A stretch of DNA of 64,000 nucleotides from Parcubacteria group bacterium Greene0714_7 (GCA_007378985.1 VMHB01000002.1:158273-222272), one strand, 5' to 3'; shown: positions 1-64,000, numbered from the stretch's first letter. Numbers and translations are program-made. Notes: generated from the letters alone by a model not told the origin.

Positions 1-9213: not shown

Positions 9214-9540
9214 ATGACTTTTTCTTTTGATGATTTTAAGCGTGCAGAAATTCAAATCGGTACTGTCCGCTCTGCTGAACATGTTCCTGATACTGATAAA
9301 TTATTACGTCTCGAAGTTGATTTTGGGGAGGAAACACCACGACAAATTCTTTCTGGCATCGCTGAATATGTGAACCCCGCTGATCTTATTGGAAGACAAT
9401 TTCCATTCCTAACCAATTTAGAGCCACGAGTTATTCGTGGGCTTGTTTCCAACGGTATGATTCTTGCGGTGGGCGAAGGAAGTACTTTCGCTCTTTTGTC
9501 ACCAACAAGATTTGTTGATCCAGGAAGTCATATCCGCTAA
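9214..9540 (+). CDS. tRNA-binding (Myf/EMAP/CsaA-type) domain protein
   Basis: FKRAEIQIGTVRSAEHVPDTDKLLRLEVDFGEE matches tRNA-binding OB-fold domain. Confidence 0.75.
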   Translation: MTFSFDDFKRAEIQIGTVRSAEHVPDTDKLLRLEVDFGEETPRQILSGIAEYVNPADLIGRQFPFLTNLEPRVIRGLVSNGMILAVGEGSTFALLSPTRFVDPGSHIR

Positions 9541-9605
9541 GAAGTTTTCAAGTAACACTACGTGACCGACTCTTCGCCTCAGTCAAAGGGTTTATAATAA
9601 GAAGC

Positions 9606-10694
9606 ATGTCGTTTCGCACACGAACTCTTTCAATATTTCCACCACCATCTATTGTCGCAATGCCATCCGCAGGTATTGATATTTCAAATAACTCTATTAA
9701 GTGTGTGGTATTGAAAAAAAATTCTCTAGGGCTTCGTGTGCAGTCATTTAATGAAAATCCTCTTCCGGAAGGAGTTGTTATTGACGGCGACATTGAAAAA
9801 CATACCGCCGTTGTTGATATTTTACGCTCATACAGGCTTCGTCATGGAGTGCGCTACGCTATGGCAAGTATTCCTGAGAAAAAAGCATATCTATACCAAA
9901 CTTTGATACCTATGGGTGAATCCGATCTTCGTGCTGGCGTTGAGTTTGGACTTGAAGCGCACGTGCCGTTGCCTGCAAAAGATATGGTATTTGATTTTGA
10001 GGTAGTTCGGACTGTTCAAGCGGGGACAGTCGTTGCAGTTACGGCATATGCAAAGCGCGTTGTAGATGCATACGCAAAGGCTTTTAACGATGCAGGCATA
10101 GTGCTTCGATCTCTTGAGGTTGAGTCTCAGGCACTTGCGCGCGCCGTATTAAGTGCAGATGATCGGGCAGGTGTGGTTATGATTGTTGACCTTGGCAGGC
10201 AAACAACACGCATTGCCATAGCTGATGGGGGTGCTGTTTCTTTTACTTCGAGTATTGATGTGGGCGGTGATGTGTTGACTGAGGCCATCACAAAAAAATT
10301 GAGTATTTCTCCTGATGAAGCTGAGAAAATAAAAAAAGAGCGCGGGCTTCTTATGAGTATACAAAATACTGATGTAGTAGAAGCTCTTATGACAGCGATG
10401 TCAGTTCTGAAAGACGAAATAATGAGGCATCTTTCTGATTGGGGCACTCTGTCTGCCGAAGGTATTACAAAATTCCCTATAGAGAGAATAATCGTGTGTG
10501 GAGGTAATGCCAACATACGAGGATTTTCTGAATATCTTGAGACATTTATTCCCGTGCCTGTTGTAGTTGCTAATGTATGGACAAATGCATTTTCTCTCGA
10601 TACTTACATACCGCCAATGGAATTCCAAGAGTCTTTAGAATATGCAACAGCTATAGGGCTCGCACTTCGCGGGAGTAATACACTGCAATGGTAA
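9606..10694 (+). CDS. pilM: type IV pilus assembly protein PilM (actin-like ATPase fold)
   Basis: IDISNNSIKCVVLKK start, actin-like fold length 362 aa, followed by PilN/PilO-like genes. Confidence 0.7.
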   Translation: MSFRTRTLSIFPPPSIVAMPSAGIDISNNSIKCVVLKKNSLGLRVQSFNENPLPEGVVIDGDIEKHTAVVDILRSYRLRHGVRYAMASIPEKKAYLYQTLIPMGESDLRAGVEFGLEAHVPLPAKDMVFDFEVVRTVQAGTVVAVTAYAKRVVDAYAKAFNDAGIVLRSLEVESQALARAVLSADDRAGVVMIVDLGRQTTRIAIADGGAVSFTSSIDVGGDVLTEAITKKLSISPDEAEKIKKERGLLMSIQNTDVVEALMTAMSVLKDEIMRHLSDWGTLSAEGITKFPIERIIVCGGNANIRGFSEYLETFIPVPVVVANVWTNAFSLDTYIPPMEFQESLEYATAIGLALRGSNTLQW

Positions 10695-10758
10695 ACCCCA
10701 TTAGAAAATATGTCCGCATACAGTACATTACCCCGAGTCACTTCTCAGTGTTTTTAAT

Positions 10759-11334
10759 ATGAACAACAATTCAAAAATTTCTAAGGGGGTAAATCTACTC
10801 ACCACAAAAGATCAGATGAAACTCCGTGCTCGTTACTACATGGGAATCTTAAGTTCATTTATATTTGTACTCGTAGGTGTGTGTGTTTTGGGCACAGCAC
10901 TCCTCATGCCGTCTTATTTTTTAGCAGAGGCTGAAGCGAAGGCATCTGTCCGTGCCCTTGAGATGTCGCAAGAGAGCGTAGCGCTATATCAATCTTCTGG
11001 GGTTGTTCAGCAGGTATCACTACTTAAGGAGCGACTTATGCTTCTTAAAGAGTACAACGGCATACAAACAACACCGCGTGTCTTAGCAGAGCTCACGACA
11101 CGCGTTCCTGAGGGTGTGCAGGTCAATTCGATCGCTCTTGTGTTTACTGGTTCTGGGGTGGGCACTATTTCAGTTTCCGGTAAAGCAAAAACACGCACCG
11201 CTCTCATTAATTTTGGGAAACAAATTGAAGTAGTGCGTGTGTTCAAAGGAGCATCGGTTCCTATCTCGAACCTAGTAAATGAAACCAATATTGATTTTTC
11301 AATACCGTTCTCTTTTGACATAAAAACACAATGA
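10759..11334 (+). CDS. pilN: PilN-like fimbrial assembly protein (single TM plus coiled coil)
   Basis: N-terminal cytoplasmic basic stretch, one TM, periplasmic coiled coil; operon position after pilM. Confidence 0.55.
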   Translation: MNNNSKISKGVNLLTTKDQMKLRARYYMGILSSFIFVLVGVCVLGTALLMPSYFLAEAEAKASVRALEMSQESVALYQSSGVVQQVSLLKERLMLLKEYNGIQTTPRVLAELTTRVPEGVQVNSIALVFTGSGVGTISVSGKAKTRTALINFGKQIEVVRVFKGASVPISNLVNETNIDFSIPFSFDIKTQ

Positions 11335-11852
11335 AAAAATTTACCCCACTCATACTTGGATGCGTCTGCCTCGTAGTTACTGTAGGTTTATTTTTGTTTA
11401 TTAATGCGCGTATTTCTGGATTCGTGACAACTATTGCAAAAGCGAAAGAGGGTTCATTTTCTACAGATACTCGCGACCAAGCACTCAAGCGAGCGGATAC
11501 GTTAATTGCTGAAACAGCGCTAAATCGCGCTGAGTTGGCGACATTTATTGTCTCTGATAGCGATTCAGTTCGCCTTATTGATACCATTGAGGCTACTGCG
11601 AAGCGTGAGCGTGTTACTGCAACTATTGGGTCTGTTACCGTAGTTCCTACTGAGTGGACATACCATGAATTGGTGCGTGTTGTTTTTTCTGCCCGAGGTT
11701 CTCTGACCGCTATGACACGCTTTGCGTCTGCGATTGAGACATTGCCGGAGGCATCTCGACTTGCAAATGTTTCTTTTGAGATTTCTGATGCCAATGTTTG
11801 GTTTGCGACATTTACTGTAGACTTTATAAAAGAAAAGAGTTCAAAACCATGA
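11331..11852 (+). CDS. pilO: PilO-like pilus assembly protein
   Basis: single N-terminal TM, periplasmic domain, operon context; 4-nt overlap with upstream gene. Confidence 0.5.
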   Translation: MKKFTPLILGCVCLVVTVGLFLFINARISGFVTTIAKAKEGSFSTDTRDQALKRADTLIAETALNRAELATFIVSDSDSVRLIDTIEATAKRERVTATIGSVTVVPTEWTYHELVRVVFSARGSLTAMTRFASAIETLPEASRLANVSFEISDANVWFATFTVDFIKEKSSKP

Positions 11853-12148
11853 ATCAGTCTACCGGCAATAATAATTTTTTCGCATCATTTTTACATCCGA
11901 ATCCAGAGCGTGACTGGTTTTTTGTACTTAGTATAGTATTAGTCCCATTTATTTTTTTTATAGGGTACGCAGCATATTTGTTTTTTGGTATACAGTCGGG
12001 TTTAGTGGTACCAAGTACGCTCACCTCATTCCCCGCACAGACGATAACTGAAGAAGAGATTCAGTTAGCTTTGGATTCGTATCGTAGTCGTAAAGCACGC
12101 TATGAAATAAATGTAGTCCCGAGTATTCCTATAGGTACCACTCGTTAG
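11849..12148 (+). CDS. small membrane protein (possible PilP-like), hypothetical
   Basis: ATG at 11849 overlapping pilO stop; one TM. Confidence 0.35.
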   Translation: MNQSTGNNNFFASFLHPNPERDWFFVLSIVLVPFIFFIGYAAYLFFGIQSGLVVPSTLTSFPAQTITEEEIQLALDSYRSRKARYEINVVPSIPIGTTR

Positions 12149-12325
12149 TTTGCATCGAAAACCGCCCTAATAGGACCGTAGGGGTTGAAGTGAGGATAAT
12201 AGGGAGGTAAGCTTCCGAAAGGAGAAGATAGTGAGCCCCGTAAGCATTTTTGTTTCTTGCACAAAAAGCTTTCAGGGCCTTCGCTCGAAGAAAATAAACA
12301 TGCATGTTTGTTTTCCTTCTCGCTC

Positions 12326-12500
12326 GGCCCTGTAGTTTAATGGATAAAACAGGAGACTTCTAAGCTCTTGATCGAGGTTCGATCAGGGGCGTTGGGCGAG
12401 GAATCGAAAGACGGACTGAGGCTTTGCGAAGGAGTCCGGGCAGGAGCCACTTAACGAGTCTGCGAGTTTAGTGAGCTGACGCCGATTCCTCGCGGGGCTA
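12326..12500 (+). tRNA. tRNA-Arg(TCT)-like gene interrupted by ~100-nt insertion within the T-loop (intron or tRNA pseudogene)
   Basis: 5' part folds perfectly: acceptor GGCCCTG, U8, D-stem GTTT/AAAC, anticodon loop CTTCTAA, T-stem 5' CGAGG plus TTCGAT; matching T-loop remainder, T-stem 3' CCTCG and acceptor 3' CGGGGCT-A are found only after 12484; insert 12384..12484 flanked by CGAT direct repeat. Confidence 0.45.
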
Positions 12501-12526
12501 CAAATTTAGTTCATGGTGTGCGAGAC

Positions 12527-13219
12527 CTATCCCTTTAATCTTTTCAGCAATGGCCAAAAAATGTCCTCTTTCGGTGCAATCTTCAATTCTTTCTTATTTG
12601 TTTTTTCTACAGACTCAACAGGAGCTTCAGTGATAAGCGTCAGTGGTTGTTGTTCGCTTCCTTCGCCCATAACGAGCGTGCCGGCAGTAGCTAGGCTATC
12701 AGCAACATTGGTACGCGACATCCTCATTTGTCTTCCAAAGATATCTTTCTTTCCTCGGTAATCTCGCACCCCCTTAAAGCCTGCATATCCAAGCGCGGCG
12801 CCCACCACACCAGCTCTGAGGGGCATGAGCGCGCTATCGGCAATTATGATACCGAGATTTTTTACTCGGTATTTTTTTTGCAATATTTTTCGCAAACGCT
12901 CCGCTGAAGCAAAACTGTCTTTTGGTAGAAGTACCAATTCTCCTTGCGCATTTGATTCGTCGATACCGGCGTTTGCCATAATCATTCCGCTCTTTTCAGT
13001 AAGCCAAACTTTACCCACCTTGAGTGCCCACGAACTCTCTTTTTTTATCAGCGCATTTTTTTCAGATGTCTTTGCAGTCCGACCTTCGGAAAGGGCAACA
13101 ATTTTTGATGTGACGACGAGAATCGAACGCTCTGGAATTTTTTGCACATGCTCTACAATAAACACCGAGAGATCTTCATCTTTTTTGAACATTCGCGTTT
13201 TGATTGCCTGTATATGCAT
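12527..13219 (-). CDS. CofE-like F420-0:gamma-glutamyl ligase family protein, paralog 1
   Basis: VVTSKIVALSEGR, NAGIDESN, GVVGAALGYAGF, NVADSLATAGTLVMGEGSEQQP motifs characteristic of CofE/FbiB N-domain family. Confidence 0.65.
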   Translation of the reverse strand: MHIQAIKTRMFKKDEDLSVFIVEHVQKIPERSILVVTSKIVALSEGRTAKTSEKNALIKKESSWALKVGKVWLTEKSGMIMANAGIDESNAQGELVLLPKDSFASAERLRKILQKKYRVKNLGIIIADSALMPLRAGVVGAALGYAGFKGVRDYRGKKDIFGRQMRMSRTNVADSLATAGTLVMGEGSEQQPLTLITEAPVESVEKTNKKELKIAPKEDIFWPLLKRLKG

Positions 13220-13309
13220 ATTCTCTGAATAAGATAGCAGTATAGTATAAAGTAACGATCGTTACTTTATACTATACTGGTTAATCTCAATGAATCCGGT
13301 TCCAGCGGA

Positions 13310-13843
13310 TTATTTTTTTAAGCGGTAGTGAAGAAGAATCGCACTCTTTGCGTTGAGTTTTTTTACCGAGACGAGTTCAAATCGTCGTGTGTGTGAGCCG
13401 TTCGAAAACATTGGGATTCCTCGTCCGAAGACCAGTGGTTCTATAGTGACATAGAGCTCATGGAGGAGATTATTGTCGAGCATTGTTTGGTACACTCGCG
13501 CACCACCAACTATGGCGACCGTTTTATACACTGAGAAGAGTTTTTTAAGATTCTGGCATGCCGGATTGACGAAGGTGACTGTGCCTTTTTTGAGCGTATT
13601 TTTTACCCTACTCGATAGCACAAAAGTTGTGCGTTTTTGGAGGCGGCTTTGAGCAGACAGGTACGTATTTCTTCCTACAACAACTACATCAGCATGCGCG
13701 AGTTCGCTCTGGAAGAATTTCCAATCTTCCTTGCTAGTCCAATCAGGAAGCTTCCTTTTTTCAAGTGAGATGCGTCCATCGATGGATGTTGCAACGTAGG
13801 CAACGAAGCGTGTTTTAAACAGAGGCTGGGTCTTTGGTTTCAT
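13310..13843 (-). CDS. RibD C-terminal / dihydrofolate-reductase-like reductase domain protein
   Basis: FVAYVATSIDGRIS...TVAIVGGARVYQTML; listed ORF extends to 13906 but would overlap upstream gene by 92 nt, so internal Met start favoured. Confidence 0.55.
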   Translation of the reverse strand: MKPKTQPLFKTRFVAYVATSIDGRISLEKRKLPDWTSKEDWKFFQSELAHADVVVVGRNTYLSAQSRLQKRTTFVLSSRVKNTLKKGTVTFVNPACQNLKKLFSVYKTVAIVGGARVYQTMLDNNLLHELYVTIEPLVFGRGIPMFSNGSHTRRFELVSVKKLNAKSAILLHYRLKK

Positions 13844-14477
13844 TCTTGTCTTTGAGTAAGCGTATCGCGACGTAGGAGAGTGGAGTATAGAGGAAGCCCA
13901 TAGCAACCTTGTAGAGCCACCAACTAAACATGATGCCTATAAGTGTTGATGTTGAGTACACACCTGTAAATGCAATTACCATGAAGATTACGGTGTCGAG
14001 AAATTGTGACCACACATTTGAGAGTGTTGAACGAAGCCAGAATCCAGACTTCCCTAAGAGCTTTTTGAAGAAGAAGAATGAAATAACATCCTGATATTGA
14101 GCAATAGCGAATGCGACTAGGGATGCGATTGCCATTCTGACGGAAATACCGAAGACCTGGTTGTATCCTTCGCTTACCCAAAGACCTCTTGGAGACCACG
14201 GCATTGCAATTGAAATGAATGAGTACAGGATGAAAAGTGCTGTAGCGATGAATCCTGCAAGTACGAAGAGTTTTGCAACTCGCTTTCCATACACTTCGCC
14301 AATGACATCGGTCATGAGAAATACAACGGGAAAAGAGAAAACAGCAACAGAAAGACCTGTACCAAAAAGGAATGGCATGATCTTAAGTCCGAGAGTGTTT
14401 GCGGCGAAAAGAGATGCAAGATAAATGGCAAGAGCTAAGAGAAGTTTTTTAAGTGATGATTCAGTAAATTGGAGCAT
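13815..14477 (-). CDS. queuosine-precursor transporter YhhQ family (DUF165), paralog 2
   Basis: multi-TM protein with same architecture as 7762..8433 gene (..TDVIGEVYGKRVAK.., ..FLDTVIFMVIAF..). Confidence 0.6.
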   Translation of the reverse strand: MLQFTESSLKKLLLALAIYLASLFAANTLGLKIMPFLFGTGLSVAVFSFPVVFLMTDVIGEVYGKRVAKLFVLAGFIATALFILYSFISIAMPWSPRGLWVSEGYNQVFGISVRMAIASLVAFAIAQYQDVISFFFFKKLLGKSGFWLRSTLSNVWSQFLDTVIFMVIAFTGVYSTSTLIGIMFSWWLYKVAMGFLYTPLSYVAIRLLKDKNETKDPASV

Positions 14478-14635
14478 GGTTCGTTAGTGTTTAGTTAAAA
14501 AATAAAAATAGCAGTATTCCAACTGCCCCAAATGAAAGACCTTAGTTAAACCCAGACCAACTTTTTTTGTGGCGATTATGAATCATAGTGTTTTTATAAA
14601 ACCCATGGTTCTCATAATAGCAAGAAGTTTGCTTC

Positions 14636-14711
14636 TGGTGCGCGGTGAGGGACTTGAACCCCCGACCTTCTCAGTGTAAATGAGTTGCTCTACCAACTGA
14701 GCTAACCGCGC
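14636..14711 (-). tRNA. tRNA-Val (anticodon TAC), CCA encoded
   Basis: reverse complement GCGCGGTTAGCTCAGTTGGTAGAGCAACTCATTTACACTGAGAAGGTCGGGGGTTCAAGTCCCTCACCGCGCACCA folds as canonical cloverleaf. Confidence 0.85.
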
Positions 14712-14996
14712 AAAGTGAGGAAGAGAATGTCCACGCTCTGCGTGAAGGAAGAGGAGGGTATCACATGCTTCATGTGTACGCTCTCTGAACCGCAGCGCGG
14801 GGAGCGTTTCGCTCGCAGCGCATAGTTCATTTCTTCCGAACGCCTGCGTGGGGAGCCTAAGCTCTCCGCGCATTTTTCTGGCAATAACTCCCCAGCTCTA
14901 CTACAGCAAGTGAGGGAGAAAGTGAAAGTCTCTTTCACTTTCTCCCGAACGCCGTTGCAGAAAGCTGTCCGACAGCTTACCAACTGAGCTAATCGC
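14712..14996 (-). ncRNA. tRNA-like 5' fragment (GGCGATTAGCTCAGTTGGTA...) fused to ~260-nt structured region with a 15-bp perfect hairpin; unclassified
   Basis: acceptor/D-arm-like 5' end closely resembling tRNA-Val 5' end but no anticodon arm, T-arm or matching acceptor 3' strand; hairpin GGGAGAAAGTGAAAG-tct-CTTTCACTTTCTCCC at 14914..14946; several long-range complementary segments. Confidence 0.35.
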
Positions 14997-15086
14997 CCGA
15001 ATTGCTCAGAGTACACTAAAAGTTTTTTTATTCCAATCACACATAAGATATTCTTCACCTCTATTTTTTTGTGATACCGTTTTGTT

Positions 15087-15431
15087 ATGAAACTGAGCCT
15101 TAAAACAGCGAGCGTTGTCCTAGGATACATAGGGTCTGTAAGTGCTGTGGTACTGCTATGGCGTGAGTCCTTTATGCTCACACTGACGCTTTTTGTGATT
15201 TCCGCACTGATGCTTGTGGTTCTCAGGAGTAAAAAAATCACGGCGGTCTATGTGTTTGTAGCGCTGTGGGGCCCTCTCACGGAAGCTATCGCAATTGCGA
15301 AAGGAGTATGGCGTTACGAATCGCCAGATTTTTTCGGCCTTCCTCTCTGGCTTCCATTTCTTTGGGGCGCCGCTTCTATTGTCATCACCTATTCGTACGA
15401 GTACCTCTCTCGTTTTAAAGATAAAAAATGA
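15087..15431 (+). CDS. small integral membrane protein (3 TM), hypothetical
   Basis: hydropathy only. Confidence 0.4.
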   Translation: MKLSLKTASVVLGYIGSVSAVVLLWRESFMLTLTLFVISALMLVVLRSKKITAVYVFVALWGPLTEAIAIAKGVWRYESPDFFGLPLWLPFLWGAASIVITYSYEYLSRFKDKK

Positions 15432-15560
15432 TACCGCGATACAATTTGCAATGCAGTCTTACTCCTTGCTCCGGTCGGCACTATTCTAGTAGAGTGCATG
15501 AAACTAACTGCTACGCATAGGAGTTTCTCTATTTGCCATCATCACCATCATTGATATTTT

Positions 15561-16238
15561 ATGAAATCTATTCAATCAGTCGGAGTTATCATGGACGGCA
15601 ATCGCAGGTGGGCGAAAGAGCAAGGGCTTCCGAGTCTGGAGGGACATCGACGGGGCTTAGATAAAGTGAAAGATTTAGTTTCGTGGGTGCAGGAGGCAGG
15701 AATTAAAGAGTTAATTTTATATGCGTTCTCTACAGAGAATTGGAATCGCAGTCCAGAAGAGGTTAATTACTTAATGAATCTTTTCGAAATGACTTTTGGT
15801 AAGGATGTAGATGACATCGTACAGAAAGGCGTGCGCGTAAAATTTATAGGACAACGCGAGCGCTTGCCCGTGAGTTTGCAGAAAAAAATGGACGAAGTTG
15901 AAGGACGCACCAAAGAAGGTTCAAAAGGTACGCTCATCATTGCACTGTCCTATGGAGGTCGTGCAGAGATTCTTGCGGGAGTGAATACACTTTTAGCGCA
16001 GAAAGTTGAAGAGGTGGATGAGGCTTCATTTCGAAAAGCACTCTGGGGAGGTGAGTTTAGCGACCCCAATTTGATTATCAGAACCGGAGGGGATAAGCGC
16101 CTTTCTAATTTTCTCACTTGGCAATCTGTTTACAGCGAACTCTTCTTTACCGATACGAAGTGGCCTGCGTTTGAGAAGGCTGAATTTGACTCAATTCTTG
16201 CGGAATATTCCCTGAGGGAACAGCGACGCGGTGTTTAA
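15561..16238 (+). CDS. uppS: undecaprenyl pyrophosphate synthase (cis-isoprenyl diphosphate synthase)
   Basis: MDGNRRWAKEQGLP... and ...LIIRTGGDKRLSNFLTWQSVYSELFF motifs. Confidence 0.85.
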   Translation: MKSIQSVGVIMDGNRRWAKEQGLPSLEGHRRGLDKVKDLVSWVQEAGIKELILYAFSTENWNRSPEEVNYLMNLFEMTFGKDVDDIVQKGVRVKFIGQRERLPVSLQKKMDEVEGRTKEGSKGTLIIALSYGGRAEILAGVNTLLAQKVEEVDEASFRKALWGGEFSDPNLIIRTGGDKRLSNFLTWQSVYSELFFTDTKWPAFEKAEFDSILAEYSLREQRRGV

Positions 16239-16244
16239 GTATCC

Positions 16245-16967
16245 ATGACGCCCGAAATAATTTTTGAAGATGATGATGTGCTGGTGGCAAACAAACCTGC
16301 TGGGATGTCTGTACATAAAGATGGAAAGCGAGAAGAAGAGACACTCGCCGATTGGTTTGCCCTGCATGTGCCGAGCGCTAAAGAGGTGGGGGAGCCGTTA
16401 ATCCTTACCAGCGGTGTGGTCGTCAATCGCCCTGGGATTGTTCACAGGCTTGATAAAGAAACCTCAGGAGTGATTATTCTCGCAAAGAATCAAGGGGCGT
16501 TCCTTTTTTTGAAGGAACAGTTCAAGGAACGACAAACAGAAAAGATCTATCGTGCATTTTTGTGGGGAGAATTAAAAGAACGAAGCGGAATTATTACGCT
16601 TCCTATCGGACGATCAAAAACTGATTTCAGGCGTCGTTCTGCTGAGCGAGGTGCTAAAGAGCCTCTTCGAGATGCAGTTACCGCATGGACACGCCTAAAG
16701 GTTGGTGGTGGATTTACCTATGTTGAAGTAAAGCCAAAAACAGGAAGGATGCATCAAATTCGTGTGCATTTTAAGGCACTACAGTATCCAATTGTGTCTG
16801 ACTCACTCTATGCGCCTAGGCGTAAGAAAGCACTCGGCTTTGACCGGCTGGCGCTCCATGCTCTCTCGCTTTCGCTTACATTACCGAGTGGGGAGCCTCG
16901 TACCTTTGAGGCGCCATTACCTTCCGATTTTGCCGAAGCGGAAAAGGTGCTAGGGACTAGGTTCTAG
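16245..16967 (+). CDS. RluA-family pseudouridine synthase
   Basis: catalytic HRLDKETSGVIILAKN motif. Confidence 0.8.
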   Translation: MTPEIIFEDDDVLVANKPAGMSVHKDGKREEETLADWFALHVPSAKEVGEPLILTSGVVVNRPGIVHRLDKETSGVIILAKNQGAFLFLKEQFKERQTEKIYRAFLWGELKERSGIITLPIGRSKTDFRRRSAERGAKEPLRDAVTAWTRLKVGGGFTYVEVKPKTGRMHQIRVHFKALQYPIVSDSLYAPRRKKALGFDRLALHALSLSLTLPSGEPRTFEAPLPSDFAEAEKVLGTRF

Positions 16968-17026
16968 TAGTTAATTCAAAAAAGCTAGCACCTAGAAGCT
17001 AAAACCTAGCCCCTAGTTGCTTCGGT

Positions 17027-17617
17027 GTGGAAAGCGTGTTATTTTTCGTCACTATGGTAGTAGCAATTGACCTCAAAACTATTTCTTCAGTGAATGTGGA
17101 AGAGCGCAAAAAGCTTGATATTCGAGCCGGAGACGTTGTTCGTGTTCACCAGAAAATTCAGGAAAAGGGCAAAACCCGTATTCAGATGTACGAAGGGCTT
17201 GTACTTGCACGAAAACACGGCACTGAAGCTGGTGCGACATTCACTGTCCGCGCTACTCTTTCTGGTGTTGGTGTTGAGAAAATCTTTCCCCTCTATTCTC
17301 CAATGATTGATAAGATAGACATTGTTCGTCGTTCAAAAGTGCGACGCGCAAAACTGTACTACATCCGCGATAAAGTCTCTCGTGAAATGCGTCGCCAGCT
17401 TCGTAAGATGAGCCTCGTGTCTTTGACAACAGGCAGTGACCGCGAAATGGCTGAAGCAGCATCTCTCGCTGAAGCAAAGGCTGCTGAAGATGCAGCTGCA
17501 GAAGAGGCAATCCGAGCAGAGCAGGCAAAAGCAGCTGAAGTCGTTGATGAGGCACCTATCGAAGTTTCTGAGCCTGTTACTCCCGAAGAAATAGAAGCAG
17601 CAAAAGAGGCGGTGTAA
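17027..17617 (+). CDS. rplS: 50S ribosomal protein L19 with Ala/Glu-rich C-terminal extension
   Basis: ...LDIRAGDVVRVHQKIQEKGKTRIQMYEGLVLARKHG... L19 core; true start may be internal Met at 17054; C-terminal ~70 aa low-complexity AEAKAAEDAAAEE. Confidence 0.8.
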   Translation: MESVLFFVTMVVAIDLKTISSVNVEERKKLDIRAGDVVRVHQKIQEKGKTRIQMYEGLVLARKHGTEAGATFTVRATLSGVGVEKIFPLYSPMIDKIDIVRRSKVRRAKLYYIRDKVSREMRRQLRKMSLVSLTTGSDREMAEAASLAEAKAAEDAAAEEAIRAEQAKAAEVVDEAPIEVSEPVTPEEIEAAKEAV

Positions 17618-17645
17618 GTTCAATATGTATTAAAACTGTGCAGAA

Positions 17646-17674
17646 ATGCACAGTTTTTCTTTTAAATAAATTGG
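17646..17674 (+). terminator. rho-independent terminator after rplS
   Basis: ctgtgcagaaatgcacag hairpin followed by tttttctttt. Confidence 0.6.
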
Positions 17675-17695
17675 TAGACGCTATATACTTGAGGT

Positions 17696-18397
17696 ATGGG
17701 AAAGCGTGGTCCAAAGCCAAGGCGTAAAAAACCTGTCGAATGGTCTTCTAATCTGGCATACGCCATCGGACTCATTGCTACGGACGGGTCTCTTTCTAAG
17801 AATGGACGGCATATTGAATTAACATCAAAAGATCGGGGGCAGTTGCAAACTTTCATGAGGTGTCTTGATATAGAGGTAAAAATCGGTATCAAAAAAGGTT
17901 ATGCCGATAAAACCGCGAACCGTGTTCAGTTTGGAGATGTGGTTTTTTATGATTTTCTTTTAGAGATTGGGCTTACTCCGAACAAAACTAAGACGATTGG
18001 AGCACTCGATATTCCTGACAAATATTTCTTTGATTTCTTGCGCGGGCATCATGATGGAGATGGGTCTTTTCATTCGTATTGGGATAAGCGTTGGAAATCG
18101 AGTTTCATGTTCTATCTTATTTTTGTGAGTGCAAGTAAGGAACACGTTGATTGGCTTCGTTCCAAACTGGAACGTTTTTTGGATGTACGGGGGCACATTA
18201 CGCACGGGAGAACGGCAACCGTATATCAGCTTAAATATGCGAAGGCTGAGTCTTTAAAAATTATCAAAAACATGTATTATTCCAATACAGTTCCTTGCCT
18301 CAAACGAAAAAGAGTTAAGATTTTTAAGGCTCTTCGTCGTGCAGGGAACTTGACAAAATTTGCCCAGGTGTTGAAACTGGTAGACATTTCACCTTGA
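17696..18397 (+). CDS. LAGLIDADG-family homing endonuclease, free-standing
   Basis: two LAGLIDADG motifs: LAYAIGLIATDGSL and FLRGHHDGDGSF; stop codon TGA lies inside anticodon loop of downstream tRNA-Leu. Confidence 0.75.
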   Translation: MGKRGPKPRRKKPVEWSSNLAYAIGLIATDGSLSKNGRHIELTSKDRGQLQTFMRCLDIEVKIGIKKGYADKTANRVQFGDVVFYDFLLEIGLTPNKTKTIGALDIPDKYFFDFLRGHHDGDGSFHSYWDKRWKSSFMFYLIFVSASKEHVDWLRSKLERFLDVRGHITHGRTATVYQLKYAKAESLKIIKNMYYSNTVPCLKRKRVKIFKALRRAGNLTKFAQVLKLVDISP

Positions 18398-18445
18398 GGT
18401 GGTGAAGCCCGCAAGGGCGTGGAGGTTCGAGTCCTCTCCTGGGCA
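18362..18445 (+). tRNA. tRNA-Leu (anticodon GAG), type II with long variable arm
   Basis: acceptor GCCCAGG/CCTGGGC, anticodon stem TCACC/GGTGA loop TTGAGGT, variable hairpin GCCC-GCAA-GGGC, T-arm GGAGG-TTCGAGT-CCTCT, discriminator A. Confidence 0.8.
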
Positions 18446-18506
18446 CACTTCGACTCGCAAGCTCGCTTCGGTGTAAACACATGAGGCGAGTGAGGCGGAG
18501 TAGTAT

Positions 18507-18582
18507 GGTGGTTGTAGCTCAGCTGGTAGAGCTCCGGTTTGTGGTACCGGCGGTCGTGGGTTCGAGCCCCATCAACCACCCA
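18507..18582 (+). tRNA. tRNA-His (anticodon GTG) with encoded G-1
   Basis: G-1 plus GTGGTTG acceptor pairing CAACCAC-C, D-arm GCTCAGCTGGTAGAGC, anticodon stem CCGGT/ACCGG loop TTGTGGT, T-arm GTGGG-TTCGAGC-CCCAT. Confidence 0.85.
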
Positions 18583-18616
18583 GAATGACACCCGCCTTGT
18601 GCGGGTTTTGTCATTC
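18583..18616 (+). terminator. rho-independent terminator after tRNA-His
   Basis: gaatgacacccgccttgtgcgggttttgtcattc hairpin with T-run. Confidence 0.6.
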
Positions 18617-18649
18617 TGGGTGGCTAAGCAAGCAAATAGTTTTGCTTGC

Positions 18650-18812
18650 GTCAGGGAATCGAAAAGCGGAACGATGTTTCTTGTCTCAAGAAACCGTGAG
18701 CTGGCGATTAGCGAATCGTGCCGAGAGGCTCTGCGACCGAGCCGAACAGTCGCCCTCGCCAGTATGATGAAGCGTCAGGTGAGTCGAGAGTTGTAGTCGA
18801 TTCCCTCCAGAT
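18650..18812 (+). promoter_or_regulatory. structured 5' leader upstream of ribE-ribH, candidate divergent FMN riboswitch
   Basis: closing helix GGGAATCGA...TCGATTCCC; internal segments resembling RFN element blocks (CTGGCGATTAGCGAA vs CCGGCGGTAGTAAAG; GAGCCGAACAGT vs GAAGCCGACAGT); sits immediately upstream of riboflavin genes. Confidence 0.3.
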
Positions 18813-18918
18813 AAATAGACTTAGGAATTTCACCTCGACTCCCTGTAGCCACCCCACGTAAGAACTTTAAAAAGCTTGCCCCTGTTCGTGCTCCCCGAAA
18901 AGGTTTATTGTAGTAATA

Positions 18919-19533
18919 GTGTTTACGGGCATTATCCGCAATGTGTCAACGGTGGTTACATCTGTTCCGGACAACGGTTGCTTGATTGTGCAGATTGCTA
19001 AGCCTCGCGGTTGGCGTACCTATATTGGGGACAGTATCTCTGTTAACGGAGTGTGTTCCACCGTGAAGGATAGTGGGCGCTTTTTGGTTTTTGAATATAT
19101 GCCCGAAACAGTTTTGGTTACCAATGTAGGAAAGTTAAAAACTAAAGACATAGTAAACATTGAACGCTCTTTGACATTGCGCGAACGCTTAGATGGGCAC
19201 ATTGTGCAAGGTCATATCGATACCACTGGCACCATCGCTCGAATTTTTTTAGAGGGTGCCGCTAGAGTTATAGTAATTACTTTGACCCAAAAGAAATCGC
19301 ACTTCATGAGGTTTGTTGTTCCTAAGGGGTCAATAGCAATCGAAGGTATCAGTTTGACTGTGGTTACTGTGACTAAAAGGAGCCTTACGGTAAAAGTTCT
19401 ACCCTATACATGGGGTCAGACTAACCTGCACACAAAAATTATTGGTGATGCGGTAAATATAGAGTTTGATATTATGGTTAAATATCTAGAGCGTTTAATG
19501 GATACTAACGTAACCTATGCAACTAAAAAATAA
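18919..19533 (+). CDS. ribE: riboflavin synthase alpha chain
   Basis: MFTGIIRNVS... duplicated lumazine-binding halves. Confidence 0.85.
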   Translation: MFTGIIRNVSTVVTSVPDNGCLIVQIAKPRGWRTYIGDSISVNGVCSTVKDSGRFLVFEYMPETVLVTNVGKLKTKDIVNIERSLTLRERLDGHIVQGHIDTTGTIARIFLEGAARVIVITLTQKKSHFMRFVVPKGSIAIEGISLTVVTVTKRSLTVKVLPYTWGQTNLHTKIIGDAVNIEFDIMVKYLERLMDTNVTYATKK

Positions 19534-19960
19534 GCCTCTTAAAAAAGTAAATGCTGCCAACCTCTCTGTTGGGGTTGTTGTTTCGAGGTTTAATGAGAGC
19601 ATCACCACTGAACTCCTAGGAACTGCTCTGCAGGCATTGAAAAAATCTAAGGTGAAGACTAACCGCATTGAAGTGATGTTTGTCCCTGGGGCAATGGAAA
19701 TTCCTTTTGCGTTACAAAAAATGGCTCGTAGAAAAAAATATAACTGCCTTGTTGCGTTAGGATGCGTTATCCGCGGTGATACGCCACATTTCGATTATGT
19801 GTGTAAGACTGCGCAAGAAGGAGTGCTTCGGGTCAGTCTTGATCACGTTGTTCCGATTGGTTTTGGGGTAGTAACTGTAAATACTGCAAAACAGGCAAAG
19901 GCACGGATACATATTGGATTCGACGCGGTGATGGCTGCTTTAGAGTTGGCAACACTGTAG
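19517..19960 (+). CDS. ribH: 6,7-dimethyl-8-ribityllumazine synthase
   Basis: ...VGVVVSRFNESITTELLGTALQALKKSKV...MFVPGAMEIPFALQKMA... lumazine synthase signature. Confidence 0.85.
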   Translation: MQLKNKPLKKVNAANLSVGVVVSRFNESITTELLGTALQALKKSKVKTNRIEVMFVPGAMEIPFALQKMARRKKYNCLVALGCVIRGDTPHFDYVCKTAQEGVLRVSLDHVVPIGFGVVTVNTAKQAKARIHIGFDAVMAALELATL

Positions 19961-20079
19961 TGGATGTTGCCTTGTCGCTCATCTCCGAGATTTGTAGCCG
20001 ACTCCAACTCCTGTAGCCACCCAAAAATAAAGAAGGGGATGCACATGCATTTTGAAGTGCCTGTGTTATATCTGTAGAT

Positions 20080-21039
20080 ATGCACACTAAAAAGCGTATT
20101 GGTGTATTCACGCCAATAAAGGCCACATTTGCATCAAACGCAATTGTCCGCGAGCTCTTGCCTGAGCGAACAGTGGAAGAGCTATACGAACTTCTTGATG
20201 CAAATTCAGGGATTGAGTATTACAAGGATCTCGACCCGCATAAGTCCGTGATTGAGAATGGCAAGGTGTACTGCGGTGACATCTGCGTGTCGGATCTCGA
20301 CCTATTCTTCTGGTATTACTTGCCGGATTATGATCCGACTAGCTTCGAATTCCAGGTTCTCGAGACTGTGAGTCGACGGACGAAGGTTTCGCCCAACCCT
20401 CAGGGGCTCGTGCGCAGTATGGATAAGTTCACAGCACACTCGGCTTTGAAAAATGCAGGGCTTCCGACACCCGATTTCGCACTGTTTCCTGCAACTGACA
20501 CAGCGTATGCGAAGAAGCTCTTCAAGAAGTGGGGGACTCTCCTGCTGAAGCCAAGACTTGGAAAATTTGGGCACGGCATTCTGAAGATCGACTCGGAAGG
20601 AATGCTCCGTGACGCCATAGCCTACGCAGCTTCGTCGCACCCGGATCCACTCCAGATTTTCGTTGAGCGTTTCGAAGAAAATGACATGGATCGCTGGATC
20701 AGCGCGACGAACATAGGAGGGCAAACTCTTTTCGGTTACCGAAAGAAGTCGACCAAATTCGTGGACGGGTGGAAAGTATATGACGAAGAGTTCAAGGGAG
20801 GGGAAGCATTCTACGTCGACCCGTCTCCTGTCGAGAACATTGCATCGGCAGCAGCCAAAGCGCTCGGCGCAGACATCGTCGGGTTCGATTGCATCTATGT
20901 GACCAGCCGGAAAGAGTATCTTATCGTCGACGAAAACACTTTTCCCGGCATCTACGAGGATTGTTTCGAGCAAGCAGGAAAAGGAAGTCTCGCAGAGAAT
21001 TTCTATCGGATTATCACAGAAAGCCTTAAGGTAGCCTAA
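20080..21039 (+). CDS. ATP-grasp ligase, RimK/GshB (glutathione synthetase)-like
   Basis: 319 aa; KPRLGKFGHGILKI, ..VERFEEN.., ..YLIVDENTFPG.. ATP-grasp blocks; overall layout parallels E. coli GshB (316 aa). Confidence 0.6.
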   Translation: MHTKKRIGVFTPIKATFASNAIVRELLPERTVEELYELLDANSGIEYYKDLDPHKSVIENGKVYCGDICVSDLDLFFWYYLPDYDPTSFEFQVLETVSRRTKVSPNPQGLVRSMDKFTAHSALKNAGLPTPDFALFPATDTAYAKKLFKKWGTLLLKPRLGKFGHGILKIDSEGMLRDAIAYAASSHPDPLQIFVERFEENDMDRWISATNIGGQTLFGYRKKSTKFVDGWKVYDEEFKGGEAFYVDPSPVENIASAAAKALGADIVGFDCIYVTSRKEYLIVDENTFPGIYEDCFEQAGKGSLAENFYRIITESLKVA

Positions 21040-21047
21040 TGTTTTCG

Positions 21048-23120
21048 TCAAGAAGTGAGCTTTTCGTACCCCTCAATCATTTTCTCGAGACTCACGATAT
21101 CTTCGGACATCTGACGAGCGTGCGTGAGGGCTATCTCTGACGCAATGTTTTGTGGCAGTAGTTTTCGCATATCTTTGTATCCAAGAGATCGTGCTTGGGA
21201 CAGTATGTCGTCAGCAGTGGTTCTGCGCCCTGCGAGCATATCTGTTAATGGTCGTAGCAGTTCGTCTAGCTCCTTGCCACCCAAGATTTTTGCGAGCGAA
21301 AGTAGCCGCCGACAATAGTAATGTATGTCGTCGTTCTCTAGTCCTTCGTGAGCGGCAGCGTGCTGTAGATATTTGCGCACATGCGTATCGGGTGCGATGC
21401 GTATGGTCTTTGCATGTTTGTCAAAGGCAAATGGCTCCGCTTTTGCCGAATCGTGCGGGACTACTTTGAGGTTACCGTCTTGGATGTGTCGCAAAATAAT
21501 TTGAAGCAGAAGCGACACCGCAAGAAGAACCGGAAGCCGGTTCATGTCCATGCCACGCTGTTCGAATGTGCCGTGCGCATTTATCTTAACCGGCGTCCAG
21601 TTGGTATCGAGTATGGAGCGATAGAAAGAGGCTCCCTTTACGCCGATGTCAGCGAGAGACTTCAGCCACGAGTCATTACGATCTCTAATCCTACTCAGAA
21701 GATCGGCTCCTGCATGTACATATGCAGGGAGACTGCCAAAGGTAGGTAAGCTGTTATATAAGCCTCGAGGGTACTCTAATTCTTCGCTACCACGATAGAC
21801 CAGCATTCGGGTGTCTTTGGCGAAATGCCGACCTTGGTAAAAAGGCGAGGATTGCATGAATGTGGTGAGCGCAGGGTCGGCGGCGATCAGGAAGTTAAAG
21901 GCGTTTACGAGGTATTCCTGGTTTTTAGAATCGGAGAGTTCTTTTAGGATGAGTTTTTGCGAGTCAAAGACGCCCCAAGGGAGAGCATAGTGGCAGTGGT
22001 AGCCTGCGACTCGCCCGGCTATTTGAAAGCGTGTTTTTCCAAAAAGTTTTGTCTGCACCCGATATCGTGGGTCACTTCGCATCTCGGGTGTAAATTTTCC
22101 AGGGTACGTCCCCAAAGGCAGGATGCCATACCCGGCTTCGCTCGCAGATTCAACAAGGAGTTTCAGGCCCGCAAGAAGACTTTTCATCGTGTCCGTTCCT
22201 TCAATGTTTGGGTAGCTTCCGAGCTCTATAAGATTATGCGCGCACTCCTTGGTAACTTCATGGGTTTTTGTTTTTTCAGCGATTTTTGAGAGTATCTTAT
22301 CGGCACCGGGTACGATGCGCCCTTCTGTATCAATAACGAAGAACTCTACCTCAAAGCCTATGGTGAATTTTTTAAGTGGGGCTTTTGGCGGTTTTTCTAT
22401 TGTGGGGTCATTGAGATATGCGTTATGCGCACGAGTGACGAGGCTTGAAATTTCCTTGTGTATTGGTTTCAACAGTCCCGAAGTCTCTAGGGGGCGTTTT
22501 GTCCCACGTCTGGTGACTCGGATGAGTTCTGCAAGTTCCCGAATTGATTTCTGGAACACGAACCGGATAAGGATGAGTATCACTCCGCAAAAAATGACAA
22601 GTTGTAGCAGGAAGCGAGCGAGGTTTCGAATCCAGGCATCAGTTACGGCTGTGGCTATATAGCCAGCATGTTGCATAAGAACCAGCGCCCCGGTAATCCG
22701 TTCGGCTGAATGGAGCGGAGCAATGGAAACATACATTTGAGTTTTGCCGGTGCCTACGTAAAAATTCTTCACATTGTTCGTTTGCATCACGGTTTCGATA
22801 TCGGCGAGAGAGACTGGTGGATTGTTTTGATACAAAGCGGAAAAGGCGAGTAGCTTAGGCGAACTGTCATACACGGCGAAGCCGGCTACGCGTTCATTTG
22901 CTGAAATACGATCCACCGTTTTTTGTACAGAAGCGACCGTGTCACTTCGTGCTAAAGCAGGCTCCACAGCTTCCGCCAGTGAATCAGAAAGTATGTTTGT
23001 CCTGTACGCTAAGTCAGAGGATAAATCGACTTGCTGATTGCGCACTTGCACAAAGGTAAACGAAAGGACGACGAGTGCCAGAAGCAGAGCGCCTCCGGCA
23101 ACAATGGCAAAGATTCTCAT
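21048..23120 (-). CDS. membrane-anchored sensor-like domain fused to glutamate-cysteine ligase family 2 (GCS2/YbdK-like carboxylate-amine ligase)
   Basis: ATG at 23120 (MRIFAIVAGG); TM1, ~160-aa extracytoplasmic domain, TM2 FLLQLVIFCGVILILIRFVF, then GCS2 N-terminal motif FTIGFEVEFFVIDTEGR and downstream GCS2-like region. Confidence 0.55.
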   Translation of the reverse strand: MRIFAIVAGGALLLALVVLSFTFVQVRNQQVDLSSDLAYRTNILSDSLAEAVEPALARSDTVASVQKTVDRISANERVAGFAVYDSSPKLLAFSALYQNNPPVSLADIETVMQTNNVKNFYVGTGKTQMYVSIAPLHSAERITGALVLMQHAGYIATAVTDAWIRNLARFLLQLVIFCGVILILIRFVFQKSIRELAELIRVTRRGTKRPLETSGLLKPIHKEISSLVTRAHNAYLNDPTIEKPPKAPLKKFTIGFEVEFFVIDTEGRIVPGADKILSKIAEKTKTHEVTKECAHNLIELGSYPNIEGTDTMKSLLAGLKLLVESASEAGYGILPLGTYPGKFTPEMRSDPRYRVQTKLFGKTRFQIAGRVAGYHCHYALPWGVFDSQKLILKELSDSKNQEYLVNAFNFLIAADPALTTFMQSSPFYQGRHFAKDTRMLVYRGSEELEYPRGLYNSLPTFGSLPAYVHAGADLLSRIRDRNDSWLKSLADIGVKGASFYRSILDTNWTPVKINAHGTFEQRGMDMNRLPVLLAVSLLLQIILRHIQDGNLKVVPHDSAKAEPFAFDKHAKTIRIAPDTHVRKYLQHAAAHEGLENDDIHYYCRRLLSLAKILGGKELDELLRPLTDMLAGRRTTADDILSQARSLGYKDMRKLLPQNIASEIALTHARQMSEDIVSLEKMIEGYEKLTS

Positions 23121-23220
23121 CTTTTCTATTCTATACAAGATAACTTTGCATCGCCACCCAAATGGAGTGCTGTGAGGTACGCATTTTATTTTTTGTGGCG
23201 CTCGGTATGTGATGCTCCAA

Positions 23221-23258
23221 TATAAAACCCCCGCTCGTTCGAGCGGGGGTTTTATATT
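23221..23258 (-). terminator. rho-independent (bidirectional-looking) terminator
   Basis: aaaacccccgctcgttcgagcgggggtttta. Confidence 0.6.
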
Positions 23259-23287
23259 CACTTGCGTTAAGTAATCTACGTTGCTTA

Positions 23288-23980
23288 CTACTTTGTAGTG
23301 AACGTTGCTGGCCATGTGATGCTTACATGTCCCGCTGCGTTTGTTGTGTAGACTACGTAATAGTACTGAGTGTTTCTCTGTAGATTCGAGAGCAAGACAT
23401 TTTGTGATGCACGAAATGACGAGTCGGTTAATGCCGTATCACCACTCACACCCACACTACCTAGAATCCCATTTTCTTCACTCAAGACGATAGGGGAGAT
23501 GCTGTAACGCACAACACCTTGCGTCATCTGGTTTGTATTCCACGATATGTTCGCAGTGTTACTTCCTGTGCTTACTCCAACAGATGAGATAAGTGGCACC
23601 TGTGTATCTGCAGATGGCACCCCGCCCATTTTTGAATTAATTGAAGCCAAGGTCGTTGGTCCAACTCGTCCGTAACCAGTTGTTACCACGCTTCCTGTGC
23701 AGATGATGCTGTATGCACACTGAAAGCGCTGTACTGCGGATGTAGTAAGGACTCCGTAAAACCCTGTGACTAATCCTTCAGGATAAATACTTGTGTCCAA
23801 TGCAAGGTATGTCTGTAGAGTTGTTACGCTAGCATTGTTGTCTCCTGGGTCAAGTTGTCTGTCGATAGACGCGGCATGAGCTGAGACAGGGAGCATAAAG
23901 AGCATCCCAATAAGTGAAAGGGCGAATAGTGCAGAAGCTGCAACAATGGTGCGCTCTACCGTAGTTAGTGTTTTTGTCAT
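23288..23980 (-). CDS. secreted protein with peptidoglycan-binding-like and fibronectin-III-like domains
   Basis: N-terminal signal/anchor; LQTYLALDTSIYPEGLVTGFYGVLTTSAVQRFQ PG-binding-like; ANISWNTNQMTQGVVRYS...YYYVVYTTNAAGH FN3-like. Confidence 0.5.
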   Translation of the reverse strand: MTKTLTTVERTIVAASALFALSLIGMLFMLPVSAHAASIDRQLDPGDNNASVTTLQTYLALDTSIYPEGLVTGFYGVLTTSAVQRFQCAYSIICTGSVVTTGYGRVGPTTLASINSKMGGVPSADTQVPLISSVGVSTGSNTANISWNTNQMTQGVVRYSISPIVLSEENGILGSVGVSGDTALTDSSFRASQNVLLSNLQRNTQYYYVVYTTNAAGHVSITWPATFTTK

Positions 23981-24211
23981 ATTTTTATTTTTTAGAGTTT
24001 ATATAGAGGCATTTTTTATCTGGCAAGTATGATGACGAGGCGACCCAGAATCTACCTTCATAATAAAGTGAATAGATTCAGCTACAGCCATCACTATCTA
24101 AGCCGTATCAGCTGGTTGATGCTTACAGTGCTCTGAGTAGAGCAAGATGGTGATGAAATAAATGCCGAATCCGTGAATTTTTTTGATAGTGTAAAGTAAA
24201 GTCTGTCGTTT

Positions 24212-25300
24212 TTGGACATGAAAAAACTAACTGAATTTTTTAGTCATCACAAACATCATCTTGCCACCGTAGCTTTTGTGGCGGGCTTCTTGGTAGACAT
24301 CATTACCTTTAGAACTATTAATCTTGATATCAGCCAAATCATTCTTGCGGGCTATCTTATTATTCTTGCGGGCTCGATACTTGTGCTCGCGAGCCCTTTA
24401 CATAAAGGGGTATCAAAAATCGATCAGTCGATGCGCTCGTGGCTCCCTGTTATTCAACAATATGTCGCTGGAAATTTGTTGTCGGCTTTCCTCGTTCTGT
24501 ACTTCTCAAGTGGTTCATTATCTCAGAGCTGGCCTTTTTTAATTATTGTAGCCCTTGCTGCCCTCAGCAACGAAACATTTTTTATTGAGAAGTATCGTCT
24601 ACCATTTCAAACAACACTTTTTTTCTTGAACCTTGTACTGTTCTTTGCACTCGCAACGCCCATTGCTCTTGGTTCTCTTGGTCTCATCACGTTCCTCTCC
24701 AGTATTGCGATTTCAGTTGCATTTTTTGTTTTATTTTTTCTCCTCGGAAGATTTTTTGCACCGGATGCATTTTTAGAGAATACATTACGGATAGCCGGAG
24801 GGGCCCTTAGTGTTGTTGTTGTTGTGATACTCCTTTATGTAACTCACCTCATACCCCCCATTCCACTTTCTGGAAAGAGTATTGATGCATATCATTCGGT
24901 AGTAAAGGTCGGCGATACATATATAGCAACAGACGAGGTTCGCTCGTGGGGGGAGCGCTTCTTTGATATTCAAGGAGTGACACTTCACCTTGCATCAGGG
25001 GAGTCGGCATATGTGTTCAGTTCTATCTTTGCTCCTGCGCATTTTGGTGCGGGAGTTGTACACCAATGGGAATTATTTGAGCCTGCGCTCGGTAAGTGGG
25101 TGATTAAAAATAGAGTGAGCTTCCCAATTCTTGGGGGACGACCAGAAGGGTATCGAGGGTACTCATTTATGGATAACCCTACCTCCGGACGTTGGCGAAT
25201 TTCTATTAAGACCCCCGATGGGGCTGTTATTTCACGGATGTTTCTTATTGTGGAGCAAGCCAAAAACCCACCGGTGACTGTTGAGAAAATTCTTGAGTAA
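24212..25300 (+). CDS. integral membrane protein with C-terminal soluble domain, hypothetical
   Basis: ~8 TM helices then ~150-aa non-membrane C-terminus; no motif recognised. Confidence 0.4.
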   Translation: MDMKKLTEFFSHHKHHLATVAFVAGFLVDIITFRTINLDISQIILAGYLIILAGSILVLASPLHKGVSKIDQSMRSWLPVIQQYVAGNLLSAFLVLYFSSGSLSQSWPFLIIVALAALSNETFFIEKYRLPFQTTLFFLNLVLFFALATPIALGSLGLITFLSSIAISVAFFVLFFLLGRFFAPDAFLENTLRIAGGALSVVVVVILLYVTHLIPPIPLSGKSIDAYHSVVKVGDTYIATDEVRSWGERFFDIQGVTLHLASGESAYVFSSIFAPAHFGAGVVHQWELFEPALGKWVIKNRVSFPILGGRPEGYRGYSFMDNPTSGRWRISIKTPDGAVISRMFLIVEQAKNPPVTVEKILE

Positions 25301-25463
25301 CATCGCATCATTCGGAAAACAGTGATATCATTTTCAAAAGTGGATCCCGTTAGAGGTCAACTCCATTAAGCAAAAACCATATCGGAGCCCACTCGCTATG
25401 AAATTAATTTCTATCAAACAATGATAATTGTACGGAAGTCTTTGACTTCCTACCTCTAACGGG

Positions 25464-26465
25464 ATGGAGACTGACATAATTGTTGACCTGCAATACGGAG
25501 ACTCAGGAAAGGGCAAAGTAGCTCATTTTTTGTGTAAGACGAAGAAGTATACGCACGTGCTTCGTTACAATGGTGGATGCAACGCGGGGCACACCATTTT
25601 TCATAAAGGTAAGAAGTTTATAACGCACCACATTCCTGCAGGAGTTTTTTGGGGCATTAAATCCATAATAGGGCCAGGATGTGTTGTTGATCCTGTACAG
25701 TTTCTGAAAGAAATTAAAATGCTTGAGGATGGGGGCATCAAAACTAAGGGTAAGATTTTTGTTGCAAAGAACACGCATGTCATTACTGCGTCACACAGAA
25801 ATGAAGATGCGGTGGATGTAGCAATTGGTACAACAAAACGGGGGAATGGACCAGCGTATCGTGATAAATACGCACGAATTGGTGTGCGTGCGGAGCAAGT
25901 AAAAGCACTAAAGCCTTACCTCATTGATCTCTATGAAGAGTTTTATGAAAATAAAAAAAAGGTCGTCATTCTAGGAGAGGGGGCGCAAGGTTTTGGGCTC
26001 GACATCGATTGGGGAGATTATCCGTTTGTTACTTCGAGTCATTGCACAACCGCAGGGGCTCTCTTGAATGGCTTACCACCACAGTCGGTGCGTCACGTGT
26101 GGGGTGTTGCAAAAATGTATGAGACCTATGTGGGCACCAAGAAGTTTGAGCCTAAGAATCCTGCATTTGAAGAGCTTCGACGAGTGGGCGAAGAGTACGG
26201 TTCAACAACAGGAAGACCACGCCAGTGTAATTGGATGAATGTTGATTTGATAGAGCAAGCAGTTCGTGTGAATGGCGTCACCCATCTCGTTTTTAATAAA
26301 ACAGATGTGATGCGAGAAGTTGGGGAGTGGGCCGTGCTCATCGGAGGAAAGGTCCGGGCATTCAAGGGAGAAAAAGAAATGAAGCATTTTCTCACTACAC
26401 GACTAAAGGCGTTAGGTATCCCCCCTCGGCAAGTTTATTTTTCGGAAAGTAGGGAAGCAATTTAG
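25464..26465 (+). CDS. purA: adenylosuccinate synthetase (compact form)
   Basis: LQYGDSGKGKVAHFL (QWGDEGKGK-like), GGCNAGHTIF, GTTKRGNGPAYRDK, GSTTGRPRQCNW motifs. Confidence 0.8.
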   Translation: METDIIVDLQYGDSGKGKVAHFLCKTKKYTHVLRYNGGCNAGHTIFHKGKKFITHHIPAGVFWGIKSIIGPGCVVDPVQFLKEIKMLEDGGIKTKGKIFVAKNTHVITASHRNEDAVDVAIGTTKRGNGPAYRDKYARIGVRAEQVKALKPYLIDLYEEFYENKKKVVILGEGAQGFGLDIDWGDYPFVTSSHCTTAGALLNGLPPQSVRHVWGVAKMYETYVGTKKFEPKNPAFEELRRVGEEYGSTTGRPRQCNWMNVDLIEQAVRVNGVTHLVFNKTDVMREVGEWAVLIGGKVRAFKGEKEMKHFLTTRLKALGIPPRQVYFSESREAI

Positions 26466-26482
26466 TAAAAAATCTTTAATAC

Positions 26483-27481
26483 ATGAAAAGCATCGTAAAA
26501 TTCTTCGGAATTTCAATTCTCGTTTCTCTCACTGGTCTTGGGCTTGTGTATTACTATCTCGGACTTACAGCTTTTGTAACTGCAGTTTTGTTGGTGCTCC
26601 TCGAAATAACTCTTTCCTTTGATAACGCTGTTGTAAATGCGCGAGTGCTCGTCAAGATGAACGAAAAATGGCAAAGACGTTTCCTCACTTGGGGGATTTT
26701 TATTGCGGTGTTCGGCACGCGTATCGTACTCCCTATTGTTATCGTTTCTGCGGTTGTAGGTATCGCTCCGTGGCTTATTGCGCACATAGCGCTTTTTGAT
26801 CCAAGTCACTATGCTGAGCTTCTTGAGAGCGCGGCACCATCAATTCATTCGTTTGGTGCCGTCTTTCTTCTGCTGGTCGCGTTAAAGTATTTTCTTGACA
26901 GTAATAAAACTCGCCACTGGATCCAATTCATTGAGCGACACCTCTCATTGTGGGGGAGAATTGAGGCACTTGAAATACTTCTCGCGCTCATCGCGGTAGC
27001 TGTTATTTCTTTCTTTGTTCCATCCGCAGAACAGGCGAGTGTTTTGATTGCGGGGATTTTTGGCGTGATTGTGTTTATTGCTATGGAAGGGATAACGAGC
27101 GCATTTTCAGTTGAGACAAAGGCTGGAGTCTCGGGCAGTCTCGGACTGTTCTTTTATTTAGAAGTACTGGACACCGCCTTCTCTCTTGATGGAGTTGTTG
27201 GAGCATTTGCGTTAACTACGGCACTCCCTGTTATTGCGGTGGGCTTAGGTATTGGAGCGTACTTTGTCCGTTCTCTGACTATCTATATGGTTAGACAGCG
27301 CACGCTCGATGCTCTTGTGTTCTTAGAGCATGGTGCACATTGGGCAATCTTTGGGCTTGCGGTGAGTATGCTGGTGAGTCTTCTTACGCACGTTCCAGAA
27401 TTCATTACAGGAACTATTGGTATTGCATTCGTTCTCGCTGCCTACTATTCGTCGCTCCGTCTTAATAAGAAAACACGCTAG
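26483..27481 (+). CDS. TerC/DUF475-like integral membrane protein
   Basis: LEITLSFDNAVVNA motif, multi-TM. Confidence 0.5.
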   Translation: MKSIVKFFGISILVSLTGLGLVYYYLGLTAFVTAVLLVLLEITLSFDNAVVNARVLVKMNEKWQRRFLTWGIFIAVFGTRIVLPIVIVSAVVGIAPWLIAHIALFDPSHYAELLESAAPSIHSFGAVFLLLVALKYFLDSNKTRHWIQFIERHLSLWGRIEALEILLALIAVAVISFFVPSAEQASVLIAGIFGVIVFIAMEGITSAFSVETKAGVSGSLGLFFYLEVLDTAFSLDGVVGAFALTTALPVIAVGLGIGAYFVRSLTIYMVRQRTLDALVFLEHGAHWAIFGLAVSMLVSLLTHVPEFITGTIGIAFVLAAYYSSLRLNKKTR

Positions 27482-27538
27482 AACTATTACCCACAGGGCT
27501 GTTTCCTCGAGGTATCGATTTGATACAATTATTTATAA

Positions 27539-28129
27539 GTGAAATACTTCATTGCTCACCTCCTTTCTGGAGATGCAAAACAGTATCATGCGGGACTAAC
27601 TCGCGCGCTTGCATCGAAGTACCGTATCACACCTCTCCACGACAGGATTCCACCGCATATCACCATCAAACCTCCTTTTGAGACTGATGAGGCTGGGATA
27701 CAGGAGGTTGAACGCATCCTCCGTTCATTTGCACACCATGAACGCCCACAACCCCTTGTTGTGAATGGGTTTGGTCGCTTTGGTTTTCGCACTGTGTATA
27801 TGGATATCTACAAGAGTGTGGAAGCAGTGTCCTTAGTGCGTCGTCTAATTCATGCATTGAATACAAATATTACGTGGATGCCAGCATATCCCCTTGAAGG
27901 GAATAAGCTTCATGCATCTGTGGCGCGTTTTTTAAACCGAAAACAATTTCGGCGAATATGGCGCGAACTTCGAGTGCTACGACCTCATTTCGAATCAACT
28001 CTAGACACTATAGTAATTTTGAAGAAAGAAGATCGCGTATGGAAAGTGATGGCCTCGATACCTCTTCGAGGTGAGGCATCAGGATGGGTTGTTGTGGGGC
28101 AAATGTATCGTAAGCAAGTTGAAGTATGA
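27539..28129 (+). CDS. 2H phosphoesterase superfamily protein (LigT/2'-5' RNA ligase-like)
   Basis: two HxT/S motifs: PPHITIKPPF and LHASVARF. Confidence 0.65.
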   Translation: MKYFIAHLLSGDAKQYHAGLTRALASKYRITPLHDRIPPHITIKPPFETDEAGIQEVERILRSFAHHERPQPLVVNGFGRFGFRTVYMDIYKSVEAVSLVRRLIHALNTNITWMPAYPLEGNKLHASVARFLNRKQFRRIWRELRVLRPHFESTLDTIVILKKEDRVWKVMASIPLRGEASGWVVVGQMYRKQVEV

Positions 28130-28135
28130 GATACC

Positions 28136-28909
28136 TCACACTTCAAGGAAGGTCAACAAGAGCATGAGCGCGATACCGACGATGAATGCGCCAAGTTCGA
28201 TCGCGCCCCGCATCACCCCTCTTGTTTTATGTAATTCAGGGATGAGATCTGTTGCAGCGATGTAGATAAATGCACCTGCAGTGAACGCTCCAGCGAATGC
28301 CCCAACCAGCTCAAATGAGGAGCTGAGTAGAAGAAGAAATCCTGCTCCGAGAAATGCCGTAAGCGCTGAAAGAAAATTGAAAAAAAGAGCTTTCGTTCGC
28401 GAGAACCCGCTGTGCACGAGGAGAGCATAGTCAGCGATTTCCTGTGGAATCTCATGGAGGAATACAGCGACCACAGTCGCGAATCCGACAATTGGAGAGA
28501 TGAGAAACCCCGCGGCAATTACTGCTCCGTCAAGCAGATTGTGGATACTGTCTGCGAGTAAAACCATTGGGGCAAGATGTTTGGGGTGATGTAGCGCTTC
28601 TTCCATTTCGTGCTCTTCCTCGGCTCCGTGATGAGCGTGATGCCAGCGTAAGTATTTTTCAAGGATGAAGAAGACCACGACGCCGGTTAAAAGTGCAAGA
28701 CCGAATGCTCGTTCATCACCAATCTTTTCGAGGGCCTCAGGTATCAAGTGTATTACCGCGTCTCCGATCAATGTTCCAGCAGCAAGCCCTACGAGAATGA
28801 AGAGCATCTTTTTCATCATCTCTTCCCTCATCGAGAATGCGGCGATGCCGGCGAATGATACTAAACTCACCGCACTGATACTTATGAATATGTAGGCAGT
28901 TGTTCCCAT
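28136..28909 (-). CDS. ZIP-family metal (zinc/iron) permease
   Basis: HNLLDGAVIAAGF and HEIPQEIADYALL ZIP signatures; His-rich loop HHAHHGAEEEHEMEEALHH. Confidence 0.8.
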   Translation of the reverse strand: MGTTAYIFISISAVSLVSFAGIAAFSMREEMMKKMLFILVGLAAGTLIGDAVIHLIPEALEKIGDERAFGLALLTGVVVFFILEKYLRWHHAHHGAEEEHEMEEALHHPKHLAPMVLLADSIHNLLDGAVIAAGFLISPIVGFATVVAVFLHEIPQEIADYALLVHSGFSRTKALFFNFLSALTAFLGAGFLLLLSSSFELVGAFAGAFTAGAFIYIAATDLIPELHKTRGVMRGAIELGAFIVGIALMLLLTFLEV

Positions 28910-28921
28910 GATGTCAGTTAT

Positions 28922-29341
28922 TTATTTAGTCGCGCAGAGTGTGCAGAGACCAAAAAGTTCTAGCGAATGGTTGATAATCTTGGTGAACCCCTTTGACTGT
29001 TTTAGGGCTTGCTGTGCGATTGGTTGGTAGTCGCATCCAGTGAAATCTTCTATTTTTTTGCAACTCACGCACACAATGTGGTGATGGTCGCTTTTGCCCT
29101 CTTTAAGTTCGTAGAGGGCACGCCCTAGTTGGAGGTCAACTTGTGCAACCAGCCCTACGCGCTTGAACGCCTCGAGTGTGCGGTACACGGTTACTGTATC
29201 AACACCTTTCGTTCCCATTTTTACCTCCTGCACGCTCATAGGATATGACGCTTTCTGCAAGACATTGAAGATGCGAATGCGTGGTGCGGTTACTCGGAAA
29301 CCTCTTTTTTTGAGGGCGTCTGCGACGACAGTCATAGTCAT
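28922..29341 (-). CDS. Fur-family metalloregulator (likely Zur)
   Basis: DNA-binding N-domain, HHHIVCVSCKKIEDF...CTLC metal sites; upstream of ZIP permease. Confidence 0.75.
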   Translation of the reverse strand: MTMTVVADALKKRGFRVTAPRIRIFNVLQKASYPMSVQEVKMGTKGVDTVTVYRTLEAFKRVGLVAQVDLQLGRALYELKEGKSDHHHIVCVSCKKIEDFTGCDYQPIAQQALKQSKGFTKIINHSLELFGLCTLCATK

Positions 29342-29346
29342 GATAC

Positions 29347-29379
29347 TATTCTACTTGCAAATAAATTGCAAGTAGAATA
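29347..29379. promoter_or_regulatory. perfect palindromic Fur/Zur-box-like operator TATTCTACTTGCAA-ataaat-TTGCAAGTAGAATA
   Basis: 14-bp arms, located 6 nt upstream of fur-family gene start and overlapping putative -10. Confidence 0.6.
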
Positions 29380-29477
29380 CGGCGCAGGGCACCTTTGCGT
29401 ATCGAAAAGGTTCGTAAGGATAAGGTCAGATCTTCGTCCCAGTGAGAGCTCCACGCTAACCTTATTAAATATGTCTA

Positions 29478-30338
29478 GTGATATACTGGGCGCATAGCAG
29501 TAATATATTCTTCTCTATGGATGAACTTAAAGATACTCACGATCACTCACATCACCACGGACTTTTGAAAAGTCGTTTGGTTATGAAATTATTTGCAGTG
29601 TTTCTAGTCGTTGCGACTATTTTTGTTGGAGCAAAGGCAATTAATGCCATTGTTAACTTTGACACTCTGGCGCAGCCTCCGACCAATGTCATCTCTGTTA
29701 CAGGGGAAGGAAAAGTTTCTGCATCGCCAGACATTGCCACAATTTCTTTCAGTATCTCTGAAGATGCTGATACTTCTGCACAGGCGCAAGATGCGGCCGC
29801 AAAGAAGATTAATGTTGCCCTTGCATTGTTGAAAGATCTCAAAATTAACGAGAAGGACATCAAGACTAGTTCATACAACATTTCACCTCGTTATTCGCAA
29901 CCAACGCCGTGCTATGGGGCGGTTCCTTGTGTCTATAATCAGGAGCAAAAGATCATTGGCTTTACAGTCTCAGAAACCGTTGAGGTGAAGGTTCGCAAGA
30001 TCGATGACACAGGGAAAGTGCTCTCGGCTCTCGGTGAAGCAGGAGTTACAAATCTCTACGGACCGAATTTCTCAGTTGAGGATCCAGACGGCTTGAAAGC
30101 TGAGGCTCGTAAAGAGGCGATAGACAAGGCTCGCGCGCAGGCAAAGGAGCTCGCCAAAGATCTTGGTGTTCGTTTGGTACGAGTAGTAAATTATTCTGAA
30201 GGTGGCGGATACCCTATCTACTACGCCAAAGACATGGCGGTGAGCGCAGGCGCTACTGCACCACGTCCAGAAGTATCTGTCCCAACAGGGGAGAATGAAA
30301 TCATCGTGAATGTCTCGGTGACGTACGAGATACGGTAG
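29478..30338 (+). CDS. SIMPL-domain (DUF541/YggE-like) periplasmic protein
   Basis: VTGEGKVSASPDIATISFSI... SIMPL signature; N-terminal TM. Confidence 0.7.
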   Translation: MIYWAHSSNIFFSMDELKDTHDHSHHHGLLKSRLVMKLFAVFLVVATIFVGAKAINAIVNFDTLAQPPTNVISVTGEGKVSASPDIATISFSISEDADTSAQAQDAAAKKINVALALLKDLKINEKDIKTSSYNISPRYSQPTPCYGAVPCVYNQEQKIIGFTVSETVEVKVRKIDDTGKVLSALGEAGVTNLYGPNFSVEDPDGLKAEARKEAIDKARAQAKELAKDLGVRLVRVVNYSEGGGYPIYYAKDMAVSAGATAPRPEVSVPTGENEIIVNVSVTYEIR

Positions 30339-30375
30339 GGTTAGGTTCTAGGTTCTAGGTTCTAGGTTCTAGGAA
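30339..30375. repeat. tandem heptamer repeat (ggttcta)x5
   Basis: ggttaggttctaggttctaggttctaggttctagg directly after stop codon. Confidence 0.85.
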
Positions 30376-30393
30376 AAAAGCGTTTAGGGGAAA

Positions 30394-30420
30394 CCCCAGC
30401 AAAAGCTGGGGTTTTTTGTA
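30394..30420 (+). terminator. rho-independent terminator
   Basis: ccccagcaaaagctggggttttttgt. Confidence 0.65.
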
Positions 30421-30472
30421 CCCTAAATATGCTATTGACAGGATAGCTTAGGAGTGTTATCATATAGTAATT

Positions 30473-30958
30473 ATGGGAGAAAGAATATCTTCTGAGGCAG
30501 AGTTTGTTTCAAGAAAACCTTCAAAGAAAGCGTCTATTTGGGCTACATTAGGTCTTGCTAGTGCGTTGGCGGGAACAGCGCCTGCTCCTGCAGAAGCAGG
30601 GCAGGATTTTAACTGGGGTCAATTTGCTCAAGGTGCGGTGAATGGGTATGTCGATGCGAGACGAAGACAGGAAGATGAGCAGCGATGTCTTCGGGTACAA
30701 ATAGACTCGGCTAATGAGCTTCTAATCAACGCTAGGGATGATTTTCGTTATGACACTGAGAGGGCAAACGAGGATGCTGACAGTGCCCTCGAGTCGCTTA
30801 GTCGTCGCACTGACCTTACCCCTGCAGCCCGAGACATTGAACGACGCAGAATAGAAACAAGTAGAACTCGTTCTTTGTCCTCCGCTCAATCTCGTTTTGC
30901 TACAGCCCGTCGTATTGCTGATGAGCGAGTGCAGAGTTGCAGACCTCGACAATGGTAG
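30473..30958 (+). CDS. hypothetical secreted Arg/Ala-rich coiled-coil protein (GC-rich ORF)
   Basis: signal-like ASIWATLGLASALAGTAPAPAEAG; high Arg/Glu content; apparent GC above neighbours. Confidence 0.4.
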   Translation: MGERISSEAEFVSRKPSKKASIWATLGLASALAGTAPAPAEAGQDFNWGQFAQGAVNGYVDARRRQEDEQRCLRVQIDSANELLINARDDFRYDTERANEDADSALESLSRRTDLTPAARDIERRRIETSRTRSLSSAQSRFATARRIADERVQSCRPRQW

Positions 30959-31005
30959 GTTTTTAGTCGCTCTTGACCTAATAGTCTCAATTTGATACCT
31001 TAATC

Positions 31006-31028
31006 AAAGCCCTCGCAGGGCTTTTTTT
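31006..31028 (+). terminator. terminator abutting secE start
   Basis: aaagccctcgcagggcttttttt. Confidence 0.55.
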
Positions 31029-31220
31029 ATGAAAAAATTCATTGAATACATCAAGGCAGTACGAAATGAGCTCACGCATGTGTCGTGGCCAACTCGAAAT
31101 CAAGCAATTCTCTATACCTTGCTCGTCATCGTTATTTCTATCGCGGTCGCTCTTATGCTTGGCGCTTTTGATTTCGTGTTCACATTAGGACTAGAGCAAC
31201 TTATCCTTCTTAAGAAATAA
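31029..31220 (+). CDS. secE: preprotein translocase subunit SecE
   Basis: 63 aa single-TM protein with ...[11 protein letters not shown]... immediately upstream of nusG. Confidence 0.8.
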
Positions 31221-31225
31221 TCTGT

Positions 31226-31768
31226 ATGGCAAAACAAACAGAAGGAACACGAGGTTGGTACGCGGTGCACACATACTCAGGATATGAGAATGCTGTTCTC
31301 CGTAACTTAAAGCAACGCATCGATTCCTTGAACATGCAGGACAAGATTTTCAATGTGGTCATTCCTACCGAGAAGAAAATTAAAGTGGTGGGTGGCAAAA
31401 GAAATACCGTTGAAGAAAAAATTTACCCAGGATACATTTTAGTCGACATGATTGTTGACGATGAAAGTTGGTATATTGTTCGCAATACTCCTCGTGTGAC
31501 AGGCTTCGTGGGCTCTGGTGTGACTCCCGTGCCTTTGACAGAAGAGGAAATGAATATTCTCTTTAAGCGCATGTCCACTGATATTGCAAAACATAAAATT
31601 GATTTTGCTGTTGGCGAGCCTGTTATTGTTGCAGATGGTCCTTTCAAAGATTTGGAGGGTCGCATTGGCGAAATTGATGAGGAGAAGGGTAAGGTGAAGG
31701 TGTTGGTGTCTATGTTTGGTCGCGAGACGCCAGTTGAGCTCGATTTTTTGCAAGTTAAGAAAATATAA
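31226..31768 (+). CDS. nusG: transcription termination/antitermination factor NusG
   Basis: [18 protein letters not shown] domain and C-terminal KOW ([18 protein letters not shown]). Confidence 0.85.
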
Positions 31769-31783
31769 GTATCATCAACGCAT

Positions 31784-32203
31784 ATGGCAAAAGTAGTAAA
31801 GAAAATTAAGCTTCAGGTTCCAGGTGGTAAAGCAACGCCTGCGCCTCCAGTCGGAACGGCACTCGGTCCTGCTGGCGTTAACATCGGTCAGTTTGTTCAG
31901 CAGTTCAATGCTGCAACACAAGACCAAATGGGCGACATTCTCCCTGTTGAGATTTCGGTCATGGACGATCGCTCGTTCACTTTCATTGTTAAGGTTTCTC
32001 CAGCATCACGACTTCTTTTGAAATGGGCAGGTTTGGAGAAGGGTTCTGGAAAGGTTCCAACGGTAAAAGCAGGTTCAATCACAAAAGCTCAACTCAAGGA
32101 AATTGCTGAGAAGAAGATGCCAGACCTCAATACCAAAGATACTGAGCAAGCAATGAAAATCATTGCAGGCACCGCTCGCTCGATGGGTATTGACGTGAAG
32201 TAG
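31784..32203 (+). CDS. rplK: 50S ribosomal protein L11
   Basis: [37 protein letters not shown]. Confidence 0.9.
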
Positions 32204-32205
32204 CT

Positions 32206-32415
32206 ATGCTTGAAAGCGCCAATAGTCCCGAGAGCAAGTTTTGGGAGGCAGTAAGTCGTTGTACTGCATGCAGAACGGGAGGCAAACCTCGAACCACCAG
32301 TACTTTTCGTGGGGCTAGTGTTTCTATTGGTGTCATGTGCGACAGTCATTTCAATGAATTTCGCCGTCTACCCGATCATGTGGTACATCCAGTTACGGAG
32401 TTCGACATGATCTAG
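32206..32415 (+). CDS. hypothetical 69-aa protein occupying the position where rplA (L1) normally follows rplK
   Basis: ORF only; no L1 similarity. Confidence 0.2.
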   Translation: MLESANSPESKFWEAVSRCTACRTGGKPRTTSTFRGASVSIGVMCDSHFNEFRRLPDHVVHPVTEFDMI

Positions 32416-32479
32416 AAAAGTTGCTTACGTTCAAAGTATATTCTGAGATTACAGTTTTCGATTTTTAAGGCACAATGCG

Positions 32480-33220
32480 GTGATGGAAGTCACCGCATTT
32501 TCTATTGATATTCTTCACCCCCCGAAGGATGATTTATTTTCCAAAATAAAAGCATCCTCGCTTACTCTCGAGGAGGGCGATGTTGTGGCAATTTCATCAA
32601 AGGTTGTTTCTATATCTGAAGGTAGGTGTGTGGAGCGTGATTTTACAAAGAAGGATGAGTTAGTGAAACAAGAAGCTGACTGGTACATCCCACGTGAAGA
32701 CATGCGAGATGGTGCGGTGGTGCATACCATCACGAACGGTATTCTTATTCCCTCAGCGGGGATTGACCCATTAGGGCAATACTATGTTCTTTGGCCTGAA
32801 AACCCACAGAAATCTGCTGAGAAACTTTTAGAGTGGTTTAAGGAAACATATGGCGTAAAAAATCTGTACCTCATCATGACGGATTCTCGCAGCGTGTTCC
32901 TCCGCAAAGGTGTCGTAGGTATTGCGCTTGCGTGGGCAGGTTTTGAACCGATCTTTAGCAATAAAAACCGTATCGACATTCTCGGCACTCCCTCCGGTGG
33001 GAGTCAGACTAATATCCCAGACTCTCTCGCCGCTACAGCCTCTTTTGTGATGGGGGAGGCAAATGAGCAAACGCCTGTCGTGCGTATTCGGAACGCTCCT
33101 TTCATTGGTGACTCTAAGCATGTAAGTGCTGATTCCTTTTCTTCGACTATAGAGGAAGATCTCTTTGAGCCGTTTTTGAAAAATGTAGGGTGGCAGAAAG
33201 GTGAAGGGGAGAGGAGTTGA
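32480..33220 (+). CDS. CofE-like F420-0:gamma-glutamyl ligase family protein, paralog 2
   Basis: VVAISSKVVSISEGR, SAGIDPLG, GVVGIALAWAGF, NIPDSLAATASFVMGEANEQTP motifs; roughly 30 percent identity to paralog 1 by eye. Confidence 0.65.
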   Translation: MMEVTAFSIDILHPPKDDLFSKIKASSLTLEEGDVVAISSKVVSISEGRCVERDFTKKDELVKQEADWYIPREDMRDGAVVHTITNGILIPSAGIDPLGQYYVLWPENPQKSAEKLLEWFKETYGVKNLYLIMTDSRSVFLRKGVVGIALAWAGFEPIFSNKNRIDILGTPSGGSQTNIPDSLAATASFVMGEANEQTPVVRIRNAPFIGDSKHVSADSFSSTIEEDLFEPFLKNVGWQKGEGERS

Positions 33221-33569
33221 CGAGCCATCTTTTGGGGAGTACTTATATATACGTAGGGTAGTTATTAGAGTGATTAGTCAGCTTTATTATTTACTGCTAA
33301 GTATATGAATCTATCAGCACATGAGGCCTCGGGGGTAGGTGTTCGAAGGGGTCGAGGTAAAGAATCTGAATCAACATGTTCAAGTGCAAGGTCCGAGGGC
33401 GGTAAGCATGTATGGAGGTACTTCGGTGCGTATCCCGCATTGAGTCTTAAGGCACGGAAGGAGTGCATTAACTGCAATTTGTCACTTGTAGATAGGAATT
33501 AATCTCGTTCCCTCGCTGATTTTGAATGGTGTCCTTGACTTATGTATTTTTGTGCTGTAGTATATAGAA

Positions 33570-33788
33570 ATGCCAGAAAAACCAAAACGTTTTCCTCCAA
33601 ACATTTCGGCTAGGAGTCTAGTTGAAGGACGCCTTAAATATGTTGAGGATTGTCCTGGTGGCGGTAAGCACGACTGGGGCTCTGCAAACGCATTTACAGA
33701 GGTGGACAAAGGAAGTATGTCAGGGCACGTCTCTATTCTCGTGTGTTCAAAGTGCCACCAAGAAGCCCGTGTTCCGTTGACTGTCTAA
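33570..33788 (+). CDS. small Cys-containing hypothetical protein
   Basis: 72 aa; preceded by sigma70-like TTGACT-17-TAGTAT promoter at ~33536. Confidence 0.3.
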   Translation: MPEKPKRFPPNISARSLVEGRLKYVEDCPGGGKHDWGSANAFTEVDKGSMSGHVSILVCSKCHQEARVPLTV

Positions 33789-33794
33789 AAATCC

Positions 33795-34292
33795 TTAGGG
33801 TTTTCTCTCTAAGATTATAAAAGAGTACGAAATTCCTTCGTGCTCTTTTTTTTCTTCGGAAATAACTTTTGTGAATTCTGGGTACTCAGGAAAAAAGACA
33901 TCAGCTGGTTTCTCGTCATCGATAAGTGTGAGGTCGAGAGTATCAGTGTAGGGGAGTGCTAACTTGTATATTTCCCCGCCTCCTATAATAAAGATTTTCT
34001 CTTGGTCTAGTTCCCGTGCTTTAGCGAGGGCATCTTCAATGGTGTGTACCACAATGACACCCTCATGTGTATAGCCTGTGTCTCTTGTTACCACAATAGT
34101 TGGTCGTCCAGGGAGCGCTCTACCCATTGATTCAAAATTCTTTCGCCCACTGATAATCGGATGTCCGAGTGTTGCATCACGAAAATGTTTCATGTCCTCA
34201 GGGATCTTATAGATAAGATTATTATCCTTACCCAAACCCCTGTTCCTTCCTATTGCCGCAATAGCTATTATCTTTGCTTTTTGGTTTTGCAT
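33795..34292 (-). CDS. folA: dihydrofolate reductase
   Basis: IIAIAAIGRNRGLGKDNNLIYKIPEDMKHFRDATLGHPIISGRKNFESMG. Confidence 0.85.
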   Translation of the reverse strand: MQNQKAKIIAIAAIGRNRGLGKDNNLIYKIPEDMKHFRDATLGHPIISGRKNFESMGRALPGRPTIVVTRDTGYTHEGVIVVHTIEDALAKARELDQEKIFIIGGGEIYKLALPYTDTLDLTLIDDEKPADVFFPEYPEFTKVISEEKKEHEGISYSFIILERKP

Positions 34293-34337
34293 TTTTCTTC
34301 TCCTACACCCTAGTGGCTATACCCTATACCCTAAACC

Positions 34338-35030
34338 CTAACTTCGGTGCCATGGGTGGTGCTTTTTGATGTCACGGTCTGCCCAGAGTTTTGGCAACAT
34401 TGTTTCAGGTTTCCATGTTTTCTTTAGTTTCGCGACATCGGTAGTTGTTTGGTATTTACCAGTTTTTGTATAGTCACCTGCAAGAATAGGTCCAGTTTCA
34501 AAAAATACTATCTGTGCGATTCTGCGACCAACAACAAGAGGAATTATGTAGTGCTGTGATGCGTTTGAAATTTCCATGACCCAACGATTGGTGTATCCCA
34601 CATCTCCCCAGCCTGCGCATTTGCACACATTGATGAAGTTACGACCCATTGAAGAGCGAGCTTTCATCATTGTGGTGACAGTGTCTTTCCCACCAATGAA
34701 CTCTTGTGTGTGAGCAAGAATTGTTTCGCCTGGTTCCATTAAAATGACTTTGTCGTCAGGGCGGATACCATCAAATGAGAAGTTGAAATTCTTGAGTTCT
34801 TCTTTGGCTGTTTTGGCACGACGAGGCTTCGTATCCCAAACTATTTCAGTATCTGATTTGCTATATACATTGTAGATTTTCTTGTGGCCTTGAGGTGGTT
34901 GTTCTTTAAAATACCATTCGCCCAAAGTTACGTCATAGCTTGATGTTGCGAGGTTTTCACGCTGGAACGGTTCAATAATGACCGTGCCCGCTTTCATGTG
35001 CTCGAGGATTTTTTTGTCAGAAAGTGCCAT
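34338..35030 (-). CDS. dcd: dCTP deaminase family protein
   Basis: MALSDKKILEHMKAGTVIIEPF...ENLATSSYDVTLG dUTPase-fold signature. Confidence 0.7.
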   Translation of the reverse strand: MALSDKKILEHMKAGTVIIEPFQRENLATSSYDVTLGEWYFKEQPPQGHKKIYNVYSKSDTEIVWDTKPRRAKTAKEELKNFNFSFDGIRPDDKVILMEPGETILAHTQEFIGGKDTVTTMMKARSSMGRNFINVCKCAGWGDVGYTNRWVMEISNASQHYIIPLVVGRRIAQIVFFETGPILAGDYTKTGKYQTTTDVAKLKKTWKPETMLPKLWADRDIKKHHPWHRS

Positions 35031-35163
35031 CTTAGATTTTGTTAGTGAGTTTTACGAACTTAGAAAATCTTAGACCCTGTTAAATAGCCACGTTGCGTGG
35101 CTCCTGTCATACAGGATTTAATGGGGTTGAATATCACTAGTTCACTTTCGTTCATAAGTTTTT

Positions 35164-35430
35164 CTAAATCTTACACCCTGTTAAATACGACTTGAGGCGT
35201 GTATATAGAAACATTTTACCATGATGTGTTTTTAAATACTTTTCGCGTCGAATAGCGTCTTTGCGGTCTAAACATGCTTCTGAGTATATAAGTTTGAATG
35301 GTCTGCGTAGCTTTGTCGAAGTCACAGTACCTTTCTTATGTGCCTCAAGTCGTTCTTGCAAGTTTTCTGTGTATCCGGTGTAGAGTTTCCCATCTTTCTC
35401 TGAGAGGAGCACATATATGTACTGAAACAT
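35164..35430 (-). CDS. small GIY-YIG nuclease-domain protein (YhbQ/UPF0213-like)
   Basis: YIYVLLSEKDGKLYTGYTENLQERLEAHKKG GIY-YIG core; ATG at 35430 (listed ORF uses upstream TTG). Confidence 0.7.
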   Translation of the reverse strand: MFQYIYVLLSEKDGKLYTGYTENLQERLEAHKKGTVTSTKLRRPFKLIYSEACLDRKDAIRREKYLKTHHGKMFLYTRLKSYLTGCKI

Positions 35431-35488
35431 ACGCTTGCAAGGATTTAACAGGGTTAACAAAAATATACTCGCTTCGCTCGTTATTTTT

Positions 35489-36316
35489 CTAAACAGCCAT
35501 TTTAGCTTTAATCGGAGGGTGTGACTGATAATTTTCTAATTCTATATCCTCCATCTTGAAATCGTTGATGTTTTTTACGACCGGATTTAATTTAAGTGTT
35601 GGGAGAGCGAGGGGTTCACGGGAGAGCTGTTCTTTCACTGCATCCAAGTGATCGTGATAGATGTGTGCGTCGCCGAGCGAGTGTACGAATTCGTGAGGGA
35701 CGAGATTTGTTACTTGTGCCACCATTGCGAGTAAGAGTGAATAGGAGGCGATGTTGAATGGCACACCAAGAAACATATCGCATGAGCGCTGATGCATGAG
35801 AAGCGAAAGTTTTCCGTTTGCAACAAAAAACTGGAAGAACATATGGCACGGTGGCAATGCCATTTGGTCGAGTTCGCCTGGGTTCCATGCAGACACAATA
35901 AGTCTGCGGTCAGTCGGGTTCGTTTTTATTTTCTCGATGACTTCTGCAAGTTGGTCGACGACCTTACCGTTTGGCCCTTGCCATTTTCTCCACTGCACTC
36001 CATAAACGCGACCTAGGTCGCCGGGAAATTTTGCTTTTGGTGCCCAGTAGGGAGCTTCAGCATTGTCGGTCCAAATAGTGCGCTCACTGCTATTTAATTC
36101 TTTCAAACGATTATCATCGTTGGAGCCTTCAATGAACCATAGAAGTTCGCTCTTCACTGCTTTGAATGCAAGTTTTTTAGTAGTGACTGCTGGAAATCCA
36201 TCCGCCATGTTGAAGCGCATCTGAAGACCGAAGAGTGCGCGCGTTTTGCCATTTCGAGTCTCACGGTCGGCACCTTCTTTTAAAACTTTTTTGAGGAGGT
36301 TATTGTATTGCTTCAT
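35489..36316 (-). CDS. thyA: thymidylate synthase
   Basis: MKQYNNLLKKVLKEGADRETRNGKTRALFG...; catalytic Cys region LPPCHMFFQFFV; ATG at 36316. Confidence 0.9.
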   Translation of the reverse strand: MKQYNNLLKKVLKEGADRETRNGKTRALFGLQMRFNMADGFPAVTTKKLAFKAVKSELLWFIEGSNDDNRLKELNSSERTIWTDNAEAPYWAPKAKFPGDLGRVYGVQWRKWQGPNGKVVDQLAEVIEKIKTNPTDRRLIVSAWNPGELDQMALPPCHMFFQFFVANGKLSLLMHQRSCDMFLGVPFNIASYSLLLAMVAQVTNLVPHEFVHSLGDAHIYHDHLDAVKEQLSREPLALPTLKLNPVVKNINDFKMEDIELENYQSHPPIKAKMAV

Positions 36317-36321
36317 ATGAG

Positions 36322-36347
36322 AGCGTATAGCGTATAGCGTATAGCGT
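36322..36347. repeat. tandem heptamer repeat (gcgtata)x3.5 in thyA-tmk divergent spacer
   Basis: gagcgtatagcgtatagcgtatagcgttt. Confidence 0.8.
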
Positions 36348-36358
36348 TTAGGGGAAAA

Positions 36359-37090
36359 ATGAAAGCTCGCGATATACTGGGGATAATGAAGAGTAAAAAG
36401 GGCAGACTTATAGTCATAGATGGTACCGATGGGGTAGGCAAGGCAACGCAAACAAAGCTCTTGGTTGCGCGGTTAAAGCGAGAAGGAATGAAGATAGAGA
36501 CTCTCGATTTCCCTCAGTACTACAAGAATTTCTTTGGCCACTTTATAGGCGCCATGCTCACAGGAGAGTACGGTGATTTTTTGCATATTGATCCATACAT
36601 TGCCTCAGTTATGTATGCAGCTGACCGCTTTGAGTCCAAAGAAAAATTGGAAAAGTGGCTCAAAGAAGGGAAAACCGTTGTTCTTGATCGTTATGTGTCG
36701 GCGAATCAGCTCCATCAGGGAGGAAAAATAAATGACGCGAAGAAGCGTCGCGCATTTTTAAAGTGGCTCGACACCATGGAGCATGGAGTATTTGGGCTCC
36801 CGCGACCTGATTTGATTGTGTACCTCCATCTCCCTATGAAAGAGGTATTGAAGCTTTTGAAGAATAAGGATCGAGAGGATAAAAAACGCTATGCCCACAG
36901 AGGAAAGGATATTGTAGAAGGGGATGCAGCGTATCTTGAGGCAGCGCAAAAAAGCGCCTTAAAACTTATTAGCCAAAAAGGAAATTGGAAGAAGATTGAG
37001 TGCGGAAACAAAAATGGTATTCTTCCGAGAGAAGAGATACATGAGCAAATTTATGACACTGTTTTAAAAGTTATTAAGGGTAAGAAATAA
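36359..37090 (+). CDS. tmk: thymidylate kinase
   Basis: IVIDGTDGVGKATQTKLL P-loop, DRY motif region. Confidence 0.85.
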   Translation: MKARDILGIMKSKKGRLIVIDGTDGVGKATQTKLLVARLKREGMKIETLDFPQYYKNFFGHFIGAMLTGEYGDFLHIDPYIASVMYAADRFESKEKLEKWLKEGKTVVLDRYVSANQLHQGGKINDAKKRRAFLKWLDTMEHGVFGLPRPDLIVYLHLPMKEVLKLLKNKDREDKKRYAHRGKDIVEGDAAYLEAAQKSALKLISQKGNWKKIECGNKNGILPREEIHEQIYDTVLKVIKGKK

Positions 37091-37094
37091 CACA

Positions 37095-38354
37095 ATGGCA
37101 TACATAGAAAAACAGGACGTAGAAGTAGCAGCAGCGATAGCGGGCGAACAAAAGCGAGAGGAAGAGGGCTTAGAGCTTATTCCTTCTGAAAATTATGTAT
37201 CCCGTGCGGTTCTTGAAGCGAATGGTTCAGTATTTACAAACAAATATTCAGAAGGATACCCAGGAAAGCGTTACTACGGAGGGCAGATGTATACGGATAT
37301 TGTGGAACGTCTCGCTATTGAACGCGTGAAGGCGCTTTTTAATTGTAAATTTGCGAACGTACAACCTCACTCGGGGGCACCTGCAAACTTAGCGGTGTAC
37401 GCTGCACTTTTGAATCCTGGCGATACCGTTCTTGGTATGGACCTGTCACACGGCGGACATCTTACGCATGGACACCCAATGACATTGCCTGCGAAAGTGT
37501 ACAAGTTTGTTACCTACAAAATGAAAGATCCTGAAACTGGGGAGATAGATTATGATGAGCTCCGCCGTGTTGCAATTGAAACGAAACCTAAAATTATTCT
37601 TGCAGGATTCAGTGCATATTCACGCACACTCGATTACAAAAAGTTTGTTGATATTGCGCATGAAGTGGGGGCAATAACGATGGCAGACATGGCACATATT
37701 GCCGGCCTTATTGCTGGCAAGGCACTTCGCAATCCCTTTGATGACGGCTTCGACATTATTACTTCAACGACACACAAAACACTCAGAGGGCCTCGTGGTG
37801 GCATTATTCTCACGCGTGAAAGCGAGGAAATCGCAACCAAAATAGATAAAGCAATTTTCCCAGGCATTCAAGGGGGGCCTCACATGCACACGATTGCCGC
37901 GAAGGCGGTTGCGTTTGGTGAGGCGGGAACAGTGGCATTTCAAGAGTATGCAGAGCAAATTTTGAAAAATGCTAAAGCAATGGAGCACGTGCTTAGGCGT
38001 GAAGGGGTGCGTATGATTGGAGGAGGTACAGACAATCATTTAATTCTTGCGGATGTATTTGGCTCTTTAGGAGTGACAGGAAAAGAATCACAGACGGTCT
38101 TGGATGAAGTTGGTATTACACTCAACATGAACTCAATTGCAGGGGATACGAGGAAGCCTCTCGACCCGTCTGGTATACGCTTTGGTTCTCCTGCAATAAC
38201 GACTCGTGGATTTAAAGAGGTGGAGTGCGCGCGCGTTGCTGAGCTCATGATTCAAACGCTGAAAAATAAAGATAGTGCGGATACAAAGCGTGCGGTGCAT
38301 GAAGAAGTAAAAGAGCTTGCGGGGCAGTTTCCTATTCCTGAGTCCTTTGTATAA
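37095..38354 (+). CDS. glyA: serine hydroxymethyltransferase
   Basis: LIPSENYVSRAVLEA, TTHKTLRGPRGG PLP-lysine region. Confidence 0.9.
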   Translation: MAYIEKQDVEVAAAIAGEQKREEEGLELIPSENYVSRAVLEANGSVFTNKYSEGYPGKRYYGGQMYTDIVERLAIERVKALFNCKFANVQPHSGAPANLAVYAALLNPGDTVLGMDLSHGGHLTHGHPMTLPAKVYKFVTYKMKDPETGEIDYDELRRVAIETKPKIILAGFSAYSRTLDYKKFVDIAHEVGAITMADMAHIAGLIAGKALRNPFDDGFDIITSTTHKTLRGPRGGIILTRESEEIATKIDKAIFPGIQGGPHMHTIAAKAVAFGEAGTVAFQEYAEQILKNAKAMEHVLRREGVRMIGGGTDNHLILADVFGSLGVTGKESQTVLDEVGITLNMNSIAGDTRKPLDPSGIRFGSPAITTRGFKEVECARVAELMIQTLKNKDSADTKRAVHEEVKELAGQFPIPESFV

Positions 38355-38357
38355 GCG

Positions 38358-38744
38358 TTGAGTACCATCGTGAAAATAAGAAGGGCGTCGCTCAAGGATT
38401 TTCTGGGCATCAAGAAACTCATCAAAGAATATCCCGATACACTTTTGCAAAAGCATTTGCCGAAAGCGAGCGAATTTTTTGTTGCCATAGAGGACGGGAA
38501 GATAGTTGGGTGTTGTGCGCTGGTGATTTATTCAAAGCGCCTCGGTGAAATTAGAAGTCTTGCGGTTTCCAAAGATTTTCAGCGGAAAGGAATTGCAACA
38601 GCATTGATTGATGCATGCATAGCATTTGCGAAGAAAAAAGATATTTATGAACTCCTGAGTGTTACTGGTGTGCCAGCACTCTTTGATAAGCATGGCTTCG
38701 GAACATTCAACAAAGAAAAGTATGCGCTTTTGAAAATCCTGTAG
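38358..38744 (+). CDS. GNAT-family N-acetyltransferase
   Basis: ...LGEIRSLAVSKDFQRKGIATAL... acetyl-CoA binding motif. Confidence 0.75.
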   Translation: MSTIVKIRRASLKDFLGIKKLIKEYPDTLLQKHLPKASEFFVAIEDGKIVGCCALVIYSKRLGEIRSLAVSKDFQRKGIATALIDACIAFAKKKDIYELLSVTGVPALFDKHGFGTFNKEKYALLKIL

Positions 38745-38764
38745 TTTTTCCTGACGCACACATA

Positions 38765-38810
38765 TACCCCTAATTCGTGCGAATTAGGGGTATATGTGCA
38801 CAGCATCAAG
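38765..38810. promoter_or_regulatory. 19-bp-arm perfect palindrome cacatatacccctaattcg-tgc-gaattaggggtatatgtg
   Basis: read directly; no trailing T-run, so operator or factor-independent structure rather than classical terminator. Confidence 0.5.
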
Positions 38811-38993
38811 CTCTATTGACTCAGACGAATTAGTTGTTACTATTTATCTATGAATATGTGTGCTGTATTAATCCAGGTGCGTCGCCGTAGACATTCTGTT
38901 TGAGATTGTCTGCGAGTTTTTGTACATAACGAAATTTCCCAAACAGTCTCAAACGAGGCTGTTTTTTCTTATTTACACATTCAATCTAAAACT

Positions 38994-39146
38994 ATGGAAC
39001 AACCAAAAAAAGAAAATCCTCCACTTGAAATCACCTTCTATGCTGTTGAAATAGCTAAGCTTATTAGGGAAATAGGTAAAGAAGGGGTGATTAAGAAGCT
39101 ACAGGAGATGGTCAAAGAAACTGTTGAGAAATTCGACGTGAGATAA
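38994..39146 (+). CDS. hypothetical 50-aa protein
   Basis: ATG..TAA ORF MEQPKKENPPLEITFYAVEIAKLIREIGKEGVIKKLQEMVKETVEKFDVR with SD-like aaaactATG context; weak. Confidence 0.2.
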   Translation: MEQPKKENPPLEITFYAVEIAKLIREIGKEGVIKKLQEMVKETVEKFDVR

Positions 39147-39184
39147 AACATCTCCAAACTTATTACGTACAAGAATAAAAAAAT

Positions 39185-39430
39185 ATGAAAGAAAAAAATC
39201 ATGAGCAACTCCCTGTCATTGTAGAGTGGCCACTTACCAAATTGAATTTCAGTATGCTTCTAGGAATGATTGGGTCCTCAGAAGAAAAATCAACTGGTGT
39301 TCGTGTTGAGCACTGTCCAGTATGCAGGGGATGCGGAAAATCGATATTGCCTGGCGAATCAAAAATAAATATAGCTGGGGTCGTAAGTCACGATAAACCC
39401 TCCTGTGTTCTTGGTTGGTTCCAGAGGTGA
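39185..39430 (+). CDS. small Cys-rich hypothetical protein
   Basis: HCPVCRGCGK motif; 81 aa. Confidence 0.25.
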   Translation: MKEKNHEQLPVIVEWPLTKLNFSMLLGMIGSSEEKSTGVRVEHCPVCRGCGKSILPGESKINIAGVVSHDKPSCVLGWFQR

Positions 39431-39479
39431 GAGTGCAGTCTTTTTGTGGCATGCTTTAGCGAGGTATGATGGCGAAAGT

Positions 39480-41180
39480 ATGATTTCTGAGCGAATTATT
39501 GAAGCAATACAGGGAGCACTCGCGACCCTCGGTCTTGAAGGTGCGGTTGTGTTGGAGCACCCAGGGGATTTGTCTCACGGGGATTATTCAACGAACATTG
39601 CACTCGCTGTTGCAAAAAAAGCTGGGAAGAATCCGCGCGCGCTTGCGGATGAGATTGTGAAAAGCCTCGGGGTAATAGAGGGAGTTAAGAAGATAGAGAC
39701 GGCAGGAGCTGGATTCATTAACTTTCATCTCACACGCCCGTTCTTTTCTGAAAGTGTCTCAGTAATTACTGAGAGCGGGGAGTCGTGGGGTAGTAATGCA
39801 ACCCTGAAAGGAAAGAAGATAATTGTTGAGTACTCACAGCCAAATCCTTTTAAGCCATTCCACATTGGGCACCTGATGTCGACTACTGTTGGCGAAGCTA
39901 TTTCCCGTCTTGTTGAGTGGTCGGGCGCTGATATATATCGCGCTAACTATCAGGGAGACATTGGGCCTCATGTGGCAAAAGGAATTTGGGGATTGCAGAA
40001 AAATAACCTTGATCCTTCAAGTATTCAAGACCTCGGTGATGCGTATGTTATTGGAAATACCGCCTATGAAGACGATCCTGCCTCGAAAGCCGAGATTGAT
40101 TCAATTAATAAAAGACTCTACGAAGGTGATGTATCACTTCAGGATGTATATGACAAAGGTCGCAAAGCATCACTCGCACACTTTGAGGACTTATATCTGG
40201 TTCTTGGAACAAAATTCGACAAGTATTTTTTTGAAAGCGATGCGTGGCGTATCGGTCTTAAGATTGTAGAAGAAGGGAAGGTTCGTGGAATCTTTGAAGA
40301 GAGTGATGGGGCAATAGTGTTTAAGGGAGAAAAAGTAGGACTTCACACTCGTGTATTTGTCACTTCGAAAGGAACACCAACCTATGAAGCAAAAGAGCTG
40401 GGATTGGCTCAGATGAAACAACAGTCGTTCCCATTTGATCTTAATGTGACGACAATCGCAGTGGAGCAGGATGGTTATTTCAAAGTGGTGGAAGCTGCTA
40501 TGACAGAATTGTGGCCTGATATGGCAGGGAAGTACACGCACACGGCGTTTGGCATGATGCAGTTAACGAGCGGAAAGATGTCATCAAGAAAGGGCAACAT
40601 CATAACGGGCGAATCATTAATAGAAGACATGCGCGCCAAGGCGTTAGCAAAAATGGAGGGGCGTGCGTTTGAGTCTGAAGAAATAAAACGCGATGTCGCG
40701 GATGCCGTTGCTGTTTCTGCGATTAAATATTCCATTTTGAAGCAGTCGACAGGAAAAAATATTATTTTCGACCCTGAGGCGTCGCTTTCATTTGAAGGTG
40801 ATTCAGGTCCGTATTTACAGTACTCCTATGTGCGAGCGCAAGCAGTTCTTCGAAAAGCGAGGGCAGAAAAAATACCCGCGCTTGCAAGTGATTTGATATA
40901 TCAAATCAGTGAACTCATTCCTGAGGTTAGCGAGTTGGAGCGAGTACTCTACCGGTTTCCTGAAATAGTAGAGCGAGCACAAATGGAGCGTGAACCGCAT
41001 CACATAACTACATTTTTGACAGAGCTCGCTTCCGCATTCAATAGTTGGTATGCAACAGGGAAAATTGTTGATTCTACAGATACTCTGTCTCCTTACAAGG
41101 TCGCATTAACGCAGGCATTTGCGTTGACGATGAAAAATGGTCTCACTATTCTAGGTATCCGTGCCCCTGAGGCGATGTAG
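39480..41180 (+). CDS. argS: arginyl-tRNA synthetase
   Basis: PNPFKPFHIGHLMS (HIGH), ...TSGKMSSRKGN (KMSK-like), DALR anticodon-binding C-terminus; ATG at 39480. Confidence 0.9.
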   Translation: MISERIIEAIQGALATLGLEGAVVLEHPGDLSHGDYSTNIALAVAKKAGKNPRALADEIVKSLGVIEGVKKIETAGAGFINFHLTRPFFSESVSVITESGESWGSNATLKGKKIIVEYSQPNPFKPFHIGHLMSTTVGEAISRLVEWSGADIYRANYQGDIGPHVAKGIWGLQKNNLDPSSIQDLGDAYVIGNTAYEDDPASKAEIDSINKRLYEGDVSLQDVYDKGRKASLAHFEDLYLVLGTKFDKYFFESDAWRIGLKIVEEGKVRGIFEESDGAIVFKGEKVGLHTRVFVTSKGTPTYEAKELGLAQMKQQSFPFDLNVTTIAVEQDGYFKVVEAAMTELWPDMAGKYTHTAFGMMQLTSGKMSSRKGNIITGESLIEDMRAKALAKMEGRAFESEEIKRDVADAVAVSAIKYSILKQSTGKNIIFDPEASLSFEGDSGPYLQYSYVRAQAVLRKARAEKIPALASDLIYQISELIPEVSELERVLYRFPEIVERAQMEREPHHITTFLTELASAFNSWYATGKIVDSTDTLSPYKVALTQAFALTMKNGLTILGIRAPEAM

Positions 41181-41469
41181 TGAAACTTTTTTATAATCTC
41201 AGTAGTATGTATTGGTATGACATATAACGAAGGGCTAAGAGAAGATGGACTGGGAAGGCGTGGTTATCCAGATATAAGAATAAATGTTAGTCGTTCTTCT
41301 GAAGATATTAAAAAAAGTTTGGCGGAAAAAATAGCTGACGCAAAAGCTCGACTAAAAGAGTGGGGTATAGAGATTCCATTTTCGGCTTGACAGCGTTCGT
41401 TTTTAGAATATTCTTAAACATATGGCACGAGGCACGACCATCATTAAGATTACAAAGCGCTTTTCCAAG

Positions 41470-41548
41470 CGAAGGGGTTTTGTAGTGAACGCATAAGAAT
41501 AAATTACAAAAACATACAAAACCCCTTCGAAAGAAGGGGTTTTCTTTT
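41470..41548 (+). promoter_or_regulatory. candidate transcription attenuator (mutually exclusive hairpins) upstream of small zinc-ribbon ORF and ileS
   Basis: cgaaggggttttg (41470..41482) pairs with caaaaccccttcg (41517..41529), which overlaps the terminator hairpin aaaccccttcgaaagaaggggttttctttt (41518..41548). Confidence 0.4.
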
Positions 41549-41560
41549 AACTACAAATAT

Positions 41561-41746
41561 ATGTCCGAACAATTTGACTTTAGAACTTTTTTCCGCGATA
41601 CAGATCCATGTAGCCAGTGTAAAGGTAAGGGTAGGATTGTAGGGGGTAGTGGGATTGTGGGAGACAGTGGACGCATTCTTGAAAAGGTTTTCAGTGAAAT
41701 CCGATGTGGTAGGTGTAATGGAACGGGTAGGGTGCCACGAGATTGA
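41561..41746 (+). CDS. small zinc-ribbon protein (two CxxC pairs)
   Basis: CSQCKGKGR...CGRCNGTGR; 61 aa; immediately upstream of ileS. Confidence 0.4.
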   Translation: MSEQFDFRTFFRDTDPCSQCKGKGRIVGGSGIVGDSGRILEKVFSEIRCGRCNGTGRVPRD

Positions 41747-41788
41747 GTGTTGTTCTGTTGAATCAGTGTTGGACGATAATGTTAGTAT

Positions 41789-44700
41789 GTGATGAAGTTT
41801 ATGGATGGAGATACTAAAAGCGAACCCGCCAAGCGTGAGGAAGAAATTCTAGCTTTCTGGCAAAGGAACGAGATTTTTGAAAAAACCCTTTCCAAAGAGG
41901 CTCCAAAAGGGGAGTTTGTTTTTTATGATGGACCACCATTCGCTACTGGCTTGCCACATTACGGCCACATCCTCGCAGGCACCATTAAGGATGCTATTCC
42001 TCGTTACAAAACGATGCAAGGTTACCATGTGCCACGCCGTTGGGGTTGGGACTGCCACGGATTACCCTTAGAAAATCAAATAGAGAAAGAACTTGGTCTT
42101 GCAACGAAACGAGATATTGAAACTCTAGGGGTTGCAACATTTAATGAAGCCGCCCGCAAAGCCGTGCTTCGGTATTCGGATGACTGGAAGTCCATTATTC
42201 CTCGCTTCGGTAGATGGGTGGATATGGAGAATGACTATCGAACAATGGATGCAACGTACACGGAATCCGTGTGGTGGGCATTCAAGGATCTTCATAAGAA
42301 AGGTTTGGTGTATGAAGGATTTAAAGCAATGCACCTTTGTCCTCGCTGTGGCACCACGCTCTCTAACTTTGAAGTAGCGCAAGGGTACAAAGACATCACT
42401 GATATTTCTGTCACCGTAAAACTTGAGCTTGTTGATGAACCTGGAACATTTCTACTTGCATGGACAACTACGCCATGGACTTTGCCTGGAAACATGGCGG
42501 CTGCGGTGAACGCTGAATTTACGTATGTAAAGATTTCAGCGGGGAATGAAAAATATATTCTCGCTAAAGACAGGTTGGAAGTAATTAAAGTTGACTACAA
42601 AATAGAGAAAGAATTTCTTGGTAGTGAACTTGTTGGTAAATCATACAAGCCTCCGTTCTCGTATTTCGCTGATCACAATATCAAAGGAAAAGAAAAAGCG
42701 TGGAAGGTGTATCACGCTCCATATGTGACGATGGATAGTGGAACAGGCTTAGTACATCTTGCCCCTGCATTTGGTGCCGAAGATTTGGAGCTCGCGCAAA
42801 AAGAGGGAATCCCGATAGTGCACCACGTCGACAAGGACGGTTTTTTTGTTGATGCTGTTTCAGATTTTAAAGGACTTCAGGCAAAGCCAAAAGACGACCC
42901 ACAATCAACTGATGTTGCAGTTATTAAATATCTTGCAGGGAAGGGCTTGTTGTTTGCAAAAGAAAAAATTATACACTCGTATCCGCATTGTTGGCGATGT
43001 GATACGCCGCTTTTAAATTACGCATCATCATCGTGGTTTGTAGAGGTGACAAAATTCAAAGACAAAATCGTAGCTGAAAATAAAAAAATAAACTGGGTAC
43101 CAAAAGAAGTGGGGGATAAGAGGTTTGGAAACTGGCTTTTAAACGCTAGAGATTGGGCAATTTCACGTGCTCGGTACTGGGGTGCACCAATTCCTGTATG
43201 GCGCAATCACAAAACGAAAGAGAATGTATTCATTGGCTCGCTAGATGAGCTGAAATCGTACACGAAAAAATCTGGTAACAAGTATTTCACCATGCGTCAT
43301 GGGGAGAGTACAAAGAATGTCGCTGGTATAATTCGATCTCGTTTGGAAGATGACGATATACATCTTACTGAGAAAGGTAGAGCAGAGGCACTGGCTTCTG
43401 CAAATGCCTTTAAACATTCAGAAATAAATCGCATCGTAGTTTCTCCTTTTATTCGCGCCAAGGAAACAGCTGAAATTGCTCGGGAGGTTTTTGGTCTTCC
43501 GAAGAGTTCAGTTTCATATGATGAGCGACTTATTGAGTATAGGCACGGTACTTTTGATAGGAAGCCAGAAAGATCATTCTGGGATCATTATGTGACTTCT
43601 GCTAATGCATATGAGGTAGGCCCCGAGAGTGGTGAAAGTGCGCGGGAGATGGGGGCACGTATGGCTGAAGTATTGTATGAGCTTGAACAAAAATATAAAG
43701 GAGAGAACATTCTTATCGTCTCCCACGAATGGCCGCTACTTGCCCTCACTGCTCTTGCTCACGGATATTCTAAAGAAAGAACAGTCCGTATCCTCAATAA
43801 AATAGAAGACCATATTCAGCCAGGAGAAATTCGTGAACTTCCATTTGTCCCACTTCCGCACAACGAAAACTTTGAGCTTGATTACCATCGCCCATATATC
43901 GATGAGGTAGTGCTTATAGACACCGATGGCACGAGGCTTGAGCGTGTACACGATGTTTTTGATTGCTGGTTTGAATCGGGCTCAATGTCGTATGCTCAGA
44001 ATCATTATCCATTTGAAAACAAAAATAAGTTTGATCCGAAGCCGGGGTGGCTCAAGAAGTCCCGTGGCTACCCAGCGGATTTTATTGCTGAAGGATTAGA
44101 TCAAACAAGAGGTTGGTTTTATTCGCTCCTTGTCTTGGGGGTGGGGCTTTTCGGCAAAGCAACCTATAAGAATGTAATTGTGAACGGAATTGTTTTGGCA
44201 GAAGACGGGCAAAAGATGTCGAAGCGTTTGAAAAATTATCCTGACCCACTCACTGTGCTCGAAAAATACGGCGCAGATGCTATCCGCTATTACCTCCTTG
44301 CGTCACCTTTAATGAAGGCAGAAGATTTAAATTTTTCAGAGAAGGGAGTGGGAGAAGTCGCGTCGAAACTCATCGGACGATTTTTGAATGTCGTCTCTTT
44401 CTATGAGCTCTATAAAGACTTGGAGCACGGAGTGTCTCCAAGTTCTCACCCTCTCGATAGATGGATTTTTTCACGATTGAATCAAGTTATTGGAGAAGTT
44501 GAGAAGGGAATGGAATCCTATGAGCTCGATAAGGCAACGCGCCCACTTACTCTTTTTGTGGACGATTTGTCGACATGGTATCTCAGGCGTTCTCGCGATC
44601 GCTTTAAAGAGGAAGGGGCTGACGCAAGAGACGCACTTCAAACACTTCGTAGCGTTATAGAAATTTTTGCAAAAATATCAGCACCTTTCATGCCGTTTGT

Positions 44701-45277
44701 CGCCGAAAGCGCCTACCAGAGAGTGAAAACTAAAGACATGCCAGAGAGCGTGCATTTGTGTGAGTGGCCACGCACGGGTTCTACTGACGCACCACTTCAA
44801 GAAGCAATGGTGGAAGTCAGGCGCATTGCATCGCGAGGGCTCGAAGCGAGGCAGAAGGTGGATATAAAAGTGAGACAACCACTTGCAAAAATAACAGTGA
44901 ATAGTGAACTGTTAGCAGGAAGAGTAGAGCTTCTGCAATTAATAAAAGATGAGCTCAATGTGAAGGAGGTTGTCATCGACGGAGTGCTATCGAAAGATGA
45001 AGCGATACTTGATACTGATATTTCAGATGAGTTGAAAGAGGAAGGTAATGTGCGCGAAGTAATTCGCTTTATTCAAGAGCTTCGCAAAGAGGCAGGACTT
45101 ACACCAAAAGAGACGGCAACATTGGTGTTTGTTCAGAGTGATGACATAGAGAAGTTTTTAGAAAAGCATTGGCATACTCTCAGTACTGCCACCAGACTCT
45201 CATCAAGAGAATTAGGTAATGGTACAAATGAATTGGTGTTTGATGGAATGACATTTAGGTTCAATGTCCGTTCGTGA
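41789..45277 (+). CDS. ileS: isoleucyl-tRNA synthetase (type 2, eukaryote-like) with embedded histidine phosphatase (PGAM-family) domain
   Basis: PPFATGLPHYGHIL (HIGH), TTPWTLPGN editing motif, KMSKRLKN; between ...GAPIPVW...LKSYTKKSG and ...VHDVFDCWFESGSM lies ~200 aa with RHGESTKN and ...ILIVSHEWPL... phosphoglycerate-mutase-type catalytic motifs (approx nt 43278..43876). Confidence 0.85.
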   Translation: MMKFMDGDTKSEPAKREEEILAFWQRNEIFEKTLSKEAPKGEFVFYDGPPFATGLPHYGHILAGTIKDAIPRYKTMQGYHVPRRWGWDCHGLPLENQIEKELGLATKRDIETLGVATFNEAARKAVLRYSDDWKSIIPRFGRWVDMENDYRTMDATYTESVWWAFKDLHKKGLVYEGFKAMHLCPRCGTTLSNFEVAQGYKDITDISVTVKLELVDEPGTFLLAWTTTPWTLPGNMAAAVNAEFTYVKISAGNEKYILAKDRLEVIKVDYKIEKEFLGSELVGKSYKPPFSYFADHNIKGKEKAWKVYHAPYVTMDSGTGLVHLAPAFGAEDLELAQKEGIPIVHHVDKDGFFVDAVSDFKGLQAKPKDDPQSTDVAVIKYLAGKGLLFAKEKIIHSYPHCWRCDTPLLNYASSSWFVEVTKFKDKIVAENKKINWVPKEVGDKRFGNWLLNARDWAISRARYWGAPIPVWRNHKTKENVFIGSLDELKSYTKKSGNKYFTMRHGESTKNVAGIIRSRLEDDDIHLTEKGRAEALASANAFKHSEINRIVVSPFIRAKETAEIAREVFGLPKSSVSYDERLIEYRHGTFDRKPERSFWDHYVTSANAYEVGPESGESAREMGARMAEVLYELEQKYKGENILIVSHEWPLLALTALAHGYSKERTVRILNKIEDHIQPGEIRELPFVPLPHNENFELDYHRPYIDEVVLIDTDGTRLERVHDVFDCWFESGSMSYAQNHYPFENKNKFDPKPGWLKKSRGYPADFIAEGLDQTRGWFYSLLVLGVGLFGKATYKNVIVNGIVLAEDGQKMSKRLKNYPDPLTVLEKYGADAIRYYLLASPLMKAEDLNFSEKGVGEVASKLIGRFLNVVSFYELYKDLEHGVSPSSHPLDRWIFSRLNQVIGEVEKGMESYELDKATRPLTLFVDDLSTWYLRRSRDRFKEEGADARDALQTLRSVIEIFAKISAPFMPFVAESAYQRVKTKDMPESVHLCEWPRTGSTDAPLQEAMVEVRRIASRGLEARQKVDIKVRQPLAKITVNSELLAGRVELLQLIKDELNVKEVVIDGVLSKDEAILDTDISDELKEEGNVREVIRFIQELRKEAGLTPKETATLVFVQSDDIEKFLEKHWHTLSTATRLSSRELGNGTNELVFDGMTFRFNVRS

Positions 45278-45848
45278 AGTAACAGCTCGAGGGATTATAG
45301 TTGCTAGGCGCTCAGCCGGAGAGGGTAGTGTGCGTATTTCTATATATACGGACTCGTTAGGACTTGTTTCCGCTCTCGCTAAAAGTGCCCGTGAAGAACG
45401 ATCAAAGCTTCGCCCACACCTACAGGTTGGGACAACGGGCGTTTTTGTTTTGGTGAAAGGTCGCGATGTGTGGCGTGTTATTGGTGCTACAAAAACTGAG
45501 AATTCGCATTTTGCACTTTCAGGTAATACAAAAGCTCAAGAAGTTACGGCCCGGGTTATCACAATAGTTAGGCAGTTTATTCGGGGAGAAGGCAGTGATC
45601 CATATCTTTTTAGTGCGCTGTTTGGATTCTTTCGCATCATCCCAAGCGTCGATGAGGAGTATGTACTTGAAGCGGAATGCATTGTGGTACTTCGGGTACT
45701 CGCAGCATTAGGGTATGTGCGAGAGGATCCTATAATGAAGTTGTTTTTAGATATTTCGTACGATATGCCAACTTTGAAAGCGGTGCGTGAATCACGGGGC
45801 ACACTTGTTCGCCTTATTAACGAGGCTATTTCTGAAAGTGGACTGTGA
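45264..45848 (+). CDS. recO: DNA repair protein RecO-like (short form)
   Basis: N-terminal OB-fold pattern GIIVARRSAGEGSVRISIYTDSLGL; overlaps ileS end by 14 nt. Confidence 0.5.
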   Translation: MSVREVTARGIIVARRSAGEGSVRISIYTDSLGLVSALAKSAREERSKLRPHLQVGTTGVFVLVKGRDVWRVIGATKTENSHFALSGNTKAQEVTARVITIVRQFIRGEGSDPYLFSALFGFFRIIPSVDEEYVLEAECIVVLRVLAALGYVREDPIMKLFLDISYDMPTLKAVRESRGTLVRLINEAISESGL

Positions 45849-45850
45849 AG

Positions 45851-45883
45851 TTAGCTTTTAGCTTACAGCTTTTAGCTTTCAGG
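45851..45883. repeat. degenerate tandem repeat tagctttta/gcttacagctttta/gctttcagg
   Basis: read directly downstream of recO stop. Confidence 0.7.
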
Positions 45884-45911
45884 GAGGAAATTGCCCCCTC
45901 TTCTCTCTGTA

Positions 45912-45947
45912 TTAAAGCTGGAAGCTGACAGCTGAAACCTGTAAGCT
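45912..45947. repeat. inverted copy of the 2532..2567 intergenic repeat
   Basis: attaaagctggaagctgacagctgaaacctgtaagct = reverse complement of 2532..2567. Confidence 0.8.
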
Positions 45948-45953
45948 AATGAG

Positions 45954-47807
45954 ATGTCCGACAACGGTGCACTCGAAAATCTTTCAAAAAAACTAGACAG
46001 CGGGTTAGTTGATGGAAGCATTCATCGCTCAACCCTTTTCTCACGCAGTTCGCGCGCTCCTAAGGGATGGCAGAAACAGGAAGGAGGTGATGTGTCGGCT
46101 AGGCCAAAGGGGCGACGTATGAAGATCCCTGAAATACTCTTTGGTGGCTCGGTTATTTTTTTCTTTCTCGCTGTTGCAGTCGCGGGGGTAATTTTGTTTG
46201 CTGGCAATAACACAATCTCAACTAAGAACGTCGATGTTCAGGTGACTGGCCCGACAGAAATTGGTGCCGGAAGCACGCTTTCTTTGCAGGTTGTTATAAC
46301 AAACAGAAATGCTGTGCCGATGGAACTCACTGACTTAATTATAGAATTCCCCGCAGGTACGCGGTCAGATACAGATATTTCTCGTGAACTTCCACGCATT
46401 CGAGAGTCGCTAGGGACTATTAAATCTGGTGAGAGTATTAATCGTACAATCCGTGCTGTTGTTTTTGGTGAGTCAGGGCAGGATCTCTCTATTAAAGCTT
46501 CGGCGGAATACCGTGTACCTTCTTCGAATGCTATTTTTGTGAGCGAAACTACGTATGTGACAAAAGTTAATCAGTCACCAGCATCTATTACTATTGATGC
46601 CCTCAAGGAGGCAGTATCAGGACAACCTGTGACATTCTCCGTGTCGGTAGTATCGAATGCTCCGGGGGTTTTGAAAGATATGCTTCTTGTTGCAAATTAT
46701 CCTCCGGGATTTTCTTTTGAATCTTCAAAGCCAGCGCCTACGGTAGGCACTGCATCGTGGGCACTTGGAGACATAGAAGCAGGCGGTACACGCACCGTGG
46801 AAGTGAAAGGTGTTTTTGTTGGTGAAGATGGCGAGAGCAGGGTGCTTCGTTTTAACACGGGAACTCAGAAGATAGATAATAGTGATGCAATCATAGCTCC
46901 GCTCGCGGCGTCTGAACTTTCACTTACCGTAACAAAGCCTTTCGTTTCCGTCGCACTCTCGCTTGAAGGTTCTACTTCTGACACACACACAATTATTCGT
47001 GGACGAGAAGTGCAAGGGCAGGTGACATGGACAAACAATCTTCCAGTGAAGGTTCAAAATGTTGCCATCACACTTACCTTAGACGGGGCTATTTTAGATC
47101 GAAGTACGGTGCAAGCAGAAAAAGGATTCTATAGTTCAAATAATTCATCAATACTTTGGAGTAAGGCAACTAATTCAAATCTTTCAAATGTTGCCCCAGG
47201 GGACTCAGAGACACTTTCATTTTCATTCAAGACACTTCCTTTAAATAAGGGCGACTTTAAAAATTCGACTGTGCGCCTGTCGGTTAATGTGGAGGCAGAG
47301 AGACAAAGTGAATCAAACGTTCCTGTTATCGTTAAGTCATCCGCTACAACAAATGCCGTTGTTGCAACAGATGTAACGCTTTCTCCATCGATAACGAATA
47401 TGGCGGGACCCGTATCACCAAAGGCCGATAAGGAAACAACCTACACTGTCACCTGGATCGTTTTGAATTCGGCAAATGCATTAGCCAATACTTCTGTGAG
47501 TGCGATATTGCCAAGTTATGTGCGTTTCATTGCGCCCGAAGCTGGGTCAAATATTTCTTTCAATGCCTCTGGCCGTATTGTCACTTGGGCTATTGGAGAT
47601 GTGGCAGGGGGGCAAACAAAAAATGCTTCATTCAAAGTAGGAATGACCCCGTCTCTCACTCAAGTAGGAAATGTACCAACGATAGTCGGTAGTCAGCGAG
47701 TGTCTGCCTATGACCGATTTGTGAGAGGTCAGATTGAAGCTACGGCAGGACCATTAACAACTGGCTCAGCTTCAGGTGTACCGAGCGGAGGTGTTGTAGT
47801 GCCATAA
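45954..47807 (+). CDS. large membrane-anchored surface protein with beta-sandwich (DUF11/CARDB-like) repeats
   Basis: cytoplasmic basic N-terminus, single TM SVIFFFLAVAVAGVILFAG, ~550-aa Thr/Ser/Val-rich extracellular region. Confidence 0.45.
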   Translation: MSDNGALENLSKKLDSGLVDGSIHRSTLFSRSSRAPKGWQKQEGGDVSARPKGRRMKIPEILFGGSVIFFFLAVAVAGVILFAGNNTISTKNVDVQVTGPTEIGAGSTLSLQVVITNRNAVPMELTDLIIEFPAGTRSDTDISRELPRIRESLGTIKSGESINRTIRAVVFGESGQDLSIKASAEYRVPSSNAIFVSETTYVTKVNQSPASITIDALKEAVSGQPVTFSVSVVSNAPGVLKDMLLVANYPPGFSFESSKPAPTVGTASWALGDIEAGGTRTVEVKGVFVGEDGESRVLRFNTGTQKIDNSDAIIAPLAASELSLTVTKPFVSVALSLEGSTSDTHTIIRGREVQGQVTWTNNLPVKVQNVAITLTLDGAILDRSTVQAEKGFYSSNNSSILWSKATNSNLSNVAPGDSETLSFSFKTLPLNKGDFKNSTVRLSVNVEAERQSESNVPVIVKSSATTNAVVATDVTLSPSITNMAGPVSPKADKETTYTVTWIVLNSANALANTSVSAILPSYVRFIAPEAGSNISFNASGRIVTWAIGDVAGGQTKNASFKVGMTPSLTQVGNVPTIVGSQRVSAYDRFVRGQIEATAGPLTTGSASGVPSGGVVVP

Positions 47808-47907
47808 ACTGGGCATAGCTTTTAGTTTTTGGGGAGGATACAATCATTCAATGCAAAAAGAAGAAGGATGCCGTATTACAATGAGTGTTATCGTAGCAAA
47901 GTAATAT

Positions 47908-49287
47908 ATGGATACTCTCGCAAATTCGAACGAAAAACACTCTGGGCATGACGCCGAACTTCACAACCGGATGGAGAAGATTACATCGCTTGCAAAGCGA
48001 CGAGGTTTTATTTTTCCAGGCTCTGAAATATATGGAGGTCTTTCAGGTACCTATGACTACGGCCCGTTAGGTGTTGCGCTGAAGAATAATGTAAAGAATC
48101 TCTGGTGGCGGATGTTCGTTGATAGTCGTGATGATGTATACGGTGTTGATGCTGCAATTTTAATGAATTCAAAAGCGTGGGAAGCGTCCGGGCATGTTTC
48201 TGGTTTCTCTGATCCGTTGGTTGAATGTAAAAAATGTAAACGACGTTTTCGTGCCGATCATCTTGAGGGTGGGAAGAGGTGTCCTGAGTGTGAGGGTGAG
48301 CTCGGCGAAGCGCGTCAGTTCAACATGATGTTTAAGACACATGCGGGCGCTACTGAAGATGAGTCTTCAGTCGTATATCTTCGACCTGAAACCGCTGGAG
48401 GTATTTTCGTCAACTTTAAGAATATTATTGATACCTTTCATCCAAAGCTACCGTTTGGTATAGCGCAAATTGGCAAAGCATTCAGGAATGAAATTGCACC
48501 ACGCGACTTTGTATTTCGTTCAAGAGAGTTTGAGCAGATGGAGCTTGAATACTTTGTTAATGAAAATTCGTGGGAGAGCGCGTTTGAGGAATGGAGAAAG
48601 GGTATGGTGCACTTTGCAAAAGTGTGTGGTTTATCAATGGATTCCTTCCACTCTAAAGATATAGAGGCAGGGGACTTGGCGCACTACAGTAAAAAGACTA
48701 TCGATTTTGAATTCGATTTTCCTTTCGGACGAGGTGAGCTCTGGGGGTTGGCGTACCGAGGTGATTTTGATCTTTCTGCGCACGAAAAAGGCTCAACTGT
48801 TGAATTGAAATATTCTGATGGAGAAGGCGCAAAAATTACTCCCCATGTAATTGAGCCATCGCTTGGTGTTGATCGTACTGTGCTCGCAATTCTCGCGAGT
48901 GTGTATAAGGAAGATGTGGTGGGGGATGATACGCGTGTTTACCTTGCATTTCCATCTCACATAGCTCCCATCAAAGCCGCGGTGTTTCCTCTTTTGAAGA
49001 ATAAGCCAGAGCTTGTAGAGAAAGCGCGAGAAGTATACACGGCACTTAAAAAGAAGGTGCCTCAGGTTATGTGGGACGATAATGGCAACATTGGCAAGCG
49101 GTATCGTAGACAAGATGAGATAGGTACACCGTGGTGCATTACTATTGATTTCGATACTCTCGGCGAAAACCCTGAACAAAAAGATACCGTTACGGTGCGA
49201 AACAGAGACACTGGCTCACAAGAGCGAATGCCTATCGATACGGCAATAGAAATGGTGGCAAGAGGTGTATCCCTGTATCTACAATAG
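47908..49287 (+). CDS. glyQS: glycyl-tRNA synthetase (class II, alpha2 type)
   Basis: FIFPGSEIYGGLSGTYDYGPLG, class II motifs 2 and 3, C-terminal anticodon-binding domain. Confidence 0.9.
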   Translation: MDTLANSNEKHSGHDAELHNRMEKITSLAKRRGFIFPGSEIYGGLSGTYDYGPLGVALKNNVKNLWWRMFVDSRDDVYGVDAAILMNSKAWEASGHVSGFSDPLVECKKCKRRFRADHLEGGKRCPECEGELGEARQFNMMFKTHAGATEDESSVVYLRPETAGGIFVNFKNIIDTFHPKLPFGIAQIGKAFRNEIAPRDFVFRSREFEQMELEYFVNENSWESAFEEWRKGMVHFAKVCGLSMDSFHSKDIEAGDLAHYSKKTIDFEFDFPFGRGELWGLAYRGDFDLSAHEKGSTVELKYSDGEGAKITPHVIEPSLGVDRTVLAILASVYKEDVVGDDTRVYLAFPSHIAPIKAAVFPLLKNKPELVEKAREVYTALKKKVPQVMWDDNGNIGKRYRRQDEIGTPWCITIDFDTLGENPEQKDTVTVRNRDTGSQERMPIDTAIEMVARGVSLYLQ

Positions 49288-49307
49288 AGTGGTGCTAGAA
49301 TAGCCAC

Positions 49308-50366
49308 ATGGACACTCGGCCTCTCACCATCAACATCACGCCAGGTTCTTTTTGGGCAGGGGTAGGAATCGGCTTACTCTTATGGTTACTTTTCTTTCTT
49401 AGAGATCTTGTTCTTATTGTCCTCACTGCTATTGTCCTCTCCTCGGCAGTAGAACCAGGTGTGCATTGGTTTGTGAAGAAGCGTTTCCCTCGCGCTGTTG
49501 CAGTGCTATCAATTTATGCATTGATTGTAGGAGTATTTTTAGGAATCATTTATCTTTTGTTACCACCCCTTGTTGAAGAAGTACGAGGGTTTATTGTTGA
49601 TCTCCCACAGTTCTTGAGCTCCCTCCGTATTGATAGTATTTTCGGAGGCTCTACGGTGAGTGCACTCCAACCATTTATTCCTCACGAATTTTCTGCAGCA
49701 CTTCTTGCGCAATTGCAAAGTTTCGTTATCCCGACTGGACAAGGAGCCCTCCAAGCTGTGTACAGTATCTTTGGCGGTATCATTTCTTTTATTTTGATAA
49801 TCATTTTATCGATCTACTTTGCATTTCAAGAAACAGGTGTGGACGATTTTCTCAAGATTGTTATACCAGTGAAGCATCAGCACTACGCACTTGATTTATG
49901 GAAGCGATCCCGTCATAAGATTGGTCTTTGGATGCAAGGACAACTCATTCTTTCCCTCATCATCGGTGTACTAGGCTACCTCTGGCTTTCTATTCTTCAA
50001 GTGCCGTATGCATTTCTTATTGCTATTTTTGCAGCCTGTGTAGAAATTATTCCTATGTTTGGTTCGCTCGTCTCAGGAACACTTGCAGTTATCATAGGGG
50101 CAACAACAGGAGGAACCCAGCTCGCACTCTTTGTTGCAGGAGGCTTTCTTGTTATTAACCTCCTTCAGTCAAATCTTATTTATCCTTTGGTAGTGAAGCG
50201 GGTAGTGGGAGTACCTCCGCTCATGGTTATTTTGGCAATGATTGCAGGAGGACAGCTTGCAGGCTTCTACGGCATACTTCTCGCTGTTCCTCTAGCGGCT
50301 GCACTTCAAGAATTCGTGACTGACATAGAAAAATCAAAAACCCGTGAACTCGCTGAATTGAAATGA
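49308..50366 (+). CDS. AI-2E family transporter (PerM/UPF0118)
   Basis: 8-TM pattern with LVLIVLTAIVLSSAVEPGVHWF N-terminal motif. Confidence 0.7.
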   Translation: MDTRPLTINITPGSFWAGVGIGLLLWLLFFLRDLVLIVLTAIVLSSAVEPGVHWFVKKRFPRAVAVLSIYALIVGVFLGIIYLLLPPLVEEVRGFIVDLPQFLSSLRIDSIFGGSTVSALQPFIPHEFSAALLAQLQSFVIPTGQGALQAVYSIFGGIISFILIIILSIYFAFQETGVDDFLKIVIPVKHQHYALDLWKRSRHKIGLWMQGQLILSLIIGVLGYLWLSILQVPYAFLIAIFAACVEIIPMFGSLVSGTLAVIIGATTGGTQLALFVAGGFLVINLLQSNLIYPLVVKRVVGVPPLMVILAMIAGGQLAGFYGILLAVPLAAALQEFVTDIEKSKTRELAELK

Positions 50367-51838
50367 TTGATAGTCCGATGCGCACCTTTTATCTCACCAC
50401 CACACTCCCATACGTTAATGCCGACCCTCACATTGGGTTTGCGCTCGAGCTTGTGCAAGCCGACGCACTTGTTCGCTTTTGGCGTTCACAGGGGAACGAA
50501 GTGTTCTTTAGTACAGGTACAGATGAGCACGGTCAGAAAATATACGAGGCTGCAGAAAAGGCAGGGAAGAGTACGCAGGAATATGTCGACTACTATGCGA
50601 ATGAATTTCAGCGCCTCAAAGGAACATTGGGGCTATCGGAAGATTTGCATTTTATTCGCACTACGAGTCCTCACCACAAGCTCGCAGCTGAGGAGATGTG
50701 GAAGAGGTGTATGGCAAAGGGTGATATTTATAAAAAAGAATTTGAAGGATTGTACTGCGTTGGGTGTGAGAAGTTCTTAACTCAAAAAGAAATCATTAAC
50801 GATCTGTGTCATATTCATAAAACGACTCCGCAACTTTTAAAAGAAGAAAATTATTTCTTCAAATTCTCAAAGTATCAAGAGAGACTTCTTGAATATTTAA
50901 ATCGTTCTGATGTCGTAATTCCCGAATGGCGCAGAAACGAAGCCATAAATTTTGCCACGGAAGGGTTGGAGGATTTCAGTATTTCTCGAGAAAAGAGCAA
51001 GCTCACGTGGGGCGTGCCTGTTCCTGGCGACGACACTCAAGTGATGTATGTTTGGTTTGAGGCGCTCATCAATTACATTTCGACGCTTGGTTGGCCGGAA
51101 GATGCAGAGGGGAATTTCCAGAAATTCTGGGAAGAAGGACACACGCTTCAGATGGCAGGGAAAGACCAGGTTCGTTTTCAATCGCTCATGTGGCAGGCGA
51201 TGCTTATGTCCGCCGACATTAAAAATACTGACCAAATTTTCTACCACGGCTTTATAAATTCTGGTGGACAAAAGATGTCCAAATCTATCGGCAATGTCAT
51301 TAGTCCCTATGAACTAGTTCAAAAATACGGAACTGAAGCAACGCGGTATCTTTTACTCCGTCATGTGCACTCAACCGAGGATACGGATGTGACGTGGGAG
51401 AAATTAGATGAATGGTACACGGCAGGACTGGTAAACGGAATTGGCAATCTCGTGGCGCGGGTGATGAAGCTTGCGGAGGATAACTTGGACGCACCCATTT
51501 CTCCCGGGCAACCCTCGAATCCTCCAGGGTTTGATAACGCCATGACGTCTTTTGATTTCAACCGGGCAATGAATAGCACATGGGAGAAAATCGGTCTGGT
51601 TGATGTACGCATCACTGAAGAGGAGCCATTCAAGATTGTAAAGACTGACCCCTTGGAAGGCAGTCGGATAATCGGAGAGCTTGTCCACGACATATACGAT
51701 ATATCGTATATGCTCGAATCGTTTATGCCTGATACGAGTAAAAAAATCCTTTATGCAGTCAAAGAAAACAAAAAACCAGAAAACTTATTCCCTCGGCTTG
51801 CTGAACCATCTCGCGAAGGTAGCTCACGCCGTGGATAG
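50363..51838 (+). CDS. metG: methionyl-tRNA synthetase
   Basis: YLTTTLPYVNADPHIGFA (HIGH-type), GQKMSKSIGN (KMSKS), zinc knuckle CVGCEKF. Confidence 0.9.
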   Translation: MIDSPMRTFYLTTTLPYVNADPHIGFALELVQADALVRFWRSQGNEVFFSTGTDEHGQKIYEAAEKAGKSTQEYVDYYANEFQRLKGTLGLSEDLHFIRTTSPHHKLAAEEMWKRCMAKGDIYKKEFEGLYCVGCEKFLTQKEIINDLCHIHKTTPQLLKEENYFFKFSKYQERLLEYLNRSDVVIPEWRRNEAINFATEGLEDFSISREKSKLTWGVPVPGDDTQVMYVWFEALINYISTLGWPEDAEGNFQKFWEEGHTLQMAGKDQVRFQSLMWQAMLMSADIKNTDQIFYHGFINSGGQKMSKSIGNVISPYELVQKYGTEATRYLLLRHVHSTEDTDVTWEKLDEWYTAGLVNGIGNLVARVMKLAEDNLDAPISPGQPSNPPGFDNAMTSFDFNRAMNSTWEKIGLVDVRITEEEPFKIVKTDPLEGSRIIGELVHDIYDISYMLESFMPDTSKKILYAVKENKKPENLFPRLAEPSREGSSRRG

Positions 51839-51860
51839 GTACCACGATTAATTGGGGTAG

Positions 51861-52670
51861 GTGCATATGAAACCAAAATACTTTGATATTCATTCCCACG
51901 TAACTTTTAAAGATTACGACCAAGATCTTGAAGAAGTACTTCAGCGAATGCGTGATGAGTCTGTATGGACTATTACTGTGGGTGTTAATAAAGCCACATC
52001 AGAAGACGCAATAAAGTTTGGCGAGGGTAAAGAAGGATTCTTTTCAACAATTGGACTTCATCCAAATGATACTGAGTCGGAAACTTTTTCAGAGAACGAA
52101 TACAAAGAACTCGTTTCAAATCCAAAAGTCGTGGGAATAGGGGAGTGCGGACTAGACTATTACCATCTCAAAGACGGAGAGGTGGGGAAGAAGAGGCAGG
52201 CACGAGAGTTTGAAAAGCATATTGATTTTGCAATTAAATACGATAAACCATTAATGATTCACGGGAGACCTTCTCGAGGGACCGTAGATACCTACCTCGA
52301 TATGCTTGCGATGTTGGAATCAAAGAAAAGAGAAGTGGGTGAGAAGCTTCGAGGTAACATTCATTTTTTTGTGGGTACCGTTGACATAGCGAGGCGTTTT
52401 TACAACATTGGCTTCACAACATCATTCACGGGCGTTCTCACTTTTGCTCGCGAATACGATGAGGTGGTGAAGTTTGCACCACTCGAGATGCTCATGACTG
52501 AAACTGATGCCCCCTATGCCACCCCGAACCCTTTTAGAGGGAGAAGAAATGAGCCTTTATATGTGAAGTACATTGTTGGGGCTATTGCCTCAATTCGGGG
52601 CATTTCAGAAGAGGTAGCCAGAGAGGCTACCGTCCAAAACGCCCTTCGGCTTTTCAGTATTCCTAGCTAG
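51861..52670 (+). CDS. tatD: TatD-family metal-dependent hydrolase
   Basis: FDIHSHVTF, ...VVGIGECGLDYYH..., ..LMIHGR.. motifs. Confidence 0.85.
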   Translation: MHMKPKYFDIHSHVTFKDYDQDLEEVLQRMRDESVWTITVGVNKATSEDAIKFGEGKEGFFSTIGLHPNDTESETFSENEYKELVSNPKVVGIGECGLDYYHLKDGEVGKKRQAREFEKHIDFAIKYDKPLMIHGRPSRGTVDTYLDMLAMLESKKREVGEKLRGNIHFFVGTVDIARRFYNIGFTTSFTGVLTFAREYDEVVKFAPLEMLMTETDAPYATPNPFRGRRNEPLYVKYIVGAIASIRGISEEVAREATVQNALRLFSIPS

Positions 52671-52712
52671 CACCTAGAACCTTGAGCCTAGAAGCTGTCC
52701 TCGTTTGCCTCA

Positions 52713-53282
52713 ATGGGCGAGCCATGGTACGCTCTTCGGACAATGGAAACAAAGATATTGGAAGAAGATTTGGCTGGAGTTCCAGCTCTTTCAGATGAAG
52801 GAGATGATGTCCGCACAAATGTCTATGAAGTAGGCTATCACCTGTTGCCAACGCTCTCTGAGGAGGAAGTTACGGTAGCGGTTCAGGGGATTATGGAAAC
52901 TCTCAAGGGAGAGGGTGTTACTTTTGTCGGGGACAGATTTCCTTCAAACATTGCTCTCGCATACACAATCGCAAAGCGTGTAAACGGTAAATTGACGAAT
53001 TTTAACGGCGCATACTTTGGCTGGATGGCTTTTGAGGCTCCTCGCGGCGCAATTGCTCGCATAAAAATAGCATTGGATGCAAACCCATCAATCCTCCGCT
53101 CACTCATCGTAGTAACCGACAGAGAGGCGGTAGCAGCAGCTTTGAGTGGTGCAGTTGTAGGCCCATCAGGCTCTATTGATAAGCCAAAACGAGAGGCTGA
53201 AGTGGGAGGCGAAATGTCTGAGGTCGCCCTCGATCAAGCTCTTGAAAGTATTGCTACAGAAGACGCAAAGGTTGCTGAATAG
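52713..53282 (+). CDS. rpsF: 30S ribosomal protein S6 with N- and C-terminal extensions
   Basis: YEVGYHLLPTLSEEEVTVAVQGIMETLKGEG...WMAFEAPRGAIARIKIALDANPSILR; gene order S6-SSB-S18. Confidence 0.7.
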   Translation: MGEPWYALRTMETKILEEDLAGVPALSDEGDDVRTNVYEVGYHLLPTLSEEEVTVAVQGIMETLKGEGVTFVGDRFPSNIALAYTIAKRVNGKLTNFNGAYFGWMAFEAPRGAIARIKIALDANPSILRSLIVVTDREAVAAALSGAVVGPSGSIDKPKREAEVGGEMSEVALDQALESIATEDAKVAE

Positions 53283-53387
53283 GAATTAGCCATTAGCCAA
53301 TAGGGTATAGGAAAGTCATCACATCCAAAATGCATTCAGAAAATCTTCCCCTAAACCCTAAACCCTAACCACTATCCCCTAATCCAC

Positions 53388-53840
53388 ATGTATCTCAATA
53401 AAGTTTTCATTGCAGGAAACCTCACTCGCGACCCAGAGTTAAAAGCGCTCCCATCTGGTGCGAATGTTTCTTCCTTCGGTGTTGCAACAAATCGTACATG
53501 GAAAGATCAGAATGGTGAGAAGAAAGAGGCAACAGAGTTTCATAACATTGTTGTGTTTGGTCGTCAGGCAGAAACCTGTGCTCAGTACTTGAAAAAAGGT
53601 CAGCAAGTTTTGGTTGAAGGCCGACTTCAGACTCGTTCTTGGGACAAAGATGGCGCAAAGCAGTATCGAACAGAAATTGTTGCAGAGCGCGTTCAGTTTG
53701 GCTCGAAGACCGGAGGCGGGGGAAGCGACGAAGTGCGCGGTGACGGCGCTCCAATGAAGCCTGGTAAGGCAGGGAGTGACAAAGGTCCCGATATCGAGTA
53801 TCCTGCCGAAGAAATAAGCCCTGACGATATTCCATTTTAA
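53388..53840 (+). CDS. ssb: single-stranded DNA-binding protein
   Basis: MYLNKVFIAGNLTRDPELK OB fold, Gly-rich tail, terminal DIPF. Confidence 0.9.
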   Translation: MYLNKVFIAGNLTRDPELKALPSGANVSSFGVATNRTWKDQNGEKKEATEFHNIVVFGRQAETCAQYLKKGQQVLVEGRLQTRSWDKDGAKQYRTEIVAERVQFGSKTGGGGSDEVRGDGAPMKPGKAGSDKGPDIEYPAEEISPDDIPF

Positions 53841-53855
53841 ATAACAATAAAAATT

Positions 53856-54038
53856 ATGTCTTCACTTCCAAAATACGTTGATTACAAGAACACCCAATAC
53901 CTTAAAGGGTTTATTACGCCACATGCTCGTATTCAAGGCGCTCGCCGAACCAGCATGCCAGCAAGCCATCAGCGAAAGATTGAGAAAGCTATCAAACACG
54001 CTCGTTTCATGGGACTTCTCCCATACATTTCACAATAA
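53856..54038 (+). CDS. rpsR: 30S ribosomal protein S18
   Basis: YVDYKNTQYLKGFITPHARIQGARRTS. Confidence 0.85.
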   Translation: MSSLPKYVDYKNTQYLKGFITPHARIQGARRTSMPASHQRKIEKAIKHARFMGLLPYISQ

Positions 54039-54040
54039 AC

Positions 54041-54259
54041 ATGTCTGTAGAAGCTCTACAGCGCGGGATTGCGGTAGTAAAGTTACTTGAGAAGAGGATT
54101 TTCTCACCAGAAGGACTTTCTCCACAGAGTAAAAGTCTCGGCGGCAATCTACTTGATTTTATTGGCGCACAACTTTCGGATGTCGAAAGGGAGTCACTTT
54201 TTAGTTTCAGTAAGCGTACAGGTAAACAAGCAAGGAAGAAACGCGGCGACACTATGTAA
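54041..54259 (+). CDS. hypothetical 72-aa protein at the position usually occupied by rplI (L9)
   Basis: ORF only; no L9 similarity. Confidence 0.25.
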   Translation: MSVEALQRGIAVVKLLEKRIFSPEGLSPQSKSLGGNLLDFIGAQLSDVERESLFSFSKRTGKQARKKRGDTM

Positions 54260-54300
54260 GCCTTTGTAGAAAAACTGAGGTATTTACATCGCATGTTAAA

Positions 54301-54330
54301 CAAAAAATCCCTCGTGTGAGGGATTTTTAT
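54301..54330 (+). terminator. rho-independent terminator
   Basis: aaaatccctcgtgtgagggattttta. Confidence 0.6.
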
Positions 54331-54380
54331 TTAGCTAATCTCTTAGATTGAAACCTAGCACCTAGCACCTAGAACCTTCC

Positions 54381-54956
54381 TCAGGCTTTCTCAACTCTTT
54401 CGTTGTATTCTCCAGTCTCGGTATTGATGCGCACAATATCACCTTCGTTGATGAACATCGGAACATTTACCGTTGCTCCACCTTCGAGTGTTACTAGTTT
54501 TGTACCACCTTGCGCAGTATTGCCTTTGACTGATGGGGGAGCCTCAACCACTTTGAATTCCATTTTTATTGGCAACCTCGCGCCAATGATTTCTTCATTC
54601 CATACCAATAGCTCCACGAGCAAATCAGGCTTCAGATACTGTCCGTTTTCTCCAAGAATCCCCTCGGTTACCACAAAACGATCTTTTGGATTTTCTGGAT
54701 CGGTAAACCACGCTTCGCCACGATTTTTGTATATGAATTTTGCTGAGCGCTTTTCCATGTCTGCTTCCAATACGGTTTCCGCTTGGTGAAATGATATTTC
54801 AAGCACTTTCCCAGTTTTCAAGTTTCTGAGTTTTGTTTGGTTTACAGGCTTTCGTTGTTGTTTGCGAAATACATGTGAAGAGAGCACTTCAAATGGTTGC
54901 CCTTCATGGACAATTATTTTCTTAGGAATGATTTCGTTGTATGAAAGTACAGACAT
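54381..54956 (-). CDS. efp: translation elongation factor P
   Basis: three OB-like domains, KPxxxxxKxGKG-like loop region (..RNLKTGKVLE..), 191 aa. Confidence 0.85.
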   Translation of the reverse strand: MSVLSYNEIIPKKIIVHEGQPFEVLSSHVFRKQQRKPVNQTKLRNLKTGKVLEISFHQAETVLEADMEKRSAKFIYKNRGEAWFTDPENPKDRFVVTEGILGENGQYLKPDLLVELLVWNEEIIGARLPIKMEFKVVEAPPSVKGNTAQGGTKLVTLEGGATVNVPMFINEGDIVRINTETGEYNERVEKA

Positions 54957-55060
54957 ATAAATTAGGGTATAGGGTCTAGTGGTTAGGGTTTAGGGCTGGT
55001 TCAAGTTCCAAAGCTGGAAGCTGGCACCTGAAACCTGAAAGCTTCTCAATAAGTATTAAT
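54957..55060. repeat. composite intergenic repeat block (gggtatagg / ggttaggg / agctggaagctgg / cacctgaaacctgaaagc)
   Basis: shares words with repeats at 2532, 34296, 45912, 53285, 60835. Confidence 0.7.
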
Positions 55061-55082
55061 AAAGGCGCCGAAGCGTCCTCAC

Positions 55083-55757
55083 ATGAGTACTATACCAAAA
55101 GCCATGGCTATTGCTCAAACTGCCCCCGTAGGGCTAAACGCTTTGCGTCGCCCGATTGCCCTAACGGGCAATATAGGGTTTAGTATAGGCAGTATGGATG
55201 AATTCATGAGCATGCCCGATGAGGCACTCCTCGCACGTTCGCTGTCGAATCCCAGCGCTTTTGAGGTGCTTGTTGCTCGGTATCAATCACAGTTTTTGAG
55301 CAGAGTTCAAGGAATCGTCGGTAGTCGGGATGCTGCTGAAGATGTAGTGCAAGAAGCATTCATTCGCGTGTACCGTTTTGCCCCACGCTTCAAGGGAGAG
55401 TCGGGTTCATTTCGTGCATGGTCACTTACTATCCTTATGAATGTTGCGCGAACTCACTATCGTAAAATTGCTCGTGGTAGAGAAAGCTTTGCTGAATTAA
55501 CGTCAGAACACTATGAATCTCTTGCCGATCCATCAATTCATGCAAAAGAGGGTCACCAAGAGTACGCGAGGGAAGTAATAGAGAAGGGGCTTTCCAAAGT
55601 TCCAGAGCATGTTGCTGAAATTCTCAAGCTCGCTTTTATTGAAGGATTGCCGTATGCGGAGATAGCAGAGAAATTGGGTACAAGTGTTCCTGCAATAAAG
55701 ACAAGGGTGCATCGTGCAAAAGCGGTACTTAGAGAAAGTATGGGTTCGGTAGAATAA
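55083..55757 (+). CDS. ECF-subfamily RNA polymerase sigma factor
   Basis: sigma-70 region 2 (EDVVQEAFIRVYRF) and region 4 (LPYAEIAEKLGTSVPAIKTRVHRA). Confidence 0.8.
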   Translation: MSTIPKAMAIAQTAPVGLNALRRPIALTGNIGFSIGSMDEFMSMPDEALLARSLSNPSAFEVLVARYQSQFLSRVQGIVGSRDAAEDVVQEAFIRVYRFAPRFKGESGSFRAWSLTILMNVARTHYRKIARGRESFAELTSEHYESLADPSIHAKEGHQEYAREVIEKGLSKVPEHVAEILKLAFIEGLPYAEIAEKLGTSVPAIKTRVHRAKAVLRESMGSVE

Positions 55758-55778
55758 TGTATTAAACTATTTGTATAT

Positions 55779-56105
55779 ATGGATAGAGAACAAGAGTTGA
55801 GAAATAGAATTATGCGCCGTGTGTATGGCGTGTACATCGTGCGCCAACTTACAAGTCCAATGGTTCGCTTCGCCGTCCTTGCTACGGTCTTTTTTGCGGT
55901 TGCCGCATCGGTGTCACTGCCGAATGTCATACAAAATGTCCTCAATGTGCAGGATATTCCTGGATTTATAAACTTCACTGTTGGGGCAATTGTGGGGACA
56001 ACGCTTGTTGTCCAGCTCTGCGTTCTCGTTGCCGTTTTGCTTACTGCGTGGATTGGGGTTGATGTGGTGCGTCGAGCAGGGAATACGCAACTTTCAGTGC
56101 AGTAA
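55779..56105 (+). CDS. 2-TM membrane protein, putative anti-sigma factor
   Basis: directly downstream of ECF sigma gene; short cytoplasmic N-terminus then TM helices. Confidence 0.35.
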   Translation: MDREQELRNRIMRRVYGVYIVRQLTSPMVRFAVLATVFFAVAASVSLPNVIQNVLNVQDIPGFINFTVGAIVGTTLVVQLCVLVAVLLTAWIGVDVVRRAGNTQLSVQ

Positions 56106-56134
56106 TCGACACTTCACCGTACCTCTTTAGGGGG

Positions 56135-57202
56135 CTATGCTTCCAAGAACTTTGCACGGATTGCTTTAAGTATCTCCCCTGCTATTTTTGGGTTTTCTTT
56201 GAGAAAGGTTCGTGTTGCATCATAGCCACGACCCAATGACTCCTCGCCGTACTTGTATGAGGCGCCAGATTTTGTAACCAAGCCAAATTTTTCACCCAAG
56301 GCAATGAGCTCTCCTTCACGAGAAATGCCTTCGTTGTACATGAGGTCAAATTCGGTCACTTTAAATGGCGCAGCAATTTTATTTTTTACCACTTTTACTC
56401 GTACACGACCACCAACAATTTCCTCGCCCTTTTTAATTTGAGCAATGCGACGAATGTCGAGGCGTACCGATGTGTAGAATTTCAACGCCTTTCCTCCTGG
56501 GGTTGTTTCTGGGTTACCAAACATAACGCCAATTTGCATACGTATCTGGTTGATGAAAATGACAGTCGTCTTTGATTTGGCAACGATTGCAGTGAGCTTA
56601 CGTAGAGCTTGAGACATAAGCCTAGCCTGCTTACCCATGTGCTGTTGACCCATCTCTCCTTCGATTTCGTCTTTCGGTGTGAGTGCTGCAACAGAGTCAA
56701 CCACTACTACATCTATCTTCCCTGAGCGCACCAAGCTCTCGGTAATTTCAAGTGATTGCTCACCAGTGTCAGGTTGCGACACGAGGAGGTCTTCAATCTT
56801 AACGCCAAGAACTTTTGCATACTCTGGGTCGAGTGCGTGCTCTGCGTCAATGAATGCACAAATCCCACCTTTTTTCTGTGCCTCTGCAATGATATGTAAA
56901 GAAAGAGTTGTTTTTCCTGATGATTCAGGTCCAAAAATTTCTATGATGCGACCTCGGGGGACTCCGCCGATGCCGAGCGCCCAGTCGAGCCCAATGGAGC
57001 CTGTAGGGATGGCATCAACACCAACTTTTGGTTTCGCACCAAGAGTTGTAATTGATTCATCACCGAATTTTGTTTTTATACTTGCGATAGCTTCACTGAT
57101 TGCAGCTTTTCTATCAGAAATAGTTTGACCACCTGTTTGATTTGATGTTACGGGAGGCTTTGATACTTTCTCTGCTTTCTTTTTTATTGCCATGATGACC
57201 AA
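56135..57202 (-). CDS. recA: recombinase RecA
   Basis: [17 protein letters not shown] Walker A, ...[23 protein letters not shown]... L2 region. Confidence 0.95.
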
Positions 57203-57212
57203 ATTATCGCTT

Positions 57213-57605
57213 TTAATTAATAGGCGCTTCTTCTTTTGTATTGGAGGGTTTTTCTTGCTTTGGACTAAGCAACGAGAGTTTCTTGGTAACGCCTTTGCCG
57301 AAACGGTCTCGTGCCGTTACGGTGATGGCAGTATACCCCGGAGGGTATGCGCGCTTTGCCAAAAAACTCCCGTTTTCCTGCAGGGGAACTGGCGCACCGT
57401 TTACCTCTAAAAATGCAACACGGCGCGTCATGCCACTTACTAAGACGGTAGCGGTATCCATAGTTGCCGTAGCGGTGAGTGAGGGTCCTTGAATGAGTGG
57501 AAGTGCTGCATACGCGCTATAGCCTAGAATTATTAGAAGGGCGACCCCGCCAATAAAAAGGGCGGTGCGTTTAGGGGTGAATGCAATAAATTTACGCGGT
57601 GCCAT
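57213..57605 (-). CDS. hypothetical membrane-anchored protein
   Basis: N-terminal TM then ~90-aa domain; overlaps ftsK start region by 14 nt. Confidence 0.35.
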
Positions 57606-59787
57606 TGTTTTCTTCAGTCATAGTTGTTTCTCCTTCCGATGTAGTGAGGACATCGCGAGGTCTCGCACCGTCTGCTGCTCCTATGATGCCCTTGTCTTCC
57701 AGAATATCCATAAGTCTCGCAGCGCGGGCATAGCCGATGCGGAGCTTTCTTTGTAGATATGATGTTGATGCCTTACCTGCTTCTTCTACTATCTGTTTTG
57801 CCTCAGCAAAAAGGTCGTCATCGACATCATCGTCCTCCAAAGATGCTGAGAATATTGCATTCGGAGAGTCTGGTGTATTGCTCGAGAGGGTAATCGAGTC
57901 GAGTGATGGCTCGTTGTGTTTCCGTATGTATTCCACAACAGTCTTTACTTCGCTTTCAGAAATGAAGGCAGTTTGGATACGGTGTGGCTTTGACATATCA
58001 GCAGACTGGAAGAGCATGTCGCCAGCCCCGAGGAGTTTTTCTGCACCTGCTGCGTCGAGAATGGTGCGTGAGTCGATTTGTGAGGCTACCTGCAAAGCTA
58101 TACGCGCAGGTACGTTTGCCTTAATGAGTCCAGTAATGACATTCACTGAGGGGCGCTGTGTTGAAAGAATCAGGTGGATACCAACAGCACGGCTCATCTG
58201 CGCCAAGCGTACAATCGCAGCTTCGAGCTCTCGTGGGTATGTTTGCATGATGTCTGCAAGCTCATCGACAACAATTACGATGTAGGGCATTTGGTCGGGC
58301 ATTTCGTCGCCTGCCTGCGGTGAAGTCGTCGAAGGCTTCCATTTCGATGCGATGTTCTCGTGGTACGACTGCACATCGCGGACTGCGTGCGTCTCAAGAA
58401 TTGTGTAGCGTCGTTCCATTTCTTTCGCTGCCCACTTCAAAGAGAGGATTGCTTTCTTTGGGTCGGTAATGACTGGCGTAAGAAGATGGGGGATAGGGTT
58501 GTAGAGAGTGAGTTCCACGCGCTTTGGGTCAATCATGATGAAGCGAAGTGCCGAAGGGCCATTTCTGTAGAGAAGGGAGGTGATGAGTGCATGTATAGAC
58601 ACTGACTTGCCAGCACCTGTTGCACCTGCAATGAGGAGGTGTGGCATCTTACCGATGTTCGCAAAATGTGATGCGCCAGCGATGTCACGCCCAAGAGCAA
58701 CCATAAGAGGTCGTTTATCGCTCTCAAACTTAGTGTCTCCAAGAAGTGACCCCAAGCCCACCGTTGATTTTTTAGTGTTAGGCACTTCAATACCGACGAG
58801 AGACTTTCCAGGTATTGGGGCTTCAATACGAACAGGGTGTGCGGCGAGTGCAAGCTCGAGGTTGTTTTGAAGAGAGAGTATCTTCTGTAGGCGCACTCCT
58901 TCGGCGGGTTTGAGTGCATAGCGGGTCACGGTAGGGCCAATAGACACCTCGTCCATCTCTACAGTGATACCGAAGTTTTGGAGTGTTCGCTTAATGAGAT
59001 TCGCGTTTGCTTTAATATCCCCATTGTCGGGCTTCCCTTTGTCTCGTTCCAATAATGAAAGTGGGGGAGGATTGTATGCTTGCCCAATTGGTGCAAAGGC
59101 GAAACTTGCCTCTGGCTCGGCTTCTATTTTCTTTTCTTTTATTTTTTCCTTTCGAATTGGTTTCTCTTCCTCTACTTCATTCTGAGGAGTTGCTATCTTT
59201 ATTTCATCATCAGCATCGTCATCAGCGGGCTTCTCGGAGGCGTCTCCAAGTATTTTCTTTGACCAAAGCAATTGAAATTGTGGCATCGCAAAGTGCGGGA
59301 TACCAAGCGGTGTATCGAGAGCAAGAAGGGTCCCTACAACCGCGATACCTCCAAGAATTATAGAGGCGAGCGTGATATCAAAAAGTGAAGTGAAAGGGAG
59401 GGCGATCCAATGTCCCGCAAGCCCGCCATGGTTATCAATAAGTGAGAGTATGGCAATACCCGATAAAAAAAGAATCGATGCACCAAAGACTCGCGTACCA
59501 CCGAAGCCCGGATGTTCTCGTTGTCGAAATAATCCGATACCTAGCAAAAGTAATGAAACAGGAATAAGGAAGTATCCGATGCCGAAAAAAGAACTCAGCG
59601 CTTCGTAGATAAAATTGCCAGCAGGCCCTCCTTTACCAAGAGGGCCTAACAGAAAGAGTGCCGCTGCAACCATGGCAAGGATACCGTAGATACTCTTCGT
59701 GGTTTCTGGTTTCAGATTGAGCGAAAGAGAGGGGGTAGGAATACCAGATTTTTTCTTACCATTCTTCTCTCTTTTTTTCTTTGCCAT
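57592..59787 (-). CDS. ftsK: DNA translocase FtsK/SpoIIIE
   Basis: N-terminal 4-TM domain, Walker A LLIAGATGAGKS, Walker B VVIVDELADL, C-terminal gamma winged-helix. Confidence 0.9.
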   Translation of the reverse strand: MAKKKREKNGKKKSGIPTPSLSLNLKPETTKSIYGILAMVAAALFLLGPLGKGGPAGNFIYEALSSFFGIGYFLIPVSLLLLGIGLFRQREHPGFGGTRVFGASILFLSGIAILSLIDNHGGLAGHWIALPFTSLFDITLASIILGGIAVVGTLLALDTPLGIPHFAMPQFQLLWSKKILGDASEKPADDDADDEIKIATPQNEVEEEKPIRKEKIKEKKIEAEPEASFAFAPIGQAYNPPPLSLLERDKGKPDNGDIKANANLIKRTLQNFGITVEMDEVSIGPTVTRYALKPAEGVRLQKILSLQNNLELALAAHPVRIEAPIPGKSLVGIEVPNTKKSTVGLGSLLGDTKFESDKRPLMVALGRDIAGASHFANIGKMPHLLIAGATGAGKSVSIHALITSLLYRNGPSALRFIMIDPKRVELTLYNPIPHLLTPVITDPKKAILSLKWAAKEMERRYTILETHAVRDVQSYHENIASKWKPSTTSPQAGDEMPDQMPYIVIVVDELADIMQTYPRELEAAIVRLAQMSRAVGIHLILSTQRPSVNVITGLIKANVPARIALQVASQIDSRTILDAAGAEKLLGAGDMLFQSADMSKPHRIQTAFISESEVKTVVEYIRKHNEPSLDSITLSSNTPDSPNAIFSASLEDDDVDDDLFAEAKQIVEEAGKASTSYLQRKLRIGYARAARLMDILEDKGIIGAADGARPRDVLTTSEGETTMTEENNGTA

Positions 59788-59811
59788 TGATGGATTTTAG
59801 CATGAGGAAAA

Positions 59812-59975
59812 TAATAGATTCAGGATTTAGGATTCAAGATTCAGGAATTAAAAAGAGAATGAGTTTTAGATACAAAATTCACTATAAAAAGACCTCACGT
59901 TTGAACCTTGAGAGAAAGGGTCTTATGGGTCTGTTTCAGAAGGTGCTATTCATGAATCCTGAATCTTGCCTCTTG
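59812..59975. repeat. gattcagg-family tandem/inverted repeats in ftsK upstream region
   Basis: gattcaggatttaggattcaagattcagga (59812..59842) and inverted tcctgaatcttgcctcttgaatc (59953..59975). Confidence 0.7.
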
Positions 59976-59978
59976 AAT

Positions 59979-60010
59979 CTTCGCCAGTCTCGATCTTAAA
60001 CCGAGACTGG
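59979..60010 (+). promoter_or_regulatory. 11-bp-stem perfect hairpin cgccagtctcg-atcttaaac-cgagactggcg in 5' region of 60046 gene
   Basis: read directly. Confidence 0.5.
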
Positions 60011-60045
60011 CGAACCCTTGCAAAGGACAAGGTCTTAGAGGTAAA

Positions 60046-60822
60046 ATGACCTTGAAATTAAAGACCGATAGCGTTTCATATATGTCCGATAGTATAAAAG
60101 ACAATCAAGGTAATCAGACAAATAAGAAAACGCTCAGTGTAAGCGCTTCTTTTCATTTGGGACACCTTTTATCTAATGGACATCATGCTTTTGTTGTTAA
60201 AAAGTCTGAGAGACTAGCCTCCGCCCTATATGTAATTACCGGCTTCTTGTCTCCCGATGAACCTGCACGAGGACGTCTCCGTTCTTGTGCGCTTGACCTT
60301 CTTAATCGATCGACAGATCAGGCAAAACTTCACGGTGCTAGCATAGAGTCTTTTGGTGCTCGTTGTATGGAGATAGGTGCAATACTTGAGACCGCAAAAG
60401 CGGGCGGGTTGATATCGGCAATGAACGCAAAACTTATAGGAGATGAATATGCCTCGCTTGCTTCTTTTGTCCGAGACAATCAAGAGAAGATTTCTGAACA
60501 TGTTGGTCGGATAGAGGAAGCCCTCTCTGACCTAGAGACTCCGAATAGTTTTTCTATAGGACATGTTACAAAAAGTCCTTTAGATTCTCTCAGGATAAAA
60601 AACAATACTTTGAGAATCGCCCCTCAAAAAAGACAGTCCGATAGAAGGGATTTAGTGCTCGCTGTTTTCAAAAATAAAGAAAAACTTTCTATAAAGGACA
60701 TCACCGCATCAGTCGTTGGTTGTAGCGAAAAGACAGTACAGCGGGAGCTTCTGTCTCTTGTTCAGTCAGGCACCCTTATAAAGGAAGGGGAGCGCAGATG
60801 GAGTACTTACAGAAAAGCGTAA
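60046..60822 (+). CDS. hypothetical regulator with C-terminal winged-helix HTH
   Basis: C-terminus RRDLVLAVFKNKEKLSIKDITASVVGCSEKTVQRELLSLVQSGTLIKEGERRWSTYR resembles DeoR/MarR-like wHTH. Confidence 0.4.
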   Translation: MTLKLKTDSVSYMSDSIKDNQGNQTNKKTLSVSASFHLGHLLSNGHHAFVVKKSERLASALYVITGFLSPDEPARGRLRSCALDLLNRSTDQAKLHGASIESFGARCMEIGAILETAKAGGLISAMNAKLIGDEYASLASFVRDNQEKISEHVGRIEEALSDLETPNSFSIGHVTKSPLDSLRIKNNTLRIAPQKRQSDRRDLVLAVFKNKEKLSIKDITASVVGCSEKTVQRELLSLVQSGTLIKEGERRWSTYRKA

Positions 60823-60834
60823 GCTTTTCTGTTA

Positions 60835-60925
60835 GGGTATAGCCACTAGGGTGTAGGGGTCTTCCAGTCCACGCTTTCTGCCTCTCCCTAAACCCTAATG
60901 GCTATTGGCTAATCCCTTTTCGATA
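60835..60925. repeat. composite intergenic repeat block (gggtatagccactagggtgtagg; ccctaaaccctaatggctattggctaat)
   Basis: first part is reverse complement of 34296..34320 (cctacaccctagtggctataccc); shares ccctaaaccctaa with 34296 and 53350 blocks. Confidence 0.75.
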
Positions 60926-60978
60926 GGTTGCTTTACAGCCTTATTTCAGATACTATTCTCCGTGTGGATGGCATGATC

Positions 60979-61612
60979 CTATAGACAGCAACAAACCCGG
61001 AAACGGGCTTTTTGTTGTCTATGTTGTCCACATATACAAACCCTCTGTTCTAATATGTAGAACGGGGCGGGCACGTATAATAAGTGAACTCCCGTGCTGG
61101 GTGTTCGGTTGCGCGTTGTTGTGGCGCGCTTCCGGTCGAACAGAACTTTGACATCCTTCATATCCGGAATACATCTCAAGCGTGCGCCTCGGTTTCGTTG
61201 TAATAAATGAAGCATGCGTACATCACTGTAAGGAAGCACTATCCCACCACGGCTATATCCTGCATGACCATTTTTTCTTCTTACCATTGGTCCCGTACAC
61301 ATTAGAAATAATGTGAACGGGTTGATGGAATTTAGTTGTGCTGTCTTTTGAACCAACTCTAGAAAATTTTTCTAGCTGAGGTACACAAGACAGAAAATTA
61401 GTTGTTCTTTCTGCCCTGCGAGCGAAGTCCAAAGAAATTCTATTTCCTTGGATGAGCGAGCAATGACAGAAAGGACGACTCTTAGTCGTACTTATTAACA
61501 GGTATGCGGCGGGTCGTGAGTTATTCGGTCGAACGAATGATTTGCGTCCACGCACCCGCACCACTGATTCTCGCGTTTTATTTAATTCAAGCGTGAATGA
61601 GTGTGGCGTCAA
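60979..61612 (-). pseudogene. two overlapping frame-shifted minus-strand ORFs of low complexity; possible decayed gene/mobile remnant
   Basis: ORFs 61253..61612 and 60979..61356 overlap out of frame; no motif recognised; ~800-nt region otherwise lacks plus-strand coding. Confidence 0.2.
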
Positions 61613-61636
61613 AAATTAGAAAATTATTATTGTATC

Positions 61637-64000
61637 TATGACTTCAATTGTAAACAGTTCTCTCACGAAAGTTGCAGCGATCGTCGTTGCAGTTTCGTTG
61701 GTAGCTGGATTTGCATTCACTTTCACAGCGTCTAAGGCAGAAGCCGCAACGCTCACAAGTTCGCAAATCTCAGCTATCGTTTCTCTCTTGCAGTCATTCG
61801 GTGCTGACGCTTCGACTATTGCGAACGTTAGTGCGTCTCTCAATGGGACAGCTCCAACAGGGGGCTCGACTGGCGGCTCAATGACAGGCGGTTGTACCTT
61901 CACGAGAAACCTCACGGTTGGCTCGAAAGGTGACGATGTAACTTGTCTTCAGAAGGCACTCATTGCAGCTGGCTACTCGGTTCCAGCAGGCGCAACTGGC
62001 TACTTCGGTTCCCAGACTGTGACTGCAGTTATCGCATGGCAGAAGGCAGCAGGAGTTTCTCCTGCAGTAGGCTACTTCGGTGCAATCTCTCGCGCAGCAT
62101 TCGGCAAGACTTCAGGTGGTTCCACTCCAGTAGTGACAACACCAACAGGTACTGGCCTTGCTGTCGCAGCAGGCACACAACCAGCAAACTCGCTTTCACC
62201 ACAAGGTGCATCGCGCGTTCCGTTTACTCGCTTCACACTCACTGCAGGCGCTGACGGCGATGTAGTTGTGAACGGTGTTACGGTCCAGAAAGATGGACTC
62301 GGTCAGGATGCAGCTTTTGCTGGTATCGTCCTTATCGATGAGTCAACTGGAGCACAGCTTGGTATCGCAAAGACATTGAACTCAAACCATCAGACGACTG
62401 TCGGTGGTACCTTCACTGTTGCAAAGGGAACAACGAAGACATTCTTGCTCGCAGGAAACATGGCTTCGTCACTCTCTTCGTACGCTGGTGAAGCACCAGG
62501 TATCGCTCTTGTTGCGGTTAACACCTCAGCAACCGTTTCTGGCTCACTTCCAATTGTCGGTGCTCATAACACCAACAACTCAACATTGACTGTCGGTTCA
62601 GTGACTTTAAATTCTTCAAATGCGTTCGCTTCAAACTCAGCGCAGGCGAAAGAAATTGGTACAACCGCATACAAGACAACAGGATTCCGCCTCACAGCGG
62701 GGTCTGCTGAAGACCTTCGCCTCAGAAATATCCGCTGGAACCAAACTGGCTCCGTATCATCTACTGACATTGCAAATGTAATGACAGTCGTTAACGGAAC
62801 AGCATACCCAGCAACTGTTTCTTCAGACGGAAAATACTATGACACGAACCTCGGTTCAGGCGTGGTAATTCCAAAGGGCAATCAGATTGATGTCTATGTT
62901 CAATTTGACATTGTTGGTGCAGGTGCGGCTAACCGCACGGTTATCTTCGATGTTGACAAGAACACTGACATCTACGCAACAGGTGAGACTTACGGCTACG
63001 GCGTTTCGCCAGCAGTTACCAGCACTGCGGTTCCAACGACTCGCAGCACTGCTAACTACACTGTAGGAACATCGGGAACCCCATTCATCTACTCTACGGT
63101 AGTAACTGTCTCTGGCGCTTCGATTACATCGATCGGCAAGGCAAACGAAGTTCCTGCGCAGAACATCGCAATCAACCTTCCTAACCAGCCTCTCGGTGGT
63201 TACGTAGTTGACTTGAAGGGTGAGGCAATGACTGTTCAGTCATCTGTCTTCACTATTGCTTCAACGACTGGTTCAGGTACTGGCCTCCTCACCAATCTTA
63301 CGATTGTTGATGAAAACGGTGCAGTAGTTGCAGGTCCTGTTGATGGCGTCTACTCGACTGCTACAACGCAGACTGCTACTTTCACTGACTCAATCACTTA
63401 CAAGATTGGTCGCCATGTCTACACACTCCGTGGTAAGGTTGCTTCAAACATCGGAAACGGTGGTACATACATTGTCACCACAGTTCCTTCGTCTGGATGG
63501 ACCAACGTCAAGGGTGAAACAACTGGCAACACAATCTCGCTTTCAGCAAATGGTACGTTCACTATGAACACCATGACCGTGAAGGCAGGTGCAGTTGCTG
63601 TTGGTGTCGCTACATCTCCTGCTTCGCAAAACATCACTGCCGGCGGTTCACAAACTTTGTTTGCAAACTTCCAGTACGATGCAACGCAATCAGGTGAAGA
63701 TGTACGATTCTCTTCAATTCCTACTGTTCTTACATTCGCAACTGCTGCGGTCACAGACCTCACAGCTTGCGCAGCGTACGATGGTACAACTCAACTTTCG
63801 ACAGGTTCGAATGTTGTAAATCCTTCAGGTTCAACAGGTGCAACTCAGACATTCACGCTTGATACGCCTGTTACGGTTGCAAAGGGCACAGTTAAGACTA
63901 TCGGTATTAAATGTAATGTTTCTGGTTCGGCAGCGAACACCGGAACATTCTCATTCGATGCTGGTGCAGCTTCTGCCTACACCTTCACAGGTGCAACCTC
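61637..64000 (+). CDS. large secreted surface protein with peptidoglycan-binding domain and Thr/Ser/Gly-rich beta-repeats, partial (runs off window end)
   Basis: ATG at 61637; signal/anchor AAIVVAVSLVAGFAFTFTASKAEA; PG_binding_1-like CLQKALIAAGYSVPAGATGYFGSQTVTAVIAWQKAAGV; open frame to 64000. Confidence 0.6.

Follow-up and report, generated by a model that had tools for sequence, protein, structure and literature searches.

A predicted histidine phosphatase embedded in the CP3 subdomain of a Patescibacteria isoleucyl-tRNA synthetase

Introduction

Aminoacyl-tRNA synthetases are among the best-studied enzymes, and their accessory domains (editing, tRNA binding, signalling) have repeatedly exposed new biology. 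Type-2 isoleucyl-tRNA synthetases (IleRS) of known structure (T. thermophilus, 1ILE; Priestia megaterium IleRS2, 8C8U; yeast/Candida, 7D5C, 6LDK, 8WND) have one shared domain order: Rossmann fold, CP core, CP1 editing, CP2, CP3, anticodon-binding domain, C-terminal domain. The IleRS analysed here has the same order and the same HIGH, KMSKS and editing motifs. The small branch-1 phosphatases PhoE/YhfR (1H2E, 1EBB), Rv2419c (glucosyl-3-phosphoglycerate phosphatase), PspA (phosphoserine phosphatase) and CobC are enzymes of about 190-210 aa that carry the RHG, Arg, Glu and His residues of their superfamily.

A domain with these residues is found within the IleRS of Parcubacteria group bacterium Greene0714_7. 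If it acts on the tRNA end, the synthetase or an active-site ligand, it would represent a new layer of translation quality control or toxin resistance, and would give a concrete, testable handle on Patescibacteria physiology. If it is merely a passenger, it would be a clean natural case of domain insertion and cassette exchange in an essential enzyme, useful for protein engineering.

The ileS gene and its product

The window is the whole stretch of DNA that was analysed (64,000 nucleotides; GCA_007378985.1 VMHB01000002.1:158273-222272). Features are listed in Table 1; IleRS subdomain names are used as in PMC7955072 and PMC7191050.

Table 1. Features of the ileS locus. Nucleotides are counted from the first letter of the window; residues (aa) are those of the ileS product.
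Feature	Residues	Nucleotides	Strand	Basis
argS (ArgRS), conserved upstream neighbour of ileS		39405..41180	+	ORF, synteny
ileS, type-2 IleRS with embedded phosphatase	1162 aa	41789..45277	+	complete ORF; TIGR00392, Pfam domain set
IleRS N-terminal part	1-496	41789..43276	+	motifs, Pfam, structure alignment
PHYGHIL (HIGH; HYGH aa 57-60)	56-62	41954-41974	+	motif search
TTPWTLPGN (CP1 editing)	227-235	42467-42493	+	motif search
ELKSYTKKSG	487-496		+	motif search
Histidine phosphatase insert	497-696	43277..43876	+	PF00300, alignment, AF2
RHGESTKN (R503, nucleophile H504, N510)	503-510	43295..43318	+	motif search
Tract of lost nucleotide similarity to sister strain L001 (GCA_020049755.1)		43305..43856	+	blastn breakpoints
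Second phosphate-binding arginine (SPFIRAKETA)	R556	43454..43456	+	conservation
Predicted proton donor (D.RL.E...G)	E583	43535..43537	+	conservation, homology
Cap region	588-614	43550..43630	+	variability, lowest pLDDT
Second catalytic histidine (ILIVSHEWP; SHEWPL aa 645-650, nt 43721-43738)	H646	43724..43726	+	conservation
IleRS C-terminal part	697-1162	43877..45274	+	motifs, Pfam, structure alignment
LDYHRPYIDEV	697-707		+	motif search
FDCWFESG	724-731		+	motif search
KMSKR (KMSKS)	809-813	44213-44227	+	motif search

The product of ileS scores 898.3 bits on TIGR00392 (ileS; cutoff 621.4) despite a match split by the insert. A sequence-only reading of the window had described it as a canonical type-2 IleRS with PHYGHIL, KMSKR and TTPWTLPGN; all three motifs lie where that reading put them, and the HIGH, KMSKR and TTPWTLPGN positions are invariant in an alignment of 70 sequences. 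The best solved relatives are eukaryote-like/type-2 IleRS (yeast, Candida, T. thermophilus, P. megaterium IleRS2; E 1e-209 to 1e-224). The protein is assigned to type 2 because these structures match far better than the type-1 IleRS of S. aureus (E 1e-88). The models of GNAT-IleRS (NF040702, 312.6 bits; cutoff 1999) and of the mupirocin-resistance IleRS MupA and MupB (NF000257 and NF000258, 700.8 and 713.1 bits; cutoff 1900) are not reached.

The N-terminal part includes the first half of the Rossmann fold with HIGH, the CP core, CP1 editing, CP2, the CP2-CP3 linker (WAISRARYWG) and the first half of CP3. The C-terminal part includes the second half of CP3 (beginning with LDYHRPYIDEV), FDCWFESG, the second half of the Rossmann fold, KMSKR, the anticodon-binding domain and a C-terminal DUF5915 domain. 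Judged by these sequence features, the synthetase part retains all that is needed for activation, transfer and editing. No second IleRS is found within the 64-kb window. No leader RNA or T-box is found upstream of ileS; Rfam at gathering threshold gives five tRNAs in the window, none near ileS. In the reading preferred below, ileS encodes the apparent housekeeping type-2 IleRS of a Parcubacteria/Paceibacteria-type Patescibacteria bacterium.

Limits and residues of the inserted domain

In the alignment with the yeast-type IleRS 8wnd, residues 15-492 of the query correspond to residues 12-492 of the chain, and residues 697-1065 to residues 498-885; about 204 query residues therefore take the place of 5 residues of the reference. 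The insertion site is in the CP3 subdomain, where about 200 residues are found in place of a 5-residue connector. This agrees with the earlier placement of an in-frame insert of about 200 aa in a surface connector between ELKSYTKKSG and LDYHRPYIDEV, and the interval then given (43200-43950) brackets the insert. The domain proper extends from N497 to about F686 and is followed by a return linker (VPLPHNENFE).

Pfam His_Phos_1 (PF00300) matches residues 502-665 with 105.4 bits (E 3.8e-30), far above its gathering cutoff of 21.7, and the tRNA-synt_1 match is broken into two stretches that flank it. Both phosphatase signatures that had been recognised by eye, RHGESTKN and the second histidine in SHEWPL, are located in this domain. 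Among 119 fusion proteins, whose inserts are 29-58% identical to that of the query (except one relative at 86%), the catalytic Arg, His, Arg, Glu and His align properly: R503, H504, R556 and H646 are invariant, and E583 is kept in 97%. N510 is conserved in at least 90%. All five catalytic residues also occur in standalone homologues, where R556 and H646 are invariant. The role of E583 is assigned by homology to the His_Phos_1 family. The fusion alignment has the consensus D.RL.E...G.F.GK around this residue, unlike the mutase-type motif after Glu, ERHYG. Two signatures characterise the subfamily of the insert: N-x-Y ahead of RHG, and a C-terminal [AG]EIREL. The cap (residues 588-614) has no position that is at least 90% conserved and shows the lowest pLDDT of the domain; short variants that lack it are known (P0031, P0034, P0085, P0098).

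The insert is predicted to be an autonomous alpha/beta fold of the phosphoglycerate-mutase-like type. It was modelled with confidence by AF2 both alone (pLDDT 90, pTM 0.88) and within the full-length protein (pLDDT 79-97). The best Foldseek matches to the model are PhoE, Rv2419c and PspA, and also dPGM (probability 1.00, TM 0.67-0.74). The nearest solved folds are small phosphomonoesterases (PhoE, Rv2419c, PspA, CobC). With its complete set of catalytic residues, the insert is very probably a catalytically active phosphomonoesterase.

Several more specific identities were set aside. dPGM (dPGM_arch, NF038349; 66.6 bits, cutoff 225), CobC (TIGR03162; 57.9, cutoff 162.9), PspA (NF045917; 47.1, cutoff 350) and SixA (TIGR00249; 33.5, cutoff 74.5) each remain below their own curated cutoff, as does the GpmB equivalog (41.8, cutoff 261). 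A PADLOC-DB search with the insert, P0002 and P0014 gives no match at E<=0.01, and identity with a known anti-phage defence protein was rejected.

Distribution of the insert

The insert is present in 119 of the 120 closest IleRS clusters, which come from many projects. After clustering at 50% identity, 498 cluster representatives match at E<=1e-10, and in most of the best 150 the match extends through both IleRS flanks. A degenerate DNA pattern for the C-terminal junction of the insert detected it in at least 114 GTDB species representatives; in 67 of these the ORF runs without a break for at least 1050 aa, and one of the representatives is a closed chromosome. The phosphatase-in-IleRS design is common to hundreds of related species. 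Many proteins of about 530 aa carry PF00133 and PF00300 and suggested genes split at the insert; those that were read are N- or C-terminally truncated fragments.

This distribution also bears on whether the fusion is an artefact. The source is a metagenome-assembled genome, and a mis-joined contig could have created a false fusion. However, base composition is even across the insert, the reading frame runs through it free of Ns, stops and frameshifts, and the same architecture recurs with conserved synteny in hundreds of independent assemblies, the closed chromosome among them. A chimera is effectively refuted.

The sequence-only reading had also held that the architecture was not described. 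This is true of the literature searched, in which no published description of a phosphatase-IleRS fusion was found (nor any published work on GNAT-bearing IleRS). In public protein databases, on the other hand, the architecture is machine-annotated (PF00133+PF00300) and abundant, and the query itself is already deposited as 'isoleucyl-tRNA synthetase [Parcubacteria group bacterium Greene0714_7]' (entry P0139, 100% identical). What stands out is that an abundant uncultured radiation carries, inside an apparent housekeeping IleRS, a second and apparently active catalytic centre of other chemistry.

Absence and exchange of the insert

The insert is lacking in P0167, a close relative of the query, and in L024. 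Neither the 64-kb window nor the contigs of the insert-less relative contain a phosphatase remnant or second copy, so the module can be dispensed with in at least some backgrounds.

Sister strain L001 is 93-97% identical to the query except in one tract that lies within the insert (Table 1), which is an exchanged insert allele. Between these two strains the synonymous divergence of the insert is saturated (pS 0.76), whereas the flanks have dS 0.05-0.31. More generally, insert alleles that are about 50% identical are exchanged among strains whose IleRS bodies are 97-99% identical. Recombination also shuffles the C-terminal body and tail of IleRS.

Such exchange, with breakpoints at conserved junctions, might be expected of a selfish in-frame passenger that uses the tolerant loop of an essential gene as a safe harbour, as an intein does, and that spreads by recombination between strains and not by host benefit. 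The occasional clean absence of the insert, its tandem arrays and multiple sites (see below), and the in-frame REP-associated tyrosine transposase (RAYT) domain of one IleRS relative would fit this explanation. Features of inteins or homing endonucleases are nevertheless absent. An intein or other self-excising element was rejected as the identity of the insert: the junctions are KKSG|NKYF and PHN|ENFELD, not Cys/Ser ... HN|Cys/Ser/Thr; no Hint-family match is found; and PF00300 accounts for the whole insert. Mosaicism is not special to the insert, since the IleRS C-terminal body and tail also recombine. Furthermore, conservation of the five catalytic residues stays at 97-100% across deeply diverged sequences, and the insert is under purifying selection, with a dN/dS of 0.085 (at dS 0.9, versus P0142, same allele class; 0.098 for the IleRS C-terminal body); enzymatic activity itself is therefore selected. 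A selfish passenger is accordingly very improbable. The protein that carries the transposase domain (P0347; RAYT, phosphatase and GNAT) has an ORF that stops past GNAT, and the C-terminal half of IleRS is absent downstream; this copy has probably been truncated or has decayed, and it is given no weight as evidence.

Standalone homologues and other insertions

The insert aligns end to end with free-standing Patescibacteria phosphatases of 180-200 aa. In L129, L130 and L131, the order is argS, free-standing phosphatase (clusters P0002 and P0006), insert-less ileS; the P0003 phosphatase gene comes after an ArgRS-like ORF. The IleRS of L129, L130 and L131 share only 36-52% identity with the query and 41% with one another. 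The standalone group adjacent to ileS resembles the CP3 inserts (46% identity, 150 bits) more than it does the other standalone group (34%, 87 bits). That second, more distant group is not near ileS; the association with ileS is therefore specific to the subgroup closest to the inserts.

Some proteins carry additional or displaced copies. P0395 has two phosphatase copies in CP3, P0348 has copies in two other IleRS loops, and in P0378 the phosphatase is accompanied by a P-loop kinase-like domain. Elsewhere the same IleRS loops host unrelated domains (P-loop kinase-like, GNAT). P0283 is a ValRS fragment with four phosphatase copies; this array is only suggestive, because its contig is 3.9 kb long, has 2x coverage and contains an in-frame TAA.

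The tie between phosphatase and IleRS thus rests on three independent lines: the insertion itself, the neighbouring genes of other lineages, and the recurrence of the insert at other loops. It could nonetheless be incidental. The domain may be a broad-specificity or metabolic phosphatase that has no mechanistic link to aminoacylation and whose embedding only secures co-expression: chance adjacency to ileS would have come first, followed by rearrangement into a tolerant loop of a streamlined genome. Its closest folds are small-molecule phosphatases, its cap varies and it scores below the cutoff of every specific equivalog; alleles are interchangeable among IleRS backgrounds, the insert can be lost, and the presence of unrelated domains in the same loops suggests that these sites are merely permissive. 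Against this, adjacency persists beside IleRS as divergent as those of L129, L130 and L131, the domain recurs at several loops (possibly in ValRS too), a simple read-through fusion of neighbours would not yield an internal insertion, and the ileS association is confined to the standalone subgroup nearest to the inserts while group 2 is found elsewhere. This explanation is a serious competitor, although on balance an unlikely one.

Proposed function

The preferred reading, to which a probability of roughly 0.55 is given, is that of a two-enzyme protein in which a branch-1 histidine phosphatase of about 190 aa is set between two CP3 helices and is functionally partnered with IleRS. As part of the same reading, the subfamily of the phosphatase would be specific to Patescibacteria: in some lineages its gene stands alone directly upstream of ileS, in a large clade the domain is embedded in CP3, and in rare cases it is duplicated or sited in other loops. 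By the mechanism of the family, H504 would attack the phosphoryl group, which would be held by R503 and R556 together with N510 and H646, and E583 would protonate the leaving group. Whether the partnership is mechanistic, beyond mere co-expression, is an even bet.

The substrates first suggested were an aminoacyl-adenylate, Ap4A or alarmone by-products, or a phosphorylated regulator. As phosphodiesters or anhydrides, aminoacyl-adenylate and Ap4A lack a terminal phosphomonoester, and given the chemistry of this superfamily they are poor candidates; a phosphorylated regulator still fits. Tentatively, and with low confidence, the synthetase would present the substrate. The likeliest is a tRNA whose acceptor end carries a terminal 2'/3'-phosphate or pyrophosphate; such a group blocks aminoacylation, and the phosphatase would remove it. 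Specificity would then come from tethering rather than from the phosphatase cap, the element that normally shapes specificity, which is unconserved and is deleted in some variants. The CP2-CP3 linker lines the pocket for the tRNA 3' end (PMC7955072), and the host subdomain CP3 adjoins that linker. Phosphoryl modification of the tRNA CCA end is documented to block aminoacylation (PMC11559606).

Other observations point away from such a role. The nearest structural relatives act on small molecules, neither RNA nor protein, and no curated equivalog model is reached. The inserts are slightly acidic on average (net charge -3.8), so an RNA-binding surface is not suggested. Alleles swap freely among IleRS backgrounds, which argues against a finely co-evolved interface; a general phosphatase on a loose tether would allow such swapping just as well. 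For a function at the tRNA end, more than one or two synthetases would be expected to carry the phosphatase.

The substrate might instead be the synthetase itself. A protein phosphatase acting in cis would strip an inhibitory phosphate, for example from the KMSKS loop, as a defence against kinase toxins or as a regulatory switch. The histidine phosphatase superfamily includes protein phosphatases with a reduced cap (SixA, PGAM5, Sts-1), and phosphorylation of a serine in the KMSKS region is the way in which HipA-type kinases inhibit class I synthetases. Cap-less variants occur among the inserts, allele turnover could fit an arms race, and CP3 neighbours the cleft that contains HIGH, KMSKS and the CP2-CP3 linker (PMC7955072). 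However, the insert scores below the SixA cutoff, the cap is complete in most inserts, neither the window nor the related loci examined show a kinase partner, and the free-standing ileS-adjacent form would forfeit the advantage of acting in cis. A cis-acting protein phosphatase is thus distinctly improbable.

A broader and more speculative version of the two-enzyme reading, considered rather unlikely, is that surface loops of Patescibacteria class Ia synthetases, chiefly CP3, offer docking sites to interchangeable accessory enzymes whose targets are the acceptor end of the bound tRNA or active-site ligands. Most of these enzymes would be this phosphatase, in some cases as tandem copies that have diverged; others would be a P-loop kinase-like domain or GNAT. 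The phosphatase would be an 'acceptor-end cleaner' that strips the 2'/3'-phosphate or pyrophosphate left by tRNases or toxSAS-type toxins and restores chargeability; rapid allele replacement among strains would reflect conflict with such toxins.

Comparison with known systems

Where other type-2 IleRS are bridged by a connector of 5 to 10 residues or by a zinc knuckle, the query has a 200-aa enzyme; no solved or described IleRS has a phosphatase. The insert shares the fold (TM about 0.7), the catalytic residues and the size of the small branch-1 phosphatases PhoE/YhfR, Rv2419c, PspA and CobC. It differs from them in its low identity (only 20-26%) and its unconserved cap, and its subfamily, unlike them, is tied to ileS by insertion or adjacency.

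The class Ia CP1 editing domain, the INS domain of ProRS and the GNAT domain of NF040702 ('isoleucine--tRNA ligase, N-acetyltransferase domain-containing') are, like the insert, autonomous catalytic folds in a loop of the catalytic domain, and the last of these shows that an IleRS with an extra enzyme domain is already catalogued. They are deacylases or GNAT, whereas the query domain is a phosphatase and is sited in CP3. The Rv2228c-type RNase H/acid phosphatase (NF005567) is a precedent for the fusion of a CobC-like phosphatase to a nucleic-acid enzyme, and its phosphatase half is matched by the insert at 61 bits (cutoff 326). The Rv2228c type is a terminal fusion to RNase H, found in actinobacteria and without a synthetase, whereas the phosphatase of the query is internal to IleRS.

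Enzymes that heal RNA ends or detoxify tRNA ends (Pnkp kinase-phosphatases, and the small alarmone hydrolases that reverse the pyrophosphorylation of the tRNA CCA end by toxSAS) offer a functional analogy only: they remove a terminal phosphate that blocks tRNA use (PMC11559606), and their folds (HAD, metallophosphoesterase, HD) are unrelated to that of the insert. By the same analogy, the phosphatase and P-loop kinase-like domains of P0378 may recall the kinase-phosphatase pairing of Pnkp.

The host enzyme and the inserted domain

All sequence tests agree that the ileS ORF of the window encodes an isoleucyl-tRNA synthetase (IleRS; hereafter the query). Its TIGR00392 match is 898 bits (cutoff 621) and its Pfam set comprises tRNA-synt_1, Anticodon_1 and DUF5915. 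The nearest solved relatives are eukaryote-like/type-2 IleRS (yeast, Candida, T. thermophilus, P. megaterium IleRS2; E 1e-209 to 1e-224), the type-1 IleRS of S. aureus reaching only 1e-88. The protein is on deposit as 'isoleucyl-tRNA synthetase [Parcubacteria group bacterium Greene0714_7]'.

The sequence-only reading had claimed that a histidine phosphatase domain with the signatures RHGESTKN and SHEWPL is embedded in this otherwise normal IleRS. Both signatures are present, and the embedding is borne out in full: the tRNA-synt_1 match is in two halves, aa 502-665 between them match Pfam His_Phos_1 (105 bits, E 3.8e-30, cutoff 21.7), and the region is even in composition, without stops, Ns or compositional steps. 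In the alignment to yeast-type IleRS, query 15-492 corresponds to chain 12-492 and query 697-1065 to chain 498-885. The halves meet at chain 492/498, so about 204 query residues are found in place of five.

Features of the window and of related loci. Residue numbers are those of the query. P-numbers, related proteins; L-numbers, loci or contigs of relatives.
Feature	Location	Strand	Remarks
Five tRNA genes	3693-3764, 8448-8532, 14639-14711, 18362-18445, 18508-18580		Rfam
ileS ORF	41789..45277	+	1162 aa, single long ORF
HIGH motif	aa 56-62		IleRS
Editing motif TTPWTLPGN	aa 227-235		IleRS
Insert	nt 43277-43876	+	Within ileS
RHGESTKN	aa 503-510		Insert
SHEWPL	aa 645-650		Insert
KMSKR motif	aa 809-813		IleRS
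Class II tRNA-synt_2b/HGTP_anticodon enzyme	47908-49287		One of four synthetase genes (with argS, ileS)
MetRS-like ORF	50363-51838		491 aa; one of four synthetase genes
P0002	L129		Free-standing phosphatase; between argS and insert-less 953-aa ileS, 17 nt upstream of ileS
P0006	L130 and L131 (two contigs)		Free-standing phosphatase; same spot, beside 972-aa ileS
P0003	Contig end		Free-standing phosphatase; downstream of ArgRS-like ORF

The connective subdomain CP3 (residues 459-526 in S. cerevisiae IleRS, 473-534 in Candida IleRS) has a beta-beta-alpha-alpha topology and bridges CP2 and the second half of the Rossmann fold (PMC7955072, PMC7191050). The insertion point, at yeast residues 492-498, is the turn joining both CP3 helices (...SLDELKSY / insert / LDYHRPYIDEV...). 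In T. thermophilus IleRS, the subdomain that hosts the insert here carries a zinc knuckle (PMC7191050). The CP2-CP3 linker ARDWxxSRxRYWG helps line the pocket for reveromycin and the tRNA 3' end (PMC7955072); it reads WAISRARYWG in the query and precedes the insert.

Catalytic residues, fold and predicted activity

The insert is predicted to fold by itself (pLDDT 90, pTM 0.88). The full-length model has pLDDT 88.8 and pTM 0.83, with values of 79-97 for ten-residue blocks over aa 491-690. Foldseek neighbours of the insert are small branch-1 phosphomonoesterases (TM about 0.7, 20-26% identity), PhoE/YhfR, Rv2419c, PspA, CobC and TIGAR being among the closest folds. Conservation was scored on 119 fusion proteins, whose inserts are 29-58% identical to that of the query except for one 86% relative. 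R503, H504, R556, H646, N497, G530 and S552 are invariant in this set, and G505, N510, R580, E583, E616 and R624 are conserved at ≥90%. Judged from these alignments, the catalytic set of the family is complete. The insert is inferred, with a probability of roughly 0.85, to be an active phosphomonoesterase with H504 as nucleophile.

The insert does not reach the equivalog models of dPGM (66.6 vs 225), CobC (57.9 vs 163), PspA (47 vs 350) or SixA (33.5 vs 74.5). As no curated equivalog model is reached, homology cannot give its substrate. In the histidine phosphatase superfamily, the cap region usually shapes specificity. Here the cap region (aa 588-614) has zero conserved positions among the 119 fusion proteins and is entirely absent from the inserts of some relatives. 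Six IleRS fragments (P0031, P0034, P0085, P0098, P0048, P0315) have an insert without about 30 cap residues (HMM positions about 88-120), a minimal variant of the domain.

Distribution among Patescibacteria

PF00300 is present in 119 of the 120 top IleRS clusters, which stem from many projects and range from 55 to 100% in identity and from 1110 to 1211 aa in length. An exhaustive HMMER scan with query aa 478-712 against 1.84 billion representatives gave 498 matches at E≤1e-10; most of the best 150 extend through both IleRS flanks. When the C-terminal junction was searched for with a degenerate DNA pattern, at least 120 loci in GTDB species representatives matched. Among the 120 matches listed (8 kb stored per locus), at least 114 encode the phosphatase and at least 104 both IleRS flanks. 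An HMM search of stop-to-stop ORFs found the phosphatase in at least 115 loci among the matches listed: an uninterrupted ORF of ≥1050 aa in 67, an ORF merely cut by the locus end in 45. An intact 1211-aa IleRS-phosphatase ORF is also found on the closed chromosome CP060229.1 (Nomurabacteria). An assembly chimera was ruled out, the same architecture being found in IleRS clusters of many projects and in GTDB species representatives.

Record titles of carriers include Paceibacterota, Nomura-, Zambryski-, Adler-, Lloyd-, Taylor- and Kaiserbacteria. Many TPA records bear 'Saccharibacteria', regarded as a generic label. One IleRS-phosphatase gene (L111 1782-5234, CAZDWR010000005.1) includes 21 in-frame TGA codons, and at 19 of these positions the query has Trp; in this Patescibacteria-like MAG, UGA thus seems to be translated as tryptophan. 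The insert of this gene carries RHA in place of RHG.

Allele exchange, selection and loss

Identity of IleRS bodies and inserts between close relatives (P-numbers, related proteins).
Pair	IleRS body identity	Insert identity
Query vs P0140	98%	51%
P0142 vs P0145	97-99%	49%
Query vs P0142	N-terminal 97%, C-terminal 79%	86%
P0140 vs P0145	N-terminal 96%, C-terminal 78%	90%

Each of the two body types is thus found with each of the two insert types, which implies recombination. The window and the sister strain GCA_020049755.1 (L001) are 93-97% identical in DNA over about 24 kb, and their blastn alignment breaks off at 43305 and picks up again at 43856. Synonymous divergence is 0.31 in the N-body, 0.17 in the C-body and 0.05 in the tail; the insert alone is saturated (pS 0.76), so its difference comes from history, not rate. 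Between the query and P0142, whose inserts belong to one allele class, dN/dS is 0.085 for the insert at dS 0.9 and 0.098 for the C-terminal IleRS body. This similarity indicates strong purifying selection on the insert. A selfish passenger, a very improbable explanation, is hard to square with the conserved catalysis.

The insert can be missing. P0167, a syntenic relative known from two independent assemblies, has merely ELKRYSVTHELPRNEKGEVDVHRPYIDE at the site, and L024 is likewise without insert. No further phosphatase copy is found in the window or on the contigs of P0167.

The C-terminal body and tail of IleRS are likewise shuffled among these strains, so recombination is general at the ileS locus; no other segment of the mosaic is nearly as diverged as the insert alleles. 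The C-terminal domain (window 44909-45274, aa 1041-1162) is mosaic among close relatives: identity in N-terminal body and tail is, for example, 88% and 40% for P0147, 97% and 68% for P0142. Elsewhere, window 32469-34279 is 84% identical to L001 between tracts of 97-99% and is probably another recombination patch.

Other sites, additional copies and other added domains

Most placeable phosphatase domains (201) are at the CP3 site. Deviating proteins are rare. In P0395 (1468 aa), CP3 has two copies. P0348 (1419 aa) has one after WFESGSMPYA and another in the anticodon-binding domain. P0378 (1395 aa; L139 4001-8188), a complete mid-contig ORF, combines a CP3 phosphatase with a P-loop kinase-like domain after WFESGSMPYA (Walker A GACGAGKTT; AAA_18 32.8, AAA_33 27.7, Zeta_toxin 25.6 bits, each barely over cutoff). 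Copies inside one protein share only 27-51% identity, and all complete copies retain the RHG motif and the second catalytic His. A ValRS fragment (P0283; L136 366-3947) has one phosphatase ahead of the WCISRQ...RIPVWY motif and three or more behind it. This array is only suggestive: the contig is 3.9 kb long and covered 2x, and its fourth copy is interrupted by an in-frame TAA, past which the frame continues.

In an IleRS-like ORF (P0347; L138 4001-7201), a RAYT (REP-associated tyrosine transposase) domain lies in frame inside the editing domain, and a CP3 phosphatase and a GNAT are also present. This ORF was discounted as a variant: it stops past the GNAT, the C-terminal IleRS half is missing downstream, and it may be a decaying paralogue.

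Free-standing homologues and their association with ileS

The insert amounts to the product of one whole gene, since free-standing Patescibacteria phosphatases of 180-200 aa can be aligned to it over its length, beginning at N-x-Y...RHG and finishing at [AG]EIREL. These phosphatases split into two groups (34%, 87 bits between them). Group 1 (P0002, P0003, P0004, P0006) is closest to CP3 inserts (46% identity, 150 bits), and around its ileS-adjacent members the synteny (argS, ileS, recO, CLIPPER-domain protein) is that of the window. The two group 2 members examined (P0014, P0016) are located elsewhere in their genomes. The IleRS proteins beside P0002 and P0006 have only 36% and 52% identity to the query and share 41% with one another; the phosphatase-ileS pairing therefore survives across very different IleRS lineages. 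No other evidence speaks as strongly for a joint function of phosphatase and IleRS as this fused-versus-adjacent pair. That the partnership is mechanistic, not mere co-expression, has about even odds.

Genomic context of ileS

Four synthetase genes lie in about 12 kb (window 39405-51838), with recO and the genes of a CLIPPER-domain protein and an AI-2E transporter among them. This gene order is kept in L001 and in the relative L005. The argS-ileS gap is 600 nt and includes two small ORFs (41217-41390, 41561-41746). One (57 aa) is identical in L001. The other (about 60 aa) resembles a DnaJ-type zinc finger in its two CxxCxGxG motifs; it is strongly different in sequence among the window, L001 and L005, between flanks 89-97% identical, and the blastn alignment is lost around it (about 41548-41778). 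The insert-less relative L003 (ERZ25039472 contig_93330) has neither ORF, an argS-ileS spacing of 25 nt and an intact ileS. Its SHMT, class II synthetase and AI-2E transporter are each split in two ORFs, which could be assembly indel errors or gene decay. At the Rfam gathering threshold, the tRNA genes are the sole matches in the 64-kb window.

Proposed function and comparison with known synthetases

The evidence shows a bifunctional polypeptide: an IleRS carrying an intact catalytic set in an autonomous fold, with purifying selection on the insert and a lineage-spanning genomic partnership with ileS. The phosphatase assignment of the sequence-only reading stands; two substrates that it proposed, aminoacyl-adenylate and Ap4A, have no terminal phosphomonoester and are unlikely by the general chemistry of the family.

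A weakly favoured, still doubtful mechanism is that the synthetase would present the substrate, a phosphate or pyrophosphate on the tRNA terminal ribose. It is favoured because the specificity-determining cap is unconserved or absent, because the subdomain that hosts the insert lies next to the tRNA 3' end pocket, and because charging is documented to be blocked when the CCA end is phosphoryl-modified (PMC11559606, bioRxiv 10.1101/2021.04.30.441581). Four features count against it: the closest folds belong to enzymes with small-molecule substrates, the inserts have a slightly acidic composition, alleles are exchanged freely between IleRS bodies, and the module can be missing. The main rival, a general phosphatase riding in a permissive loop, is possible. 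A protein phosphatase acting in cis is less likely than this general phosphatase, and improbable.

No paper in the searchable literature describes an IleRS with a histidine phosphatase in CP3, the gene-neighbour counterpart of this domain or the allele exchange; database annotations show the architecture. For synthetase and Patescibacteria specialists it is of real interest, and it is cheap to test. Histidine phosphatases and IleRS are both well-known families, and inserted catalytic domains in synthetases are also known. NCBIfam already lists an 'IleRS with GNAT domain' family, so synthetases with extra enzymes are not unprecedented.
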